Source: an uncultured Clostridia bacterium
Lineage (GTDB): Bacteria; Bacillota; Clostridia; Christensenellales; CAG-314
Assembly (NCBI GenBank): GCA_947625725.1
Contig: CANQPI010000001.1
Location: 106,324 to 170,323, forward strand
Reading direction: 5' to 3'
Length of the DNA: 64,000 bases
In this document: piece after piece, positions 1 to 64,000 of the stretch
Layout of the letters: every line of letters starts with the position of its first letter
How positions within the stretch are numbered: position 1 is the stretch's first letter
Program-made: the position numbers and the translations under genes
Notes under the pieces: generated by a model
Told to the model about the DNA's origin: nothing
The model's database searches: none
Seen by the model: only the letters and a program-made list of their open reading frames with translations

Positions 1-649
1 GGCGCGTCTGAACAAGGATCTGTCTTTGTACGTTCGCGACGTGCTCACGGCAAAGGTATGCGCCAACGCAAACGGTATATTGATGTTGCCGCAGGACGTC
101 TACAACGGACTGAAAGAAATAGCCGACGGCGTGTCGGTAGCCAAGTTGCTATATGCGATCGATCAATTCGTCAATGCGGAAACTGCGCTCAAATACGCGC
201 TTTCGCCCTTGATGTTGTTTGAGGCGACGGCTCTCAAAGTGGCGGCAAGCACGGGCGAAGTGGACTGCGAGGGGTTGGACAGACGTATCACGCGGTTGGA
301 GCAGTTGCCGCACAATCTTCGGTCGGACGCTCCGATAGTAGTGGACAAAACCGACCCGAGATCCATTTGGCGCGGCGTCAAGGTAGCCCTCGATCGTTTG
401 GACGACGCGTTGCTCTCAGGCGTGTGGAGCGACGTCAAAGTATCTTTTGACGAGGCGCGCAATTTTGTGGTAACTTGCTCGGACGGCGCGTATCTGCTTG
501 TGGAGCAAAAATACAAAAAACGTCTGCTTGCGGAGATAGGCGCATTTTGCGACAACAACGTGGTAATTCGTTGCGACGAAACCGTTTCGCAGGGAGAGGT
601 GGACAAAATACTCAATGCTTTGGGCAAAAACGTCAAAATAGACGGTTAA
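1..649 (+). CDS. dnaX: DNA polymerase III gamma/tau subunit, C-terminal part (5' end outside window)
   Basis: Open frame from window start; helical C-terminal domain; classic position upstream of ybaB-recR. Confidence 0.75.
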
Positions 650-662
650 TAGGAGAAATATT

Positions 663-1019
663 ATGGGAAACAAATACGGATACAACGGCGCGGGCGGAAG
701 TCACGGCGGCTATGGCGGCGGCGGAATGCAAAACTTGATGAAACAAGCGCAACAAATGCAACAAAAGTTGCAGGAAGCCCAACAGGAGTTGGAAGAACTG
801 ACCGTTGTGGGCAGCGCGTCCGGCGGTTTGGTAGAGGTGACGGCAAACGGCAAAAAGGTCATTTTGTCCGTTGTCGTCAAGCCCGAGGCTTGCGACCCCG
901 ACGACGTGGAAATGTTGGAGGATCTTATCCTCGCCGCGATCAACGACGCATATCAAAAAGCCCAGGCGGAAGAAGACCGCCTCATGGCTCCCTTCGGCGC
1001 GATGAAAGGACTGATGTGA
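663..1019 (+). CDS. ybaB: YbaB/EbfC nucleoid-associated protein
   Basis: [35 protein letters not shown] motifs; AGGAG RBS. Confidence 0.95.
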
Positions 1020-1020
1020 C

Positions 1021-1611
1021 ATGCCTGCTTATATCGAGCCTATCGAAAAACTCATTCGTCAATTCGGCAAACTGCCGGGCGTAGGACCGAAAACGGCGCA
1101 ACGCTATGCGTTGACGGTGCTTTCCATGACGGAGGACGAAGCCAAGACGTTTGCGGACGCCGTCGTGGACGCCAAATCCAAGGTGCGCGTTTGCTCCGTG
1201 TGCGGAAACTATACCGACTCCGACCCCTGCCATATTTGTCGCACGCGCGACCGCTCCACGATATGCGTGGTGCAGGAAGCCAAGGACGTTTTGGCGGTGG
1301 AGCGTTTGGGAGAGTACAAGGGAGTTTACCACGTGTTGGGCGGAGTACTCAACCCGCTCAAAGGCGTCGGTCGCGAGGACATTCGCCTTGCGGAACTATT
1401 CGCTCGTCTGACGGGCGACGTCAAAGAGGTGATACTAGCCACCGATACCTCCGCAGAGGGCGAGGCTACCGCCACCTATATCGCAAGGTTTGTCAAACAG
1501 TACGGAGTCAAGGTTACGCGCCTTGCTCAGGGCATAAGTATCGGCAGCGAGTTGCAGTATGCCGACGAGGTCACGCTCTCGCGCGCTTTTTTGAACAGAA
1601 AGGAAATCTGA
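1021..1611 (+). CDS. recR: Recombination mediator RecR
   Basis: LPGVGPKTAQR HhH, C4 zinc finger, YHVLGG, Toprim EGEATA. Confidence 0.98.
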   Translation: MPAYIEPIEKLIRQFGKLPGVGPKTAQRYALTVLSMTEDEAKTFADAVVDAKSKVRVCSVCGNYTDSDPCHICRTRDRSTICVVQEAKDVLAVERLGEYKGVYHVLGGVLNPLKGVGREDIRLAELFARLTGDVKEVILATDTSAEGEATATYIARFVKQYGVKVTRLAQGISIGSELQYADEVTLSRAFLNRKEI

Positions 1612-1612
1612 C

Positions 1613-1861
1613 ATGCGCTTGGACAAATTTTTGAAAGTTTCGCGTATTTTGAAACGCAGAACCGTCGCGCAAGAGGCTTGCGACAGCGGCAGGGTGGACG
1701 TAAACGGCAGACCAGCCAAACCGGGTTGTCAACTCAAAATCGGCGACTCCGTATGCGTGCATTTTGCGGGCGGCGCGCTGACTTTTCGCGTAAAACTGCT
1801 CAAAGAGTCCGTCAAAAAGGACGAAGCGCAGGATATGTACGAAATTATCACCGAACTATGA
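1613..1861 (+). CDS. yabO: S4-domain RNA-binding protein (YabO/RqcP family)
   Basis: MRLDKFLKVSRILKRRTVA signature. Confidence 0.9.
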   Translation: MRLDKFLKVSRILKRRTVAQEACDSGRVDVNGRPAKPGCQLKIGDSVCVHFAGGALTFRVKLLKESVKKDEAQDMYEIITEL

Positions 1862-2934
1862 GGTATGCTATCATTGTTGCGGCAGGACGTTCCGACCGTT
1901 ACGGCAAAGATAAATTGCAAGAAGATTTGTTGGGCAAGTCGGTACTGCAACACAGCGTGGATATTTTCAAGAGAGTGGCGGACGTCGTGGTCGTTGTGGG
2001 TCGCAACGTTCCCGATACACTTTTTGCCGAGGGCGGCGAAACGCGTTTTCTGTCCGTCTGCAACGGTTTGAGCGTTTTGCCCTCCGACGGGACGGGCACG
2101 GTTGCCGTTCACGACGGCGCGCGCCCTTTCATAACGGAAAAGTTTGTGCGTTATCTGTACGAGCAAGCGGAACTTTTCGGTAGCGCGGTACCGCGTCTGC
2201 CGATAACGGACACCCTTTACCGAGTGGCAAACGACTCGCCTATACCTGTCGAGCGCGACGAGTTTTTTACCGTGCAGACCCCGCAGGTATTCGATTTTCA
2301 ACGGTTGCTACGCGCTTTTGAACGTTTGGACAAGCGTTTTGACGGCTATACGGACGAAAGTACGCTTTGGCGCAAATTCGACGACGTTCACTTTGCGGAG
2401 GGAGCGCGCGGCAATATCAAAATCACCTATCAAGGGGATATTCCGCAATTTCGCGTGGGAGTCGGTTTTGACGTGCATCCGTTTGTCGAGGGGGACGGAG
2501 TGCTTCTCGGCGGCGTAAAAATACCCTTTGACAAAAAACTTTTCGGTCACTCCGACGCCGACGTGCTGTGTCACGCGATCTGCGACGCAATTTTGTCCGC
2601 AAGCGACAATTCGGACATAGGAACTCAATTTCCCGACAGCGATCCCCGTTACTCGGGTATAGACAGCACGTTGCTGTTGGAACGGTGCGTGGAACTTGCC
2701 GACGGTTGCGGTTTCGAGGTCGTCAACGTTTCGGCGGTGGTAGTGTGCCAAGCCCCCAAAATATCCCCCTTTGCGGAACAGATCGAGCGCAAGTTGGCTA
2801 CTATATTGCGTATCCCGCCCGAGTGCGTCAACCTTTCCGCTACCACGACGGAACATTTGGGCGCGTTGGGCAACGGGGACGGAATTGCGGCGCAGGCAAA
2901 CGCGTTGCTACGAAAACGTCCCGCCGACCTTTGA
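1858..2934 (+). CDS. ispDF: Bifunctional IspD/IspF (MEP pathway)
   Basis: ATG 1858 overlaps yabO stop; AAGRSDR, VHDGARPF, QTPQ, NIKIT (IspD), then GFDVH, HSDADV, SATTTE (IspF). Confidence 0.93.
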   Translation: MRYAIIVAAGRSDRYGKDKLQEDLLGKSVLQHSVDIFKRVADVVVVVGRNVPDTLFAEGGETRFLSVCNGLSVLPSDGTGTVAVHDGARPFITEKFVRYLYEQAELFGSAVPRLPITDTLYRVANDSPIPVERDEFFTVQTPQVFDFQRLLRAFERLDKRFDGYTDESTLWRKFDDVHFAEGARGNIKITYQGDIPQFRVGVGFDVHPFVEGDGVLLGGVKIPFDKKLFGHSDADVLCHAICDAILSASDNSDIGTQFPDSDPRYSGIDSTLLLERCVELADGCGFEVVNVSAVVVCQAPKISPFAEQIERKLATILRIPPECVNLSATTTEHLGALGNGDGIAAQANALLRKRPADL

Positions 2935-2944
2935 TTGCCGACCG

Positions 2945-3448
2945 TTATTTGTCGGAGTATTTTTCCAACATTTTTTTGAAAGTTTCGAGGTGCAGTTGTT
3001 CGTCCAGCACAATTCGTTGGATGATGGCTGCCACTTTTTCGTTTTGCAAAACAAACAGCATTTTTTGGTAATCGGCTATCGCGCCCATTTCGCTTTGAAT
3101 GTCGTCCATCAACATTTTTGTGGGAGATGTCGCTCTGCTGATCTGCGACGTGTTGAAGTATGCGTTTGTGTTGGGACATTGCACGTAACGCGGATTTACG
3201 CCCAATTTGAGCATTGTTTCTCCCAAAATGTTTACGTGAGTCATTTCGGCTACGGCGATCGCCATCATGGTATCGGCGTCCCCTTTGTCCAACAGATCGA
3301 AGAAAAAGTGATGGTAAACATACTGCAACACGGCGGCGATCTCGCCTTTCAGCGTTGCGTAACCGAAGGAAATTATGTTTCCGCTCTTTACGTCTTTGGT
3401 CAGATCCTCCGCGGACGGATAGGGCAAATCGAGCACAAGAGGTTTCAT
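2945..3448 (-). CDS. Ferritin-like (rubrerythrin/Mn-catalase superfamily) protein
   Basis: GEIAAVLQY, AEMTH, DEQLH di-metal ExxH pattern; AAGGAG RBS. Confidence 0.8.
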   Translation of the reverse strand: MKPLVLDLPYPSAEDLTKDVKSGNIISFGYATLKGEIAAVLQYVYHHFFFDLLDKGDADTMMAIAVAEMTHVNILGETMLKLGVNPRYVQCPNTNAYFNTSQISRATSPTKMLMDDIQSEMGAIADYQKMLFVLQNEKVAAIIQRIVLDEQLHLETFKKMLEKYSDK

Positions 3449-3523
3449 GTCGTTCTCCTTTGGTCAGTGTATGTAGAGCGAGCGCGCAGTGTCATTGTTT
3501 TTTGCGATTTCATAACGTGTAAT

Positions 3524-4549
3524 ATGAAACTTTCCGTAACCGTTATCGCCCGAAACGAAGAAGAACATCTTGCGCGACTGCTGCCTCGGCTGGGTTTTGC
3601 GGACGAAGTGATACTAGTGGATACGGGCTCCGTAGACAACACGAAAACGGTGGCGCAACGCTTTGGTTGCAAGGTTTTCGATTTTACTTGGATCGACGAC
3701 TTTTCCGCCGCTCGCAACTTTGCTTTATCCAAAGCCCGCGGCGAATTCGTAATGTGGTTGGACGCCGACGACATACTGCCTCAAAACACGCAAAATCGCA
3801 TTATGGGGTGGAAAAAATCCCCGCAAACAGCCGACACGTATTTCATCAAATACCGCGTTGGGGCAACCGTTTGGTTTTGGCGGGAACGTATCCTGCGCAA
3901 CTGCGCCAAATGCAAGTTCGAGGGCTTCATTCACGAGGCGATAAAGCCCTTCGGCAAGCAGGTCTATTTGGATTGCGAGGTGTTGCACCGTCCGTCCGCA
4001 AGTCACGAACGGCGCAACCTTGCCATTTACCGCAAGCAAATGGAAAACGGCAGACGTTTCAGCCTACGCGACAACTATTACTTTGCGCGCACTCTTGCGG
4101 AAAACGGTCTTGCGGACGAGGCTTTTCCCGTTCTGCGCAAGTTCGCCTCGCAAAAACGCGCCGACATTGCGGACAGGGTGGGCGCGTACAAACTTTTGGC
4201 AGGCATGGCTCTGAACAAGGGTCTGCTTGACGACGCGCGCAAATACCTTGCCAAAGCCTCCCTGCTGTTGCCTCCTGACAGCGAGGCATGCTGTCTGTGG
4301 GGCAAAAGTTACTTTGACGAGGCAAACTACGCTTTCGCCGCGGAGTGGTACTGTCTTGCGCTTTGCGCGACGGGGGCGCACGGTTTTTCGGATAGTTACT
4401 ACCGAGAATTTTTGCCCAACGTGCAACTTTCCGTGTGTATGTGGCGGTTGGGCGATTTCCGTTCCGCGCGTCGATACCATCTTGCCGCGAGATCCGTTTG
4501 CCCCCACGATCCCGTCGTGTTGCGGAACGACGAATTTTTTATAAAATAA
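3524..4549 (+). CDS. GT2 glycosyltransferase with C-terminal TPR region
   Basis: IARNEE, VDTGSVD, WIDDFSAARN, LDADD, IHE motifs then helical repeats; real start ATG 3524. Confidence 0.88.
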   Translation: MKLSVTVIARNEEEHLARLLPRLGFADEVILVDTGSVDNTKTVAQRFGCKVFDFTWIDDFSAARNFALSKARGEFVMWLDADDILPQNTQNRIMGWKKSPQTADTYFIKYRVGATVWFWRERILRNCAKCKFEGFIHEAIKPFGKQVYLDCEVLHRPSASHERRNLAIYRKQMENGRRFSLRDNYYFARTLAENGLADEAFPVLRKFASQKRADIADRVGAYKLLAGMALNKGLLDDARKYLAKASLLLPPDSEACCLWGKSYFDEANYAFAAEWYCLALCATGAHGFSDSYYREFLPNVQLSVCMWRLGDFRSARRYHLAARSVCPHDPVVLRNDEFFIK

Positions 4550-4597
4550 TTCTAGGTCGGCATAAAAAATAGCGATAATCTCCGTATTTGTTTTTAC

Positions 4598-4626
4598 TTG
4601 ACACCTTTGGAGCAAAAAATTATAAT
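4598..4626 (+). promoter_or_regulatory. Sigma-A promoter of pgk-tpiA-gpmI
   Basis: TTGACA-17 bp-TATAAT exact consensus. Confidence 0.85.
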
Positions 4627-4688
4627 GGTATCGGACAAGGTTGGCTGTTTTGCTACCGTCTGAAAAATGCACAAAAAGGAGCAATACG

Positions 4689-6002
4689 ATGAACAAAAAA
4701 AGCATCAAAGACGTAAACGTAAAGGGCAAAAAATGTCTGGTACGCGTGGACTTTAACGTTCCTATGAAAGACGGCGTAATTACCGATGAAACCCGTATCA
4801 AAGGCGCGTTGCCCACAATCAAGTACCTGATGGAACAGGGCGCAAAGGTCATTTTGTGTTCGCACCTCGGCAAACCTCACAATATTTTCACGCAAGGCTT
4901 CAAACTCAACAAAAAGGAAAAAGCCGCTTTGGAAGCCCTCCCCGAGGAGGAGCGCGCGTTAGCCAAAGAGCAGATGATAGCCAAGGCTCTCAAAGACGAC
5001 GCCAAAAAGTTCACTCTTCGTCCCGTCGCGGACAGACTCAACGAGTTGCTGGACGGCAAAGTGACGTTCGCTACCGATATTGTGGGCGAGGACGCTCAAC
5101 GCAAAGTCGCTTCCTTGCATGACGGCGAAGTCGTGTTGTTGGAAAACACGCGCTTTGACGCGGGCGAAGAGGCTCGCGACGAAGAATTTTGCCGCAAGTT
5201 GGCGCAATTTGCCGACATCTACGTCAACGACGCTTTCGGCACGGCGCACCGTTCGCATGCCAGCACCGCGGCAATTGTGGAGTACGGTTTTGTCAAGGAC
5301 GCCGTTTGCGGATTCCTTATCGAAAAAGAACTTTCCGTAATGGCGGACGCGCTCGAACATCCCGTACATCCTTTTGTAGCCATTTTGGGCGGCGCAAAAG
5401 TCAGCGACAAACTTAACGTTATCAACAATCTGCTCGCCAAGTGCGACACTTTGATCATCGGCGGCGGAATGGCGTACACTTTCCTCAAAGCGCAAGGCTA
5501 CGAAATCGGCAAATCGCTGTTGGACGCCGAAAAACTCGATTACTGCCGCGAAATGTTGGCAAAGGCAACCGCGCAGGGCAAGCGTATAGTTTTGCCCGTG
5601 GATACGGTAACGATTCCCGACTTTCCCAACCCCATTGACGCGCCCGTCCAAACGCAAGTGGTGGAAGTTTCGCACATTCCCGCCGATCGCGAAGGCGCGG
5701 ACATCGGACCGAAGAGTCGCGAACTGTTTGCGGGCATAATCAAAAACGCCAAGACGGTCATCTGGAACGGACCTATGGGAATATTCGAAAATCCCACCCT
5801 TGCCGAGGGTACGAACGCCGTTGCGAGAGCCATGGCGGAAAGCGACGCCACAACGATAATCGGCGGCGGCGACAGCGCGGCGGCGGTAACTCAATTGGGC
5901 TATGCCGACAAAATGACGCACGTATCCACAGGCGGCGGCGCAAGTCTGGAACTGTTCGAGGGCAAAGTGTTGCCCGGTATCGCTTGCCTCAACGACAAGT
6001 AA
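4689..6002 (+). CDS. pgk: Phosphoglycerate kinase
   Basis: [31 protein letters not shown]. Confidence 0.99.
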
Positions 6003-6097
6003 GCCTAAACGTACCGTATGGCAAACGTTACGCGCTCAACGGTTTTGCCGCAGGCGCGTTTGCCGTTTCAACGGAATTTTGAATTTGCGAGGTCGAA

Positions 6098-6850
6098 ATG
6101 AAAAACAAAATAATAGCAGGCAATTGGAAGATGAACAAAACGCGCGCCGAGGCGGAAGCGCTCATAACGGAACTTATCCCTTTGGTGGCGGATACCCCCA
6201 ACACCGTGATAATTTGCGTTCCCTTTACCGATTTGTGCAAGGCGGTCAAATTGACGCGCGGCACCAACATCCATGTCGGGGCGCAAAACTGCCATTGGAA
6301 AGAATCCGGCGCGTTTACGGGCGAGATCGCTCCCTCCATGCTCAAAGAATTGGGCGTTGAGTACGTTGTTATCGGACACAGCGAGCGGCGCACTTACTTC
6401 GGCGAAACGGACGCCACGGTGCTTGCGCGCACCAAAGCGGCGTTGAACGCCGACCTCAAACCCATAGTGTGCATAGGCGAAACTCTTGCCGAACGTCAAA
6501 GCGGCAAGATGGAAGAAGTGCTTACCCGTCAGATCATCGAGGGCTTCGAGGACGTAACGGCGGAGGAGTTGCAACGCGTAATCGTCGCCTACGAACCCGT
6601 TTGGGCGATAGGCACGGGCGTAACCGCCACCGACGAGCAAGCCAACGACGCGATCAAATTCGTGCGCGGCATATTTGCGCGCAACTACGGACAAGACGTC
6701 GCGGACGCGCTGTACATTCAGTACGGCGGCAGCATGAACGACGGCAACGCCAAGGGACTGCTCGCCATGTCCGACGTTGACGGCGGGCTTATCGGCGGGG
6801 CAAGTCTTGTCGCGACCAAATTTGCCGCGATAGTACACGCTCACGAATAA
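6098..6850 (+). CDS. tpiA: Triosephosphate isomerase
   Basis: AGNWKMN, GHSERR, AYEPVWAIGTG. Confidence 0.99.
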   Translation: MKNKIIAGNWKMNKTRAEAEALITELIPLVADTPNTVIICVPFTDLCKAVKLTRGTNIHVGAQNCHWKESGAFTGEIAPSMLKELGVEYVVIGHSERRTYFGETDATVLARTKAALNADLKPIVCIGETLAERQSGKMEEVLTRQIIEGFEDVTAEELQRVIVAYEPVWAIGTGVTATDEQANDAIKFVRGIFARNYGQDVADALYIQYGGSMNDGNAKGLLAMSDVDGGLIGGASLVATKFAAIVHAHE

Positions 6851-6933
6851 CCGACGGAACAATATTTTTGACGGTTGACGGGTTGCCGAACAGCCGTCGA
6901 AACTGCGCCAAGCGGCGCAAAAGGACGATATTT

Positions 6934-8493
6934 ATGAACAAACATATCACTGCATTGATAATCATGGACGGCTACGGTCTGTCCAAGCAGGAAAAAGGCA
7001 ACGCGATAGGCGTAGACTGTTCCCCCTATGTCAGGTATCTTATGCATACCTATCCCACGACAACGCTCAACGCGAGCGGTTTGGCGGTGGGACTTCCCGA
7101 GGGACAAATGGGCAACAGCGAAGTCGGACATCTCAACATAGGCGCGGGCAGGATCGTATATCAGGAACTTACGCGCATAACCAAATCCATTGACGACGGC
7201 GACTTTTTCCAAAACCCCGCCTTTCTCGGCGCAATAGAATCGGCAAAGAAAAACGGCGGCAAACTCCACTTGATGGGACTGTGCAGTAACGGCGGCGTTC
7301 ACTCGCACATAACCCACTTGTTTGCGCTTATCGAGTTGGCAAAACGCCAAGGTCTGGACAACGTGTACGTGCATTGCTATATGGACGGACGTGACGTCAG
7401 CCCCACAAGCGGCGCGGGGTTTGTTCAACAATTGCAGGACAAGATGGACGAACTCGGTTTCGGAGTTATCGCAACGGTTTGCGGCAGATACTATGCAATG
7501 GACCGCGACAACCGTTGGGACCGTGTGGAAAAGGCTTACGATATGTTGCTCGGCAAGAGCGAACATACCGCGACGAATGCGGTGCAGGCGCTTCGCGACA
7601 GTTACGAGCAGGGCGTGACGGACGAGTTTGTGTTGCCCACCGTCATAGTCAACGAGGACAATTCGCCCGTTGCCGCTATCGAAAACGGCGACAGCGTAAT
7701 TTTCTTCAACTTCCGTCCCGACCGCGCTCGCGAAATGACGAGAGCGTTTACTCAAAGCGGTTTTGACGGATTCAATTTGCACGGACGTCAACGCAGCGTG
7801 CATTGGGTGTGCATGACGCAGTACGACGAAAAGTTTGTTGACGTGGATATAGCGTTCCGTCCCGAAACCTATTCCGACACGCTGGGAGAATATCTCGCCA
7901 AGTTGGGCAAGACTCAACTGCGCATTGCCGAAACGGAAAAGTACGCGCACGTAACGTTTTTCTTTAACGGCGGCGTGGAAGCCCCCAACGAAAACGAAAG
8001 CAGGATACTCGTCCCCTCGCCCAAAGTTGCCACCTACGACTTGCAACCGGAGATGTCCGCCGAGGAAGTGTGCAATCGCGCCATTGCCGAAGTGGAAAAG
8101 GATAAATACGACGTGATGATCCTCAACTACGCAAATTGCGACATGGTGGGACATACAGGCGTCATACCCGCCACGGAAAAAGCCGTTGCCACCGTAGACG
8201 AGTGCGTTCGCCGCTTGGTGGAGTGCATTTTGAGTAACGGCGGCAGAGCGTTTGTAACTGCCGACCACGGCAACGCGGAAAAAATGCTGGACGACGACGG
8301 CAAACCTTTTACCGCGCATACCACCAACAAAGTTCCGTTCATTGCGGTGGACGAGGAACTGCGCGGCAAAGCGACCCTTGTAGAGGGCAATTTGTGCGAT
8401 ATTGCGCCCACAATGCTGTACGTGATGGGCGAAAAGATCCCCGCCGAAATGACGGGCAAAGTGCTTCTGAGCGTAAAAAAGGGCGTTTTGTAA
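6934..8493 (+). CDS. gpmI: 2,3-BPG-independent phosphoglycerate mutase
   Basis: MGNSEVGH, DMVGHTG, TADHGNAE. Confidence 0.99.
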   Translation: MNKHITALIIMDGYGLSKQEKGNAIGVDCSPYVRYLMHTYPTTTLNASGLAVGLPEGQMGNSEVGHLNIGAGRIVYQELTRITKSIDDGDFFQNPAFLGAIESAKKNGGKLHLMGLCSNGGVHSHITHLFALIELAKRQGLDNVYVHCYMDGRDVSPTSGAGFVQQLQDKMDELGFGVIATVCGRYYAMDRDNRWDRVEKAYDMLLGKSEHTATNAVQALRDSYEQGVTDEFVLPTVIVNEDNSPVAAIENGDSVIFFNFRPDRAREMTRAFTQSGFDGFNLHGRQRSVHWVCMTQYDEKFVDVDIAFRPETYSDTLGEYLAKLGKTQLRIAETEKYAHVTFFFNGGVEAPNENESRILVPSPKVATYDLQPEMSAEEVCNRAIAEVEKDKYDVMILNYANCDMVGHTGVIPATEKAVATVDECVRRLVECILSNGGRAFVTADHGNAEKMLDDDGKPFTAHTTNKVPFIAVDEELRGKATLVEGNLCDIAPTMLYVMGEKIPAEMTGKVLLSVKKGVL

Positions 8494-8520
8494 TTTGCCG
8501 ATAATTTTTCGTTTGTCAAC

Positions 8521-8557
8521 AACGAGCCGTACAAATTTTTGTGCGGCTTGTTTTTTT
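8521..8557 (+). terminator. Intrinsic terminator after gpmI
   Basis: AACGAGCCGTACAAA/TTTGTGCGGCTTGTT hairpin plus T run. Confidence 0.75.
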
Positions 8558-8676
8558 GCGTTCAATTACTTTACTAATCGTACAAAAAAGTGTTAGAATA
8601 TTTTCTAATTACAATTTTATTACGCGCACGTAGTGTGCGACAAAGTTGTAAAAGGTCAGCAATAAGGAGGGAAATT

Positions 8677-11600
8677 ATGAAACAACTAAAAAAGTTGTTG
8701 CTTGCGGTACTTTGCATTGCGCTTGTACTTACGGGTACTTTGTTGGTCGTGGCAGCCTGCGGCGAACAGGGTTACAAAGTGACGACCGAATATAACAACG
8801 AGCAAGGCACGGTGACGGTCAGCGCGCCTGCCGAAGGTACGCTCTTTGACGAAAACGAGCAAGCAACCATCACCGTAGAAGCAAAATCAGGCTACGAAAT
8901 AGCAAGTTTTGCCGTGTCGGGACACGCGGACGCCGCGTTGGACGACAACGGACAATATCAATTTGACGTAACCGCCGATACCGTCGTAACGGTGACGTTC
9001 CGCGGACTGTTCGGCGTAACGGTCACGGTAAACCCCGAGGGCAAGGCAAACTACGACCTCAGCACTCCCGAAAACCTCTCTACATATCACGACGGCGAAA
9101 AGGCGACTCTCACGGTAACGACCGATCCCGACTACTCGATAGAGGACGTCAAGGTCAACGGTGCGTCGATCGACGGCGAAAACGGCGTTTACGAATTTAC
9201 CGTAACCGAGCCGACAACTGTCGCTATCGAACTCAAACAAATGCGTTTCAACGTTACGATCGGGGCTAGTCAACACGGTTCGGTAGCCGTCAGCGCACCG
9301 CAAAGCGGCAACAAGTATTCCGAAAACGAACTTGTTACCGTCACAGCCGAGCCCGACGCCGACTACGCGTTGGACAAGGTGTTTGCAAACGGAACGGAGA
9401 TCGTCAAGAACGACGAGGACGCATATACCTTTACGGTAACGGCGGATACGACCGTAACCGCCACCTTTACCAAAGTCGCGTTCGAAATACGCACCACGGT
9501 AGATCCCGACGATAGCGCGACCGTGAGATACTCTCCCGAACAGGACAGATACAGCGAGGGCGACGTCGTAACTATCAACGCCGAGGGCGACCGTTTCCAC
9601 ACGGTCAGCGAAATCACCGTCAACGGCGAGCCGCTCAAAGCGACCGACGGCGAGTACAAATTTACCGTTCACGGCGATACCGACGTTGTTGTGACCACGC
9701 AGGAGGCGGGCATAATCACTTGCCACCTCAACCGCGAAAACGGCGCAACGGTAACGTTTTCTCCCCAAGAGGAAAAGTACTCTTTGGACGCGGTGGTGAC
9801 GGTAACAATTGTCGCAAACGCTGGATACGAGATCACTTCCGTCAAACTCAACGGCGAGCCTTTGGAAAACTACGCCGAATTTACCGTAACGTTTAGCGAC
9901 TACACCGAAAACGAGATCGAGATTGAACTTATTTCTCCCGCGGACAGGATAATAGACAACATGCAGGGCGGTTTGCACGTCCATGGCGTAATATCCGATG
10001 ATGACGGCGACGACTACCTTGTTATCGACAACTACTACGACGCAACAAACAACAGACTCTTGTTGCAGGTGACGGAGTACGGAATCCCCGACTTTGTTAT
10101 CCTTGCGGAAAAAACCGACGACGGGATATATTTTGTCAGTCATGACCCCGTTACCGGCAAGACGGAGCGAGATCTCGCCGCAGAAACTTTCTCTTGGGAA
10201 TTGTTCTGGAATCCGTTTGAACGAATGCAGTACAACGACTTGATCCAAAGCGACGAGTCGTGGAGTTTCGCCACGCTGTGGGCAACCGATCTGTTGCAAA
10301 GTTTGTCTATGTTTAACGAAACGGCTACCTCGTCGTCGGTCACGATCGTGGATAACAAGATCACGTCTTTCAAAATCGTGGGTTCGATCGGCGAATACAA
10401 CTTTACGGTAGACAACTTCGGCACGGCAACCATACCCGAAGATTTCCTCACCGACTACACAACGCCTACGGAACTGCAAACCGCGTTGCAAGCGGCGGGG
10501 AACGCCACGGCTTATTCCATTGACGTGACCGACTACTACGGAAAAATTGCTTACAAAGTGATCGTTACCGAGAAAGCGATCTATGACCAATCGCTCGGCG
10601 GCGGCTACTACGAGAGAGCGGACGGCAGCGTGTGGACGTTCGCATACAGCGAGCAAGGCGGCTTTGTCAAGGGTACACAGGTGTTGGACGCTTCTGTCGG
10701 CGGTATCAAAGAACTGTTTGCGCAATTTGCGTTGCAACGCGGGGACAACACATTCTATCACCTGTTCCGCGACGTGGGCGAGGGCAACTATCAACTGCGC
10801 ACGATAGATATGTATTTCGGAGCGGACTCCACCGAGATTGCTTCGGCAATGGCAAGTTACTTTGTAACGGTGGGCACCAACTACGCCGATTACTTTGACG
10901 AAGATATGGGCTTCATTCAAGAGTGGCTCAACCTGACTATCCAGAACGGCGCGCTTGTTTCGGCGGAATTTATCGGATTGGATGCGGAATATTCTTTTGT
11001 ACCGCTCCTTTTGGAATTCGACTTTGAAAACGTCACCCTGCCTTTCACTATCGACGAGGAGGACGTCAACGGCAACATAGATCCCGACTTTGTGGGTACT
11101 TGGGTGCAGGACGGCGTCAACTTCATTGTGGATATCGACCTTGACACGGTTGTTATCAACGGCATTGCGGCGGCGCGCGTCACAGCCAACGACGACGGCG
11201 GCTACACTGTATTCTGCGGTGTGACGACGTACACTCTCACTCTGGAAAGTCAAGCGCAGTCCGTTGCGCTCAAAGTGGTAGACGACGGCGGCAACGAGCG
11301 TATGCTTCGTTTGAGAACATGCCCTTGGGAAAAGATGGTCGGCATTTACACGGGTACGGCAACGCCTGCCGAGGGCGTAACCGACAGTCTGACGTTGACC
11401 ATTACCGAGAGCGGTTTGACCATTCGGTTGAGCCGCGACGGCGAAGTGTATATCAGCGGCACATTGCCCGCAAGTTCGTTCGGCTTTGTGGACGGCGACC
11501 AAACGATAATATACTTCCCCGTTGATCAAGGCGACACGGGTATAATATACGTCTACATACTGCTCCTGTCGGATAATCAAGCGGTATTGGTGCAAGTAGA

Positions 11601-13251
11601 AGACGATGTTTACTCTTACTTTGAAATTCAAGGCTTGGCGGCGGGTTACGATCCCAACAATTATGCAAGTTACAATGGCGAATACACAGGCGAAAACGGC
11701 ACCGATACGTTGAGCATAACCTCTGCGGGTATCACGATCAACGTAGGCGGACAAACCGTCACCGTAGCGGCAAAGGACATTACCTACGATCCCATCACCT
11801 ACACGACGCGTTTGTTCTTCTTTACGGCAGGCGGGGTTGATTACGTTTTGCAACAGTACGGCGCTACCTACGACAGATTGATGCTGTTTGTCGGCGACGA
11901 GGAAACAGGTATTTTGTTTGAGCGCAACGGTTTCAAATTCCCCTCGTGGGAGAGTTTTGTCGGCACGTTTGTAGGAGAAGATCAAGATCATCAATATACG
12001 GTCGAGATCACCAAAGACGCAATATCTTTCTACATCGACGATCAATCTCAATCCGTCAAAGTTACCGACTTCGATCAATACATATATGAAGATGAAGATG
12101 GAACCTACACTCATTTGTGGCGTTTCGAGTTCACGGTCGGCGGCAAGACGTACGCGCTGACTCAGGCGGACAGCGGAATTTACTACGCGCTGTTCCTCTC
12201 CGAACTGAACTCGCAAGGCGCCGAAACCGACTTGGCAACGTTGATCCTCGATCAAACCCGCGAGTTGGACGATTGGAGTCAATATGTCGGCGAGTACAGC
12301 AACGAAGACTACACGGTAGTTATTTCCGACGACTCTATCACAATTACCCCCGACAACGGTCAAGCGACTATCATTGCCAAACAGGATATTCTGTTCCGCG
12401 GTATGTTCGACTACGAGTACGAGGAGTTCTTCTACCAGTTCCGCTTTACTTACAACGGCAAAGATTGCGTTATCGAACCGGATAACAGCGTAGAGTACAT
12501 TGTGTTGGCATCGCTCAACGCAGACGGCGAAGCGGAGTCGCAACACATGCTCATCAACAAAAATTACGCTCTGCCCCAAGACATGCAGTTCGCTTGGTTG
12601 ATCAAAACAAGCGCAAACAGCGGCTATTGGGCAGGTACGGGCACGTCCTCCGCGCAAACCCCCTACGCGCTCAAAGTTACCCGCGACCCTGTCAGCGGCA
12701 AGTACACCGTTTTGTTGAAGATCGGCAACGCCGACTTTGCAGACATCACAAACAACTTTACGTTTATGAGAGATTTGAGCCAAGTCTATGGCGAATACGA
12801 AGCGAGCATATACATAACTTGGTTCTTCAATCTCAACGGCAAAAATTGGCGTTTGATTTACAACCTTGAAATCTCTCTCAGTCAACAGTACTACGGTGAG
12901 CAATGTATCATCAGCGACGGCACCGACAGCGCCCCGCTCGGCATGACCGACGAACCTACACCCGAGTGCAAGTGGAGCGAGTACCTTGGTACTTGGAAAG
13001 CCACCGACAGCAAGGGTGTGGTGTACACGCTTGTGGTGGATGTTGACAGTTTGCACATCACCTACGGCGACGTGGACTTCACGGTCAACGCTCAAACGGA
13101 CAGTTTCCGTTACAGCGAAGGTTTGCACAAGTGGACTTAGAGAGGCTCCGACGGCAAGGTTTGGAACATTCAGGAAGACAATGGCAGACTTGATATGTGG
13201 TACGACGACGCCACCGACTTCGACGTCTATTTGGAAAAACAAGCGGACTGA
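8677..13251 (+). CDS. Large acidic modular lipoprotein 1; in-frame TAG at 13138-13140 cuts off the last 36 codons
   Basis: AAGGAGG RBS, lipobox VAAC, five InlB-B-like repeats, central domain, ~7 GxW/Y modules; frame stays open after TAG to TGA 13249-13251. Confidence 0.8.
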
Positions 13252-13307
13252 CAAGCACACGGTACAGACAACTGCAATTTCAAGTCGGTTTTGACCGACA
13301 TATCCGT

Positions 13308-13334
13308 GAGGACGCGACCGTTCGCGTCCTCTTT
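13308..13334 (+). terminator. Intrinsic terminator after lipoprotein 1
   Basis: GAGGACGCG/CGCGTCCTC stem plus TTT; same stem as at 17683. Confidence 0.75.
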
Positions 13335-13535
13335 GCTATATTGTAGCAATTGTTGTCCCCCGTCGGGCAAATGAGCCTGTCTTACGCGTACCCAAAAAGC
13401 CCTCAAAGCGGTGTAATCGCGCCGAATTTCGCAAAAAATTCAATTTTATACGCGATTTTTGCCTCAATTCGTTTTACTATTTCGTTCAAATATGATAAAA
13501 TTGTATCAAATTTTTTTATGAGGAGGAAAAATTTT

Positions 13536-16500
13536 ATGTCACGTATAAAAAAACTTATTGTGGCTGTTTTGTGCGTTGTATTGGCAGTGACGGCGTCGTT
13601 GCTGGTATTTGCCGCATGCGACAAAGACGAAACAGGCTACAAAGTTACGTTAAACTACATCAAAGAGCAGGGTAGCGTAACTGTCAGCGCACCCGCAGAG
13701 GGCAAACTGTACGACGCAAACGAGCGCGTAACCGTCACGGTCACGCCCAATGCCGACTACCAAGTTGCCGCCTTCACGGTCAACGGCACGGCGCAAGAAC
13801 TCACCGACGGCACGACCTACGCGTTCGACATCACTGCCGACACAACGATAGCGGTGACGTTTGAGCCAAAGCCCGAAACAGGTTTCAGCCTTACTCTTAC
13901 TTTTGACGATCAACAAGGCACTGTAACGGCAAGTGCACCCGCCGAGGGCGTACTGTACGACGAAAACGAGAGCGTAACTATCACGGTCACGCCCAATACC
14001 GACTACCAAGTTGCCACTTTCACGGTCAACGGCACGGCGCAAGAACTCACCGACGACACGACCTACACGTTCCAAATTACCACCGACACAACGATAGCGG
14101 TGACGTTTGAGCAAACGGGTAGCCAGGACGAATGTCCTTGGACAGACATTATCGGTATTTGGGAAAAGGAACAAGACAACGTTCTGTATCACGTTGAGAT
14201 AACCGAAACCGACGTTATCGTCAAATTCAACGGCGTTCAACAAAATGTTACCAACGTCCATTGGATAGAAGAAGAGTTAATGATCTCCATTACGATAGAC
14301 GGCACAGAGTACTTCTTGGGTGATTTCTACGGAGCGCTTGGATTTGTTGATTCCGATTGGGAGTTCGTTGTTTACCTTACCCGCGTTCAAGGCGGCGGTG
14401 ATGTCGGCGGAGATGACGACAATCTGTTCTCGGCAGAACAAATCGGCACCTATGCAGGTAGTAATTTGGGTAGCGACAAAACGATAACGGATATTACCAT
14501 TACGATTTTTGAAGACAGCATTATCATCAACGGAGAACAAATTACCGATATCGAATACGACGCTGAGTACGGAGAATGGTCTTTCGTGAGCGACGGCAAA
14601 AACTATATTCTTTCTTTCGGCGGCGGACTTGTTATTTTGTCTACCGACGATTATAGCGAGTCGTACAGTCTTCATTCCGTATCCCCTTGGCTTCAATATG
14701 TCGGCAAATTCGAAACCGACCCCGCCGAGGACGCAGAGTACGAGTCACCTCACGTTATCCTTACGATAACGGAAGACAGCATAACCGTTCAAATTGCAGA
14801 TTAAAGTTTCACCGTTCAAGCAGCGGACATTACATTTGGTTGTGAAGATTTCGGCGAGGGTTTGGTTTTCAACTTGACTTTTGAACATGATTCAACGACA
14901 TATTATGCGTATTTTGCAAGCGAAGATTTCATTAACCTTATGAATGATGCCGACGAGGACTATATCGACGCTTATCTCTATCGTGCGGGTTCGCACGAAG
15001 TTTGCGAGTGGGCGGAACTTATCGGTACTTGGACGGGCAAAGGTACGTTGGGTAGCGGTTTCAGCACAACGCCGGTTGACGTTACGGTAGAAATTACCGC
15101 AACGGAAATCACCGTAACTATCGGTCAAGACGATCCGCAAACGGCTGAGCAAATCAGCGTTAGCGAGAACGACGGATACATTCTTACGTTTACTCTTGGT
15201 CAACAATCGTACACTTTCGACGCTTATCAAGGAGATGCCACATTTACAAACGGCGACGGAACTCTCTATGTAACATTGACGTTGCAAAATGCCGAGCCCA
15301 TCGAGTGGTCTGACGCGTGGTACGGCGAGTACCAAGGCGAAAAGAACGGCACGACCTACTATATAGAGATCACGTCCGATACAGTTAACGTTACTATTGG
15401 CGACAGCGGCGCACAAAGAGCCGAAATACTCGATTTCAGCGATTATGATGGCTTTACCATTCAACTCGACGGTACGACTTACACAATTAAAAGAGTTTTG
15501 AACCCTGAGGATCCATCTGACGAAATTATCCAACAAATAAAACTTGCCGACGAAGAATTTGAATTGCAAGTGACGTTGACCCGCAAAGAGGACGACAGCA
15601 ATAAAATCGACAGCAAGTACTTCGGCACTTGGACAGGAACGGACGCAAACGAAAATGACGTAGAAATTGTTATCACAGAAAACTCCGTTACCTGGAACGG
15701 CTCGTCTGTCAACTATTGGATAACTGACGGCAATTTGTGTTTCACCCGCATTGCCGATTACACGGCAACTGTCAGCGGCGACACGTTGACATTGACTCCC
15801 GACGCAAGTTCGTTTCAAGATCCGTTTACCCTTACCAGAACGGGACAAGGCGGTGACGAAGAACCGACGTGCGAGTGGGAGTACTATATCGGCACATATC
15901 GCGGTTATGACGGAACAAACTTCTTTACAATAACAATTGATGAAGATGGAATTACTATCACTATGAGTTCTTCATTTGGACCCAGACTGGCAACAGTAAA
16001 AATTGTTGAGTATGTGAGCGACGTTGAAGGTTTCATACTCAAAATCAACGACGAAACTCGCTTGCTTCAAAGTTCGGGTGGTACCGATGAATATTCTACG
16101 TTCCTCTCATGTGACTCCGAAGACCACGAATATTCATTCTATTTATCTCGTAGTGTTGACGATTTTGAATGGACTGAGTTTTCAGAAATAGCAGGTACTT
16201 GGACCGGTACGGAAACACTCGATCAAGGTGTTATGAGTTACTCATTGGTTATCAAGGCTGACGGCACAGGTAGTGCGACCGTGACAACTGACGAGGGAGA
16301 TATGCCCCTTGAAGATGTACGTTTCGAAAACAATGGTTATATTTGCATGTACTTCTCGCTTGGGTATGACTCCTGTTTAGTACTCTACTATGATGGAAAC
16401 AACCTTTATGCTCTTGCCGGAATGATGGGTGGACCTTTGACCCTTACCAAAACAGCCGGTGGCGACGAAGATGAACCCGCCAAAATTCCCGACAAATTTA

Positions 16501-17636
16501 TCGGCGAGTACTCTGACTCGGGATACGAAGTTACTATCACAGCGGATAGCATTACGATTACGATAAAAGGCACAACCGAAACGCCGAATTCAACATATAC
16601 TGCAACCAATATCAAGGTTGACGGCAACACGATTACTTGCACGGCTATCGGCGACACCTGCACAATTACGGCTATCGGCGACGGCGACAAGGCTCAACAA
16701 ATTACTCTCCGTATTCCTTCTATCGGAACGCGCACTCTCGATCGCAAAGCCGAGAGCGGCGGCGATACCGACTTGACCGAAGAAAGTTTCTATGGCACGT
16801 TCGAAGGCAATGGCTATACGCTTGTTATATCGGCAGAGGGAGTTACTTTCAGTGAGGCAGTTGGTGGCGACTTTGAAGTAACTGCGCATAGTTTTGACGC
16901 TGCAACAGACACTTACACGTTTACAAGCATGGGAATGAACTTTACAATTACCGCCGTGTCTGACGACAACCCTGTTACCACAATACATCTTGTCTGTGAC
17001 GACGCAGGTATTGCCGTTAATCTCACCCGCACAACAGCGGGTGACGACGACACAGGCTTGACCGAAGAAAGTTTCTACGGCACGTTTGAGGGCACTGACG
17101 GCTCGTCGATTACTATTACGGCAGAGGGAGTTACATCATTTAATGTGTCTGACATTGGTGAATTTTCCGGAACATCACACGAATTTGACGCCGCAACGGG
17201 TACATACAAGTTTACGGCTAACGGAAATGACTTCACAATTACCGCCAAGTCCAACGACAACCCGATTACTCAAATACTTATTCACCATGTACAAAATCAA
17301 CTTGGAGATATGACCCTCACTCGCAAAGCCGAGGAAGAAGAGCCCGCATGCGAATGGACAGAGTACATTGGTACTTGGTCCTATACGGAAGACTATGTCG
17401 AAAGTGAGGATGAGGTATATACGGTTGTTATCTCGGAAGATGGTTTTGAAGTTAGTTGCTGTGACGTTTCTTTCACGGTAGCCGCAAAGGACATTCATTT
17501 CGACCCCAAAACAGGTTTCACTTGGACTCATGAGGGGTTAGATTATCATCTTGAAATAGAAACGGACGGTACCCTTAAATTTTATGACGACAGTTACAAG
17601 GTTGCTCCGGAAGTTGGTCTTTCTCGCGAGGCGTAA
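13536..17636 (+). pseudogene. Large acidic modular lipoprotein 2, interrupted by one in-frame TAA (14802-14804)
   Basis: AGGAGG RBS, lipobox FAAC; ORFs ending 14804 and starting 14862 share a frame and are joined by sense codons (QIAD*SFTVQAADITF). Confidence 0.8.
13680..14111 (+). repeat. Near-identical intragenic duplication of an InlB-B-like domain (period 246 bp)
   Basis: VTVTPNxDYQVAxFTVNGTAQELTD twice, with long identical DNA stretches. Confidence 0.85.
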
Positions 17637-17680
17637 CTCATTGCACAAACTTGATTAACACAACTATTTGCAATCACCCC

Positions 17681-17711
17681 AAAGAGGACGCGAAACCGCG
17701 TCCTCTTTTTT
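17681..17711 (+). terminator. Intrinsic terminator after lipoprotein 2
   Basis: AAAGAGGACGCG-AAAC-CGCGTCCTCTTTTTT. Confidence 0.85.
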
Positions 17712-17721
17712 ACGTCCGACG

Positions 17722-17905
17722 GCAAAATCTCTCGGAACAAAATCGCAAAATCTCACGGAACAAAACCTTGAAATCTCACGGAATGAAAATGCAAAATCTC
17801 ACGGAATGAAAATGCAAAATCTCACGGAATGAAAATGCAAAATCTCACGGAATGAAAATGCAAAATCTCTCGGAATGAAATCGACAAATTTCACGGAATG
17901 TATCT
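17722..17905. repeat. Tandem array of eight 23-bp units, consensus GCAAAATCTCACGGAATGAAAAT
   Basis: Units start at 17722, 17745, 17768, 17791, 17814, 17837, 17860, 17883; three central copies identical, edge copies degenerate. Confidence 0.95.
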
Positions 17906-17951
17906 GCAAAATATTCTTTCCCTCAAAACGCTTGGTTTTGCAACTACTTTG

Positions 17952-18061
17952 TTTTCGGCAAAAATACGATCTTGTCGCATTTTTGCCGAAAAATTTGTAT
18001 GCAACTGTTGATTTTTTTCTGTTTTTCGGCTAAAATAAGATTGTATCGTATTTTAGTCGGA
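17952..18061 (+). promoter_or_regulatory. Two related palindromes and promoter of the ATPase gene
   Basis: Half-site TTTCGGC(A/T)AAAATA(C/A)GA in two inverted pairs; TTGATT-17-TAAAAT at 18008-18036. Confidence 0.65.
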
Positions 18062-18069
18062 GATTTAGT

Positions 18070-19287
18070 ATGAATTACATCAAGCGAGATATGGAAAAAG
18101 CGGTAACGGAAGCGTCGCGCGAGTATAGTTGTATTTTGGTAACAGGTCCGCGTCAAGTGGGCAAAAGTACCATGTTGGAACATCTCGACCCTGCTAGAAA
18201 CAGCGTAACATTGGACGATTATTCCGAGCGACAACTTGCCTCTACCGACCCCGAAATGTTTTTGAAACTACATCAACCGCCCGTCTTGATAGACGAAGTG
18301 CAATATGCGCCGCAACTGTTTTCCTATATCAAAATTGCAATAGATCGAGGCGCAGCCCCCGGCAGTTTTTGGCTGACGGGATCGCAAAGTTTTAGCCTTA
18401 TGCGCCTTGCGCAGGAAAGTTTGGCGGGCAGAATTGCCGTTTTTTCGCTCGGGGCGTTGTCGCAACACGAGTTGTACGGGAGCGGAGAGTTGACGCCTTT
18501 CGACGCGTCGTTGGATAGTTTGCGACAAAGGATACAGCGCAACGACGTCGCCACGGTAGAGCAGGTTTACCAACGTATATGGGAGGGCGGCTTGCCGGCG
18601 TTGAACAGCGGCAAATTCACCAACAGGGATATGTACTATTCGGGCTACTTGCAAACTTACTTGACCCGTGACGTCAAGGACGAATTGGCGTTGAAGGACG
18701 ACTTTAAGTTTGCGGACTTTATCCGAGCGGCGGCGTGTCGAACGGGACAGCAACTCAACGTTCACGCTATCGCCTGCGACGTAGAGGTGAGCGACGATAC
18801 CGCCAAACGTTGGCTTGCAGTGTTGGAAAAGTCCAACGTGGTGTTTTTTTTGCACCCATATAGCAACAATTTGCTCAAACGCACGGTAAAATTGCCCAAA
18901 ATGTACTTTTTCGATACGGGACTTGTGTGCGCGCTTACCAAACACCAAACGCCCCAAGTGTTGCAAAACGGCGCGCTAAACGGCGCAATTTTGGAAAACT
19001 TTGTCGTTGCGGAAATACGCAAATCTTTCCTTAATTGCGGCATAGAGCCCTCCTTGTACTATTATCGGAACAAGGACGGTGCGGAAATCGATTTGATAGC
19101 GGAGTACAACGGCGTACTGCACCCGATAGAAATAAAAAAATCTTCCGATCCCAGCCTGAGCGTGGCAAAAAATTTCAAATTGATCGCTTCTGCGCAAAAC
19201 GCGGGTTGCGGCGCGGTGTTGTGTTTCAAAAACACTCTCACGGCGTTGAACAGCGACGTTTTTGTTGCGCCGATCTGGTGCATATAG
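18070..19287 (+). CDS. AAA_14/DUF4143-type ATPase with C-terminal PD-(D/E)xK nuclease-like domain
   Basis: GPRQVGKST, LIDEVQ, LTGSQ, ESLAGR, PKMYFFDTG, EIDLI...PIEIK. Confidence 0.9.
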   Translation: MNYIKRDMEKAVTEASREYSCILVTGPRQVGKSTMLEHLDPARNSVTLDDYSERQLASTDPEMFLKLHQPPVLIDEVQYAPQLFSYIKIAIDRGAAPGSFWLTGSQSFSLMRLAQESLAGRIAVFSLGALSQHELYGSGELTPFDASLDSLRQRIQRNDVATVEQVYQRIWEGGLPALNSGKFTNRDMYYSGYLQTYLTRDVKDELALKDDFKFADFIRAAACRTGQQLNVHAIACDVEVSDDTAKRWLAVLEKSNVVFFLHPYSNNLLKRTVKLPKMYFFDTGLVCALTKHQTPQVLQNGALNGAILENFVVAEIRKSFLNCGIEPSLYYYRNKDGAEIDLIAEYNGVLHPIEIKKSSDPSLSVAKNFKLIASAQNAGCGAVLCFKNTLTALNSDVFVAPIWCI

Positions 19288-19405
19288 ATTTTTTGCCGCC
19301 TTTTCGGCGTGTACGTTGTGCCGATAACGGCGTTGAAACCGTGAACCGTCAGACCAATACCCTTTTGCTTGACAATTTTGACGAAAAATGAAACAATATA
19401 CGTAT

Positions 19406-22036
19406 ATGAAGAAATTACGCAAAATTTTGATAGTTCTACTTTGTGCCGCGCTTGCCTCGGTATTTTTGGTCATGCTTGTCGCTTGCCGACCCGACGATAC
19501 GCCCGTCCCCAAGCCCGATCCGACCCCGACGCCGCAGGGCTACTCCGTAACCCTCGATTTTGACCAACAGCAAGGCTCGGTAACGCTCACCCCGCCCGCA
19601 AACGGCGACAAGTACGTCGCCGACGAAAACGTCACGATTACGGTAGCGGCGGCGCGTGGCTACAAAATCGCGAGCGTAACGGTAGACGGCACAAACGTCA
19701 AACTTGTCAACAACAAATACTCCTTTGCGGTCGCGCGGGATACTGACGTCGTCGTTGCATTTGCTCCGCTTACCGAGCAGGAACTTGCCATAGAAAACGC
19801 TATTTACGCAATAAAAGATTCCGCGCTGTTCGACGCGACAATGGTCGAAGAAGATCTCGACACGCACCAACAGTTTGAAAGCGTTTACAAAACCGCCTTT
19901 GACGAAACAAATCACGCCGCGCTTTTCGACTCCTATTACAACGGCGCAATTTATTCCACATTGTTGATAGCGGACGTGCAGGGCAAGGCGGCAATTGTGT
20001 CGCACGACGAATTCGGCAAGGTCGTGAGGGACGTTTCCGAAGAAGACTTTGCCGACTACGACAATCCTTTCAAGGATTTGACCTGGCAAGATTTTACCTA
20101 CAACGGCGACTCCAAGTGGAGCATTGACGATCTTGCCGTTGCGCAACGTATCGTCGCCACTCTCACAACCTACTACGAAAACGTAACTTGGTTCGAATTG
20201 ACCGTGCGGCAAGACGGTTCCGTCGGCATATTCGTCGAGTGTCAGGACGGCGCGCTGAACGTTGCGCGCACCTACGACATAACCGTCGTTACCGAGGGCG
20301 TTGACGGTTCGCTTTCCTCTCGCTTTGCCGACTACGAGGAAACGGCGGAACACGAAACGCTTCGCCAAGCGTTGCAAAATGCCGCCGACGCTACGAGTTA
20401 CACGGTCGGCTATCATAGAGTTGAGTTAGGCGAACCCGACGTTGACGGACATTTCTTCGTTACTCCCGACGGTCTGTACGAGGATCTTGTCGATTGGGAA
20501 AACGGCTACGTTACTCGTCCCGACGGCAACGTGTGGCAGTTTTTCAAAAACGACGACACGGGCGAATTCTATTTTTCGCCGGACTTTCTCAAAAACATTG
20601 ATTTGAGCGACCTCGGCGCGGATTTCGTGATACAAGAGGCGAGCCTGTCGTTGTTGCAGTATCGCGGCGACGGCGTGTTCGCAATGCGCTTTGAGGATAC
20701 CGTTATGGACGGCTACTATTCGCTGTTCCCCGGTTACTTTGCGCAATACTTTGCAACTGGCTTGGACGAACCGCGTTACTTTTCTACGGCTATCTCATTT
20801 GAGATCGAGTTGCGCGACGGCGTATTGTACCGCGTGCATTTTGTCTACGACTATTACGGGCAGATCAGCGAGGATGTTACCCTCACTTTCGGCAATTGGA
20901 ACAGTACCGAGTTGCCGATAACCCTCTCCGACGACTTTATCAACGGCACCGTCGAGGGCGACTACTGCGGCAGTTGGGCGGACGACAGTTTTGCCTACGC
21001 GCTCACCGTCACGCCTGATACCGCTCGGCTGAACGGCTACGACGCCGAGAATATTGTCAAAACGGCAAACGGCTACGAGTTCCAAGCGGGCGGCAGAACT
21101 TACCGCATGACGCTCAACGGCGACACCCTTGTGTTGCAGGACGGCTCAACGGCGGTTTATCTGCACCAAACGCAGTGCCCGTGGTTGGATTTCCTCGGTA
21201 TTTACAGCGGCGCGGACGGCAACGACGTTCCGTACAGCGTGGTGATAGGCGAAAACACCCTCACGTTGTTTGCGGGCGGAAGCATTACGACTATCGGCGA
21301 ATTCGAGTTCGGTTTCGAGTTTTCGCAACAGGAAGAAACGTATATCTACACCTTTGACTTTGTTTGCAACGGCGCGCACGCCTTTTTGTACCTCAACGCC
21401 AATCAGACCAATCAATTTGTGTACGGCGAGGACCACGACAACGACGCCGACGACAAAACGGTGGTGCTTACCATTGCCGATTGCCGCTGGGAAAAATTCC
21501 TCGGAGCATTCGAGGGGGTCGAAAACGGCGTTACTTACAGGGCTGTCGTCGCTCCCTACGGCGTGTACCTGTTTGACGGCGACGGCACAATGTACGTTGC
21601 GCAAAACATCGAGTACAACAGTTACGAGGGCTTTACTTTCGACGTGGAAGGCGCGGAGGACAGCGTGTGTTTGGGTCAAAACGGCTACACGCAAGAGGTC
21701 AAGTCCGTCGCTCTGTATTGGGAACACACCATACGTCGCAATGTGGAAATGGATCGCGTAACTGCGGGCGGAGCGGTGCATCCCACCGACGAACTGTTCA
21801 TGCAGGAGTTTTGGGGCACGTGGGTCAGCGAGGACGGCTCCGTCACCATGGTGATCACCGCCAACAAGTTGACGATAAACGGCGAGGAGATCGCCGCCTC
21901 CTACGACAATATGGGCGGCTACCAAATCAAGTGGGGCGTTTACGTGGCAATGGAAATTGCCATTTGGAAGGGCGACGGTTGGCTGGTTCTCAGCAACGAC
22001 GACACCTCGGTGGAAATGTACTTCAAAAAGGTCTAG
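19406..22036 (+). CDS. Large acidic modular lipoprotein 3
   Basis: Lipobox LVAC, Pro-rich linker, one InlB-B-like repeat, central domain, 4 GxW/Y modules; start could be 19388. Confidence 0.85.
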   Translation: MKKLRKILIVLLCAALASVFLVMLVACRPDDTPVPKPDPTPTPQGYSVTLDFDQQQGSVTLTPPANGDKYVADENVTITVAAARGYKIASVTVDGTNVKLVNNKYSFAVARDTDVVVAFAPLTEQELAIENAIYAIKDSALFDATMVEEDLDTHQQFESVYKTAFDETNHAALFDSYYNGAIYSTLLIADVQGKAAIVSHDEFGKVVRDVSEEDFADYDNPFKDLTWQDFTYNGDSKWSIDDLAVAQRIVATLTTYYENVTWFELTVRQDGSVGIFVECQDGALNVARTYDITVVTEGVDGSLSSRFADYEETAEHETLRQALQNAADATSYTVGYHRVELGEPDVDGHFFVTPDGLYEDLVDWENGYVTRPDGNVWQFFKNDDTGEFYFSPDFLKNIDLSDLGADFVIQEASLSLLQYRGDGVFAMRFEDTVMDGYYSLFPGYFAQYFATGLDEPRYFSTAISFEIELRDGVLYRVHFVYDYYGQISEDVTLTFGNWNSTELPITLSDDFINGTVEGDYCGSWADDSFAYALTVTPDTARLNGYDAENIVKTANGYEFQAGGRTYRMTLNGDTLVLQDGSTAVYLHQTQCPWLDFLGIYSGADGNDVPYSVVIGENTLTLFAGGSITTIGEFEFGFEFSQQEETYIYTFDFVCNGAHAFLYLNANQTNQFVYGEDHDNDADDKTVVLTIADCRWEKFLGAFEGVENGVTYRAVVAPYGVYLFDGDGTMYVAQNIEYNSYEGFTFDVEGAEDSVCLGQNGYTQEVKSVALYWEHTIRRNVEMDRVTAGGAVHPTDELFMQEFWGTWVSEDGSVTMVITANKLTINGEEIAASYDNMGGYQIKWGVYVAMEIAIWKGDGWLVLSNDDTSVEMYFKKV

Positions 22037-22103
22037 TGACGGAACGTTCTGCATTTTGTAAACGTGCCCGTATTGAAATAACATACCAAAGGAGAACAAA
22101 ATC

Positions 22104-25100
22104 GTGAAAACTGCAAGAAAAATATTGATGGCATTGCTGTGTTGCGTTTTGCTTGCGGCAACGGCGTCGCTTGCCGTTGCCTGCGACACGGGTTACAGCG
22201 TGGCGGTAGAGTTCGAGCAAACACAGGGTACGGTCGCCGTCAGCGCACCGTCGGACGGCAAGGCTTACCGCTCGGGAGAAAAGGTGACGGTTACGGTTGA
22301 GCCTGCAAACGGCTACGAAGTCGATCAATTTACCGTCAACGGCAATGCCGCAGAACTTGTCGAGGGAAAGTATATTTTTGAAATAACCGAAGATACCCTT
22401 GTCAAAGTTACGTTCCGCGACGTTCGACCCGCAGAGTACACAGTGGACTTACAGGTTTCGCCGTCAGAGGGGGGGGGCACAGCCGAATTGAACCCTTCCG
22501 CGCAAAACGGTTTGTACGCCGAGGGCGAAACGGTGGTATTGACGGTAACTCCCGCAACGGGCTATGTTGCGAACGTAACGCTTAACGGTCAACCCGTAAA
22601 TTTGATCGCAGGCAAGTATTCCTTTGAGGTGCGGACGGATTCGCACTTTGTAGTTACTTTTACCGCTCTTGCGGACAAAGTTTTGCAATCGTTGCGCGGT
22701 ACTCTTCTGTTCGACGGCGAGTGCGTGGAAACAGACTTCGCTTTCAACGAAAAAACATCAAAAGCATGCAGCGCGTTGTTTGACGCAACGCACAGAGCCG
22801 TGCTGTTGCAACGTTGGTACGGCGCCGCCGTCGAATTTGTTCGGTTGCACAAGGACGTTGACGGCAAAGCCGCGCTTGTTTCTCACGACGAGGACGGAGT
22901 GGTGTCAAATCAAACTACAGATATCGATTTTGCGGATATTTTCAATCCGTTTGAACTGTTGACCGCCGACGACATCGAGATGACGGAAAAGGGCGTTTGG
23001 AAAATTTCCGATCCCGAAAAGGCGGCAAAAACAGCCAAGGCTCTTACGGGAAGAACGGAACAAATCGAGAACGTCGAACTGTACGATATCGACGGAGAGG
23101 CAGTGCGCGTCGCCGTTATATTGCCGAGAGTGCAAAGCGGCAAATGGATCGACTACCAAACCGTTTACACCTTTGAAGTGACGGGTCGCGGCGAAGTTAT
23201 ACCCGACGAATGGTTTCAGACTTATCAAGCGACCGCCGCGCATAGCGAACTGACTTCGGCTTTGCAAGCAGCCGCGCAAGCCGACAGTTACAAGGCGGTG
23301 TGCCGCGTAGAAGAAGACGGCGGCAAACCCTATACCTACAACATTTACTACACGCCGCAAGGCATATATCAAGATTTGGAGGGACAACAGCAGGGTTGGT
23401 TTGTCCGCGCGGACGGCGTTGTGTGGGGCTTTGACTACGACGCGGAAACGCAGCAAGTGACGCCCAATATGCAAATTTTGGAGAATTCGCAGGGGTTGGA
23501 TTACCTCAAAGCCATTTTCGACCGCACCTATGCCGGCAAAGAGTTTGCAAACCTGCTTGAAAGCAAGGGCGACGGCGTGTTCGAACTGCGCCCGATAGAC
23601 GTCGCGGTGGACTTTGACTCCACGGGTATCGCCGAGCAACTCGGACAGGCTTTTGCAACGGGCGTAACGCAAGTATTGTCTTTTGCCAAGGCTTCCGCAG
23701 TCAAAGTAACCGTCCGACAGGGCGCGCTGTATCAAGTAGAACTGTACTACAATTACTACGGTTCGGAGCGCGTAACGCTCACCTTTGAAGAATGGAACAC
23801 GACAACTTTGCCCATTACGATCGACGACGCCGCGCGCAACGGAAGCGTTCCCGCAAATTTTGTGGGCAGTTGGACGAGCGAACACGGCGACGTCAAGTTG
23901 GAAATGTCCTTGGACGGCATAAAACTCAACAACGATCGCGCAACCTCATTGAACTCCTTACAAGAGGGCGGCGTGCAATTTTCCGTTTCCGACGTGACCT
24001 ACACCGTGACCGCGCAGGATAACGCAGTGTTTCTTAGCGGCGGCAAATACGTATCGGAAAAGTTGGTGCAATGCGATTGGTCGTTCTTTATCGCAGATTA
24101 CTTTACGCAAAGCGGCGAGGCTCAAAACTTTACTTTGCAGATAACCGCTTGGGACTTTGTTATAACTCAAAACGGCGGTCAAGTTCAACGCGCCCAAGTG
24201 ACGGGATTTGAACGGTACACCGACGGCGAGGACAAATACTATCGCTTTACCGTAAAATTCGGCGACGCCGATTACGTTTTGGATCAAAAGGACGACGGCG
24301 ACGACAACGTTTGGCTGTGGTATGCCTCGGGACAAACTCGCAACGACGGCGTTACCGTTTTGCGCAACCGCAGAGAGGCTTTGCAAAGTTGGAACAATCG
24401 TCTTGGTACTTATGTCGGCGGCGGTTACACATTGACGATCGAGGCAGACAAACTTACCTTTGGCGACGCAAACGGAAACAAGACGTTCGCAGCAGATCAA
24501 TTTGTATATTACTCCGATTGGGACTATCAAAACGAGCGCACTTTCTACCGTTTCGAATTCGAGTTCGACGGCAAACAAGCGTTAGTGCAACCCTCTTCAA
24601 GCGGAAACTACATGACGTTGACTATCGGCGACGTTGTGTGCCGCTTGATAGACAGCGAGTACAAACAGGATTGGACAGGTCAAGAAGGCAATTTTGAAGG
24701 CGTTTCGAACAACGTCAAATATACGTTGGAAATTACGGATACTACGGTGTTCCTCACCATTGGCGACGGCGACAAGACGGAGGCGCAAAATTTGTTTTAC
24801 GACACGTCCGAGGGATTTTTGTTTGCGGTAAACGGCGTGGAGTATCGTTTCAAGAGTTACTTCAACTCGTGGGGCAATCTGGAATTCGGCGGCGACAGTA
24901 TTACGTTGAACTACGTTGAACCGCAACCGGAATTGCCCGATTGGAAAGATTATATCGGCACATTCGAGGGTATTTCCGACGGCAAAACTTACACTGTGCG
25001 TATAACGGCGGAGGGATTGATCCTATCTGTTGACGGCGTCGAAAGCGTTGCGCAAGATTTGTCTTTCGAATCCGTTTCGGGGTTGTTTGCCTACGACGAA

Positions 25101-25769
25101 TTTACTTTCACCATTGACGGCGTTGAGTACTCGTTAATGTCTGATAACGACTCTCACAACTCAATGACGCTGTCCTGCGACGAAACGGATCTGTATGTAA
25201 TGGGTATGACCCGCAAAAAGGAATGTGCTTGGCAAAAGTACGTCGGTACATTCGAGGGAACAAGCGGCGGCAAAACCTATGTCGTTACCATAACAGAGGA
25301 CGGCTTGACCGTCGCGATAGACGGCGTCGAAATCGTTGCGCAGGATCTGTCGTTCGACACTGTTTCAAGTTGGCTTGGTGCCTATGACGAATTTACTTTC
25401 ACCTTGGACGGCAACGGTTACACGTTGGATTCCGACGACGACGTCGGCAAAAAGATGACGTTAAGTGCAGATGATGGGTCCGTTTATGCAAGTATGGAAC
25501 GCACGGACGGCGGCGGCGAAAGTTACAAGATGTCGGAGCAAATTATCGGCAAGTGGCGTACTGCTGACGGAAGTATCGAGGTGGTTATTACCGAAGATTC
25601 CGTCACAATCAACGGCGAAGAAGTCGCCGATATGGAAATCGACCAATTTGGTGAACCGAGTTTTACCTGGAAGGGCAAACTGTTTTTGACAACCACCTAC
25701 GACGGACAGTCAATGGACCTGTTTGACGAAGAAATGGAAGAGGAATACACCCTCAACAGGGTCGAGTAA
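22104..25769 (+). CDS. Large acidic modular lipoprotein 4 (G9 tract at 22469-22477)
   Basis: AAAGGAG RBS with GTG, lipobox AVAC, two InlB-B-like repeats, central domain, ~7 modules. Confidence 0.85.
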   Translation: MKTARKILMALLCCVLLAATASLAVACDTGYSVAVEFEQTQGTVAVSAPSDGKAYRSGEKVTVTVEPANGYEVDQFTVNGNAAELVEGKYIFEITEDTLVKVTFRDVRPAEYTVDLQVSPSEGGGTAELNPSAQNGLYAEGETVVLTVTPATGYVANVTLNGQPVNLIAGKYSFEVRTDSHFVVTFTALADKVLQSLRGTLLFDGECVETDFAFNEKTSKACSALFDATHRAVLLQRWYGAAVEFVRLHKDVDGKAALVSHDEDGVVSNQTTDIDFADIFNPFELLTADDIEMTEKGVWKISDPEKAAKTAKALTGRTEQIENVELYDIDGEAVRVAVILPRVQSGKWIDYQTVYTFEVTGRGEVIPDEWFQTYQATAAHSELTSALQAAAQADSYKAVCRVEEDGGKPYTYNIYYTPQGIYQDLEGQQQGWFVRADGVVWGFDYDAETQQVTPNMQILENSQGLDYLKAIFDRTYAGKEFANLLESKGDGVFELRPIDVAVDFDSTGIAEQLGQAFATGVTQVLSFAKASAVKVTVRQGALYQVELYYNYYGSERVTLTFEEWNTTTLPITIDDAARNGSVPANFVGSWTSEHGDVKLEMSLDGIKLNNDRATSLNSLQEGGVQFSVSDVTYTVTAQDNAVFLSGGKYVSEKLVQCDWSFFIADYFTQSGEAQNFTLQITAWDFVITQNGGQVQRAQVTGFERYTDGEDKYYRFTVKFGDADYVLDQKDDGDDNVWLWYASGQTRNDGVTVLRNRREALQSWNNRLGTYVGGGYTLTIEADKLTFGDANGNKTFAADQFVYYSDWDYQNERTFYRFEFEFDGKQALVQPSSSGNYMTLTIGDVVCRLIDSEYKQDWTGQEGNFEGVSNNVKYTLEITDTTVFLTIGDGDKTEAQNLFYDTSEGFLFAVNGVEYRFKSYFNSWGNLEFGGDSITLNYVEPQPELPDWKDYIGTFEGISDGKTYTVRITAEGLILSVDGVESVAQDLSFESVSGLFAYDEFTFTIDGVEYSLMSDNDSHNSMTLSCDETDLYVMGMTRKKECAWQKYVGTFEGTSGGKTYVVTITEDGLTVAIDGVEIVAQDLSFDTVSSWLGAYDEFTFTLDGNGYTLDSDDDVGKKMTLSADDGSVYASMERTDGGGESYKMSEQIIGKWRTADGSIEVVITEDSVTINGEEVADMEIDQFGEPSFTWKGKLFLTTTYDGQSMDLFDEEMEEEYTLNRVE

Positions 25770-25902
25770 ACCTTGACGCGACGCCTTGCATTAAAATTGC
25801 GTCAAACAGTTGCAAATTGGCGCGGTGTGTGCTACAATATACAAGCATAACAGAATTATAGGGGTATATTATGCCCTGTTTCTTTGACGGAGGTCACACA
25901 AA

Positions 25903-26271
25903 GTGTTGAATTTTTTACTTGTTGAAGTACCTGCAGGCGTAGTTGCCGGTATCCGTATCGCTCTTGTCGCTCTCGCGTTGATTTGCACGGGTTTCATTAT
26001 TTTTGTGGTAATGAAGCAGTCGGGCAACTCCGACGGCACGGAGGCGTTTACGGGCAGTTCTCAAAAGGACGACAGCGAGTCCTACTACGGCAAAAACGCC
26101 GGTTCTCGTCTGGACGCAAAACTCAAACTGTGGACATACATTTGCGCGGGCGTGCTTGCACTTTGCTGCATTGCCATGATCATTGTCAGCGTTATCTTTC
26201 CTTCAGCAGAACCGCAAGCCGCACCGCAAGTTGGGGCTATGCTGAACATTATCACTGCGCTTTTGCGGTAA
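25903..26271 (+). CDS. secG: Preprotein translocase subunit SecG
   Basis: Two TM helices around VVMKQSG..AFTG loop; GGAGG RBS; upstream of rnr-smpB. Confidence 0.85.
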   Translation: MLNFLLVEVPAGVVAGIRIALVALALICTGFIIFVVMKQSGNSDGTEAFTGSSQKDDSESYYGKNAGSRLDAKLKLWTYICAGVLALCCIAMIIVSVIFPSAEPQAAPQVGAMLNIITALLR

Positions 26272-26423
26272 CATAACGTGCATTTTGCGGGGACGACACA
26301 AGTCGTCCCTATTTTTTGGCTCTGCGGGCGGTTTTGCGCGTCGCGTTTGGCGGGACGCCGACCGACGAACAGAAAGATAAATTTGCCGAAAATAAATTTA
26401 ACAAACGGGAACAAACTTTATAT

Positions 26424-28529
26424 ATGACTTTTACTGAAAAAATTTACAATATCATAGACCGCACGGAGGGACGGTATTTTACCGCCAAGCAACTGTACGG
26501 AATTTTGCAAACGAGATCCACCGTCGAACGCCGAGCCGTCGTCGAAGCGTTGCGCGCGTTGGAGCAGGACAACCGCATTGTCTACGACGCCCGCAACAAC
26601 AGGTATCGCAAGGCGGCGGAGGGCGAGTTCGGCAAGGCGGAGTTTCAAGCAAATCAGCGCGGATTCGGCTTTTTGATCCGCGAGGACGGCGACGACCTGT
26701 TTGTACCCGCGTCCAAAACTCACGGAGCGTTTCACCGCGACGTGGTGCTGTATCGTCGTTTGAGCGGCACTCGTGACGAAGCGGAGATAGTCAAAGTGTT
26801 GGAGCGCGGCACGACGCGCGTTGTGGGCACTTACGACAAGAGCAAAAATGCGCGTTTTGTAATTCCCGACGACGGCAGATTTGTTTCCGACGTGTACATT
26901 TTGCCCAAAAAGGATCTTCGCGCGCAAAACGGACAAAAGGTGGTGGCGCATATCCTGAACTATCCGCAGGACAACCGCAACTGTCCCGAGGGCGAGATCG
27001 TGGAGATATTGGGCTTTCCCCAAGACAAAGACGTGGATATTTTGTCCGTTGCGGCGACGTACGGATTGTCGCAGAGTTTCCCCGACGAGGCGCAACGCCG
27101 CGCCGAACTCGTTCCGCAAACCGTTTGTTCTGCGGATCTGGCGGGCAGGCGCGATTTGCGCGGCAAGCGCGTCTTTACCGTGGACGGCGAGGACGCCAAG
27201 GATCTGGACGACGCCGTTTCCGTCGAGCGCGACGGCGAATACTACATTTTGGGCGTACACATAGCCGACGTAAGTCACTATGTTTTGTCGGAGGGAGATA
27301 TCGACAAAGAGGCTTTTGCCCGCGGCACAAGCGTATATTTGCCGCAAACGGTATTTCCCATGCTTCCGCGCCAATTGAGCAACGGCATTTGCTCGCTGTA
27401 CGAGGGCGTGGACAGACTGACCCTCAGTTGCCAAATGAAGATAGACAAGCGCGGCAAGGTGGTGGACAGCGAAATTTTCCCCTCGGTGATACGCAGCGTT
27501 CACCGAATGACCTACGCCGAAGTGCAAGGGATATTGGACGGCGACAGAAAACCGACCGAGCGGTATGCCGACGTGGCGGACGACATTGCCGTTATGGGAG
27601 AACTCGCTCGCGTGCTTTCGGACAAGCGCAACAAGCGCGGCAATATCGAATTCGCCTCCAAGGAAGTTGTTTTTGTACAGGACGAAAAGGGCGAAGTGGT
27701 GGATATTCGTCTTGCGGAGAACAGTTTTTCGCATACGCTCATAGAGGAGTTTATGATCGTCGCCAACGAAACGGTCGCGGAATTTGCCTCCGCATGCGGT
27801 TTGCCCTTTGTTTACCGCGTGCATGCGCAACCCGATCGCGCCAAAGCGGACGTGCTGTTCGCCTTGCTCAAAGGGCTGGGCATAAACGTCCCCCGTCCGC
27901 AGGAGTTGCACAACTCCGTCTTGCAAAAAGCGCTTATGCAAGCAAAACAAACGCCCTACTTCGATCTTGTAAACGACGTTATGTTGCGCACAATGCAAAA
28001 GGCAAAGTACAGCGATACCAACACGGGACACTTCGGCTTGGCGTCCGGTTGTTACTGTCACTTTACTTCTCCTATCAGACGTTACGCCGATCTGACGGTA
28101 CACCGCGTACTCAAAACGGCTCTCGCGGGCAAAATGACGGACAAAGCCGTCGCCGCCTACGAGGAACTTTGCGCGAGATCTGCCGAGCAGTCCTCCCGCC
28201 GCGAAAAAATAGCCGACGAAGCGGAGCGCAAAGCCTGCGACGTCAAACGGTGCGCCTACGCCGCGCGATTGATAGGGCAGGAGTTCGAGGCGATCGTATC
28301 CGGCGTTACCGAGCGCGGAATCTTTGCCGAGTTGCCCAACACGGTGGAGGGGTTTGTTTCGGTGGAACAATTGGGCGAGATGACTTACGACCCCGAGCGT
28401 TTTTGTCTGTTCAACGACGCTTTGCGTTTCAGTTTGGGCGACAAAGTGACCGTCAGGGTGGCGTCCGTCAACAGACAAGCGTGCAAAATCGACTTTGACG
28501 TCGTTTTGAAAGGTTCAACGGCAAAATAA
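26424..28529 (+). CDS. rnr: Ribonuclease R
   Basis: RGFGF cold-shock domain, DGEDAKDLDDA, HFTSPIRRYADL, C-terminal S1. Confidence 0.95.
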   Translation: MTFTEKIYNIIDRTEGRYFTAKQLYGILQTRSTVERRAVVEALRALEQDNRIVYDARNNRYRKAAEGEFGKAEFQANQRGFGFLIREDGDDLFVPASKTHGAFHRDVVLYRRLSGTRDEAEIVKVLERGTTRVVGTYDKSKNARFVIPDDGRFVSDVYILPKKDLRAQNGQKVVAHILNYPQDNRNCPEGEIVEILGFPQDKDVDILSVAATYGLSQSFPDEAQRRAELVPQTVCSADLAGRRDLRGKRVFTVDGEDAKDLDDAVSVERDGEYYILGVHIADVSHYVLSEGDIDKEAFARGTSVYLPQTVFPMLPRQLSNGICSLYEGVDRLTLSCQMKIDKRGKVVDSEIFPSVIRSVHRMTYAEVQGILDGDRKPTERYADVADDIAVMGELARVLSDKRNKRGNIEFASKEVVFVQDEKGEVVDIRLAENSFSHTLIEEFMIVANETVAEFASACGLPFVYRVHAQPDRAKADVLFALLKGLGINVPRPQELHNSVLQKALMQAKQTPYFDLVNDVMLRTMQKAKYSDTNTGHFGLASGCYCHFTSPIRRYADLTVHRVLKTALAGKMTDKAVAAYEELCARSAEQSSRREKIADEAERKACDVKRCAYAARLIGQEFEAIVSGVTERGIFAELPNTVEGFVSVEQLGEMTYDPERFCLFNDALRFSLGDKVTVRVASVNRQACKIDFDVVLKGSTAK

Positions 28530-28663
28530 GCGTTCAAACAATTTATTTTTGCGTAGCCCGTTGACCTTAAATTTACTTTTGAGTTATAATATATTTGCAA
28601 AACTGTTACAATGGGATAGTTTAGTCGTAACTTTCCATTGCGACAAAAAGGCGGATCTTACAA

Positions 28664-29089
28664 ATGTGGGACAAAATTCTCCCTTGGATAGGCGGCATTT
28701 TTGCCGCTGTGGGCGTAGTGCTGGTGTTTTATGATGTGATAACCACCATAAAACGCCGCGACAAAACAAAAACAAATATTGCGGGCTTGGTCATTCTGTC
28801 CGTAGCCGTTGTCGGTTACGTAATTACCGACCTCGTTTTGCCCAACGTAATGGAAAATAGCCCTTGGCCTCCGTTGGCATCGTTTGCATGGATCGCGCTG
28901 TTTTGGGTGTACGTCATTTTGGACGCGGTGGTGACTATGGGCGACATCAAACTCGTGCGCCGCGAGCGCAAACAGGCAAAGTCGGCGGCAGCCGCCGAAG
29001 CGGAACAAACGGAACAAACGCAAACGGACAAAACTCCGTCCGCGGACGCGCAGGAGAAAGACTCTGCCGACGATAATTCGGAACAATGA
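28664..29089 (+). CDS. Hypothetical membrane protein (3 TM, acidic tail)
   Basis: Three hydrophobic segments; AAAGG RBS. Confidence 0.7.
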   Translation: MWDKILPWIGGIFAAVGVVLVFYDVITTIKRRDKTKTNIAGLVILSVAVVGYVITDLVLPNVMENSPWPPLASFAWIALFWVYVILDAVVTMGDIKLVRRERKQAKSAAAAEAEQTEQTQTDKTPSADAQEKDSADDNSEQ

Positions 29090-29256
29090 CCAAATTTTTG
29101 CGCCGTTTTTGCGGCAAATGTCCGACCGCTCGGGCGTTCGTCGAGGGATTTTGTCCTAAAATAGGCAACGTAACGGCACAAGCATGTCCGTTGACGGGCA
29201 AACGGTATGTTTGTTTTGCTCGGCGCAACGGGTAGTAGGAATATAACAAGGCATAT

Positions 29257-29703
29257 ATGAAACTTATCACCACCAACAAAAAGGCATATCACAACTACAA
29301 CATAGTGGAAACGTTGGAGTGCGGAGTGAACCTCATAGGTTGCGAGGTCAAATCTCTCCGAAAGGGAGAGGTGAACCTTGCCGATTCCTACTGCAAAATT
29401 TTTAACGGCAATTTGATTTTGGTAAACTGCCACATCAAAAATTACGACAAGGGCAGTTACAGCAACGTCGCCTCGCGCAGGGATCGCAGACTGCTTGCGC
29501 ACAACCGCGAGATCATGCGCATGTTGGGCAAGGTAAAGGAAAAGGGTTACTCTATCGTGCCGCTCAAAATGTACTTCAAGGACAGCCTCGTCAAGGTGGA
29601 GGTTGCGCTTGTCAAGGGCAAACGCGACTACGACAAAAAGGACGCCATTGCCGCACGCGATTTGGAGCGCGACGTGCAACGCACCCTCAAAGAATACTCG
29701 TAA
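29257..29703 (+). CDS. smpB: SsrA-binding protein
   Basis: NKKAYHNY, EVKSLR, KGKRDYDKK. Confidence 0.97.
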   Translation: MKLITTNKKAYHNYNIVETLECGVNLIGCEVKSLRKGEVNLADSYCKIFNGNLILVNCHIKNYDKGSYSNVASRRDRRLLAHNREIMRMLGKVKEKGYSIVPLKMYFKDSLVKVEVALVKGKRDYDKKDAIAARDLERDVQRTLKEYS

Positions 29704-29726
29704 CCCGTATCCGAAATTTTTTGTTG

Positions 29727-29768
29727 AAAAACCGACGCTTTCCGCTACAACGGAAAGCGTCGGTTTAC
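29727..29768. terminator. Probable bidirectional terminator between convergent smpB and typA
   Basis: AAACCGACGCTTTCCG/CGGAAAGCGTCGGTTT perfect inverted repeat. Confidence 0.8.
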
Positions 29769-29849
29769 TGTTTTCGGTATTGTTGTGGTGCAAGTTTTTC
29801 TAATCAAAGTTCCGATTTCTTGCGTTTGGTCGGAAAAAAGAGGCGACGC

Positions 29850-31667
29850 CTATTTTCTGTTTCTCGCCCAAATGCGCATTCGCTCGGAGTGGTCGAGGAC
29901 TTGCTTGCGCAAGCGAATGGACAGCGGCGTCACTTCCACAAGTTCGTCGTCGCCGATAAATTCCAAGCACTGTTCCAAACTCAAAACGGTGGGCGGCGTA
30001 AGTTTGAGCGCTTCGTCCGAGCCGCTGGCGCGGTTGTTGGTGAGGTGTTTGGTTTTGCACACGTTCACGGTGATGTCGTCCTCGCGGCTGTTTTCGCCTA
30101 CGATCATTCCCGCGTACACGGGCAAGCCCACGCCCACAAACAGACGGCATCTTTCCTGCGCGTTGAACAAGCCGTAAGCGGTGGTGACTCCGTCCTCCCA
30201 GCACACCAAACTGCCGCGTGTGCGCTCCTGAACTTCGCCCTTGTAGGGTTCGTATCCGTCCAAAACGCTGCTCATCACGCCGAAACCTTTGGTATCGGTC
30301 AGCATTTCGCTGCGGTAGCCGAACAACGCGCGGCTGGGAATTTTGAACTCCAACTTTGTGCCGCCTTGATTATCCGGCGACATATTGATAAGTTCCGCCT
30401 TGCGCATGCCCAATTTGTTCATCACTGCTCCGACATAAGCCTCGGGTACTTCCACCACAAGGTATTCTATCGGTTCGCAGGTTACGCCGTTTATTTCTTT
30501 CATTATCACGCGCGGACGGGATACGGCAAATTCGTACCCCTCGCGGCGCATGTTTTCGATTAGTATCGACAGGTGCAACTCGCCCCGCCCGTACACTTTG
30601 AAGCAGTCCGCGCTGTCCGTTTCCTCCACGCGCATGGATACGTTTGTTTCCACCTCGCGGAAAAGGCGCGCCCTTAGGTGACGGCTGGTTACGTACTTGC
30701 CCTCGCGCCCCGCAAACGGGCTGTCGTTCACCTTGAACAGCATCGATACCGTGGGTTCGTCTATGTTGACAAAGGGCAACGGTTCAACGCAATCGATAGA
30801 GCAGATCGTTTCCCCTATGTTCATGTCGGCAATGCCGTTTACCGCCACAATGTCGCCCATTGTTCCGCTTTCGCACTCCACGCGTTTCAGCCCATCAAAT
30901 TGGTACAGGCGCGTAACCTTTGCGGTGGTAAAGGTGTTGTCGCGGTGGCAAAGTATCACGGGCTGACCGACGGTAACTGTGCCGCGGTTTACTTTGCCTA
31001 TGCCAATGCGCCCGACGTATTCGTCGTAGTCGATATTGCATATCAGCAATTGCGTTCCGCCCTCCGTTTCGCCCTCGGGCGCGGGGATCTCGCTCAAAAT
31101 AGCGTCGAGCAACGGTTTCATATCCGTGCCTGGCGCAAGAGTTTCGCTTGCCCAACCTTGCTTTGCGGAGGCGTAAATGACTTTGAAGTCGAATTGGTCG
31201 TCGTTTGCGCCCAATTCCATAAACAGTTCCATTATCTGTTCGCGCAGTTCGTGTTCGTCAAATTCGCCTTTGTCCACCTTGTTGATGACGACAAGCGCCT
31301 TTTTGCCCAGGCCGAGAGCCTTTTTGAGGACGTAGCGCGTTTGGGGCATGCAACCCTCGATAGCGTCCACAAGCAACAGCACGCCGTCTACCATAGAAAG
31401 TATGCGTTCCACCTCGCCGCCGAAATCCGCGTGTCCCGGGGTGTCCACAATGTTGATTTTTACCCCGTTGTAGTGTACGGCGGTGTTTTTGGCGAGAATG
31501 GTGATACCGCGTTCGCGCTCGATGTCGTTGCTGTCCATCACACGGTCGGCGACCACTTCGTTGGCGCGGAACACGCCGTTTTGTTTGAGCAGTTGATCCA
31601 CGAGCGTTGTTTTGCCGTGGTCTACGTGGGCGATTATCGCTATGTTACGTACGTCTTTTCTTTGCAT
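29850..31667 (-). CDS. typA: Translational GTPase TypA/BipA
   Basis: [25 protein letters not shown]; start MQRKD at 31667. Confidence 0.98.
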
Positions 31668-31979
31668 TTTTTCTCCGTTTGAGTGACTGCATTTTTGCAG
31701 AATAATATTTATCTCGATACTTATAGAATTATACTCTTTTCGCCCTTTGCCGTCAAACAAATGCGGCGTGCATTGCGCCGATTGTAGCAAAAAATTCCTT
31801 TGCAAACTCAAAATTTGCAAATATTTCACAAAGCAATCCAAAGTTTACATTTGTAAATTGCAATAGGGTGGATTTATGCGCCGTCTACTAGCGGTTTTGT
31901 CAACAAAAAGGGCTATCGCGTCTAGCGATAACCCAATGTCGTTTTGATAGTTTCTTCTGAGTTGGAGTGCGAACCTTTG

Positions 31980-32342
31980 TCACAGCACCATCCACATGTC
32001 CGTATCCAAGCGTTCCTCCAAATTTGCCGATATTCTGTCGGCATAGGCGGCAAGCGTCGCGTCCTTTAAGCGGTATATCATAACCTGGCATTGTTCGAGA
32101 TCCGACTCGTATTGCATCGCTACGGCGTATTCGTCGCTTTGCCACAGTCCGCCGAAGATTTCTTTTAACGTTTTGTCCGCTTCCTCCGAGGCGGCTTGTC
32201 CGTCGCCGTTCTTCAATTCGTCGTACAGTCTTGCGCTGTTTTGCACAAACCAATCGCAAAATGCGTCGATTTTTGCCTCGTCCAAACAAATTTCGGTTTG
32301 CGGTGCATTTTTTTCCTTCTTTTTTCCAAACAATCCAAACAT
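31980..32342 (-). CDS. Hypothetical acidic protein
   Basis: GGAGG RBS, MFGLFGKKK start, terminator hairpin at 31905-31934. Confidence 0.7.
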   Translation of the reverse strand: MFGLFGKKKEKNAPQTEICLDEAKIDAFCDWFVQNSARLYDELKNGDGQAASEEADKTLKEIFGGLWQSDEYAVAMQYESDLEQCQVMIYRLKDATLAAYADRISANLEERLDTDMWMVL

Positions 32343-32634
32343 AAAGTTACCCTCCGTTTTTTTGTTTTAGTATAACATTGCTACAAAGTCTTGTCAATAC
32401 TTTTATTTTCAAACTAAATTGGAATATCGCGGGTACGGCTCGACAGCGTTGTCATACCGCAACTCGAACAAGTAAAATGCGGTTTTTCTCTTTTGCAGTC
32501 GCAAGCGGTGCGCGCGTAAAAAAGTTTTGACGGCAGAGTTGCGCTCCGTACCGTCAGCGAAATTTGTCGATTATACTTGACTTTGAGTCGCTTTGGGCAT
32601 ATACTGTAAAAAAGAATAAAAGGAGATTCGAACT

Positions 32635-32961
32635 ATGTATTGCAAATATTGCGGAAGCGAAATCGACGACCGTGCGGTCATTTGTCCCAAATGCGGCGTG
32701 GCAACGTCGGAAGTGCAAATTCAAAACAGCGTTGAGCAAAAAACCAACACATTGGCGATAGTGGGTTTTGTGCTTTCTTTCGTGGTGGCGATAGCAGGGC
32801 TTATCTGCTCGGTGATAGCGCGCAAGCAAATCAAACAAAGCGGTGAGGGCGGCATGGGACTTGCCACTGCCGGCATGATAATTTCCATTGTAGAACTCTC
32901 TTTGTCCGTTTTGCTGTCTATCATTTATATGGGCATTTTCTTCGCCGCGTTGGGTATCTGA
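32635..32961 (+). CDS. Zinc-ribbon plus DUF4190-like membrane protein
   Basis: CKYCG..CPKCG, then TM segments with G.GLATAGMII. Confidence 0.8.
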   Translation: MYCKYCGSEIDDRAVICPKCGVATSEVQIQNSVEQKTNTLAIVGFVLSFVVAIAGLICSVIARKQIKQSGEGGMGLATAGMIISIVELSLSVLLSIIYMGIFFAALGI

Positions 32962-33059
32962 TAATTTTACAAAGTTGATAGGCAAAGCGTCCCGTATTTA
33001 CGACGGGACACTTTTTTATATTGCGCGGCATATACTGTCACATAACAAAGGAGAATGTT

Positions 33060-34832
33060 ATGTGCGGAATTTTCGGTCAAATTGCGGCGGGCGCGGTGAG
33101 CAACACCGTCAAGGCTCTCAAATATTTGGAGTATCGCGGGTACGACTCGGCAGGGCTTGCGCTTCGCCGCGGCGACTGTCTGGAAATGTACAAAACGGAG
33201 GGGCGCATTGCCACTTTGGAACGCATTGTGGACGGCATAGACGAGGCGACCGTGGCAATAGGACACACGCGTTGGGCTACTCACGGCGCGGTAAGCACGG
33301 CAAACGCGCACCCGTTTTTGTCGGAGGACGGCAATTTTGCCATAGTCCACAACGGCATTATCGAAAATTACCGTGAGTTGAAAGCATTGTTGCCCCAAGT
33401 CAAGTTCACCTCGCAAACGGACAGCGAAACGGTAGCGCACCTATTGCGGCAAAACTATCGCGGCGATGTGTTGCAGACGGTTTTGACTACGGCGCGCATG
33501 CTCAAAGGTTCGTTTGCAATAGCAGTTTTGTCCGTCTACGGCGACAAGTTGTACGCCGTCAGGAACAAAAGTCCGCTTGTGGTGGGATTTTCGTCCAACG
33601 GCGCATATTTGTGTTCGGACATCAGGTGCATTTCTCACTGGGCGACGTCCGTTGCCGTTGCTCCCGACAACGCCGTGGCGGAGATTGGCAAAAACGGCGC
33701 AAAGTTTTTCCGATTGGACGGCACGCCCGTAGACGTCAAATTTTTTGCGCCGCCGCGCGCCGAGGAAACGGAAAGTTTCGAGGGGGATTTTATGCTCAAA
33801 GAAATTTTCGAGATCCCCGCAAAACTTCGTCAAGCCAAGCGCAACTACGTGGAGCGCGGAGGTCTGTCCTTGGACGCAGATACGGTGCGCCGACTCAAAC
33901 GGATATATCTTATCGGTTGCGGCACGGCGTATCACAGTGGATTGGCGGTTGCGGCGGTTGCGCGCAAATTTATCGACGCGGACGTCATTCCCGTTGTGGC
34001 GAGCGAGTTTATTTACGACAACTATCCCGTGGACGGCGACACGTTGGCGTTTTTGATCAGTCAAAGCGGCGAAACGGCGGATACGGTGCGCGCCGCGGAA
34101 CGCGTGACGGAATCGGGCGGACTTACCTACGCCGTCACCAATACAGACAGTTCGTCGCTCACTTTCAAGTGCGACAACTGCGTCAACATTTGCGCCGACG
34201 GCGAGTTTGCCGTTGCCAGCACCAAAGCGTACAACTGTCAGATCGCGGTGCTTACCATGCTGTTTGCGGATATCGCTTTGCTGCGCGGTACGCTTTCGGC
34301 AAAAAAACATAACGCCATTTTCCGCGAGATAGACGGTCTGCCCTTTGCGGTGGAGCAGATACTTGACGAAAGTTATCGGATAGCGCAGTTGGCGGAGGAA
34401 GTGGCGCACAGTTCGGCGGTGTTTTTTATCGGGCGAACGACGGACTATCCCACGGCATGCGAGGGTAGTTTGAAACTCAAAGAAATTTCCTACATTCACA
34501 GCGAGGCGTACCCCGCAGGCGAACTGAAACACGGCACGTTGGCGTTGATGGAACGGAGCGTGACGGTTGTGGCGATCTCCACCGACCCCGCATTGCGCGA
34601 CAAGATGATTTCTTCCGTCAACGAAGTGACCTCTCGCGGCGCGCGCGTGATAGCCTTTGCTCCTTACGCGATGGAAGGCGTGGATACTTTCGAACTGCCG
34701 CCGACGGGAGAACTGCTCTACGCGGCGACGGCGTGCGTACCGTTGCAATTGCTCGCCTATTACGCCGCAAAGTCGCTGGGCAGGGACGTGGACAAACCGC
34801 GACACTTGGCAAAGTCGGTAACGGTAGAGTAA
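33060..34832 (+). CDS. glmS: Glutamine-fructose-6-phosphate aminotransferase
   Basis: MCGIFG, GHTRWATHG, SQSGETAD, LAKSVTVE. Confidence 0.97.
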   Translation: MCGIFGQIAAGAVSNTVKALKYLEYRGYDSAGLALRRGDCLEMYKTEGRIATLERIVDGIDEATVAIGHTRWATHGAVSTANAHPFLSEDGNFAIVHNGIIENYRELKALLPQVKFTSQTDSETVAHLLRQNYRGDVLQTVLTTARMLKGSFAIAVLSVYGDKLYAVRNKSPLVVGFSSNGAYLCSDIRCISHWATSVAVAPDNAVAEIGKNGAKFFRLDGTPVDVKFFAPPRAEETESFEGDFMLKEIFEIPAKLRQAKRNYVERGGLSLDADTVRRLKRIYLIGCGTAYHSGLAVAAVARKFIDADVIPVVASEFIYDNYPVDGDTLAFLISQSGETADTVRAAERVTESGGLTYAVTNTDSSSLTFKCDNCVNICADGEFAVASTKAYNCQIAVLTMLFADIALLRGTLSAKKHNAIFREIDGLPFAVEQILDESYRIAQLAEEVAHSSAVFFIGRTTDYPTACEGSLKLKEISYIHSEAYPAGELKHGTLALMERSVTVVAISTDPALRDKMISSVNEVTSRGARVIAFAPYAMEGVDTFELPPTGELLYAATACVPLQLLAYYAAKSLGRDVDKPRHLAKSVTVE

Positions 34833-34839
34833 AGCACTC

Positions 34840-34945
34840 GGGTGTCCCCTGCAAAAAGGCTTCATTCGCGCCGCACACGATTTGGTAAAGACAATTTTCC
34901 ACTTGTGTGCGGCGCTCATTGCAGATTATTTTGCAGGGGACACCC
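34840..34945. repeat. 106-bp MITE-like element with 17-bp terminal and 11-bp inner inverted repeats
   Basis: GGGTGTCCCCTGCAAAA/TTTTGCAGGGGACACCC; GCGCCGCACAC/GTGTGCGGCGC. Confidence 0.6.
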
Positions 34946-35063
34946 TCGCGCCCGTGTGAATAAGGTCGGAACATTTTTGAAACTGCGCTCGGGCAAATTC
35001 ATTCGGTGGAACTTGTCCCGTCCAAACGTTTGTCGAAGTTTTGCGTAACAATAGCAAATTTCA

Positions 35064-35092
35064 TTGACAAACTTTGTCAAATGTATTATCAT
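35064..35092 (+). promoter_or_regulatory. Sigma-A promoter with a palindrome over the -35 box
   Basis: TTGACA-17-TATCAT; TTGACAAA-C-TTTGTCAA. Confidence 0.65.
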
Positions 35093-35098
35093 ATAATT

Positions 35099-35257
35099 GC
35101 AAAAACAAAGCGTACAAGGACGGCTTGGCTGACATGCAGTTTCAACTTTACACGGCAAACTTTAACAACTGTGCGATTTTGTCCTTTCATACGCGTTTTT
35201 GCGGTACTAAGGGAAGTTTTTTGTCAAAGCAACACTCGTTTTGAGTGCTGCTTTTTT
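35099..35257 (+). ncRNA. Candidate small RNA of unknown family
   Basis: Own promoter, long stem starting at the predicted +1, intrinsic terminator AAAGCAACACTC/GAGTGCTGCTTTTTT, no convincing ORF. Confidence 0.45.
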
Positions 35258-35323
35258 GTTGTGTAACATTTGTGCCGCATTGCGGTGCAATCCGAGCGAT
35301 TCAACCCCCAAAAAAATTGGGTA

Positions 35324-35352
35324 TTGACTGTCTTTTACAGTTATGGTATAAT
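35324..35352 (+). promoter_or_regulatory. Sigma-A promoter of the RDD-ABC-nuclease operon
   Basis: TTGACT-17-TATAAT with extended -10 TG. Confidence 0.75.
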
Positions 35353-35506
35353 TGTAAGGCTAAGGATTTGTTAGTATAATTATGCTTAAATTTGCGCTTT
35401 GCGCGTGATGGCAATATTTTTTCGGAGGAACTGATGTTCGGTTCGTCGATAGGAACGTACGGGAGGAACTGTGCGGCAGGCGACGTTCGGGCATGGGGAA
35501 TATGGC

Positions 35507-36382
35507 ATGATTTACGACGTGCAAAAAGCCGGCGTGCTAAAAAGATTTTCAGCGTTTTTGTTGGATTTTATATTGCTTTGCGTATTGGCGGCGGGGTTTG
35601 CGTTTCTGCTGGCGTGGATTACGCAAGTGGACAAGTACACTGATACGTTGCACGGCTACTACGAGGAGTACGGGCAAAAGTACGGCGTGGATTTTGACAT
35701 TTCCGCAGAGGACTACAACAAACTGACGGACGAACAAAAGGACGTGTACCAAGAAGCGTATTCGGCGATTTTCAGTGAAAACCGCGACGCAGCCAAGGCG
35801 TACAAGATGTCGATAATGTTGCCCATACTCATCACGACGATAAGCCTTTTGCTTTCGTACATAATTTTGGAATTTGTAGTGCCGCTTTGTCTTAAAAACG
35901 GTCAGACCGTGGGCAAAAAGGTGTTCAGTTTGGGAGTGGTGTTCAACAACAGCGTACGCATAACGACCTTTGCGCTGTTTGTACGAGCCATATTGGGCAA
36001 ATATACCATAGGGACGATGTTTCCCGTGATGCTGATAATGTTGATGTTGTATCAACAAATGGGTGCGATTATCGTATTGGTATTGGTTGCGGCGTTGGTG
36101 ATTTTGCAATTGGCATTGTTTATCTTTACCAAGACGCACTCGTTCATTCACGACATATTGGCAAGCACGGTGGTAGTGGACCTTTCCTCGCAGATGATAT
36201 TCGAGTCCACTCAGGAGTTGATCGCCTACAAAGAGCAACTCAGCCGCGAGCAAGCGGAGCGCGAGGGCAAAACTCACTCGTCCGAACAACCCGTCAATTT
36301 GGACGACGTGCCCGTCGGCGAGGAACAAGCCTACATTGACAAGGCGCGCGCCGAGTCCAAAAAGTCCAAGAAAAAAAGATAA
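35507..36382 (+). CDS. RDD family membrane protein
   Basis: KRFSAFLLD, GQTVGKK, IHDILASTVVVD; start could be GTG 35471. Confidence 0.85.
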   Translation: MIYDVQKAGVLKRFSAFLLDFILLCVLAAGFAFLLAWITQVDKYTDTLHGYYEEYGQKYGVDFDISAEDYNKLTDEQKDVYQEAYSAIFSENRDAAKAYKMSIMLPILITTISLLLSYIILEFVVPLCLKNGQTVGKKVFSLGVVFNNSVRITTFALFVRAILGKYTIGTMFPVMLIMLMLYQQMGAIIVLVLVAALVILQLALFIFTKTHSFIHDILASTVVVDLSSQMIFESTQELIAYKEQLSREQAEREGKTHSSEQPVNLDDVPVGEEQAYIDKARAESKKSKKKR

Positions 36383-36403
36383 CACACTGTATCGGGGGTA
36401 AGA

Positions 36404-37150
36404 ATGGAAAAAATCATTTACAAAAAAGTTACCGTATCGGTCGGAAGCAGCGACGACAGCGTGTCGATCCATTGTATTCGGTTGAAGGGCGACGAAAAAT
36501 TGGAAATAGGCGAGCAAATCACCGTTCGCGGAGAATTGAAACGTCGCGACAGCCAATTGGAGTTCGGCAACGGATGTTCCTTTGTAAAGGACGCCGACGG
36601 ACTAGTCGCCGACCCGAGCGTCGTTTCCGCATTGAGAGATCTGCCCGAGGGAGAGTTCTACGCCGAGGGCTTTTGCGCGCTTACGGGTACGGTTTCGGTG
36701 ATAGAAAAAGTGCAAAACGACGTTCCGCAAAAAACCACCTACCTCATCGGTTCGTTGGCAATGTTTGTCGCCGCCGTATTCTACATGTTGATGTCCGATT
36801 TGTCTTTCAAAAATACTGCGGACAGGTTGATAATTTCGGTGCTGTTGGCGTTTGGCAGCGCGATACTGTTCTTTTTGTCAGTAAACTTTACCGAGAAACC
36901 CGTCGTCATGTGGATATTCAAAGGATTGGGGTTGGCATTGGGTATAGGTTTCGTGATATACTTGCACATTTTCCAACAATCCGATACGTTTGACGCCATT
37001 TTGGAAGTTTTCCGCAAAAAAGGCATTTCGGGCGAATACGAACTGTTGATGTCGCAGGTAACAATGATAGTCACGCTTGTACTCAGTTACATTTCTGTTG
37101 CGGGACAGGCGGCAAATACGGTGCTTGTCGCAGTGATAAAAGACAAGTAA
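36404..37150 (+). CDS. Membrane protein with N-terminal OB-fold-like domain and ~4 TM helices
   Basis: LEIGEQITVRGEL OB-like strands; hydrophobic C-terminal half. Confidence 0.65.
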   Translation: MEKIIYKKVTVSVGSSDDSVSIHCIRLKGDEKLEIGEQITVRGELKRRDSQLEFGNGCSFVKDADGLVADPSVVSALRDLPEGEFYAEGFCALTGTVSVIEKVQNDVPQKTTYLIGSLAMFVAAVFYMLMSDLSFKNTADRLIISVLLAFGSAILFFLSVNFTEKPVVMWIFKGLGLALGIGFVIYLHIFQQSDTFDAILEVFRKKGISGEYELLMSQVTMIVTLVLSYISVAGQAANTVLVAVIKDK

Positions 37151-37194
37151 AAGCAAAACAATTCAAGTAAAACAATATAAGGACGGAAAAAAAC

Positions 37195-38328
37195 ATGAAA
37201 GTTGTGTTGAAAGAACTAACCAAAATCTTTCCCGGCAGAACAAAAAAAGCGCCGGAAGTCGTTGCTGTCAACAAATTCGATTTTGAGATCCCGGACGGAA
37301 AATTGGTCGGATTGTTGGGACCTTCGGGCTGCGGCAAAAGTACCACGTTGTACATGATTTGCGGTTTGCAAAAGCCAAGCAGCGGCAAAATATTCTTCGG
37401 CGACGACGACGTTACCGAACTTTCGCCGGAAAATCGCGGGGTGGGGTTGGTTTTCCAAAACTACGCGCTGTACCCGCACATGACGGTCAAGCAAAACATT
37501 TTGTTCCCGTTGCAAAACTTCAAGGGTGCGGACAGACTCTCCAAGTCGGAGATGTTGGAGCGCGCCTACAACGTGGCAAAGTTGGTGCAGATCGACGACC
37601 TCATGGACCGCAAACCCAGCGAACTGTCCGGCGGACAGCAACAGCGCGTCGCCATTGCACGCGCACTTGTTAAGATGCCCAGAGTTTTGCTTTTGGACGA
37701 GCCGCTGAGCAACCTTGACGCTCGTCTGCGTTTGCAAACGCGCGAGGAAATCAAACGTATCCAACGCGAAACGGGCATCACAACGGTATTCGTCACTCAC
37801 GACCAGGAAGAAGCAATGTCCATTTCCGACGTCATTGTGGTGATGAAGTTGGGCGTGGTGCAACAAATAGACAAACCGCAAAACGTCTACGACGATCCCG
37901 TCAATTTGTTTGTTGCCAAGTTCCTCGGCACGCCGCCCATCAACGTTTTTGAGGGGCATGTCGTCGGCGGCAAGTTGTATATCGGCGAGGATTGCGTTTT
38001 GGACGTGGACGGCGTGGAAGATCAGGACGTATTTGTCGGTATCCGTCCGGAAGGTTTCATCTACGACAAAAAAGGTTCTTTCCACTGCGCTTTGCGCAAC
38101 GTAGAGGTTATGGGGCGCGACGTATCCATTGTTTCCACCAACGAGGCTTCGCTCAATCCGATAATTCGTTCGATAGTGGACGCCGACAACAAGATAGACG
38201 TTTCGGCGGAAAAAGTTTCCTTCACCCTCAAACCCCACAAGGTATTTATATTCAACAAGGAAACGGAAGCGCGTATTCGCTTTGGCAAGAGCGAGCAAAA
38301 CTCCCAAACAACAAGCAAGGAGGAGTAA
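37195..38328 (+). CDS. CUT1/MalK-type ABC ATP-binding protein
   Basis: GPSGCGKST, VFQNYALYPHM, LSGGQQQR, LDEPLSNLD. Confidence 0.95.
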   Translation: MKVVLKELTKIFPGRTKKAPEVVAVNKFDFEIPDGKLVGLLGPSGCGKSTTLYMICGLQKPSSGKIFFGDDDVTELSPENRGVGLVFQNYALYPHMTVKQNILFPLQNFKGADRLSKSEMLERAYNVAKLVQIDDLMDRKPSELSGGQQQRVAIARALVKMPRVLLLDEPLSNLDARLRLQTREEIKRIQRETGITTVFVTHDQEEAMSISDVIVVMKLGVVQQIDKPQNVYDDPVNLFVAKFLGTPPINVFEGHVVGGKLYIGEDCVLDVDGVEDQDVFVGIRPEGFIYDKKGSFHCALRNVEVMGRDVSIVSTNEASLNPIIRSIVDADNKIDVSAEKVSFTLKPHKVFIFNKETEARIRFGKSEQNSQTTSKEE

Positions 38329-38331
38329 TAC

Positions 38332-39282
38332 ATGGTAGACGGCAAAAAACAATGGAAGGCTTGGCTGTACCTGTCGCCCGTTATCATACTGACGTTGGTA
38401 TTCACTGTCTGGCCGATAATCAACACCGTGCGTATCGCCTTTCTCGACGACTACACCTTGATGGACGACGTCGGCGGAATGACGTTCTCGGTGGGCATAC
38501 ATAACTTCGAAAAAGTCATCAACTATCCGGAGTTTCTCACCTGCCTCAAAAACACTCTGTTGCTCACGGTCATTACGGTACCCATTTCGACCTTTTTGGC
38601 ATTGCTCATTGCAGTATGCCTCAACTCCATCAAAGCGCTTAACAGATTGTTGCAAACTATCTACTTTTTGCCCTATGTCACCAACACCATAGCGATAGGT
38701 ATCGTGTTCTCCACGATGTTCAGCATGGTCGGTACGGGCTTTGGCGGTGCGAACCCCTATGTCAGTACCGCAGGTATCATCAACAACATAATCGGCATTT
38801 TCGGTATCGAACCGGTCAATTGGGTCAACACGGGCTCAACTTATTGGGCAAATATGTTTGTAATGTGCGTGTACATCGTTTGGAACGCGTTGCCTTTCAA
38901 GATACTCATTTTGCTGGGCGGTTTGCAAAGCGTCAACAAGCAGTACTACGACGCCGCCAAAGTGGACGGCACGGGTCGTGTGCGTACTTTCTTCCGTATC
39001 ACCGTACCCATGCTCAGCCCCATGCTCGCCTATGTAGTTATCACGGGCTTTATCGGCGGTTTCAAAGAATACAGCAGCATCGTCGGTGTGTTCGGAGAGG
39101 AAATGGGACCTGCCGGCAACGAGGGCGCGCTCAACACAATGGTAGGATTTATCAACCGCAACTTGATGAGCGGCTCTCCGAGAGAGGGCATTGCAAGTGC
39201 GGGCGCGATACTTTTGTTTATCATAATTTTTGCCGTGACAATGCTCAACATGTATGTCAGCAAAAAGAGAGTTCACTACTAA
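38332..39282 (+). CDS. ABC permease (MalF/UgpA-like)
   Basis: YYDAAKVDG EAA loop, multiple TM helices. Confidence 0.93.
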   Translation: MVDGKKQWKAWLYLSPVIILTLVFTVWPIINTVRIAFLDDYTLMDDVGGMTFSVGIHNFEKVINYPEFLTCLKNTLLLTVITVPISTFLALLIAVCLNSIKALNRLLQTIYFLPYVTNTIAIGIVFSTMFSMVGTGFGGANPYVSTAGIINNIIGIFGIEPVNWVNTGSTYWANMFVMCVYIVWNALPFKILILLGGLQSVNKQYYDAAKVDGTGRVRTFFRITVPMLSPMLAYVVITGFIGGFKEYSSIVGVFGEEMGPAGNEGALNTMVGFINRNLMSGSPREGIASAGAILLFIIIFAVTMLNMYVSKKRVHY

Positions 39283-39293
39283 GGAGAGTTACT

Positions 39294-39344
39294 ATGACGC
39301 AAAACTTTTCGTACATAGCCGCAACGGCGGCTTTTCGGAGGTGA
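39294..39344 (+). CDS. Putative 16-aa peptide MTQNFSYIAATAAFRR
   Basis: AAGGAG RBS; stop lies inside the GGAGGTGA RBS of the next gene. Confidence 0.35.
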   Translation: MTQNFSYIAATAAFRR

Positions 39345-39348
39345 GTAT

Positions 39349-40512
39349 ATGACAAACTTGCTTTCTTTGTCCCAAGGCGGCACGGTCGCCCTCGGAGTAA
39401 TATTCGGCATAGTGATCCTGTTGGAACTCTGTTACATAGGTTATCTGTGCTATTTGCGCGCAACGGGTCGCAAACACTTTTCTTTGCGCCGCGAACGGCA
39501 AACGGCGACCTCAGGCGTTGAAACCCAACCCGACGACGGCTTTGCCCTCACGACCGAGTCCCTCGGCGATACCAAGGCGCTTGGCAAAGGCGTAATGAAA
39601 GAGCGCAATATCGAAACGGTAAAAAAGGTTCAAAAAGCCGTCAAAATTATCGTCAAGATATTGATTTACATTTTCTTGATAGCGGTGGCGGTCAGCGTTC
39701 TGTTCCCCTTCTATTGGATGATCATTTCGTCGTTGAAGTCCTACGACGAGTACGCATTGGAGGGTGAATTTGCCAGCCGCGTATCGCCTACGTTCTTTCC
39801 GCAAACGGTTTTGTGGAGCAACTACGCCGAGGCGTTCAAAACGGCAAATCTGGGCACTCTGTTCCTCAACACCGTGTTTGTGGGTGTTGTTTCCACGATA
39901 CTGTCGCTTATCATAACCGTGCTTGCGGCGTTTGCCTTTGCTCGGTTGGAGTTTCGCGGCAAAAACGCGCTGTTTGCGGCGTTACTTGCCACAATGATGA
40001 TCCCGGGCGAGTTGTTTACTATCACCAACTACGGCACGGTCACTAACATTCTCGGTTGGGGCAACACTTATACGGCGCTTATTGTACCATTCCTTGTCAG
40101 CGTATTCTACGTCTATTTGTTGCGGCAAAACTTTTTGCAAATTCCCGACGAATTATATTACGCCGCCAAGGTGGACGGCACGAGCGACCTCAAATACCTG
40201 TGGAAAGTGATGATTCCTTTGGCGTTGCCAACGATCATTTCCATAACCATTCTCAAAATGATGGGTTCTTGGAACAGTTACATTTGGCCTCGCCTCGTTG
40301 CTAACGACGAATTGCACCAACTTATCACCAACGGTCTGCGCGACACTCAATTCAACGTATATTTGCCCGACGGCTCGATCGATCAGGACAAAATCAACTA
40401 TCCCGTGCAGATGGCGGCGGTAACATTGGTGTCGATACCATTGTTCCTTGTGTTTATATTCCTGCGCAAGTACATAATGAAAGGCGTCAGCCGCAGCGGA
40501 CTCAAAGGTTAA
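39349..40512 (+). CDS. ABC permease (MalG/UgpE-like) with N-terminal extension
   Basis: PFYWMI, ATMMIPGE, YYAAKVDG, WNSYIWP. Confidence 0.93.
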   Translation: MTNLLSLSQGGTVALGVIFGIVILLELCYIGYLCYLRATGRKHFSLRRERQTATSGVETQPDDGFALTTESLGDTKALGKGVMKERNIETVKKVQKAVKIIVKILIYIFLIAVAVSVLFPFYWMIISSLKSYDEYALEGEFASRVSPTFFPQTVLWSNYAEAFKTANLGTLFLNTVFVGVVSTILSLIITVLAAFAFARLEFRGKNALFAALLATMMIPGELFTITNYGTVTNILGWGNTYTALIVPFLVSVFYVYLLRQNFLQIPDELYYAAKVDGTSDLKYLWKVMIPLALPTIISITILKMMGSWNSYIWPRLVANDELHQLITNGLRDTQFNVYLPDGSIDQDKINYPVQMAAVTLVSIPLFLVFIFLRKYIMKGVSRSGLKG

Positions 40513-40578
40513 AACTGTCTTGTACAGTTTTTATAGAGTAACATTTCAGCAACAAATATTCAAAAAAAGGAGAACTGT

Positions 40579-42045
40579 ATGAAAAAAACTATTGCAATCA
40601 TTTTGGCAGTGCTGCTTGTCGTATCGGCGATATTCGTACTTGCCGCTTGCAAGCCAAATCGCAGAGCCGAATTTGTGCTTCCAGAGGGAGGCTACGACGG
40701 CAGTGCCGTTACCATCACTTTCATTTCGAGTATGGGACAGAGTTACGGCGTGCTTTTGGATGAATTTCTTGCAAGATTCAAGGAAATGTATCCCAACATA
40801 ACCGTCGATCACCAACGCGGCGGCGACTATGACAGCAACCGCGACGTCATCAAAACGCAATTGGGCAACAATCAAGCGCCCAACCTTGCGTTCTGCTACT
40901 CCGACCACGTGGCTCTTTACAACAGATCCAAGGCGGTGGTGGCGCTGGACAGCCTGATCGAAAGCGACATCGAGCAAACTCGCGCCGACGGCACTAAGGA
41001 GAGATTGGGCTTGACCGACGCGCAAAAAGCCGACTTTATCCAAACCTACTACAACGAGGGCAAGGCTTTCGGCGACGACAAGATGTACATGATCCCGTTT
41101 GCAAAGTCCACCGAATTGATGTACTACAACAAGACTTCCTTCGATTCTTGGGAACTTCCCGTACCCGATCACTGGTTTGCCACCGACGGCAAGGAAGGTC
41201 TGCAAACAACCGACCATACAAGTATGGAATATGCGCTTGCTTTCATCAAGGACAAAGACCCCAATTCCACTCCGTTGGGAGTTGACTCCGGCGCAAACTG
41301 GCTCATTACTCTGTTTGAACAATTCCAAACGGGCTACACCAAGGCTACCGATCCTCATTATCTGTTTGACAACGAAGCCAACTACGACATTCTGACAACG
41401 CTTAGAAGATGGTATCAAAACAACTGGTTTACCACCAGACAGTTGCTAAACGGCACTTACACCAGCACGTACTTTACGTCTTCAAGCAGCGACCAAGGCA
41501 AAAAGTCCTACATTTCCATAGGTTCTTCGGCAGGTGCGGCAAAGCAAGTTCCTGCCGAGAGCGCAAACTTCGACGTAGGCGTTACGATCATTCCGCAAAA
41601 AGAGGCAAACACTCCCATTGCTCAATCCAAAGTTATTTCGCAAGGACCGAGCGTGTGCCTGTTCAACTCCGACAACCCGCAGGAAGTTGTAGCAAGTTGG
41701 TTGCTTGCCAAGTTCCTTGTTACCAATGCGGAGTTCGAAGCGCGCTACGGCATGGACGCAGGCTATTTGCCCGTAATTCAATCCGTACAGGATTTGGACG
41801 GTTACAAACAAAAGTTGGACGAAGCCGACACCAAGGAAAACATGGCTGGTATGGCTGCCAAGTTGTGCTTGGAGTACAAAGACGCTTTGTTTGTTTCTCC
41901 CGCTTTCTACGGTTCTTCCGAAGCCCGTGACCAAATGGACGTTTTGCTCAACAAATGCGTTATCGTAACGGGCAACAGCGCTGACGCTATCAGACAAGGC
42001 ATCATTGCCGAGTTCAAAAACGCCCTTGCTATTTGCGAGTATTAG
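40579..42045 (+). CDS. ABC substrate-binding lipoprotein (family 1)
   Basis: Lipobox LAAC, IPFAKSTE, QGPSV, GYLPV. Confidence 0.88.
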   Translation: MKKTIAIILAVLLVVSAIFVLAACKPNRRAEFVLPEGGYDGSAVTITFISSMGQSYGVLLDEFLARFKEMYPNITVDHQRGGDYDSNRDVIKTQLGNNQAPNLAFCYSDHVALYNRSKAVVALDSLIESDIEQTRADGTKERLGLTDAQKADFIQTYYNEGKAFGDDKMYMIPFAKSTELMYYNKTSFDSWELPVPDHWFATDGKEGLQTTDHTSMEYALAFIKDKDPNSTPLGVDSGANWLITLFEQFQTGYTKATDPHYLFDNEANYDILTTLRRWYQNNWFTTRQLLNGTYTSTYFTSSSSDQGKKSYISIGSSAGAAKQVPAESANFDVGVTIIPQKEANTPIAQSKVISQGPSVCLFNSDNPQEVVASWLLAKFLVTNAEFEARYGMDAGYLPVIQSVQDLDGYKQKLDEADTKENMAGMAAKLCLEYKDALFVSPAFYGSSEARDQMDVLLNKCVIVTGNSADAIRQGIIAEFKNALAICEY

Positions 42046-42063
42046 TACGCGAGGTTATTCAAA

Positions 42064-43497
42064 ATGAAAAAAACAGCATTAGTTTTGGTCCTTTTGTTGG
42101 CGTTTGGCGCGTGCATTGGGTTGTTCGCGGCATGCGAGCCCAAGCCCGACCACGAACACACTTGGGTCAACGGCGTTTGCACACAGTGCGACGCCAAGTA
42201 CGAGATTGTGGACTATGTTTCCCAACTCAAATTGGACGAAAATTCTGCCACAAAAAAATATACGACTAACAGCAATTTTGTCCGTATGTACATCGACGGC
42301 GACACAACGCACTTCAACGTTCCGACAACGGCCGATCACCCCGACGGCGTACTCAAAGCGCGTTACCTTGCAGTCAACACTCCCGAATCTACGGGACAAG
42401 TAGAGCCCTACGGCAAGGTTGCGTCCAACTACACCAAGAAAAAGTTACAAGACGCGATCGCTAACGGTGGCGCGGTGCTTGTCGAGTCCGATACCGACGA
42501 CGGCAAGTGGAACAACGACAGTTATGGCAGAACGACCGCTTGGGTATGGTACAAACCCGAGGCAAACGCCGATTGGCGCAACCTCAATTTGGAACTGCTT
42601 CAAGAGGGTTTGGGCTTCGGTTCTGACCCCAGCAGCAACCGCTACGGCGAAAAATGTCTTGCCGCGCTCAATCAAGCGATGCAGGCAAAACTTGTAGTTC
42701 ACTCCGGCGTCAAGGACGAAAACTACTACTACGGTGCGGCGCAGGAGATCACCATCAAGGAACTCCGCACCAATTTTGAGAAATATGAACTTGTAAAAGT
42801 GGCGTTCGAGGGCTACGTAACGTCAAGTTACGACGGCACAAGTTACGTTCAGCAGTACGACGAGGAAGACGGCATTTCGTACGGCATTGCCGTGTACTAC
42901 AACGGATCTGCTTCCGACATCAAGAAGGCTCTTTCTCCCGGCAGTCACGTCCGCGTGGTAGGCACTGCCCAAGACTTCAACGGCACTTGGCAAGTTTCCG
43001 GTTTGTCCTACAACATCATCAACACCAAAGACCCCAACAACACCATCAGGTTGGATACCGAAACTCACAATGTCGAACCTATGGAGTTGACGATCGATCA
43101 GTTCAATGCCAACAGAACGGTAGATGTGGTTGATCACACTGCGGAAGGCGAGGAAACCGTGTATGTTCCCAAGACTTATCCGACTCACACCTTGTTGGTG
43201 GGAACCACGGTCAAGATGGTCAACCTTATCGTAGATCACACCTACACAACGCCGGACGGCACAAGTAAGGACGCTTTTACCCTGTACTGCAAGGACAGCA
43301 GCGGCAAGGAAATCACCGTTCGCACCGAAGTGCTGTTCAAGTGGAACGATCAAACTCAACGTAGCGAACTTGTTACCGCGGACGAATTCGAGGGTCAAAC
43401 GATCACCGTTATCGGTATTGTCGATTGGTACAACTACAACAATCACAACGAATATCAACTCCGCATACTCGATTACAAAAACATAGTCATTATTTAA
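42064..43497 (+). CDS. Thermonuclease (SNase) family lipoprotein with C-terminal OB-like domains
   Basis: Lipobox FAAC; IDGDT, RYLAVNTPE, DSYGR, NLELLQEG. Confidence 0.88.
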   Translation: MKKTALVLVLLLAFGACIGLFAACEPKPDHEHTWVNGVCTQCDAKYEIVDYVSQLKLDENSATKKYTTNSNFVRMYIDGDTTHFNVPTTADHPDGVLKARYLAVNTPESTGQVEPYGKVASNYTKKKLQDAIANGGAVLVESDTDDGKWNNDSYGRTTAWVWYKPEANADWRNLNLELLQEGLGFGSDPSSNRYGEKCLAALNQAMQAKLVVHSGVKDENYYYGAAQEITIKELRTNFEKYELVKVAFEGYVTSSYDGTSYVQQYDEEDGISYGIAVYYNGSASDIKKALSPGSHVRVVGTAQDFNGTWQVSGLSYNIINTKDPNNTIRLDTETHNVEPMELTIDQFNANRTVDVVDHTAEGEETVYVPKTYPTHTLLVGTTVKMVNLIVDHTYTTPDGTSKDAFTLYCKDSSGKEITVRTEVLFKWNDQTQRSELVTADEFEGQTITVIGIVDWYNYNNHNEYQLRILDYKNIVII

Positions 43498-43553
43498 GAC
43501 TGACAAAAGTATAAAAAGCGCAAAACGCTTAAAAATAAAAAAAGGAGAGTATT

Positions 43554-45248
43554 ATGAAGAAAAAAATTGCATTGTTACTTGCAGTAGTGCTGGTTGTGGC
43601 AACATTCGGAATGGTTCTTGCCGCTTGCGACAAGGGACCCTCTGCCGACGCACTCCAAGCGCTCCTCACAGAAGTAAACAAGTATCACCGCAGTGACCCC
43701 ACGCTTACCAATTCAAACTTCAATTTGATTGGTAGGATCTCCACGATCACCGACGAAGGCGAGGTAGAGGTAAACGTATCTTGGAAGTCCAGTTCTGACA
43801 AAATAACCATTTCTTCCGAAATGAACGGCGCAGGTTTCTACACGGTTACTATTCCCGACCGTACAACTTTGACGGAAGATATCGATTATACCCTCACGGC
43901 AACTCTCGTTGACGCCAAGGGCAAAGAGTACAAGGATGCCGACGGCAAAACTTACTCCATAACATTCAGCAGAACCGTAACCGCCTCCGGCGCTGCCCAA
44001 GCGACTTTGACCTTTGACAGCATCACAAAGGCAACCACAGGCGAAGCGAATACCGACCAATACGGCTATGCAGGTTTCCTGTCCATTACTTGGCAGGAAA
44101 ACGACGTTACTTTCTTGAACGAAAAGGACGAGTCGTATAGCGCTTGCACCACAAGTTATATCAATCCTGCTCGTATCTATGCGTTCAGCAAGGTAGAAAT
44201 ATCCTACGTAAAGCCCATCAAGTACATCAAGCTCGAAACTCAAAGCGGTAATGAACAAGGACTTGACGGAGTGACTGTTGAGGGCGGTACGGTACAACGT
44301 GCCGAAACTACCATCATCATTACGATGGATCAACCGGCAGAAAAAGTGACGTTTATCCCCAAAAAGCAATTGCGTATCTACACGGTCGACGTGTACACGG
44401 CAGAAGCGACGCCGCCCGTTTTGCCCACGATTGACGACACTGTTTACGAAACCGAAGACGAGATTATCGCGGCTTTGAAACAACTCGAAAGCGGCAAGAC
44501 TCTTTCCAATGGACACACGTATACGTTGACGGGTACTATCGCCTCGATCGACACTAAGTATAATTCTCAATTTGGCAACATAACTGTTACTATAAATGTC
44601 GGCTCTGAGAACTACCCAATTCAATGCTTCCGTTTGGTAGGCGGTGAGGATTTGGCAGTCGGTGATACGATCACAGTTACAGGCGTTCTCAAAAACTACG
44701 ATGGCAAAATCGAATTTGACGCAAAATGCACCTATGTCAAAGGTGGCGGCAGTGATGTCGGCGGTGGCGACGACGATACGACTTTGACAAGTCCCGTTAC
44801 TATCAAGAGCAATCAAACAACGACTACCAACCTTACAGGAACAAACGACAAGGATAAGTTCGATTTCACTTCCGGCAAAGGATTGTTCACTATCGTTGGC
44901 ACAAAGGTAAGCGGCGGCAATAACGTCGGCATGAACAAAGACGGCACAGTCAGACTGTACAAAAACGGTACGACTACGCTCACCATCAGCATTGCACAAG
45001 GTTATGTGATTGACAGCGTTACTATCAAGTACAAAACGGGCAACACTTATGGCGATACCATTGCTCCGCCCGTAATAATGGTGGGAGAAGACACTGTTAA
45101 TGCAACAGGCGACGCTACGACCATTGAGGAATACATTTCTTCGCTAACGTGGAATATCAACGGTCAATCGTTTGTTATTACCAATACGGACACGGCAAAT
45201 CAAGTTCACATTGTTGAGATCATTGTGACTTGCCACCAAGCGGCGTAA
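43554..45248 (+). CDS. Lipoprotein with Ig-like and OB-fold-like domains
   Basis: Lipobox LAAC; LAVGDTITVTGVLKNY. Confidence 0.7.
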   Translation: MKKKIALLLAVVLVVATFGMVLAACDKGPSADALQALLTEVNKYHRSDPTLTNSNFNLIGRISTITDEGEVEVNVSWKSSSDKITISSEMNGAGFYTVTIPDRTTLTEDIDYTLTATLVDAKGKEYKDADGKTYSITFSRTVTASGAAQATLTFDSITKATTGEANTDQYGYAGFLSITWQENDVTFLNEKDESYSACTTSYINPARIYAFSKVEISYVKPIKYIKLETQSGNEQGLDGVTVEGGTVQRAETTIIITMDQPAEKVTFIPKKQLRIYTVDVYTAEATPPVLPTIDDTVYETEDEIIAALKQLESGKTLSNGHTYTLTGTIASIDTKYNSQFGNITVTINVGSENYPIQCFRLVGGEDLAVGDTITVTGVLKNYDGKIEFDAKCTYVKGGGSDVGGGDDDTTLTSPVTIKSNQTTTTNLTGTNDKDKFDFTSGKGLFTIVGTKVSGGNNVGMNKDGTVRLYKNGTTTLTISIAQGYVIDSVTIKYKTGNTYGDTIAPPVIMVGEDTVNATGDATTIEEYISSLTWNINGQSFVITNTDTANQVHIVEIIVTCHQAA

Positions 45249-45306
45249 GTAATTGTATCTACGCGTAACGCGCATTGCCTTGCGCTTCGCGCAACTGCAA
45301 ACTTTT

Positions 45307-45338
45307 GGACTCCCGACCCCTCGGGAGTCCTTTTCTTT
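45307..45338 (+). terminator. Intrinsic terminator of the ABC-nuclease operon
   Basis: GGACTCCCGA/TCGGGAGTCC plus T run. Confidence 0.85.
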
Positions 45339-45551
45339 CTCCTACACGCTTTATCTTCCCCATTTTATTACAAATTTCTTAAGCAAAACACAGCAAATTT
45401 CTTAAATGGTTTGACTTGTCCCTTTGTGCCGCATTGTCAAATTCCGTGCAACCCCTTGTATTTTTGCAGTTTTTTGTATTTGTTGTTGCGCCGCAAGGGG
45501 CAACGTGCGTTGTCTTGCATTTTGGCGCGTTTTGTGCTACACTGTGATTAT

Positions 45552-46799
45552 ATGCGATCATTCACCTACGCAAATCAAGTTTTGCCCTATCTCAACAGCC
45601 TTTACGGGCGCAAAAATATCGCCGAGTTTCGCCGTTACGACGCTGCTATCAAAGAGTTCGGACGCGTTTTCGGCGGCAAAAGCCTCGGCTTTGTCAGTGC
45701 GCCGGGGCGCGTGGAGTTTATCGGCAATCATTTGGACCACAACGGCGGCAAGGTAATTGCCTGTACCGTCAATTTGGATATCGTCGCGGCGTTTGCCCCC
45801 ACCGACAACAACGTCATTCGCATTGCAGGCAAGGGGCGTAGCACGCTTCGCGTTCCCGTGGGCGATTTTGAGCCCTGTTTCGGCAGTGCGGGACTTATCA
45901 AAGGCGTGGTGCAGTACCTGTCCGAGCATGGTTATTCCGTGGGCGGATTTGACGCCTACACCGATTCGACTATCCCCACGGGCGCGGGTATCAGCAGTAG
46001 CGCGGCGTTCGAATTGGCTGTCGGTACTATCCTTTCCGAGTTGTACAACGGCGGCGGTATTCCCTCCGACGTTCTTGCGCGCGCGGGACAGTTTGCGGAA
46101 AACGTGTTTTTTTCCAAACCGTGCGGACTTTTGGATCAAAGCGTAATCGCGATCGGCGGCGTTGTGGCGTTGGACTTTTCCGACGGCTTGCGCTATACCC
46201 GTCTGGATGGCAATTTGGACGGTTTGTCCCTTGCGCTTGTAAACAGCGGCGGCAGTCATGCGTTCCTGTCCGAGATGTATGCGGCTATTCCCGCCGATAT
46301 GCGCGCCGTAGCCCGTTTTTTCGGACGCGAGCGGTTAATAGATTTGCCGCCCGACGAGTTTTTTGCCCGCTACTATCAAGCGGCAAAGTCCGTCGGCGAG
46401 GACAAGGTTTTGCGCGCCAAACACTTTTTTGACGAACTTGCGCGCGTCGAGCAAATGCAGACCGCGCTTTGCGGCGACGGGACGTCTGACGGCAGCGGCA
46501 TTGTCCCCGATCGCGCAAAAATTCTTTCTCTCATTAACGATTCGGGCGACAGCAGCCTCACCCAACTGAAAAATTGCGCCGTCAACGCCGACGACACGGC
46601 GATAGCCGACATTGTTGCATTTGCCCGTTCTGTTTGTCCCTGCGCCGCGCGCGTACACGGAGGCGGATTTGCGGGCACGGTGCTTTGCGTTGTACCCGAC
46701 GAGTACTTTGGCGTGTTTTTCTCCGAAGCCACCGCCAAGTACGGGAGCGACAGAGTGTTGCCGTTGCGCTTGCGCTTTGTCGGCGCAACCGTCTTGTGA
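45552..46799 (+). CDS. galK: Galactokinase-like GHMP kinase
   Basis: APGRVEFIGNHLDH, GAGISSSAA, CGLLDQ, HGGGFAG. Confidence 0.75.
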   Translation: MRSFTYANQVLPYLNSLYGRKNIAEFRRYDAAIKEFGRVFGGKSLGFVSAPGRVEFIGNHLDHNGGKVIACTVNLDIVAAFAPTDNNVIRIAGKGRSTLRVPVGDFEPCFGSAGLIKGVVQYLSEHGYSVGGFDAYTDSTIPTGAGISSSAAFELAVGTILSELYNGGGIPSDVLARAGQFAENVFFSKPCGLLDQSVIAIGGVVALDFSDGLRYTRLDGNLDGLSLALVNSGGSHAFLSEMYAAIPADMRAVARFFGRERLIDLPPDEFFARYYQAAKSVGEDKVLRAKHFFDELARVEQMQTALCGDGTSDGSGIVPDRAKILSLINDSGDSSLTQLKNCAVNADDTAIADIVAFARSVCPCAARVHGGGFAGTVLCVVPDEYFGVFFSEATAKYGSDRVLPLRLRFVGATVL

Positions 46800-47105
46800 G
46801 GGCATATAGGCGTCGCAATGCTGTGTTAAACGTGCGCCCCGCTCAGTCGCACGTCGTTGTACGCGCCTCCCGCCGCCCCGCCCGTTTGTCTTGCCTTTCT
46901 CGCTTCTATGCCCTCACAAGGGGTATATTTTTGTATTTTGCCCTTTTGCTTTGACCGATTTTGCAATGCTTTGTTAAACGACCGCCCCGCCCGTTTGTCT
47001 TTCGCGAGGTTGGTGCTTTTGGGGGAGTATTTCGACGATACGGAAGATGAGTTTTGTCATCAAAAGTAAATTAAAAATTGTTATTCCTCTCCCGCCTCTC
47101 CATAT

Positions 47106-47214
47106 TTTCTGCACATTTTTAATCATTCCTCTGCATATTGTCCCGATAAAATATGCAGAGAATTGCATATTGCGGTTGACTTTCTGCACATTTTTGGATA
47201 TACTATATGCAGAG
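47106..47214 (+). promoter_or_regulatory. Fic promoter with five TCTGCA(C/T)AT boxes
   Basis: TTGACT-17-TATACT at 47176-47204; boxes in both orientations. Confidence 0.7.
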
Positions 47215-47221
47215 GTGTATC

Positions 47222-48265
47222 ATGAAGCGTTTTGACTACTCATTTTTGTACAACGGAATGTTACCTGCGCGTCTTGTCAACATGACAAGCGGAATTTACT
47301 CTTTCAAATCGGAGGACAGCCGCCGTCGGCGAGATTACCGCAAGGTTTTTGACAGTTTGCAACAGATCGCGCGCGTACAATCGGTCAAAAGTTCCAACGC
47401 CATAGAGGGCATTGTCGCTTCCGATGATCGAATTCGCGCCATAGTTACCAAAAGCAGCGCACCCGTGGATCACACCGAAGCGGAAATCGCAGGCTATCGC
47501 GACGCGTTGGACGTCATTCACACAAATTGGCGAGATATGGATTTTACGGAAAGAAACATTTTGTCCCTGCATGCCACAATGTTCGCCGCTGTTGGCTATG
47601 AGCAAGCGGGTCATTACAAGCAAAATGACAATTTGATAATCGAACAGGACGCGCAAGGCAACAGAAAGGTGCGTTTTGTACCCGTACCCGCCGTCGAAAC
47701 GCCCGAGGCAATGGTGCAATTGGTATTGGCATATTTGGACGCTCGCTCCGATCCCAACATCAATCAACTGTTACTCATTCCCTGCGTTATTTTGGATTTT
47801 TTGTGTATTCACCCCTTTGCGGACGGCAACGGACGTCTTTCGCGCTTGTTGAGTCTTTTGTTGCTGTATCGCAGCGGCTTTGACGTGTGCAAGTACGTTT
47901 CATTTGAGCAGCAAATAGACAACTACAAATCGCTGTACTACCAAGCGTTGCAAGATTCGTCAGTCGGCTGGCAGGACAACGCCAACGACTACATGCCTTT
48001 TGTGGAGAACTTCCTTGCCACGCTGTACATGTGCTACAAGGAAATGGACCGTCGCTTTGCCGTTGTAAACACAGGCGCGTCCAAGACAAATCGCATCGAA
48101 ACGACAGTACTCAACAGCCTTGTGCCTATATCAAAGGCGGAAATATGCGCCGTTCTGCCTGACGTAAGTCCCACAACGGTAGAGAGCGTTTTGGGCAAGT
48201 TGGTGCGGCAAGGCGCAGTTGTCAAGGTGGGCGCGGGTTCCGCTACAAGATATATCCGCAAATAG
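47222..48265 (+). CDS. Fic family protein (class II) with C-terminal winged-HTH
   Basis: HPFADGNGRLSR catalytic motif; SNAIEG inhibitory motif. Confidence 0.92.
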   Translation: MKRFDYSFLYNGMLPARLVNMTSGIYSFKSEDSRRRRDYRKVFDSLQQIARVQSVKSSNAIEGIVASDDRIRAIVTKSSAPVDHTEAEIAGYRDALDVIHTNWRDMDFTERNILSLHATMFAAVGYEQAGHYKQNDNLIIEQDAQGNRKVRFVPVPAVETPEAMVQLVLAYLDARSDPNINQLLLIPCVILDFLCIHPFADGNGRLSRLLSLLLLYRSGFDVCKYVSFEQQIDNYKSLYYQALQDSSVGWQDNANDYMPFVENFLATLYMCYKEMDRRFAVVNTGASKTNRIETTVLNSLVPISKAEICAVLPDVSPTTVESVLGKLVRQGAVVKVGAGSATRYIRK

Positions 48266-48463
48266 TCCGCTGAAAAAAGTTTAGAAATGTTAATCAAAAT
48301 GTTTGACATTACTTAATAGCGGCGTTATACTGTATTCGTTGCCCGTGGCAACCAAATTTATTTTCGTATATGCAAACGCAGGGGGTTTGCGCCGTGAGAT
48401 ACGGCAGTACAGTAAATAACTTGGGTTAGCCGATGGGTAATTTTTTTTTGCGAGGTGTCGAAT

Positions 48464-49000
48464 ATGGTGGAAATCGGTCGAAAAATCAAACAATACCGAC
48501 GACAGTTGGATCTCACGCAAGAGGAACTTGCCCAACGCACGGAGTTGACCAAGGGTTACATATCTCAGTTGGAAAACGACCTTTGTTCGCCGTCTATCGC
48601 CACGCTGGAAGATATTTTGAGCGTGTTGGGCGTAAGTTTGCGAGATTTCTTTGCGGAGGAGCGTTTGGACAAGGTGGTGTACACGCAAGCGGACTACTTT
48701 GTGTCGGATAGCGACAACGGCAAACTGACCTGGCTCATTCCCAATTCGCAAGTCAAGCAAATGGAACCGATAATCCTCACTCTCAACGAGGGACAGCAAA
48801 GTATCGAACGCTATCCGTTCGAGGGCGAAGAATTCGGCTACGTGCTGTACGGCGCGGTGGATGTGGTGTGCGGCAGTTCCCGTTTTCGAGTAAAAAAGGG
48901 CGAAACTTTTTCGCTGGACGGCAAACAACAGCACACTATACAAAATGCAAAAAACGGCGAAAGCAAGTTACTGTGGGTAACAACGCCCTCTAACTTCTAG
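48464..49000 (+). CDS. XRE-HTH plus cupin regulator (PuuR-like) of the pot operon
   Basis: LTQEELA, YISQLEND, EGEEFGYVL; start could be GTG 48455. Confidence 0.9.
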   Translation: MVEIGRKIKQYRRQLDLTQEELAQRTELTKGYISQLENDLCSPSIATLEDILSVLGVSLRDFFAEERLDKVVYTQADYFVSDSDNGKLTWLIPNSQVKQMEPIILTLNEGQQSIERYPFEGEEFGYVLYGAVDVVCGSSRFRVKKGETFSLDGKQQHTIQNAKNGESKLLWVTTPSNF

Positions 49001-49009
49001 GAGGAAACA

Positions 49010-50476
49010 ATGGACGACAAAATTATCGAAATCAAAAACGTTTACAAAGCGTACGGCGACAAGCCGGTAGTAAAAAACATTTCGCTGGGTATTCGCCGCG
49101 GCGAGTTTGTTACGTTGCTCGGTCCTTCCGGTTGCGGCAAGACGACCACTCTGCGCATGATCGCGGGTTTCGAACAGCCTACAAGCGGAACGATCCTTTT
49201 TAACGGGCAGGACATCACGCAGTTGCCGCCGCACAAGCGCAACATAAACACGGTGTTTCAAAAGTACGCTCTGTTTCCTCATCTCAACGTGTTCGGCAAT
49301 ATCGCTTTCGGGCTCAAACTCAAAACTGTGCCCAACGGCGAACCTACAAAGGATCGTCGCGGCAACACGGTGCAAAAAATGCGCCGCCTTACCAAAGCGG
49401 AAATAGCGGAAAAGGTAAACAACGCCCTCAAAATGGTAGATTTGGAGGACTACGGACACCGCTCCGTCAATTCACTTTCCGGCGGACAGCAACAGCGCGT
49501 CGCTATTGCCCGCGCTTTGGTAAACGAACCCCAAGTGTTGCTTTTGGACGAGCCGTTGGGCGCGTTGGATCTCAAAATGCGCAAAGATATGCAGTTGGAA
49601 TTGATGCAGATGCACAGCAAATTGGGCATCACGTTTGTGTATGTCACTCACGATCAGGAAGAAGCCCTCACCATGTCGGATACGATAGTGGTCATGAAAG
49701 ACGGTGAAATTCAGCAGATCGGCACGCCCACCAAGGTGTACGACGAGCCCGCAAACGCCTTTGTAGCGGACTTTATCGGCGAATCCAACATTCTGTCCGG
49801 CACAATGGTAAAGGACTGCTGCGTGGAAATTTCCGGTCACAAATTCGAGTGCGTGGACAAGGGCTTCAAGAACAACGAACCCATTGACGTCATCATACGT
49901 CCCGAGGATATCAGGATCGTGCCTACGGGCAACAAGCAATGTTTGATAGAAGCGGACGTCCTCAGTTGCGTGTTCAAGGGCGATCACTACCAGGTTACTG
50001 CGCTTACTCACGGCGACGAGCGCAACGAGATCATCATTCACGACAACGTAGAAGTCAAAGACGGCGATACCGTCGGATTGTACATCAAGCCGTTTGACTT
50101 TCACATCATGCACAAATCGCGGCTTATCAACGAGTTGACAGCCACAGTCGCAAGCGAAAACGAAGTGGAGTTTTGCGACGGCAAATTTGTTTGTACCGCC
50201 CAATTGCCCGATGTGGACACCGAAGTGCGCGTAAAGGTGGATTTCGACGACGTGGAGTTGACCGACGACGAAGCGGACGGCACTATCGGCGCAACGATCA
50301 TTTCCGCTATCTACAAGGGCAGTTATTGGCAGTACATAGTGCGTACCGACACTTACTACGACTTTTTTGTAGACAACGACTACGAGTGGTCTATCGGCGA
50401 CCGCGTGGGCATCAAGATCGCCCCCGAAAAAATCATAGTAGAGGAGGTGCAAAGTGAAAAAGAAGTTCAAGTTTAG
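49010..50476 (+). CDS. potA: Spermidine/putrescine ABC ATP-binding protein
   Basis: GPSGCGKTT, NTVFQKYALFPHL, LDEPLGALD; extended TOBE-like C-terminus. Confidence 0.93.
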   Translation: MDDKIIEIKNVYKAYGDKPVVKNISLGIRRGEFVTLLGPSGCGKTTTLRMIAGFEQPTSGTILFNGQDITQLPPHKRNINTVFQKYALFPHLNVFGNIAFGLKLKTVPNGEPTKDRRGNTVQKMRRLTKAEIAEKVNNALKMVDLEDYGHRSVNSLSGGQQQRVAIARALVNEPQVLLLDEPLGALDLKMRKDMQLELMQMHSKLGITFVYVTHDQEEALTMSDTIVVMKDGEIQQIGTPTKVYDEPANAFVADFIGESNILSGTMVKDCCVEISGHKFECVDKGFKNNEPIDVIIRPEDIRIVPTGNKQCLIEADVLSCVFKGDHYQVTALTHGDERNEIIIHDNVEVKDGDTVGLYIKPFDFHIMHKSRLINELTATVASENEVEFCDGKFVCTAQLPDVDTEVRVKVDFDDVELTDDEADGTIGATIISAIYKGSYWQYIVRTDTYYDFFVDNDYEWSIGDRVGIKIAPEKIIVEEVQSEKEVQV

Positions 50477-51254
50477 GTTTTCACGCCGCGCATTTGCCTA
50501 CCCCTACATGATATTTTTGCTGTTGTTTGTGGTAGTCCCGTTGGTGATAATTCTGATCAACGCGTTTTTGGACGACGCAGGCAAACTGACGTTCGACAAC
50601 TTTGTCGAATTTTTCACCGATTCGGGCGGCGGCTTGACGGTGCTTGGCAACTCGCTCATTATCGGGTTGGTCACGACGTTGATCTGTTTGGTAATCGGCT
50701 ATCCGTGCGCATATTTTTTGGCAAAGTATCACGCCTCAAACCGCGTGTTGGTGTTGCTGTTTATTTTGCCTATGTGGGTAAACTTTCTCATCCGTACATT
50801 GTCCACCAAGGCGATCTTCATGGCGTTGGACGTAGATTTGGGAATGGGAACGGTTTTGTTCGGCATGGTGTACAATTACCTGCCCTACATGATATTGCCT
50901 TTGCACACAACGCTTGTCAGTATCGACCACAGTTATATCGAGGCGGCGGAGGATCTCGGCGCGGACAAAATGACGGTATTTTTCAAAACGATAGTACCGC
51001 TGTCCCTTTCCGGCATTATCAGCGGCATAACAATGACGTTCATTCCCGCGATAAGTACTTTTGCCATTTCGGAGATACTGTCGAGCAGCAAAATTTTCCT
51101 GTTCGGCGACGCCATAAACATGCACTTTTCCAAAACTACCAACAGTTTCGGCGTGGGTAGCGTTATGAGTTTGGTAATGCTCGTGTTGGTGATATTGTCC
51201 AATTTGGCGGTCAATCTCACAAGCAAAGACGAGGAGGTCAAGAGCGCGCTATGA
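50454..51254 (+). CDS. potB: Spermidine/putrescine ABC permease
   Basis: LPMWVNFLIR, YNYLPYMILP, EAAEDLGA. Confidence 0.92.
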   Translation: MKKKFKFRFSRRAFAYPYMIFLLLFVVVPLVIILINAFLDDAGKLTFDNFVEFFTDSGGGLTVLGNSLIIGLVTTLICLVIGYPCAYFLAKYHASNRVLVLLFILPMWVNFLIRTLSTKAIFMALDVDLGMGTVLFGMVYNYLPYMILPLHTTLVSIDHSYIEAAEDLGADKMTVFFKTIVPLSLSGIISGITMTFIPAISTFAISEILSSSKIFLFGDAINMHFSKTTNSFGVGSVMSLVMLVLVILSNLAVNLTSKDEEVKSAL

Positions 51255-52258
51255 AAACTGCTTTCGGTATTCTTGCACTTTCTCAAATTGCGGCAAATTG
51301 GTTGTTGGCGATACTTGTAGCGGTGTTGGCAATGCAAATTGCCATACTTGCGTTTGTTATCGTGCGTCGTTCGGACAAAACGGGCAAACGCCGCATGCGC
51401 GAGCGCGTTCGTTCCGTCGAGGGTCGTTCCCCGCGCCAAAAGATAAGTTTGCGCAAGTTGTTTGCGCGCGTATGCGCCGACGGCTACCTCGGCCTGGTGC
51501 TGGCTTTGCTGTACTTGCCCATTTTGCTGATAATAGTATTCAGTTTTTCCGGCACGAGCCGTTTCAGTTTCACCAACGGTTTTACTTTGGACAGTTACAA
51601 ATCTCTGTTCGATCCCGAGCAAAACGCGGGATTGCTCGACGCGCTCAAAAACACCGCGGTACTTGCGGTTTCGGCAAGCGTTATTTCCACCGTGTTGGGA
51701 GCGTTTTCCACGATAGGTATCTATGCTCTCGGCAAGCGGCTCAAAAAGATCACTCTTACCGTCAATCAACTGCCTATGATAAACAGCGAGGTGGTCATGG
51801 CTGTGAGTTTGATGGTGTTTTTTGCGGCGTTCAGCGCAATCTTTCCGCAAGGTATGACGCGGCTTATCATTTCGCACGTGGCGTTTTGCACGCCCTACGT
51901 GGTGCTGTCGATACTGCCTCGCTTGCAAAAAATGGACCCCAATATGTACGAGGCGGCGTTGGACTTGGGCGCAAATCCGTTTGTCGCCATGATAAAGGTA
52001 GTGTTCCCCTACATAATGCCGGGCATTGTGAGCGGCTTTGCAATGGCGTTTACGCTCAGCCTTGACGACTTTATCATAACCCAATTCAACAAGGGCGACA
52101 CGGGCATAGAAACCCTTTCCACCTACATCTACGAGGATGCGCGTGTCAAATCTCTCGAACCGTTTTGGTTTGCGGTGTTCTCGATATTCTTCGTGGTTAT
52201 GTTTACGTTGCTGTTGTTGATGAACATCAAAAAGGTGCAAAAGGAGGCAAAACAATGA
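51251..52258 (+). CDS. potC: Spermidine/putrescine ABC permease with N-terminal extension
   Basis: LYLPI, EAALDLGA, FTLSLDDF. Confidence 0.92.
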   Translation: MKTAFGILALSQIAANWLLAILVAVLAMQIAILAFVIVRRSDKTGKRRMRERVRSVEGRSPRQKISLRKLFARVCADGYLGLVLALLYLPILLIIVFSFSGTSRFSFTNGFTLDSYKSLFDPEQNAGLLDALKNTAVLAVSASVISTVLGAFSTIGIYALGKRLKKITLTVNQLPMINSEVVMAVSLMVFFAAFSAIFPQGMTRLIISHVAFCTPYVVLSILPRLQKMDPNMYEAALDLGANPFVAMIKVVFPYIMPGIVSGFAMAFTLSLDDFIITQFNKGDTGIETLSTYIYEDARVKSLEPFWFAVFSIFFVVMFTLLLLMNIKKVQKEAKQ

Positions 52259-53850
52259 AAAAATTTGTTTCCTCTATAGCGATATTGTTGCTTGTCTGTC
52301 TTGTTTTGACGGCGTTTGCCGCTTGCAAAACGGAAGAAATCGACACCCTTGTCATCTACAATTGGGCGGACTACATTTTTGACGTAGAAGCAATGAAAAC
52401 GGAATTCGAAACTTACTACGAGCAGATGACGCGCAAAAAAATAGAGATAACCTACGTAACTTTCGATACCAACGAAACAATGCTTACGCGCCTCACCAAG
52501 GGGGACAGCAACGTGGACGTGGTTTGCCCAAGCGAGTACGCCATTCAAAAGTTGATCGAGTTGGATATGCTTGTTCCGTTGCATTACTTTGACGAGGAGA
52601 GTTACTTAAACGCCTTTTCGTCAAGCGTTGACAGCGGCAGTTATGTACACAACGCCGACAACGTGGAACAGGGTATCCGCGACAAGGTGGGCGAAACTTT
52701 CGGAAATATCGAAATCACCGCCGACGGCGCAAACAAGGGCAAGCAGGTCAGCATGCTCGACTACTTTGTGCCCTATATGTACGGCACGTTGGGCATTTTG
52801 TACAACAAATTCGAGTTCGAACGGCTCGGCATCTACGACGGCGAAACCCTCAACAAAGCCAATTGGGGCATATTGTTCAACGACAACGGCGAGGGCGGCA
52901 TACTCAGTGAAGATTTGACGGGCAACATTCTGATGAAGGACAGTATTCGCGACAGTTACGCCGCAACGGTGTTTTACCTGTTGGAAAGCGGCAAGTTGGA
53001 GGGTATGACCAACAGCGAGGGCAAGCCCTACGACGAGATGCCCGCAAGCGAACTTATCAACGCCGTGGAGGACAACCTTTTGGAAGTCGTCAAGCAGACG
53101 CTCACCGAGCAAAAAAGTCAACTGTTCGGTTACGAAGTGGACTTCGGCAAGGACGACTTGCTCATGGGCAACGCCATAGTGGATCTTGCTTGGAGCGGCG
53201 ACGCAATGTACGCCATAGAGGAGAGTTGGGACGACGAACGCGAGGACTATGAATTGGCGTACTACCTGCCTCACAGCAACGGCAACATTTGGTTTGACGG
53301 TTGGGTAGTGCCCAAAACTTACGACCCCGACCATCTGGACGCCATAAAGTTGTTCATCAACTATCTCAACCGTCCCGACGTGGCGGCGAAAAACTTGTTG
53401 GAAATCGGTTACTCCGCGGCGATCAAACCGCAGGTACTGCTCAACGACGAAAACGCAATGAGGATACTTGCCGAGGGCTACGAGTACGACCCCGACGATC
53501 CCGACGAAATGGCGGAGTTTACCGACTACTTTTTCCACTACGAGGACGAAATAGACCTCAGCAATTGGCGTTATCCCTTTGAGAGCGCGGAACTCAATTC
53601 CGACAACTACCGCAATATCGACAGTTTGGGCGTAATGCGCGATTTCGGCGACAAAAACAAAGCGGTTGTTACCGCTTGGAATTACAGTCGTTCGGCGGGA
53701 GTAAACGCCTTGCCGTTGCTCGGTTGGACTGCGCTTGCGGTGGCGGCGATCGTTGGCGCTGCTTACCTTATCATAGCCGTCAAACGCTTTTACAGACAAC
53801 GCGTTGTCGTGCGCGACAACTCCGAGGACGGAGATACCGACAAAACGTAA
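52255..53850 (+). CDS. potD: Polyamine-binding lipoprotein with C-terminal TM helix
   Basis: Lipobox FAAC, YNWADY, FDTNE, PSEY, WSGD, NIWFDGW. Confidence 0.9.
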   Translation: MKKFVSSIAILLLVCLVLTAFAACKTEEIDTLVIYNWADYIFDVEAMKTEFETYYEQMTRKKIEITYVTFDTNETMLTRLTKGDSNVDVVCPSEYAIQKLIELDMLVPLHYFDEESYLNAFSSSVDSGSYVHNADNVEQGIRDKVGETFGNIEITADGANKGKQVSMLDYFVPYMYGTLGILYNKFEFERLGIYDGETLNKANWGILFNDNGEGGILSEDLTGNILMKDSIRDSYAATVFYLLESGKLEGMTNSEGKPYDEMPASELINAVEDNLLEVVKQTLTEQKSQLFGYEVDFGKDDLLMGNAIVDLAWSGDAMYAIEESWDDEREDYELAYYLPHSNGNIWFDGWVVPKTYDPDHLDAIKLFINYLNRPDVAAKNLLEIGYSAAIKPQVLLNDENAMRILAEGYEYDPDDPDEMAEFTDYFFHYEDEIDLSNWRYPFESAELNSDNYRNIDSLGVMRDFGDKNKAVVTAWNYSRSAGVNALPLLGWTALAVAAIVGAAYLIIAVKRFYRQRVVVRDNSEDGDTDKT

Positions 53851-54115
53851 TTTTCAAGCGACGTTCCGCGAGGGACGACGTTACGGTTTGACGACGACGC
53901 GCTTTACCGTTTGATTTCGGGACAAAGGAACTTTTTGTCCCGGTTTTTATTGCGAAGTTTCGCTTGTCGGCGTTGCAAAGGCTGTCGCAAGGCGTAAATT
54001 TGTATCAATAAAGTTGTAAAAAACGTCAATGTGTGTTAAAATTATTTAGTACGGATATGTACCTCAAAGGTATATGTCAAACCGATAAACAGTCTGATTC
54101 TTTTGAGAGGAAACA

Positions 54116-55618
54116 ATGAAAATTTTACCCAATCCTCAAAAGTCCGAAAATATATCCGGCAGTTTTGTGCTTAACGACAATTCCATGATGTTTTGCGACG
54201 CCGAGTTTATGTCGCAGGCGGAAAGGCTTGCCGATCTTGTGTACGAAAGTTGCGGTTTCTTTTTGCAATTTACCGACGTGATCAGCGACGCGCAAATAAT
54301 CTTTGCCAAAGACGCGCAGTTCGCCCGAGAGGGTTATGTAATAATGATCAATCAAGGCGTGGCTACCGTTACCGCATCCGAAGCGAGCGGCTGTTTTTAC
54401 GCCGTGGAAACATTGCGCCAGATCTTTTGTCTGGACGAAAAGCAACACCAAATCGCTTGCGCCGATTGCTATGTGGAGGATTTTCCCCGTTTCGAATATC
54501 GCGGCTTGATGGTAGATATTGCCAGACACTTTTTCGGCATAGACGCGCTCAAACAAATTGTGGATATTATGTCCCAAGTCAAACTCAACGTGTTGCACCT
54601 GCATTTGACGGACGATCAGGGCTTTCGTATTCAGATAGACAAATATCCCCTGCTCAACGAAATATCCAGCGTGCGCGACGGCTCGGAAGTAGTGCGCGAC
54701 GGCGAAACTATTATCGACGATATTCCGCACTCGGGCTATTTGACCAAGCAACAAGTAAAGGAATTGGTGGACTATGCGGCGGAACGTAACGTGCAGATCG
54801 TTCCTGAGATAGATCTACCTGGACACTTTGCCGCCGCGCTTGCCGCCTATCCCGAGTTCAGTTGCACGGGAGCCGTTTCGGAAGTGCGCAAGCGTTGGGC
54901 TGCGTCCAAGGAATTGCTCTGCGCGGGAAACGATGCGGCAAATACCTTTGTCAAGGACATTTTGGACGAAATTTGCGAAATGTTCCCCTGCAAGTACGTG
55001 CATTTGGGCAACGAAAACACTCCCAAGGACAGGTGGTGCAATTGCAAACTGTGCCGCGAGCGCATGTCGGAACTCAAAATCGACAACTTTGACGAGTTGC
55101 AAACTTACCTTATCGAAACTTTCCGCGTGCATTTGTTGCAACGCGGCAAAACGGTTATATGCCGCAACGACGGACTTACGGCGACTTCCGACAAGCATAT
55201 CGTCAGTCAGGTATGGACGCCCGTCAAACGCCGTAGCGCGCGCAAAACGCAAAGCGAACGACAAATTATCGTATCCTTGCGCGGCAGATTGCATTTCAGC
55301 CGTTCATACAAGCGTTTGCCGCTCAAACGCGTGTTGCGCACAAATCCGTTCAAGGGCGTGCGCAAATCGGACAGAGCAAACGTTTTGGGCGTTGAGGGCG
55401 CGATATGGACTCAACACATAACGACCGAACAGGAACTGTTTTATCAACTTTTGCCGCGTTTGGACGCGTTGGCAGAGTGCGCATGGGGCTGGCGCGGCAA
55501 AGATTTTGTTCAAAGATTGCAAAACCGCCTTGCCCGCTACGAAAAACTCGGTATTCCTTTCAACGGCAAATACAGCCGTCGCGCCGCTCATACCGACAGC
55601 GACGAACACAACAAATGA
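54116..55618 (+). CDS. GH20 hexosaminidase homologue with degenerate active site
   Basis: PRFEYRGLMVDIARHF, HLHLTDDQG, EIDLPGH retained; HxGGDE replaced by HLGNEN. Confidence 0.85.
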   Translation: MKILPNPQKSENISGSFVLNDNSMMFCDAEFMSQAERLADLVYESCGFFLQFTDVISDAQIIFAKDAQFAREGYVIMINQGVATVTASEASGCFYAVETLRQIFCLDEKQHQIACADCYVEDFPRFEYRGLMVDIARHFFGIDALKQIVDIMSQVKLNVLHLHLTDDQGFRIQIDKYPLLNEISSVRDGSEVVRDGETIIDDIPHSGYLTKQQVKELVDYAAERNVQIVPEIDLPGHFAAALAAYPEFSCTGAVSEVRKRWAASKELLCAGNDAANTFVKDILDEICEMFPCKYVHLGNENTPKDRWCNCKLCRERMSELKIDNFDELQTYLIETFRVHLLQRGKTVICRNDGLTATSDKHIVSQVWTPVKRRSARKTQSERQIIVSLRGRLHFSRSYKRLPLKRVLRTNPFKGVRKSDRANVLGVEGAIWTQHITTEQELFYQLLPRLDALAECAWGWRGKDFVQRLQNRLARYEKLGIPFNGKYSRRAAHTDSDEHNK

Positions 55619-55635
55619 AAAGGAGCAATTACACT

Positions 55636-56631
55636 ATGAAAAAAATCGGCGTTTTGACAAGCGGAGGAGATTCGCAGGGAATGAATGCGGCGGTGTACGC
55701 CACGGTACGCGCGGCGCTTTCCGCAAACGCGGAGATATTCGCTATCCGTCATGGTTATCAAGGACTTATCGACGGCGAAGTGGAGCGTATGAGCGCCAAA
55801 AGCGTCGAGGACATTGCCCATCGCGGCGGTACCGTTTTGGGTACGTCGCGTTGCCCCGAGATGAAAACTCTCCAAGGACAGCAAAAGGCAGTTGACGTTT
55901 TGAACAAATACGGTATAGAGGGGCTTGTCGTTATCGGTGGCGACGGCAGTTTTGCGGGAGCAAAAACGCTCAGCACGCGGTACGGAGTCAAAGTGATAGG
56001 TATCCCCGGCACTATCGACAACGACCTTGCCTACACCGACTACACGTTGGGTTTTGACAGTGCGGTCGCGGTCGTCGCCGACAACGTAAATTTGTTGCGC
56101 GACACAATGAGTTGTAACAACCGTACCTGCGTGGTGGAGGTAATGGGACGCGAGTGCGGCGATATCGCAATGTTTGCCGCGCTTGCATGCGGCGCGGAAG
56201 CGGTTCTCGTCCCCGAGTTGCCCTACGATCCCGACGCAGTTGCGGCAACCATCAAACACAACGCAAACCTGGGAAAGTTTGACAATATCGTTATTGTCGC
56301 CGAGGGTATCCGTTTCGGCGGCGAACTTGTCAAGGGACATGTTGCCGACAACGTAATGGCGGATCTGTCGGCGCGTTTGCCCGAGTTGAACGTTCGCACA
56401 ATGGTGTTGGGGCATCTTCAACGTAGCGGAAACGCCACCGTTCGCGACAGACTGTTGGGTATCGAGATGGGTGCGCATGCGGTCAAGTGCCTTGCGGAGG
56501 GCAAGACGGATCGCGTTATCGGAGTGAAAAACGATGTTGTTTTCGACGAGGATATGGTAGAGGCGCTTGCCAAGACAAAGGTTTTCAATCGGGCAATTTA
56601 CGATTTGGCAAACAATTTGGTCAAGTATTGA
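55636..56631 (+). CDS. pfkA: 6-phosphofructokinase
   Basis: TSGGD, GGDGS, PGTIDND, EVMGR, LGHLQR. Confidence 0.97.
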   Translation: MKKIGVLTSGGDSQGMNAAVYATVRAALSANAEIFAIRHGYQGLIDGEVERMSAKSVEDIAHRGGTVLGTSRCPEMKTLQGQQKAVDVLNKYGIEGLVVIGGDGSFAGAKTLSTRYGVKVIGIPGTIDNDLAYTDYTLGFDSAVAVVADNVNLLRDTMSCNNRTCVVEVMGRECGDIAMFAALACGAEAVLVPELPYDPDAVAATIKHNANLGKFDNIVIVAEGIRFGGELVKGHVADNVMADLSARLPELNVRTMVLGHLQRSGNATVRDRLLGIEMGAHAVKCLAEGKTDRVIGVKNDVVFDEDMVEALAKTKVFNRAIYDLANNLVKY

Positions 56632-56645
56632 TTGGGATAAAAAAC

Positions 56646-56689
56646 AAATTCGCACCCAAAATGTCGATATGGGGTGCGAATTTTTTTTG
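56646..56689 (+). terminator. Intrinsic terminator after pfkA
   Basis: AATTCGCACCC/GGGTGCGAATT plus T run. Confidence 0.8.
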
Positions 56690-56940
56690 TATAATCGTGT
56701 TTTGAGGCTCAATTTTTCGACTAGTAATTTGTAACAAAAACGTCGTTGTCGTTTACTTGCTCAAACACTATAACATCGTTGAAGCAACTTTTGCTATTGT
56801 TCAGATACTGTTGTTTTATTGTCATCATTTGCGTAACGGCAAAATTTGTTTTTTTTGCCGCGTTCGGTATTTTCCGACAATGTTGCCTCAAACGCTTGCA
56901 TTGTCGGCGCGTCGGTGCTACAATAAACTTACAACAACAA

Positions 56941-57058
56941 ATTCTTTGGGGCGTGGTGCAATTCCACACCGATAGTTACAGCCTATGAACACCTGTTTTG
57001 CAGGTGCCGATCGGGTGAAATTCCCGAGCCGACGGTACAGTCCGGATGAGAAAAGAAT
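56941..57058 (+). ncRNA. FMN riboswitch
   Basis: GGGGCGTGGTGCAATTCCACACCG...GGGTGAAATTCCCGAGCCGACGGTACAGTCCGGATGAGA; followed by terminator 57080-57112 and ribU. Confidence 0.93.
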
Positions 57059-57176
57059 CAAATACTTATTTCAGGTATTTACGCCCTTGCAAGTTTGCGG
57101 GCGTATTTTTTTGCCGCAAATGCAAGGGACTTCGTTCCTTAGTACGTCGCTAAAATTCAAAAAGGAGGTATCTGTT

Positions 57177-57995
57177 GTGACAAGTTTGTTGTGTATAAAC
57201 GAAGTTGCCGTTATGGCAGGGACGGTATTGGGCATAATTATATGCTTGCAATGGGGCGTGATAGCCTACTTGCTCATTGCCCGCAAAAGAGGCGTGCGCG
57301 TTGCGGTCAAAAAGCGCACCGCCAAAGAAAAAACGACCTATTCCGCAATATTTTTGGCGCATGTAGCGTTGTTTTCGGCGTTGGGCGTGGCTTTGCTGTA
57401 TCTTGAATTTCCGCTGTTTCCCGCTACCCCGTGGTTGGAAATGAATTTTTCCGACGTCCCCACGTTGCTTGCGGCTTTCATGTACGGACCGATAACGGGC
57501 GCGGCGGTAAATGTGATAAAAATCGTCGTAAAGTTGCTTATCAGCGGCACGTCCACCAACTTGGTCGGACCGCTTTCCAACCTTATCAGCGGCACTGTCT
57601 ATGCCGTTGTTGCGGGACTCATCTACAAACTGCGCCGCAACAAAAAAGGCGCGATTTTGAGTTTGGGCGCGAGCAGCGTGGTATTTTGCGCCGCAATGTG
57701 GTTGTGCAATCAATTTATTTTGCTACCTTTCTACGGAATGACCGCGTCCGAGGTCATGATGCCCGCGCTGTGGTGGACGTTGTTGTTTAACGTTATCAAA
57801 ACATTGGCTACGTGCGTCATTACGTTTGTAATTTACAAACCGCTTTCTCGCGCGTTGCATTGGACTATCGATCCCGAACGCCGCAAAAACAAACAACAAC
57901 CTGCCGCCGAGGAGCCGAAGTCCGAACTCGCCGAGAAACAGGAACGTTTGCCCTCTGCGGATCCTCAATCGGATACGGCGCAGAACTCTAAATAA
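57177..57995 (+). CDS. ribU: ECF transporter S component, riboflavin
   Basis: LEFPLFP, FSDVP, GP motif, FNVIK; AAGGAGG RBS; FMN riboswitch upstream. Confidence 0.88.
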   Translation: MTSLLCINEVAVMAGTVLGIIICLQWGVIAYLLIARKRGVRVAVKKRTAKEKTTYSAIFLAHVALFSALGVALLYLEFPLFPATPWLEMNFSDVPTLLAAFMYGPITGAAVNVIKIVVKLLISGTSTNLVGPLSNLISGTVYAVVAGLIYKLRRNKKGAILSLGASSVVFCAAMWLCNQFILLPFYGMTASEVMMPALWWTLLFNVIKTLATCVITFVIYKPLSRALHWTIDPERRKNKQQPAAEEPKSELAEKQERLPSADPQSDTAQNSK

Positions 57996-58489
57996 CCCGC
58001 GCTTTCGACAGCGCGAGTTGCAATTCCAACGTCCTGCGGAACTTTCAAAGTTTGCCGAACGACCCGCCGAGCCTCAACCGTAGGTGCAATTTGGCGCGAC
58101 AAAATCGTGATTTGCGCAATCCGCACAACCTGCGCGACAATGACTAAACTGCAAATAAACAAGTTTATTTTTGTCCAAAAATTTCTCAATTTGCCTCTCC
58201 CAACGCAAGGAGAGGCATTTCCTATATTGAAAGCCCCGAATTTTTTATCAAATATCAATGGATTTCTTATCAAGGGTTGATAGTAAAAACAATTTATGGT
58301 ATAATAAATGTAAACTCACTACAAACAAGGGTTATGTTGGTAAAAAACTTTATCTGTTTCTAAAATCATCTTTTAACAAATTTGATATAAAATTTGTAAT
58401 AAGGTCGGGAACGCGTAGCGGTATATATACCGCAACACACATTTTTGTAAACGAAGAAAAAAGCAAACAAAAGTTTTGAGGAGGGAAAT

Positions 58490-59494
58490 ATGAAAAAACT
58501 GTTTGTAATATTGCTTATAACAATTGTTTCTGTTGCGATGGTTTTTTCGCTGTGCGGTTGCAGAGCATTACAGCAGTCGATCAGAGAGCAAGTGGAAAAC
58601 ATAGACGGTTATTATGTCTGGGAACATGACAAAGATAATTATTGTTTTTTGGGGGCGGAACAAGACAAGATAATTGACGGATGCTTGACTATTCCGGACA
58701 AAATCGGCAATCTGTCGGTTCGACACGTGGGGGCAGAACGACCGGTATTTGGTGATGATCGCCTTAATATGTTGGAGAATGACGAAATCAAAAAAATAGT
58801 CATTAATCACCATGTAGGTATTTATTCGAATGCATTTTTTGATTTGAATCAATTAGTAGAAGTAGAAATTACCGATGCATATTTATGGGAATGGTCATTA
58901 AATAGCAACTCGTTGTTAAGCATTTCGTTGACTGATTGTTTTTACTATGGCGAAATCACGGAATCCACTCAGTTGCGTTGCATTAAAGCAAAAGATAATA
59001 GATCATCTGTGGAAATTTCACATCCCGAAAACATAGTGGCTTTTTACATAACAGATACTTCTAGATTGCCGGAAAGGTTTTTTGACGATTACAATTCTTT
59101 ATCATCTTTGATAATTACGGAAGCAATTTCAGAGATAAATGATGATGCATTCAAAAATAGCAACATTGATGTCTTTGTTCGCCTTGACGAAGAAACATTC
59201 AAGCAAAAACTAAACAACGGTTGGGACAAAGGAGTCAATGTAGAGTGGGGTTTCAAGGACGAAATTATTGTATTTGATTCAATGTTCGGTTCGGAAATAA
59301 AAAACGAAAGTACACAAAAAAATTATCTGAAAGTTAAATTGGGCGAAAAAATAACTCCCCCGACTCCTCCGACAAGAGATGGTTACGTTTTTCTCGGTTG
59401 GTACAAAGATTACAGACTAAGCGAACAGTGGAATTTTGAAACGGACGTTGTGGAAGATAGTACGGTTTTAGTTGCCGGTTGGCAAAAAATATAA
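58490..59494 (+). CDS. Lipoprotein with BspA-like LRR region and C-terminal InlB B-repeat
   Basis: Lipobox LCGC; PTRDGYVFLGWY. Confidence 0.75.
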   Translation: MKKLFVILLITIVSVAMVFSLCGCRALQQSIREQVENIDGYYVWEHDKDNYCFLGAEQDKIIDGCLTIPDKIGNLSVRHVGAERPVFGDDRLNMLENDEIKKIVINHHVGIYSNAFFDLNQLVEVEITDAYLWEWSLNSNSLLSISLTDCFYYGEITESTQLRCIKAKDNRSSVEISHPENIVAFYITDTSRLPERFFDDYNSLSSLIITEAISEINDDAFKNSNIDVFVRLDEETFKQKLNNGWDKGVNVEWGFKDEIIVFDSMFGSEIKNESTQKNYLKVKLGEKITPPTPPTRDGYVFLGWYKDYRLSEQWNFETDVVEDSTVLVAGWQKI

Positions 59495-59511
59495 ACGCAA
59501 AGGAGAGTGTA

Positions 59512-62500
59512 ATGGAAGAAGTCAGAAAAAAAATCGCGTTGAGCGCAATAATCTGCTTTATCCTTGTCGCGGCAATAGCGACGTCGCTTGTTCCGCAAAT
59601 GGCGAATGCTGCGCCGCAGAGTAGCCTTTCGTCAAACGGTGAAAGTTCTGGCGGATACAGTAGAAATGAGTTACATAATTTTACAAAACGTACAGTTTAT
59701 AGTAATCAATTACCTGCCGTTACGGTTCTTGTGCATGGACAAGGTGGTAATGGTAGTCATTGGAGTAATTTCGACGGCGACTTTGCTTATGATGAACTAT
59801 CGATCATAGAACAAATTCGTGCTGAAACAAATGCGGAAATATATCTTGCTAAAGTACAAAAGGTGAACGCAGAGTGCAAAACGTCCGATGCAAGTCACTT
59901 TCATCATACAGATAGTAACGGTATTGACTACTATCAGTGTAGCGTTGATTGCGAGAGAACTTTTAATTTAGAAAAAGTTGAAATGGATTCTGATACCGTA
60001 GATTATACGAGTTTGGATGTTAGTAATATTTTGGATTTTGATAATCATAATATTATTATTTTCGAAGGGTCGCAAGATAATTCATATTCGAATCCGAAAA
60101 TCAAAGTTTGCGGGGGAATTAATTCTAGTCACGATGTGGCTTATGGCGAATTGGAGTTGGTTATTGATAGTATTTTAGCCGACTACAAGTTATTGACGGG
60201 CAATATTCCTAAAATAAATCTTATTTCACATAGTCGCGGCGGCATACTTAGTATGATGTACGCAATTGATCATCCGTATAATGTGGCAAATTTTATAAGT
60301 ATGGGAACGCCTTACAATGGATCGTTATTCGGCAAAAGTAATTGGATAGTAGATGGGTTGGATCTGAGCGGTGCTGTCAATTGTCCTAGCGGACAAGATA
60401 TTCAGTCGGAGGAAAAGCAAAAAGATCTCCGAACAAAATGGAATGATATGCTTAAAAACAATCCCAACGCTAATATAAATGCTGTTGCGATAGGCTCCAA
60501 AACTCGACTGAGTTTTCTGGGCGGTTTAATAAGCGAGGGAGAAATTGATAAATATCTGAAAGAACTTCAATGTTGCAACAAAATATTTGGATTTTTAACC
60601 GAATATGCAGGCGCGGCTATCGCTCAGTTGCACATTAACTTTCCGATAATTACCGATATGGTTTTTGAATGTGCAAATATCGCTGTGGATGTTTGGCAAC
60701 TGTTTGCTGAGGAGGGCACGGCAGAGGAGATAGAGGCAATACAACAAATTATCAATAATTGCGAAATCGCCTACGGCGATTTGGTAATTAAAGACGATAT
60801 GTTTATTGATTATGACTCTCAGACAGCCAAAGGATATGATGGAATTAAAATAGTTACGCACGTATTCGATAAGGACAATGCTAATTACAATTTGACAGCA
60901 ACAAACAATGTCCCTGTTCCTCATAATTTGGAAACGCGCGATTTGAACATTTTGGCTGAGGCTACTCTACGTCTTAACTATAGAGTCGGTCACAATTTGC
61001 CAACAATCGATACTGTTTCTAACCGCATCAATATTGTGTTAAATCCCAATGATTTTGCCAAGATAGAGTTTGAAGCAAAGTACAGTGGAAATTACACCGT
61101 GACAGCGACTTCGGGTCTTACACAAAATGTAGTAAATTGCAAAGGAAATCTCGTGAGCAGCGCAACGAATCGCGGCGCAACTTTTTATGGAGAAAAAGGC
61201 GAAAAGTACAATATTTATATTGGGTCGGGTAGCGTCAACAGTACGACAGCGGACATTTCCGTTACGCTAAACGATTTGTCCGAAGAAAATGGCAACACGG
61301 TTATGTCGGGACAAAGCGTTACGTATGTAAAGTCTTATCCTGTCAATTCGATCAAATCAATACAGTTTAATCCTACTCTTAACATAAATGTCTACAAAGA
61401 TGACGATCTTGTCGCCATGTCCAACGCAGGGAAAGTTGATGTTCTGTTTGTTGCAAATGCCTGCTATTATTTCGAAGTGACTAATAACACGCCTTCAAAT
61501 GTAAATTTGTCCGTGAGTATTGCTAATATTCAGGGATTAACGCTTGGATCTGCTAAAACGATAGACATTTACGAGTCATACAAATATAATTCTTTTACAA
61601 GTAGCGCAAGCGGAGATTATACTTTCTCATTCACGCGGCAAAGGACCACTGCATTGCCGTCGTTAGTGTTTTATGATTCAAATCTCCAACGTAAGACTGT
61701 TAATGCCACAGTTAATTATGGAAATATTCAAGTTTACAGAATGAATTTACGCGCAGGAGAAACGGTGTATTTTGGTTATGCCAACGAAGCCAAGACTATC
61801 GAGAGTGCAGAGGTTTTAGTAAAAAAATACACGTCGGATTATTCTTGGAAACTAGATGGTAAAACAATAGAAGATTCAATGCTGTATTTACAAAGAAACA
61901 ATAGTTATAGCGGAGTATTATCTTTCTACTACAACGACCAATTGTTAGATGGACAAATAACGGCGATGAGAGGATCGGATTATATAGACGTTTCGTTGTC
62001 TAATAGAGTAAGAGTATATTCTTCCGCTCCTCTGACTTATGGTGATGACAACAAACAGTATGTAGTGTGGTCGCCGGACGGTGAATTGTTCAGAGATAAC
62101 GACGCTTTGACAATAATTATTATTCCCAAACAAGGAATAACGCTTGGATCAAGCGACATTTACAATTATAAGATCGATATTACAAACGTTGATAGACAGG
62201 ACATCGGACAGTTAAAAGAAACAGTTACCGTTGAACTGAGGATCACAAACTCTCAAAACGACGTACAATTTCAGAATGTTACGATTTCAAATTACACATA
62301 CATTTATGATGTCATGTTGGAAGATCATCTGGGAAAATTCGGCTCTGGCAATATAAGAGTAGAAACGATCGGTGTAACATATTCTTATAACAATAAAAAT
62401 ATTAAATATAACAAGAGTGATGATCCTGAGTTATTTAACGACAATGCAATCACTTTGATGGGATATTTTACTAGTGGCGTTGGCTTTGATAATGACCCAT

Positions 62501-63336
62501 ATATCATTAGTAATGAAAGAGAGTTAAACAATATAAGGTATACGAAATATTATGATGATTATAGTCAGGGATGGCGTATTACGGCGTCCTTCAAATTGGG
62601 ACAAAATATCATTTTGCAAAAAATATGGACGCCGATTGAGTATAGATTAACGGGAGTGTTTGACGGGAATGGATTTACTATTGAAAATTTAAAAATAAAC
62701 GTAAGTGGTCCCGGATATTACGGTCTTTTCAGCGTAATGGATGGACATGTAAGAAATGTGAATTTTAAGGGGGTCGCAATTACTTGCAGTAGCACAAATA
62801 ATTCAAATTATACTATGGTTGGCACTATTGCCGGCTTGATGGATGGCGAAATTGTTGACTGCAATATCTCCGGTTCGATTGACGTTGATCTGTATAATTC
62901 CTATGTTGGCGGTGTTGTGGGATCGGCGCAAGGAGGGAGAATCTATAATACTTTTAATAATGCTAATGTATCCGGTCGGGGAATTATAGGCGGAATAGTA
63001 GGCTTCAATAGTTGGGATACTTACATTATAAAGTGCCGGAATAAAGGGGAAATTACTTACACTTTTGATACTGAAAGCGGTTGCGCCGCCGGTATAGTTG
63101 GTAAAAATAACCTTGGTGGGATAATTGACGGTTGTACAAACGAAGGAATTATCCAATACGGTGGTTCGTACAAATTAAATTCAAAAAACAGACCCTGCAT
63201 GGCTCAAATTGTAGGGTGGAACCAAGACGGAACTATAACGGGTTCACAATGTAAAGGAAAATGTTTATTCAAAGGGATGACGATTGGTCAACAAACCTAT
63301 TGCACAGATAAAGAAGTTGGCAGGACCGGTAATTGA
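59512..63336 (+). CDS. Large secreted alpha/beta-hydrolase (lipase-like) with C-terminal GLUG-like repeats
   Basis: Signal peptide ending ANA; VHGQGG, SHSRGG, MGTPYNGS; FDGNGFTI, GGIVG repeats. Confidence 0.78.
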   Translation: MEEVRKKIALSAIICFILVAAIATSLVPQMANAAPQSSLSSNGESSGGYSRNELHNFTKRTVYSNQLPAVTVLVHGQGGNGSHWSNFDGDFAYDELSIIEQIRAETNAEIYLAKVQKVNAECKTSDASHFHHTDSNGIDYYQCSVDCERTFNLEKVEMDSDTVDYTSLDVSNILDFDNHNIIIFEGSQDNSYSNPKIKVCGGINSSHDVAYGELELVIDSILADYKLLTGNIPKINLISHSRGGILSMMYAIDHPYNVANFISMGTPYNGSLFGKSNWIVDGLDLSGAVNCPSGQDIQSEEKQKDLRTKWNDMLKNNPNANINAVAIGSKTRLSFLGGLISEGEIDKYLKELQCCNKIFGFLTEYAGAAIAQLHINFPIITDMVFECANIAVDVWQLFAEEGTAEEIEAIQQIINNCEIAYGDLVIKDDMFIDYDSQTAKGYDGIKIVTHVFDKDNANYNLTATNNVPVPHNLETRDLNILAEATLRLNYRVGHNLPTIDTVSNRINIVLNPNDFAKIEFEAKYSGNYTVTATSGLTQNVVNCKGNLVSSATNRGATFYGEKGEKYNIYIGSGSVNSTTADISVTLNDLSEENGNTVMSGQSVTYVKSYPVNSIKSIQFNPTLNINVYKDDDLVAMSNAGKVDVLFVANACYYFEVTNNTPSNVNLSVSIANIQGLTLGSAKTIDIYESYKYNSFTSSASGDYTFSFTRQRTTALPSLVFYDSNLQRKTVNATVNYGNIQVYRMNLRAGETVYFGYANEAKTIESAEVLVKKYTSDYSWKLDGKTIEDSMLYLQRNNSYSGVLSFYYNDQLLDGQITAMRGSDYIDVSLSNRVRVYSSAPLTYGDDNKQYVVWSPDGELFRDNDALTIIIIPKQGITLGSSDIYNYKIDITNVDRQDIGQLKETVTVELRITNSQNDVQFQNVTISNYTYIYDVMLEDHLGKFGSGNIRVETIGVTYSYNNKNIKYNKSDDPELFNDNAITLMGYFTSGVGFDNDPYIISNERELNNIRYTKYYDDYSQGWRITASFKLGQNIILQKIWTPIEYRLTGVFDGNGFTIENLKINVSGPGYYGLFSVMDGHVRNVNFKGVAITCSSTNNSNYTMVGTIAGLMDGEIVDCNISGSIDVDLYNSYVGGVVGSAQGGRIYNTFNNANVSGRGIIGGIVGFNSWDTYIIKCRNKGEITYTFDTESGCAAGIVGKNNLGGIIDGCTNEGIIQYGGSYKLNSKNRPCMAQIVGWNQDGTITGSQCKGKCLFKGMTIGQQTYCTDKEVGRTGN

Positions 63337-63363
63337 TGATATAATTATTTGGGGAGAAGCATT

Positions 63364-64000
63364 ATGATAAATCTAAGGAATATCAGCAAAACGTATGTAA
63401 CAAAATCCAAAACCGCAACCCAAGCGTTGAAAGATGTAAGTTTGGATATAGAAAACCGCGGTATGATAATCGTATTGGGCAAAAGCGGCAGCGGCAAATC
63501 CACGTTGCTCAACTTGCTCGGCGGCTTAGACGCGCCCACAAGCGGCGAAATTTATGTCGACGGCGTGAGTATGAAACGGTTTTCTCAACGCGACTACGAC
63601 ATGTACCGCAACAATTATGTCGGGTTTATATTTCAGGAGTTTAACTTGCTTGCGGACTTCAATGTCCGCGACAACGTTGCCCTTGCGCTAAAACTTTCCA
63701 AGTCCGATAACATTGACGCAAAAGTAACCGACGCACTGAAGCAAGTGGAACTAAACGACAGTTATCTGAACAGGCGTATCGACGAAATGTCCGGCGGCGA
63801 AAAACAACGTATAGCAATTGCGCGCGCAATAATAAAGGATAGCAAGATCATTCTGGCTGACGAACCCACGGGTAATCTCGACAGCGCAACGGGCGAAAGT
63901 ATTTGGAATATTTTGAAAAATCTATCTCGTGATCGGTTGGTTGTAGTAGTGTCGCACGATCGTGAAAGCGCGGAAAAATACGCCGACAGAATTATTGAGA
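63364..64000 (+). CDS. ABC ATP-binding protein (MacB/LolD-like), truncated by window end
   Basis: GKSGSGKST, FIFQEFNL, MSGGEKQR, ADEPTGNLD. Confidence 0.9.
   Translation, partial: MINLRNISKTYVTKSKTATQALKDVSLDIENRGMIIVLGKSGSGKSTLLNLLGGLDAPTSGEIYVDGVSMKRFSQRDYDMYRNNYVGFIFQEFNLLADFNVRDNVALALKLSKSDNIDAKVTDALKQVELNDSYLNRRIDEMSGGEKQRIAIARAIIKDSKIILADEPTGNLDSATGESIWNILKNLSRDRLVVVVSHDRESAEKYADRIIE

Follow-up and report, generated by a model that had tools for sequence, protein, structure and literature searches.

Four paralogous genes (g1 through g4), all on the plus strand and each encoding a lipobox, occupy positions 8677-25769 of the window, the 64,000-nucleotide stretch of DNA analysed here (Table 1). 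An earlier note on this DNA had described four paralogs with a similar signal peptide and lipobox, 5/2/1/2 InlB-B-like repeats, a central domain absent from g2, 7/12/4/7 modules of approximately 95 amino acids, extreme acidity, and a terminator stem common to g1 and g2. This description holds almost in full, as detailed for each feature below, and the note overlooked the TAG codon in g1, a TAA codon in g2, and the ATPase gene between g2 and g3. The ATPase gene is an interloper in the array that is unrelated to the lipoprotein family, and the 23-bp tandem repeat is probably also not part of this family. A fifth paralog resides on a different contig (C11:42246-47243). The g1 and g2 terminators share the stem arm pair GAGGACGCG/CGCGTCCTC, which occurs at just these two sites genome-wide. 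No Rfam family matches between positions 8300 and 30500, and no tRNA or tmRNA was found in the window.

Table 1. Features of the lipoprotein array and its non-family elements (window coordinates).
Feature	Position	Strand	Details
g1	8677..13140	+	1487 aa as encoded; premature TAG at 13138-13140; lipobox Cys28; 5 InlB-B repeats, aa 42-418; central domain 9931-11079; 7 modules from 11071
g1 in-frame continuation	13141..13251	+	36 codons plus TGA (13249-13251); completes last predicted barrel module
Terminator hairpin 3' of g1	13308..13331	+	-18.8 kcal/mol; z -5.35
g2	13536..17636	+	lipobox; 2 InlB-B repeats, aa 44-191; 12 modules; no central domain
Terminator hairpin 3' of g2	17681..17708	+	-20.5 kcal/mol; z -6.58
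23-bp tandem repeat	17722..17912	.	8.3 copies; single locus in whole genome
AAA_14/DUF4143 ATPase gene	18070..19287	+	between g2 and g3; matches PADLOC candidate defence family PDC-S01
g3	19406..22036	+	876 aa (882 aa if start is 19388); 1 InlB-B repeat; central domain 19778-20953; 4 modules, 20945-22033
g4	22104..25769	+	1221 aa; 2 InlB-B repeats; central domain 22659-23849; 7 modules, 23841-25766
G9 homopolymer in g4	22469..22477	+	encodes Gly-Gly-Gly of SEGGGT; candidate slipped-strand site

Two of the four genes are interrupted. The TAG codon in g1 is a strain-specific nonsense codon (TGG>TAG), and strain variants P0085 (1522 aa) and P0086 (1527 aa) have Trp in its place. An alternative genetic code or readthrough was rejected as an explanation because these variants carry Trp (TGG) at this position. 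In g2, an in-frame TAA (14802-14804) divides the gene into ORFs of 422 and about 920 codons, and the ENA protein P0088 terminates at the same stop. Metagenome pattern scans for the g2 TAA in other strains gave no match, and a word search with this stop read as X returned the 920-aa fragment from the window as its sole match. The GC3 value falls along g2 from 0.56 to 0.44, and no DNA match to a donor of the low-GC 3′ part was found among 46 congeners. In addition, one ENA assembly carries g4 split after amino acid 899. As half of the array genes are thus broken, this strain may be losing the family or may be able to do without it.

The lipoboxes read from the translations are VAAC (g1), FAAC (g2), LVAC (g3), and AVAC (g4), each preceded by a K/R-rich n-region and then a hydrophobic h-region. 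The phenylalanine at position -3 of the g2 lipobox is unusual. The genome encodes both Lgt (LGT, 177 bits) and LspA (Peptidase_A8, 115 bits), each with a score above its cut-off, and Omp85 was not found in this 93%-complete genome. The host is probably a single-membraned member of the gut Clostridia (rabbit gut). The family proteins, which have masses of approximately 96-180 kDa, comprise 16-18% D+E but 4-7% K+R, and family ORFs rank 1, 3, 8, 9, 10, and 15 by net acidic fraction among 986 non-overlapping genome ORFs of at least 200 codons.

All four proteins exceed the gathering cut-off (23.6 bits) of the Pfam model Flg_new_2 (PF18998), with scores of 50.3, 41.2, 24.6, and 31.7 bits for g1 through g4, respectively, and a separate custom HMM yields InlB-B copy numbers of 5/2/1/2. 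The combination of a lipobox and an N-terminus of the Flg_new or Flg_new_2 type also occurs in seven of nine other large ORFs scanned in the genome.

The central domain of about 390 amino acids can be aligned among g1, g3, and g4, and is missing from g2. Residues N96, D105, Y186, L195, L199, Y208, and R304 are invariant. By sequence, this domain is isolated: none of 15 members matches any Pfam family below an E value of 0.05, nothing meaningful emerges from NCBIfam, the best PDB match has an E value of 0.098, and hhalign gives a probability of 0.2% for a relationship between the central domain and the module. Likewise, no stand-alone central-domain proteins of 210-723 aa were found. The model (pLDDT 95.9, pTM 0.89) has a DSSP string that consists of two similar halves, in each of which a long antiparallel sheet comes after a helix. 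Foldseek aligns this model with probability 1.00 over about 200 columns to LolA proteins from eight species (8v1k, E value 4e-5; 7z6w, 2zpc, 4ki3, 9gtx, 8veh, 2w7q, and 1iwl). RseB is also among the matches. The LolA matches have E values of 4e-5 to 6.5e-4 and TM-scores on the target of 0.39-0.50, and each covers approximately half of the central model. From the model we infer that the central domain comprises two LolA-like lobes, each with a helix and a long, curved antiparallel sheet.

The remainder of each protein is formed by the modules of about 95 amino acids, for which the HMM returns 7/12/4/7 significant stretches in g1 through g4. Examined unit by unit, g1 has six clear modules and a degenerate seventh at about aa 1311-1432. 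The earlier note had the modules opening with C-x-W followed by G-x-(W/Y/F). The second element is nearly universal, with G-x-[WYF] present in 26 of 27 window modules, but C-x-W is found in only nine; these counts are from alignment A1, which includes 27 of 30 units and omits two with stop codons and the degenerate one. The AlphaFold model of the module (pLDDT 93.3) has nine strands, and the module profile aligns convincingly with PDB entries 3ge2 (E value 3e-4) and 5cyb (E value 3e-3). At the fold level the model displays the antiparallel, eight-stranded, +1 beta-barrel of the calycins, and the module is predicted to be a small calycin (lipocalin-like) barrel of eight to nine strands. Foldseek finds no match to the module at E values of 0.001 or below in the PDB, nor does a fold search of a viral library. 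None of 38 modules reaches the 22.4-bit cut-off of Pfam Lipocalin_4 (PF13648), to which three match weakly (best E value 0.009; 14.3 bits for the sixth module of g4), and five match DUF3471 weakly. A comparison of the window modules with the GxW modules of the C2 lipoprotein gives an hhalign probability of 8%. Thus a match to a characterised family, which the earlier note had reckoned would speak against its reading, exists in part: the fold is known and one matching lipoprotein is structurally characterised.

Kernel lipocalins are about 160-180 amino acids long, carry G-x-W in the first strand, and have a C-terminal alpha-helix packed on the barrel. Assignment of the module to this group was rejected, as it spans approximately 95 amino acids, has no DSSP helix past its last strand, and retains just G-x-[WYF].

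The family is lineage-restricted and confined to few lineages. The module profile detects it in 11 of 47 genomes of the genus, with one to six copies each, and not in the other 36; it is present in six of 301 genomes of the order and in none of 400 other genomes of the class. The array occupies the site between gpmI and secG, and its neighbours are housekeeping genes. The same site is empty in five congeners that lack the family, where pgk-tpiA-gpmI-secG-rnr is unbroken, while genome G014 has three family genes at this location and a family gene adjoins secG in G010, G019, and G325. In G010, what had looked like a degraded module upstream of rnr is in fact an open reading frame, intact and continuing past the contig end. 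A mobile-element origin was rejected: tblastn of g4 against phage and plasmid collections gave no match, and the family proteins match nothing in PHROGs or PADLOC.

The central domains cluster with orthologs from other species, and therefore the paralogs are old and predate speciation. Within the species, strain variants of g1, g3, and g4 share 96.4-98.7% protein identity, differ in length by one to five residues, and have the same layout. By contrast, strains vary in the 3′ modules of g2: in another strain g2 is approximately 860 nt shorter at its 3′ end, and the contig from one run steps back 285 nt at modules 10/11, which implies an extra module. Contigs from metatranscriptomes match parts of g1 and g2 at 95-99% identity, although transcription is not provable from such contigs; similarly, the lack of contigs on g3 and g4 in run X8 is not evidence of silence.

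We lean toward the view that these are lineage-restricted, acidic surface proteins, anchored by an N-terminal lipid and engaged in non-enzymatic binding, whose diversity arises by birth and death at a gpmI-secG hotspot. The lipid would hold each protein on the outer face of the cytoplasmic membrane. From there would rise a stalk of one to five InlB-B (Flg_new_2) beta domains, a generic element shared with at least seven other large lipoproteins in the genome, followed by the central domain with its two putative LolA-like lobes. Outermost would be the chain of four to 12 predicted calycin barrels as the exposed, distal part, an orientation inferred solely from the N-terminal anchor. Such an arrangement would most likely serve in adhesion or would capture a ligand, whether host-derived, dietary, or hydrophobic, with specificity and reach varying among the paralogs. 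Diversity would be generated by ordinary means: genes are duplicated or lost, modules are gained, lost, or replaced, and nonsense mutations arise. The coding G9 tract could plausibly serve as a fast ON/OFF switch, for g4 only.

The earlier note had proposed a variable surface repertoire built by module shuffling. Variability is indeed evident in copy number, in the empty or filled state of the chromosomal site, in the 3′ modules of g2, and in nonsense alleles, but the proposed shuffling is not supported by the sequences of the modules. Identity between modules is mostly 20-35% at the protein level, with three pairs at 50-57%, and the best module pairs at the DNA level reach 70-77%; because of this divergence, the modules are too dissimilar for homologous recombination. 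The longest DNA repeats in the array are 149-202 nt with 70-87% identity, and there are no long near-identical cassettes. Furthermore, no inverted repeats are present between positions 8500 and 26000, there are no recombinase genes or domains in the array or its flanks, the paralogs are old, and strain variants maintain a stable layout. The surface proteins vary slowly between species and strains, without a dedicated shuffling mechanism.

These same data make it unlikely that the array undergoes programmed antigenic or phase variation, in which homopolymer slippage, reversible nonsense or frameshift alleles, and module recombination would produce fast switching within a population. The architecture of g1, g3, and g4 is constant in all strain variants seen, and no G tracts are present in the promoter regions of g1, g2, and g3. 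Nevertheless, several observations are consistent with programmed variation, including the stop codons in g1 and g2, the split g4, and the implied extra module and shortened 3′ end of g2. Likewise, the G9 tract in g4 is the one candidate hypermutable simple repeat within the array genes (g1 through g3 have none) and one of two coding G9 tracts in the genome. Strain variant P0081 reads SEGGGGT where g4 reads SEGGGT, with its extra Gly exactly at this tract, although a strain difference of 3 nt points only weakly to slippage. Genome-wide, runs of G or C drop to zero at length 7, yet 37 tracts of 8-11 nt lie beyond this gap, which also favours programmed variation. Eleven of these, all G10-11, fall within the spacer that separates a TTGAC(A/G) hexamer from a -10-like hexamer in front of other, large genes encoding a lipobox, and such tracts in -35/-10 spacers count on the same side.

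It is a doubtful extension of these observations that the lineage might run a genome-wide poly-G contingency system, with the array as part of a switchable coat of a previously undescribed fibril type. If true, such a fibril would carry a double LolA-like domain on a lipid-anchored InlB-B stalk and, beyond it, as many as 12 calycin barrels. If the promoter poly-G tracts vary in length, they would constitute a phase-variation system of the kind known from Neisseria, Treponema, and Mycoplasma, no description of which was found for gut Clostridia in a limited literature search. The promoter tracts may then matter more than the array itself.

Also improbable is a function in ligand scavenging, wherein barrels and LolA-like lobes would provide multivalent capture of hydrophobic or small molecules, such as lipids, sterols or bile acids, pigments, or cofactors, and feed them to uptake systems. 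The barrel fold of the module is common to avidins, FABPs, and lipocalin-type lipoproteins, and the consistent matches to the central domain are LolA carriers of lipoprotein acyl chains, such as 7z6w ('Complex of E. coli LolA and lipoprotein'). With a genome of 1.68 Mb, the organism may also depend on scavenging. However, barrels of about 95 amino acids are smaller than ligand-binding lipocalins and FABPs, the Lipocalin_4 cut-off is missed, and no transporter genes are located in or beside the array amid its housekeeping neighbours. Quite unlikely, finally, is a structural or protective coat that has no specific ligand, in which an acidic brush of barrels or an S-layer-like shield guards against phage, bile, or host peptides: acidity in the top 1-2% of the proteome, repeat-number differences that would alter the reach of the chain, the dispensability of the family in many congeners, and the candidate defence gene within the island all fit, but no S-layer or SLH domains were found, and the conserved two-lobed central domain with its invariant residues points to a specific function more than to passive spacing.

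To our knowledge, almost nothing is known of the surface proteins of uncultured gut Clostridia. The small beta domains that make up the proteins described here are of known kinds; the family layout of an anchor, Ig-like repeats, an apparent double LolA-like domain, and four to 12 predicted calycin barrels was not found in Pfam or in the literature searched. The family thus offers concrete targets for structural and binding studies, as well as a natural experiment, since the same chromosomal site lacks these genes in some species and holds one to five of them in others.

Among known systems, the pneumococcal 'lipocalin lipoprotein' SP_0198 (3ge2 and 5cyb, named as in the PDB titles) resembles the module by profile match, but is a protein of about 150 amino acids with a single barrel, rather than four to 12 chained after InlB-B repeats and a central domain. 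LolA, LolB, and RseB are lipid carriers with an unclosed beta-barrel, and the consistent Foldseek matches of the central domain, each over about half of the model, are to LolA. No PDB chain or Pfam family is related to the central domain by sequence, and two apparent lobes are fused within a putative surface lipoprotein of an organism in which Omp85 was not found. Eight-stranded barrels also occur in surface lipoproteins of diderms, namely fHbp, TbpB, and NHBA of Neisseria and TP0435 and Tp0751 of Treponema, but these have a different envelope context, one or two barrels per protein, and no visible sequence relation to the family. The Vlp, Vsp, and Vsa proteins of Mycoplasma are likewise families of surface lipoproteins that vary in size by repeat number, and homopolymer-controlled surface genes (Neisseria, tpr of Treponema, pili of Bifidobacterium) likewise carry tracts in coding regions or promoter spacers. 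In those systems the repeats are near-identical and switching is demonstrated, whereas the array modules share 20-35% identity and no switching has been observed. A further likeness, drawn without a claim of homology, is to AimA of Aeromonas (PDB 6b7l), which is a secreted gut-bacterial protein, not a lipid-anchored one, with two calycin domains and with an immunomodulatory function shown by experiment.

Each of the four paralogous genes in the array (g1 through g4) encodes a signal peptide and a lipobox, as the earlier note had described, and both Lgt and LspA are encoded in the genome (93% complete), in which no Omp85 was found. Given this combination, a single membrane probably holds the array proteins on its outer face. 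The extreme acidity ascribed to them is borne out as well, with ORFs of the family ranking 1, 3, 8, 9, 10, and 15 among the 986 genome ORFs of at least 200 aa. Very long ORFs (up to 1457 aa) also run antisense to, and in register with, real genes. These arise because the sense codons TTA, CTA, and TCA are nearly missing (0, 1, and 1 occurrences in the 1487 codons of g1), and we reject them as genes.

Features of the array and related sites; positions without a contig label are those of the window, and C-numbers are contigs of the source genome (G000)
Feature	Position	Strand	Remark
g1	8677-13140	+	lipobox VAAC; premature TAG at end
g2	13536-17636	+	lipobox FAAC; interrupted by in-frame TAA
23-bp tandem repeat	17722-17912		GCAAAATCTCACGGAATGAAAAT, 8.3 copies; between g2 terminator and ATPase gene
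AAA_14/DUF4143 ATPase gene	18070-19287		between g2 and g3; full-length match to PADLOC candidate defence family PDC-S01, E 7e-99
g3	19406-22036	+	lipobox LVAC; other possible ATG at 19388
g4	22104-25769	+	lipobox AVAC
G9 tract in g4	22469-22477
Large lipobox gene with a coding G9 tract	C2:5713
Promoter-type tract sites (examples)	C3:7205, C3:47682, C4:42802, C10:21625, C11:9585, C11:38024, C14:30175, C15:13492, C23:13786, C30:919, C38:2234
Antisense ORFs (rejected)	8887-13260, 6841-8565, 26418-28478	-
GH20 hexosaminidase gene	54116-55618
GH95-like glycoside hydrolase gene (L011)	6420-7499 of locus L011 (on C11)		after fifth paralog

Purpose-built HMMs reproduce the earlier counts of 5, 2, 1, and 2 InlB-B repeats and of 7, 12, 4, and 7 modules in g1 through g4, respectively (six of the g1 modules are clear and one is degenerate), and the Pfam family Flg_new_2 scores over its cut-off in all four. 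The motif said to open each ~95-aa module stands only in part: G-x-[WYF] is nearly invariant (26 of the 27 window modules examined have it), but C-x-W is present in just nine. An AlphaFold model from a 38-module alignment (pLDDT 93.3) forms a compact nine-strand antiparallel barrel. The module profile matches sequences of the pneumococcal 'lipocalin lipoprotein' SP_0198 (PDB 3ge2, 5cyb) with E values of 3e-4 and 3e-3 across the G-T-Y motif and the next strands, such that homology between the two gains support, and Pfam Lipocalin_4 and DUF3471 match modules below their cut-offs. Therefore, the module is a divergent lipocalin-like barrel outside existing Pfam families. Its fold also matches streptavidin, Tp0751, the fHbp C-barrel, and FABPs; the source paper for AimA, an Aeromonas secreted protein with two calycin domains (PDB 6b7l), is PMC6219842.

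The central domain (~390 aa) can be aligned across g1, g3, and g4, whereas g2 lacks it, in agreement with the earlier description. No relation to Pfam, PDB sequences, or the module was found for it, and Flg_new_2 is the sole meaningful family in all 32 homologs scanned. Its very confident model from 54 sequences (pLDDT 95.9, pTM 0.89) has two similar halves in its secondary-structure string, each with a long helix, at least six long strands, a second helix, and more strands. Consistent Foldseek matches are confined to LolA lipoprotein carriers of eight species (prob 1.00, ~200 columns, E 4e-5 to 6.5e-4), and RseB is also among the matches. From this one run with the whole domain, we read two putative LolA-like lobes. 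Full-length matches (BFA1, a phage Phi11 device, PCNA) are not meaningful, with rmsd values of ~20-25 Å.

On balance, we lean toward a lipid-anchored binding protein that spans the cell wall. An N-terminal lipid anchor would hold the protein, the InlB-B repeats would form a stalk, and a double LolA-like domain would separate this stalk from a distal chain of calycin barrels, with diversity arising through slow birth-and-death evolution. The scavenging of hydrophobic ligands, which the likeness to FABPs and LolA might bring to mind, seems improbable.

A repertoire built by module shuffling, as first proposed, is not supported, since the modules are 20-35% identical and near-identical cassettes are not seen. 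Only three pairs are closer (g4m5/m6, modules 5 and 6 of g4, 57%; g2m10/m11, 50%; g2m12/C11m11, 54%). DNA repeats in the array are short and 70-87% identical, there are no inverted repeats, and no recombinase gene lies in the array or its flanks. Strain variants are 98.2-98.7% (g3), 98.1-98.6% (g4), and 96.4-97.0% (g1) identical, with lengths within 1-5 residues. In an independent rabbit-gut run, one contig is collinear and ~98% identical across g1 and on through the initial 2.3 kb of g2, and further contigs cover the ATPase gene, g3, and g4 at ~98.7%.

Another route to variation may be offered by G tracts. Genome-wide, G/C runs of 3 through 7 nt number 22704, 4353, 773, 22, and 0, and those of 8, 9, 10, and 11 nt number 5, 10, 20, and 2 (37 tracts, peaking at 10). 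Eleven G10-11 tracts, three of them identical copies, precede lipobox ORFs (279-3351 aa) by 40-140 nt. Judged by eye, each occupies a -35/-10 spacer of 14-20 nt, with TTGAC(A/G) on one side and a TATAAT-like hexamer on the other. This placement is the classic arrangement for transcriptional phase variation, and the tracts are candidates for a poly-G phase-variation system acting on surface lipoproteins. Promoter-type tracts are absent from g1, g2, and g3. Exactly at the tract inside g4, one strain variant has an additional Gly, and the second coding G9 tract has the same gaGGGGGGGGGca context. We regard programmed switching as unlikely. A passive acidic coat, for which the charge of the proteins might be cited, is unlikely too.

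The family is rare. A word search with g3 returns four clusters, and the central domain is matched by 71 representative clusters among 1.84 billion. Within the genus, 11 of 47 genomes have family genes (1-6 copies each); within the order, the figures are 6 of 301 genomes and 3 of 150 genera. At E <= 1e-6, the module profile has no match among 400 other genomes from the class. Relatives with names are rabbit-gut MAGs of uncultured Clostridia, and the family is not described in the literature searches made. The order pgk-tpiA-gpmI-secG-rnr is unbroken in five congeners lacking the family, while the gpmI/secG gap holds three family genes in genome G014 (7, 5, and 5 modules) and five genes in the source genome; in G010, G019, and G325, a family gene adjoins secG. 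From a gap empty in some congeners and filled in others, we infer that the array is an insertion hotspot whose content varies from species to species. A fifth paralog on contig C11 (1666-aa frame, ~11-12 modules) adjoins a GH95-like gene, which with the GH20 gene in the window gives a weak hint of glycan foraging. A tree of 17 central domains places g3, g1, and the C11 gene beside other species' genes, with long branches, indicating that the paralogs are old. The terminator stem reported as common to g1 and g2 is confirmed, in that a 9-nt hairpin arm follows both and occurs nowhere else in the genome, which supports a duplication that took in the 3′ flank.

Several observations speak for a degree of plasticity. 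Stops or frameshifts affect g1, g2, and, in one other assembly, g4. Past the g1 TAG, the same frame runs 36 codons on and completes the last module. Trp stands at this position in a 1522-aa (97.0% identical) and a 1527-aa (96.4% identical) strain variant, both taken from other assemblies, which identifies the TAG as a TGG>TAG nonsense allele of the source genome. A 316-aa protein of another assembly, 99.7% identical to g2, stops at the same place as the g2 TAA (14802-14804), and a word search with g2 read through the stop found no intact copy. The 3′ part of g2 in the independent-run strain is ~860 nt shorter and <90% identical to the window, and a contig of another run jumps back by 285 nt at modules 10/11, a pattern that implies one more module. 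GC3 along g2 drops from 0.56 to 0.44 (0.60-0.74 in other family genes), which suggests that its 3′ part is foreign or decaying.

The mid-array ATPase is unrelated to the family; like the stop codons in g1 and g2 and the fifth paralog, it goes unmentioned in the earlier note. The tandem repeat preceding its gene is confined to this locus in the genome and lacks an Rfam match, and one strain's contig diverges just 3′ of it (17899-18025). Elsewhere, at least seven other large lipobox proteins (C2, C4, C15, and C39; loci L012, L027-L031, and L033) carry N-terminal Flg_new or Flg_new_2 followed by long uncharacterised bodies. One of them has almost the signal peptide of g1, and another, at C2:5713, is the one with the second coding G9 tract. 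At 58000-64000, where GC falls to ~38%, the window carries genes for a Flg_new/BspA-LRR protein, for a protein of 1285 aa with a weak alpha/beta-hydrolase match, and for an ABC ATPase, and this segment may be foreign DNA.

What the first reader, a model, noticed from the sequence alone, without database searches (positions are those of the whole stretch)
35507..45338. Candidate extracellular nucleic-acid harvesting operon
Seen: one promoter, then RDD protein, OB-membrane protein, ABC ATPase, two permeases, binding lipoprotein, SNase lipoprotein with OB-like domains and an OB/Ig lipoprotein, then a strong terminator. Known: SNase lipoproteins linked to sugar-type ABC transporters occur in Mycoplasma and are proposed to import nucleotides. 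Inference: a capture-cut-import system that pipelines would mislabel as sugar ABC, with extra RDD and OB components I do not know to be described.
Basis: partly seen in the sequence, partly recalled or inferred. Interest (0 to 1): 0.75.

Follow-up and report, generated by a model that had tools for sequence, protein, structure and literature searches.

The report
Surface nuclease plus nucleotide-fragment importer operon
A small-genome gut Clostridia bacterium that appears unable to make its own nucleotides carries a tightly conserved operon that most likely binds DNA or RNA at the cell surface, cuts it, and imports the small fragments, much as proposed for mycoplasmas but with extra parts.

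Summary
Eight co-oriented genes (35471/35507-45248) lie between a conserved promoter-like site and a strong terminator: an RDD membrane protein, a small membrane protein, a UgpC/MalK-type ABC ATPase, two CUT1 permeases, an SBP lipoprotein, an SNase lipoprotein with two OB folds, and an OB/beta-sandwich lipoprotein.

The linkage is conserved across 68 SNase clusters from genomes and metagenomes: SBP 57 of 58 testable, ATPase 22 of 23, RDD 20 of 20, downstream lipoprotein 48 of 51.

The SBP profile's best solved relative is the Thermus thermophilus dinucleotide (U3G)-binding protein 7C0F. UgpB comes next and sugar binders follow.

The 93%-complete genome gave no purF, purM, purH, pyrB, carB or pyrE above cut-off, and no Bmp or NupC. 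In a 151-genome order sample, 7 of 8 SNase carriers lack purM and pyrB, against about 15% of non-carriers.

Best reading (0.7): extracellular nucleic acid is captured, cut and imported, probably as di- or oligonucleotides.

This is the Clostridial counterpart of the Mycoplasma P80/MslA-SNase-ABC operon, so it is a known kind, and this scan has already met such loci twice. New here are an RDD subfamily found only with this operon, the OB additions, and the dinucleotide-binder link. No biochemistry was done.

The parts
35324..35352 (+). Promoter-like site: TTGACT, 17-nt spacer, TG-extended TATAAT
   Evidence: 11 of 12 consensus matches, TG present. The same -35 and extended -10 are conserved in L001 and L002. 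No transcription start data.
35353..35470 (+). Leader region; no known riboswitch
   Evidence: Rfam gathering and E-value scans found nothing relevant. Fold z-score is -1.98. The window and L001 carry about 75 nt here that L002 lacks.
35471..36382 (+). g1: RDD-family membrane protein. The start is either GTG 35471 or ATG 35507, which gives 303 or 291 aa.
   Evidence: PF06271, 41.9 bits against a cut-off of 24.1. R13, D20 and D216, and the NGQTxGKK motif, are invariant in 20 of 20 homologues. It is the first gene of the operon in 20 of 20 testable clusters. The subfamily profile hits only SNase carriers, 6 of 151 genomes.
36404..37150 (+). g2: 248-aa protein with four hydrophobic segments; its N-terminus carries a piece of the g8 OB module
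   Evidence: No Pfam family. aa 9-62 match g8 aa 345-396 at 46% identity, E 2e-11. Four TM-like segments. The full form is seen only in L001 and L002. The TM part alone (142-155 aa ORFs) lies next to the RDD gene in L035, L046 and L072.
37195..38328 (+). g3: ABC ATPase of the UgpC/GlcV/MalK type with a C-terminal regulatory domain
   Evidence: ABC_tran E 4e-37; weak CysA_C_terminal and OB_MalK hits. UgpC 339.8 bits, below its equivalog cut-off of 432. Relatives share 72-97% identity over near-full-length matches; 55-70% in partial, contig-end matches.
38332..39282 (+). g4: permease (UgpA/MalF-like)
   Evidence: BPD_transp_1 E 1e-17. Present in 25 of 26 testable clusters.
39349..40512 (+). g5: permease (UgpE/MalG-like) with an extra N-terminal TM segment specific to this lineage
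   Evidence: BPD_transp_1 E 9e-20. Present in 29 of 30 testable clusters. Relatives outside L001 and L002 align only from about residue 73-95 onward.
40579..42045 (+). g6: CUT1 substrate-binding lipoprotein; candidate binder of di- or oligonucleotides
   Evidence: SBP_bac_8 and SBP_bac_1. Lipobox LAAC. The family profile's best PDB match is 7C0F, the U3G-binding protein, at E 1e-22. S177, S316 and D109 align with residues mutated in the 7C0F variant entries.
42064..43497 (+). g7: SNase lipoprotein with two C-terminal OB folds
   Evidence: PF00565. Model pLDDT 88.7. aa 62-214 match 1sta at Z 16.2, rmsd 2.3 A over 132 residues; OB1 is aa 222-335 and OB2 is aa 337-477. The equivalents of D21, R35, T41, E43 and R87 are invariant; the D40 equivalent is N in 30 of 30.
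43554..45248 (+). g8: surface lipoprotein made of a beta-sandwich, a CBM-like beta-sandwich, an OB fold and a poorly modelled C-terminal domain
   Evidence: Lipobox LAAC. Model pLDDT is high for aa 30-398 and below 50 for 399-564. OB fold at aa 297-401, Z 7.1-8.5. Most of the 120 listed homologues carry PF01336. A lipoprotein gene follows the SNase gene in 48 of 51 clusters.
45307..45340 (+). Intrinsic terminator-like hairpin plus T run
   Evidence: 10-bp stem, 7 GC pairs, 4-nt loop, tail TTTTCTTTCT.

Best explanation
This is an operon for harvesting extracellular nucleic acid.

Proposed mechanism:
1. The OB-fold lipoprotein g8 and the two OB folds of the nuclease g7 hold DNA or RNA at the outer face of the membrane (inferred from folds).
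2. The SNase domain of g7 cuts the polymer into short 3'-phosphorylated mono-, di- and oligonucleotides. This is inferred from an intact SNase active site and from what is known of staphylococcal nuclease.
3. The lipoprotein g6, a CUT1 binding protein of the phosphodiester-binding branch, picks up the small fragments, most likely dinucleotides or short oligonucleotides (inferred from its nearest solved relative).
4. g6 delivers them to the g4/g5 permease pair, driven by the g3 ATPase (inferred from family membership).
5. In the cytoplasm, NrnA-like DHH/DHHA1 enzymes and SurE could turn the fragments into nucleosides and 5'-nucleotides (such genes are present; their role is inferred).

The organism needs this supply because it appears to lack de novo purine and pyrimidine synthesis.

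The RDD membrane protein g1 is a dedicated, co-inherited membrane component of the system. Its role is unknown. My guess is an accessory or regulatory partner of the transporter.

What is shown: gene content, folds, conserved residues, conserved linkage, and the co-occurrence pattern. What is inferred: every biochemical step.
For: - Synteny. Across 68 SNase clusters (85% identity) from 87 loci: SBP 57 of 58 testable, permeases 29 of 30 and 25 of 26, ATPase 22 of 23, RDD 20 of 20. A same-strand ORF follows the SNase gene in 48 of 51 clusters that have at least 500 nt after it. A lipobox regex matched 50 of the 51 ORFs examined.
- Downstream lipoproteins. 29 of the 41 scanned carry aBig_2 and/or the tRNA_anti-codon OB domain.
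- SNase. Z 16.2 to staphylococcal nuclease, plus two nucleic-acid-type OB folds. Catalytic residues are invariant in 30 of 30.
- SBP. The profile's best PDB match is 7C0F (83 bits, E 1e-22), ahead of UgpB (62 bits) and sugar SBPs (53 bits or less). 7C0F is the U3G dinucleotide-binding protein (PMC12718374, main-text passages and SI Table S5). Three of the four residues mutated in the 7C0F variant entries align with invariant S177, S316 and D109.
- Own genome, 93.3% complete. purF, purM, purH, pyrB, carB and pyrE gave no hit above cut-off. No Bmp and no NupC. One SNase.
- Order sample of 151 genomes. SNase in 8. purM and pyrB above cut-off in 1 of those 8, against 120 of 143 and 122 of 143 non-carriers.
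- RDD. The subfamily profile hits 6 of 151 genomes. All six are strong SNase carriers, with the RDD gene 5.3-6.5 kb upstream on the same contig and strand.
- SBP specificity. All profile hits of 400 bits or more lie next to an SNase gene.
- Cytoplasmic processing genes. Two NrnA-size DHH/DHHA1 genes and surE are clustered on another contig.
- RNA libraries. Contigs from two RNA libraries match g7 and g8 with 0-1 differences.
- Precedent. The same model is published for Mycoplasma P80/MslA-SNase-ABC operons (PMC3585158 passages; PMC4045577 passages).
Against: - No enzyme, binding or transport measurement exists for any of these proteins.
- The D40 equivalent of the SNase is Asn in all 30 aligned members, so metal use and activity could differ from the staphylococcal enzyme.
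- The SBP match to 7C0F is partial (profile positions 48-126 and 168-402), and one of the four mutated 7C0F residues (a Tyr) is not conserved.
- Every NCBIfam hit of the SBP is far below its cut-off.
- One carrier, G439, keeps purM and pyrB. About 15% of non-carriers lack them without having this operon.
- Carriers are few and related: 4 of 8 belong to one genus.
- Bmp nucleoside binders occur in 4 of 8 carriers, so in those genomes the operon is not the only possible route.
- The genome also encodes a surface-anchored 5'-nucleotidase-family enzyme. This leaves nucleosides open as the imported species.
- g8's OB match (Z 7.1-8.5) lies at the level the tool calls common. Its middle domain resembles carbohydrate-binding modules at about the same Z.
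- The RNA evidence consists of contigs only and shows neither a single transcript nor its ends.
Confidence: 0.7

Rival explanations
1. Same system, different cargo. The transporter imports nucleosides or mononucleotides, not di- or oligonucleotides. The SNase products would first be trimmed and dephosphorylated at the surface, for example by the membrane-anchored 5'-nucleotidase-family enzyme encoded elsewhere, and g6 would bind the resulting nucleosides or NMPs.
For: A 569-aa Metallophos plus 5_nucleotid_C protein with a signal peptide and a C-terminal TM anchor is encoded on contig C25, next to a lipoprotein that resembles the N-terminal domain of g8. No Bmp or NupC transporter was found to take up nucleosides, so this ABC system would be the obvious candidate.
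Against: The nearest solved SBP binds a dinucleotide and has the largest pocket of the phosphate-binding CUT1 group (PMC12718374 SI Table S5). No phosphatase gene lies in the operon in any of the loci mapped. The cytoplasmic NrnA-like and SurE genes fit processing of phosphorylated fragments after import.
Confidence: 0.15
2. The ABC transporter imports a non-nucleotide phosphodiester or sugar, such as glycerophosphodiesters (as Ugp does) or an oligosaccharide. The nuclease and OB lipoproteins serve another purpose, such as clearing extracellular DNA from mucus, biofilm matrix or host traps. The genes would be linked only for co-expression at the surface.
For: All 31 SBPs hit the UgpB model, and 31 of 31 hit a carbohydrate SBP model, all below cut-off. 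The g3-g5 genes are generic CUT1 parts. The middle domain of g8 resembles carbohydrate-binding modules (Z 7.2-8.1).
Against: Such strict two-way linkage over 38-82% SNase identity is hard to explain without a shared substrate. The SBP scores better against the dinucleotide binder than against UgpB or any sugar binder. The carriers are strongly enriched for loss of nucleotide synthesis.
Confidence: 0.1
3. The RDD protein and g2 are not parts of the machine. They would be unrelated membrane proteins, for example an ion antiporter like the Halobacillus RDD protein, that merely share the promoter.
For: One characterised RDD protein is reported as a Na+(Li+,K+)/H+ antiporter (PMC5996927, search listing; PMC7568657 passage). 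g2 is confined to the closest relatives.
Against: This RDD subfamily was found only in genomes with the operon, and always as its first gene: 20 of 20 clusters, and 6 of 6 strong carriers against 0 of 143 non-carriers. That pattern argues for a dedicated role. B. subtilis SppI shows that RDD proteins can act as partners in membrane complexes (PMC7568657 passage).
Confidence: 0.2

Closest known systems
Mollicutes P80/P81/MslA - SNase lipoprotein - ABC transporter operons (M. agalactiae MAG_5030-5070, M. bovis MBOVPG45_0307-0311, M. gallisepticum MslA, M. hyopneumoniae mhp379)
   Same: - An SNase-family lipoprotein lies next to a 'sugar-type' ABC ATPase, two permeases and an SBP-like lipoprotein.
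- The hosts are nucleotide auxotrophs.
- The published model has a surface protein binding nucleic acid, a nuclease cutting it, and an ABC system importing the precursors (PMC3585158 passages; PMC4045577 passages; PMC12115388 passage).
- 28 of 31 SBPs here give sub-threshold hits to NCBIfam's Mycoplasma-type 'P68 family surface lipoprotein' model.
   Different: - Gene order differs. Here it is RDD-ATPase-permeases-SBP-SNase-lipoprotein; there it is SBP-SNase-ATPase-permeases.
- Here the nuclease carries two C-terminal OB folds.
- Here a separate, size-variable OB/Ig lipoprotein follows the nuclease.
- Here an RDD protein heads the operon.
- I could not fetch Mycoplasma sequences, so homology of the parts was not tested directly.
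- The primary papers on MslA and mhp379 were not held.
Thermus thermophilus dinucleotide (U3G)-binding protein of a CUT1 ABC transporter (PDB 7C0F and variant entries)
   Same: - It is the best solved-structure match of the g6 family profile (E 1e-22, 83 bits).
- It belongs to the phosphate-recognising branch of CUT1, together with UgpB and the GPC-binding protein (PMC12718374 passages and SI Table S5).
- The Ser-containing motifs PxxKS and xxSAG, and the GYVPV motif, are shared.
   Different: - The alignment leaves out a roughly 40-residue insert of the g6 family (profile positions 127-167).
- One mutated Tyr of 7C0F is not conserved here.
- I know of no nuclease linkage for the Thermus protein.
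- The original paper (Chandravanshi et al. 2021, FEBS J) was not read, only cited through PMC12718374.
UgpBAEC glycerophosphodiester / glycerol-3-phosphate importer
   Same: The ATPase, permeases and SBP give their best or near-best NCBIfam hits to UgpC, UgpA, UgpE and UgpB. The architecture is the same CUT1 type.
   Different: All scores are far below the equivalog cut-offs (UgpB 42.8 against 411; UgpC 339.8 against 432). No glycerophosphodiesterase gene is present. Linkage to a nuclease is not a Ugp feature.
Bacillus subtilis YhcR-type wall-anchored nucleases (OB folds plus SNase plus 5'-nucleotidase)
   Same: A surface-attached SNase domain is combined with nucleic-acid-type OB folds. JGI names several g7 homologues 'endonuclease YncB / DNA/RNA endonuclease YhcR'.
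   Different: The YhcR architecture and properties are recalled, not tested here. g7 is a lipoprotein with its OB folds C-terminal and has no fused nucleotidase. YhcR is not, to my knowledge, tied to an ABC importer.
Izemoplasma (Xianfuyuplasma coldseepsis) DNA-degradation locus
   Same: A gene cluster with a thermonuclease, other nucleases, phosphohydrolases and ABC transporters, in a bacterium shown to grow better with added DNA (PMC8397711 passages).
   Different: That locus is larger and includes EddB and phosphate transporters. Its gene-by-gene relation to this operon was not examined.

Membership tests
SNase / thermonuclease family (PF00565) | Sequence match to the family model above the curated cut-off | tested here: met
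   38.7 bits against a cut-off of 21. It is the only copy in the genome, 41.8 bits.
SNase / thermonuclease family (PF00565) | SNase fold | tested here: met
   Model aa 62-214 against 1sta: Z 16.2, rmsd 2.3 A, 132 aligned residues, 30% identity.
SNase / thermonuclease family (PF00565) | Catalytic and metal-binding residues. The S. aureus numbering (D21, R35, D40, T41, E43, R87) is recalled; the alignment comes. | tested here: inconclusive
   D80, R100, T106, E108 and R156 are invariant in 30 of 30. The D40 position is Asn (N105) in 30 of 30. Five of six residues are kept. The effect of the invariant Asn on metal use is unknown.
SNase / thermonuclease family (PF00565) | Metal-dependent nuclease activity | not testable with these tools
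   Needs an enzyme assay.
CUT1-type binding-protein-dependent ABC importer | ABC ATPase, two BPD_transp_1 permeases and a family-1 SBP encoded together | tested here: met
   Pfam ABC_tran, BPD_transp_1 twice, and SBP_bac_1/SBP_bac_8. The order is conserved across loci.
UgpB (sn-glycerol-3-phosphate SBP equivalog, NF008211) | Score above the equivalog cut-off | tested here: not met
   42.8 bits against a cut-off of 411. All 31 family members hit, but the best E-value is only 2.8e-21.
Dinucleotide (U3G)-binding SBP, 7C0F type | Closest solved relative by sequence profile | tested here: met
   7C0F and its variant entries rank first (E 1e-22, 83 bits), ahead of UgpB at 62 bits.
Dinucleotide (U3G)-binding SBP, 7C0F type | Conservation of the residues that the depositors mutated (presumed ligand contacts) | tested here: inconclusive
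   Three of the four visible mutated positions align with invariant residues of similar chemistry (S177, S316, D109). One Tyr aligns with a variable position. That these residues contact the ligand is my inference.
Dinucleotide (U3G)-binding SBP, 7C0F type | Binds dinucleotides | not testable with these tools
   Needs ITC, DSF or a crystal structure of g6.
Mycoplasma-type nuclease-ABC nucleotide-scavenging operon | An SNase lipoprotein gene adjacent to the ABC transporter genes and an SBP-like lipoprotein gene | tested here: met
   The feature is defined from PMC3585158.
Mycoplasma-type nuclease-ABC nucleotide-scavenging operon | Co-transcription of nuclease, SBP and transporter genes | tested here: inconclusive
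   One promoter-like site, gaps of 3-66 nt and one terminator. RNA-library contigs cover 27 of 30 bins in X10, but contigs cannot show a single transcript.
Mycoplasma-type nuclease-ABC nucleotide-scavenging operon | Host lacks de novo nucleotide synthesis | tested here: met
   The six marker families gave no hit above cut-off in the 93.3%-complete genome, while the control genomes gave hits.
Mycoplasma-type nuclease-ABC nucleotide-scavenging operon | Sequence homology of the SBP to P80/MslA | tested here: inconclusive
   Only an indirect test was possible. The NCBIfam 'P68 family surface lipoprotein' model is hit by 28 of 31 SBPs (best E 4.4e-12; g6 scores 20 bits against a cut-off of 200). 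That P68 equals the P80/MslA family was not checked.
RDD family (PF06271) | Family model match, and the conserved Arg and two Asp | tested here: met
   41.9 bits against a cut-off of 24.1. R13, D20 and D216 are invariant in 20 of 20.
OB-fold nucleic-acid-binding domain (PF01336-like), in g8 | Family model match in g8 itself | tested here: not met
   No Pfam hit at E <= 0.01. Most of the 120 listed homologues carry PF01336 in the precomputed annotation.
OB-fold nucleic-acid-binding domain (PF01336-like), in g8 | OB fold by structure | tested here: met
   Model aa 297-401 match MCM-N, AsnRS, LysRS, PolC, SSB and RPA OB domains at Z 7.1-8.5 and rmsd 2.5-3.4 A over 78-96 residues. The Z values are near the tool's 'common arrangement' level, so this rests on the fold together with the Pfam hits in homologues.

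The most novel reading that the evidence does not exclude
Gut Clostridia carry a Gram-positive 'nucleic-acid utilisation locus', built on the same logic as polysaccharide utilisation loci.
- A fast-evolving, size-variable OB/Ig surface lipoprotein (about 340 to 1600 aa) captures the polymer.
- An OB-tethered SNase processes it.
- A CUT1 importer takes up intact dinucleotides or short oligonucleotides, a cargo class not established for ABC importers in vivo.
- A dedicated RDD-family protein serves as an obligatory extra membrane subunit. This would give the first operon-defined role for an RDD subfamily.

On this reading the locus is what allows repeated loss of de novo purine and pyrimidine synthesis in these gut lineages.
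Probability: 0.3. Interest if true: 0.7.

Novelty: new variant of a known kind. Interest (0 to 1): 0.45.

Why it matters
If the reading holds, three things follow.

1. Many uncultured, small-genome gut Clostridia would depend on extracellular DNA and RNA from diet, host cells, phage lysis or other microbes. They would take it up as short phosphorylated fragments through genes that annotation pipelines label as sugar transport. The g7 search returned at least 4441 relatives at E <= 0.001. That bears on designing culture media for these organisms, on metabolic models of the gut community, and on the fate of free DNA in the gut.

2. It gives a concrete, testable substrate class (dinucleotides or oligonucleotides) for a branch of the CUT1 family. 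It also links an isolated structural finding in Thermus, the U3G-binding protein, to a physiological context.

3. It offers the cleanest genomic handle I have seen on an RDD-family protein, a widespread family with almost no assigned function.

The principle itself, a nuclease plus an ABC importer for nucleotide scavenging, is not new.

Tried and rejected
- Complex prediction. Complex prediction of the RDD protein against the g4+g5 permease pair, using alignments A3, A4 and A5, scored 0.00 against a mark of 0.32. The tool gave no verdict, so this says nothing either way.
- Genetic code 4. It gave no better reading than table 11, and GC is about 50%.
- ESM Atlas. For g2 there was no usable hit. 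For g8 the best score was 0.88, a lead only, pointing to aBig_2 / OB lipoproteins.
- Foldseek of the whole g8 model against the PDB. Only weak multi-domain beta-sandwich matches (TM 0.1-0.19) and one LysRS OB hit. VIA-align superseded it.
- PDB sequence search with g8. Nothing.
- Riboswitch in the leader. None found. The leader fold is only mildly better than shuffles (z -1.98).
- Complementarity with Bmp nucleoside transporters. Not seen: Bmp is present in 4 of 8 carriers and in 74 of 151 genomes overall.
- g7 against g8. No significant sequence similarity, so their OB folds are not recent duplicates.
- The 869-aa ORF on contig C25 against g8. Not significant.
- Mapping the 'two Tyr, two Ser' phosphate ligands of UgpB (PMC12718374) onto g6. 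I could not bring the 9LFF alignment into view, so only the Ser motifs are argued, and only through 7C0F.
- Primary Mycoplasma papers PMC3754236 and PMC1855908. Not held.
- RNA-library coverage. Three of 30 bins in X10 and 18 of 30 in X13 had no cover. This is not evidence of absence.
- Literature searches for a description of the RDD link, or of this operon in Clostridia. They found nothing relevant beyond the Izemoplasma locus. Subscription journals are mostly not covered.

Full report
**What is there.**
The window has about 50% GC and reads cleanly under table 11; table 4 gives nothing better. Eight ORFs lie head to tail on the + strand between 35471 and 45248, with gaps of 3-66 nt.

Pfam and NCBIfam name six of them:

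| Gene | Coordinates | Assignment |
|---|---|---|
| g1 | 35471/35507-36382 | RDD family, 41.9 bits against a cut-off of 24.1 |
| g3 | 37195-38328 | ABC ATPase, closest to UgpC/GlcV/MalK |
| g4, g5 | 38332-39282, 39349-40512 | BPD_transp_1 permeases, UgpA/MalF-like and UgpE/MalG-like |
| g6 | 40579-42045 | family-1 solute-binding protein |
| g7 | 42064-43497 | SNase, 38.7 bits against a cut-off of 21 |

g2 (36404-37150) and g8 (43554-45248) match no family. g6, g7 and g8 start with lipoprotein signal peptides (LAAC, FAAC, LAAC).

A TG-extended promoter-like site lies at 35324-35352 and a 10-bp-stem terminator at 45307-45330. The promoter is conserved in the two closest relatives.

The neighbouring genes are ordinary chromosomal ones: glmS upstream, then a GHMP kinase and a Fic protein downstream.

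A GTG at 35471 with a GGGAGG Shine-Dalgarno sequence is an alternative start.

**Folds of the unnamed parts.**
- The AlphaFold model of g7 (pLDDT 88.7) has three domains. The SNase domain (aa 62-214) matches staphylococcal nuclease 1sta at Z 16.2, rmsd 2.3 A over 132 residues. Two OB folds follow. OB1 (aa 222-335) matches AsnRS at Z 12.3, MCM at 11.2 and RPA at 10.8. OB2 (aa 337-477) matches PolC at Z 11.7 and the Ta0387 OB domain at 10.8.
- I aligned g7 to S. aureus nuclease and to 29 family members. The equivalents of D21, R35, T41, E43 and R87 are invariant. The D40 position is Asn in 30 of 30. The residue numbering is recalled.
- The g8 model is confident for aa 30-398 and poor beyond that. 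It shows two beta-sandwich domains; aa 145-285 resemble carbohydrate-binding modules at Z 7.2-8.1. An OB fold follows at aa 297-401, matching MCM, AsnRS, LysRS, PolC, SSB and RPA at Z 7.1-8.5. These Z values are near the tool's background level. The OB assignment is backed by PF01336 in most of the 120 listed g8 homologues.
- g2 has four hydrophobic segments. Its N-terminus matches the second half of the g8 OB module (46% identity, E 2e-11). It is therefore a lineage-specific chimera rather than a standard 'OB-membrane protein'.

**Is the linkage conserved?**
The g7 search returned at least 4441 relatives at E <= 0.001.

I collected 4 loci from species-representative genomes, 3 from a class sample, and the best 80 of 368 confirmed metagenome hits. 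These 87 loci group into 68 clusters at 85% SNase identity.

I counted only clusters with enough flanking DNA:

| Gene next to the SNase | Present / testable clusters |
|---|---|
| SBP | 57 / 58 |
| permease g5 | 29 / 30 |
| permease g4 | 25 / 26 |
| ATPase | 22 / 23 |
| RDD | 20 / 20 |

The exceptions are L084, which has no permease genes upstream of the SBP, and L082, which has only 423 nt of room.

A same-strand ORF starts right after the SNase gene in 48 of 51 clusters that have at least 500 nt of room. The misses are L008, which my script skipped because the match is on the minus strand, and L064 and L067. A lipobox pattern was found in 50 of the 51 such ORFs examined; one of these, an 84-aa fragment, is doubtful.

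I scanned 41 of these ORFs, 341 to 1603 aa long, against Pfam:
- 19 have aBig_2 and 16 have the tRNA_anti-codon OB domain; 29 have one or both.
- 2 have only other families.
- 10 have none.

The core is therefore RDD-ATPase-permease-permease-SBP-SNase-variable OB/Ig lipoprotein. g2 in its full form is seen only in L001 and L002. Its TM part alone lies beside the RDD gene in L035, L046 and L072.

**The reverse test.**
I used one evenly drawn sample of 151 genomes of the same order.
- The SNase query hits 8 genomes. Six hits are strong and two are weak or partial.
- The RDD-subfamily profile hits 6 genomes. All six are the strong carriers, and each RDD gene lies 5.3-6.5 kb upstream of the SNase gene on the same contig and strand.
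- SBP-profile hits of 400 bits or more occur in seven carriers, always next to the SNase gene. The eighth carrier has a partial hit, also adjacent. Hits of 128-260 bits occur in six non-carriers and as a second copy in one carrier.

The linkage therefore holds in both directions. Across the class the system is sparse: 4 of 399 genomes.

**What does the binding protein bind?**
A profile of 31 SBPs scores as follows against PDB sequences:

| PDB entry | Protein | E-value | Bits |
|---|---|---|---|
| 7C0F and its variant entries | T. thermophilus U3G-binding protein | 1e-22 | 83 |
| 4AQ4 / 6X84 | E. coli UgpB | 3-5e-16 | 62 |
| 9LFF | UgpB | 4e-14 | |
| several | sugar binders | about 2e-13 and weaker | |
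| 6R1B | M. tuberculosis glycerophosphocholine binder | 2e-9 | |

PMC12718374 identifies 7C0F as the T. thermophilus uridylyl-3'-5'-phosphoguanosine (U3G)-binding protein. It places it with UgpB and the GPC binder in a phosphate-recognising branch of CUT1. I read main-text passages and SI Table S5. The original FEBS J paper was not read.

The printed alignments let me compare the 7C0F entry with four point-variant entries. The substituted residues align as follows:
- Ser in PFNKS aligns with invariant S177.
- Thr in DTSAG aligns with invariant S316.
- An Asn aligns with invariant D109.
- A Tyr aligns with a variable position.

That these residues contact the ligand is my inference. NCBIfam equivalog cut-offs for UgpB and for sugar binders are missed by a wide margin.

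The evidence therefore favours a phosphodiester-type ligand with a large pocket, which fits SNase products. It does not prove this.

**Does the organism need it?**
The genome is 1.68 Mb in 39 contigs and 93.3% complete.
- purF gave only a sub-threshold hit, to GlmS.
- purM and purH gave nothing.
- pyrB, carB and pyrE gave only sub-threshold hits.
- The same searches gave hits in 13-14 of 14 control genomes.
- No Bmp or NupC nucleoside transporter was found, and there is a single SNase gene.

In the order sample, purM is above cut-off in 121 of 151 genomes and pyrB in 123 of 151. Among the eight SNase carriers only G439 has them. That leaves 120 of 143 and 122 of 143 among non-carriers. The carriers span five genera, four of which lack both genes. 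Relatedness makes any statistical test optimistic.

Bmp shows no complementary pattern: 4 of 8 carriers have it, against 74 of 151 overall.

Elsewhere in the genome (contig C25, locus L089) lie two NrnA-size DHH/DHHA1 genes and surE. On the other strand are a lipoprotein resembling the first domain of g8 (33% identity over 92 aa, E 2e-7) and a signal-peptide-bearing, C-terminally anchored 5'-nucleotidase-family protein. These fit a nucleotide-scavenging lifestyle. They also keep open the possibility that nucleosides or mononucleotides are the cargo.

**Expression.**
DNA runs labelled rabbit gut metagenome hold up to 0.90 of the sampled words of the operon. Two RNA libraries hold 0.35 and 0.13.

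Laid contigs of RNA library X10 cover 27 of 30 bins. They include pieces with 0-1 differences over g7 and the start of g8. X13 covers 12 of 30 bins. These are contigs, so they show presence in an RNA library. They do not show a single transcript or its ends.

**Comparison with what is known.**
The closest described system is the Mollicutes operon: SBP-like lipoprotein P80/P81/MslA, an SNase lipoprotein, an ATPase and two permeases. M. agalactiae transcribes it as one RNA, and its authors propose nuclease-fed import with P80 as the binding protein (PMC3585158 passages). MslA is reported to bind single- and double-stranded DNA, and the M. bovis genes are called a putative nucleotide transporter operon (PMC4045577 passages; see also the PMC12115388 passage). 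An Izemoplasma DNA-degradation locus also combines a thermonuclease with ABC transporters (PMC8397711).

Two earlier reports of this scan described similar loci in other genomes and judged them a known kind. My tests agree with that.

What differs here:
- the gene order;
- two OB folds fused to the nuclease;
- a separate, highly size-variable OB/Ig lipoprotein;
- the RDD protein.

My searches found no paper linking RDD proteins to such an operon. The two characterised RDD proteins I could document are a Halobacillus cation/proton antiporter and B. subtilis SppI, a partner and inhibitor of the SppA protease (listing; PMC7568657 passage).

I could not fetch Mycoplasma sequences. Shared ancestry therefore rests only on sub-threshold hits of 28 of 31 SBPs to NCBIfam's 'P68 family surface lipoprotein' model.

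**Verdict.**
The locus is a Clostridial variant of a known kind of system.

Three points are worth following up: the operon-exclusive RDD subfamily, the tie to a structurally characterised dinucleotide binder, and the association with loss of nucleotide synthesis.

| Claim | Confidence |
|---|---|
| General function | about 0.7 |
| Di- or oligonucleotides as the cargo | about 0.4 |
| RDD is a physical subunit | unknown |

Noticed in passing
L089 (own genome contig C25:13500-23872): A second nucleotide-related cluster. On one strand are two tandem DHH/DHHA1 (NrnA-size) genes and surE. On the other strand are a 178-aa lipoprotein resembling the first domain of g8, an 869-aa ORF with no family directly after it (possibly one gene split by a stop or frameshift), and a surface-anchored Metallophos/5'-nucleotidase protein.
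   Followed up: partly
window 56938-57061: An FMN riboswitch (105.5 bits, above the gathering score) lies directly before an ECF-transporter S-component gene (about 56985-57995). This is probably a riboflavin uptake gene.
   Followed up: no
window 49010-53850: A second ABC system. Its ATPase has a TOBE domain, and its 561-aa binding lipoprotein hits the Mycoplasma 'MG045 family' lipoprotein model. This is another Mollicutes-like surface protein in this small Clostridia genome.
   Followed up: no
window 8590-25769 and 58490-63336: A run of very large ORFs (484-1516 aa) that carry InlB B-repeat / Listeria-Bacteroides repeat domains or no family at all. The last 6 kb of the window drops to about 38-40% GC, against about 50% elsewhere.
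   Followed up: no
window 35420-35506: The window and L001 carry about 75 nt between the ancestral ribosome-binding site and the RDD ATG that L002 lacks. The segment repeats the GGAGGAACTG motif and opens a short out-of-frame ORF. It may be a small duplication or a leader peptide.
   Followed up: partly
window 39349-39630: Permease g5 has an extra N-terminal hydrophobic segment and a roughly 65-residue basic linker. These are found only in the closest relatives (L001, L002).
   Followed up: partly
L014 4754-6514 and L018 4753-6513: In one human-gut lineage the ATPase ORF is 587 aa. It carries about 230 extra C-terminal residues that the window's ATPase lacks.
   Followed up: no
window 45411-48265: After the terminator come a GHMP/galactokinase-like gene with an N-terminal extension of about 80 aa, and a Fic-domain gene. 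These neighbours are not conserved in L001.
   Followed up: no
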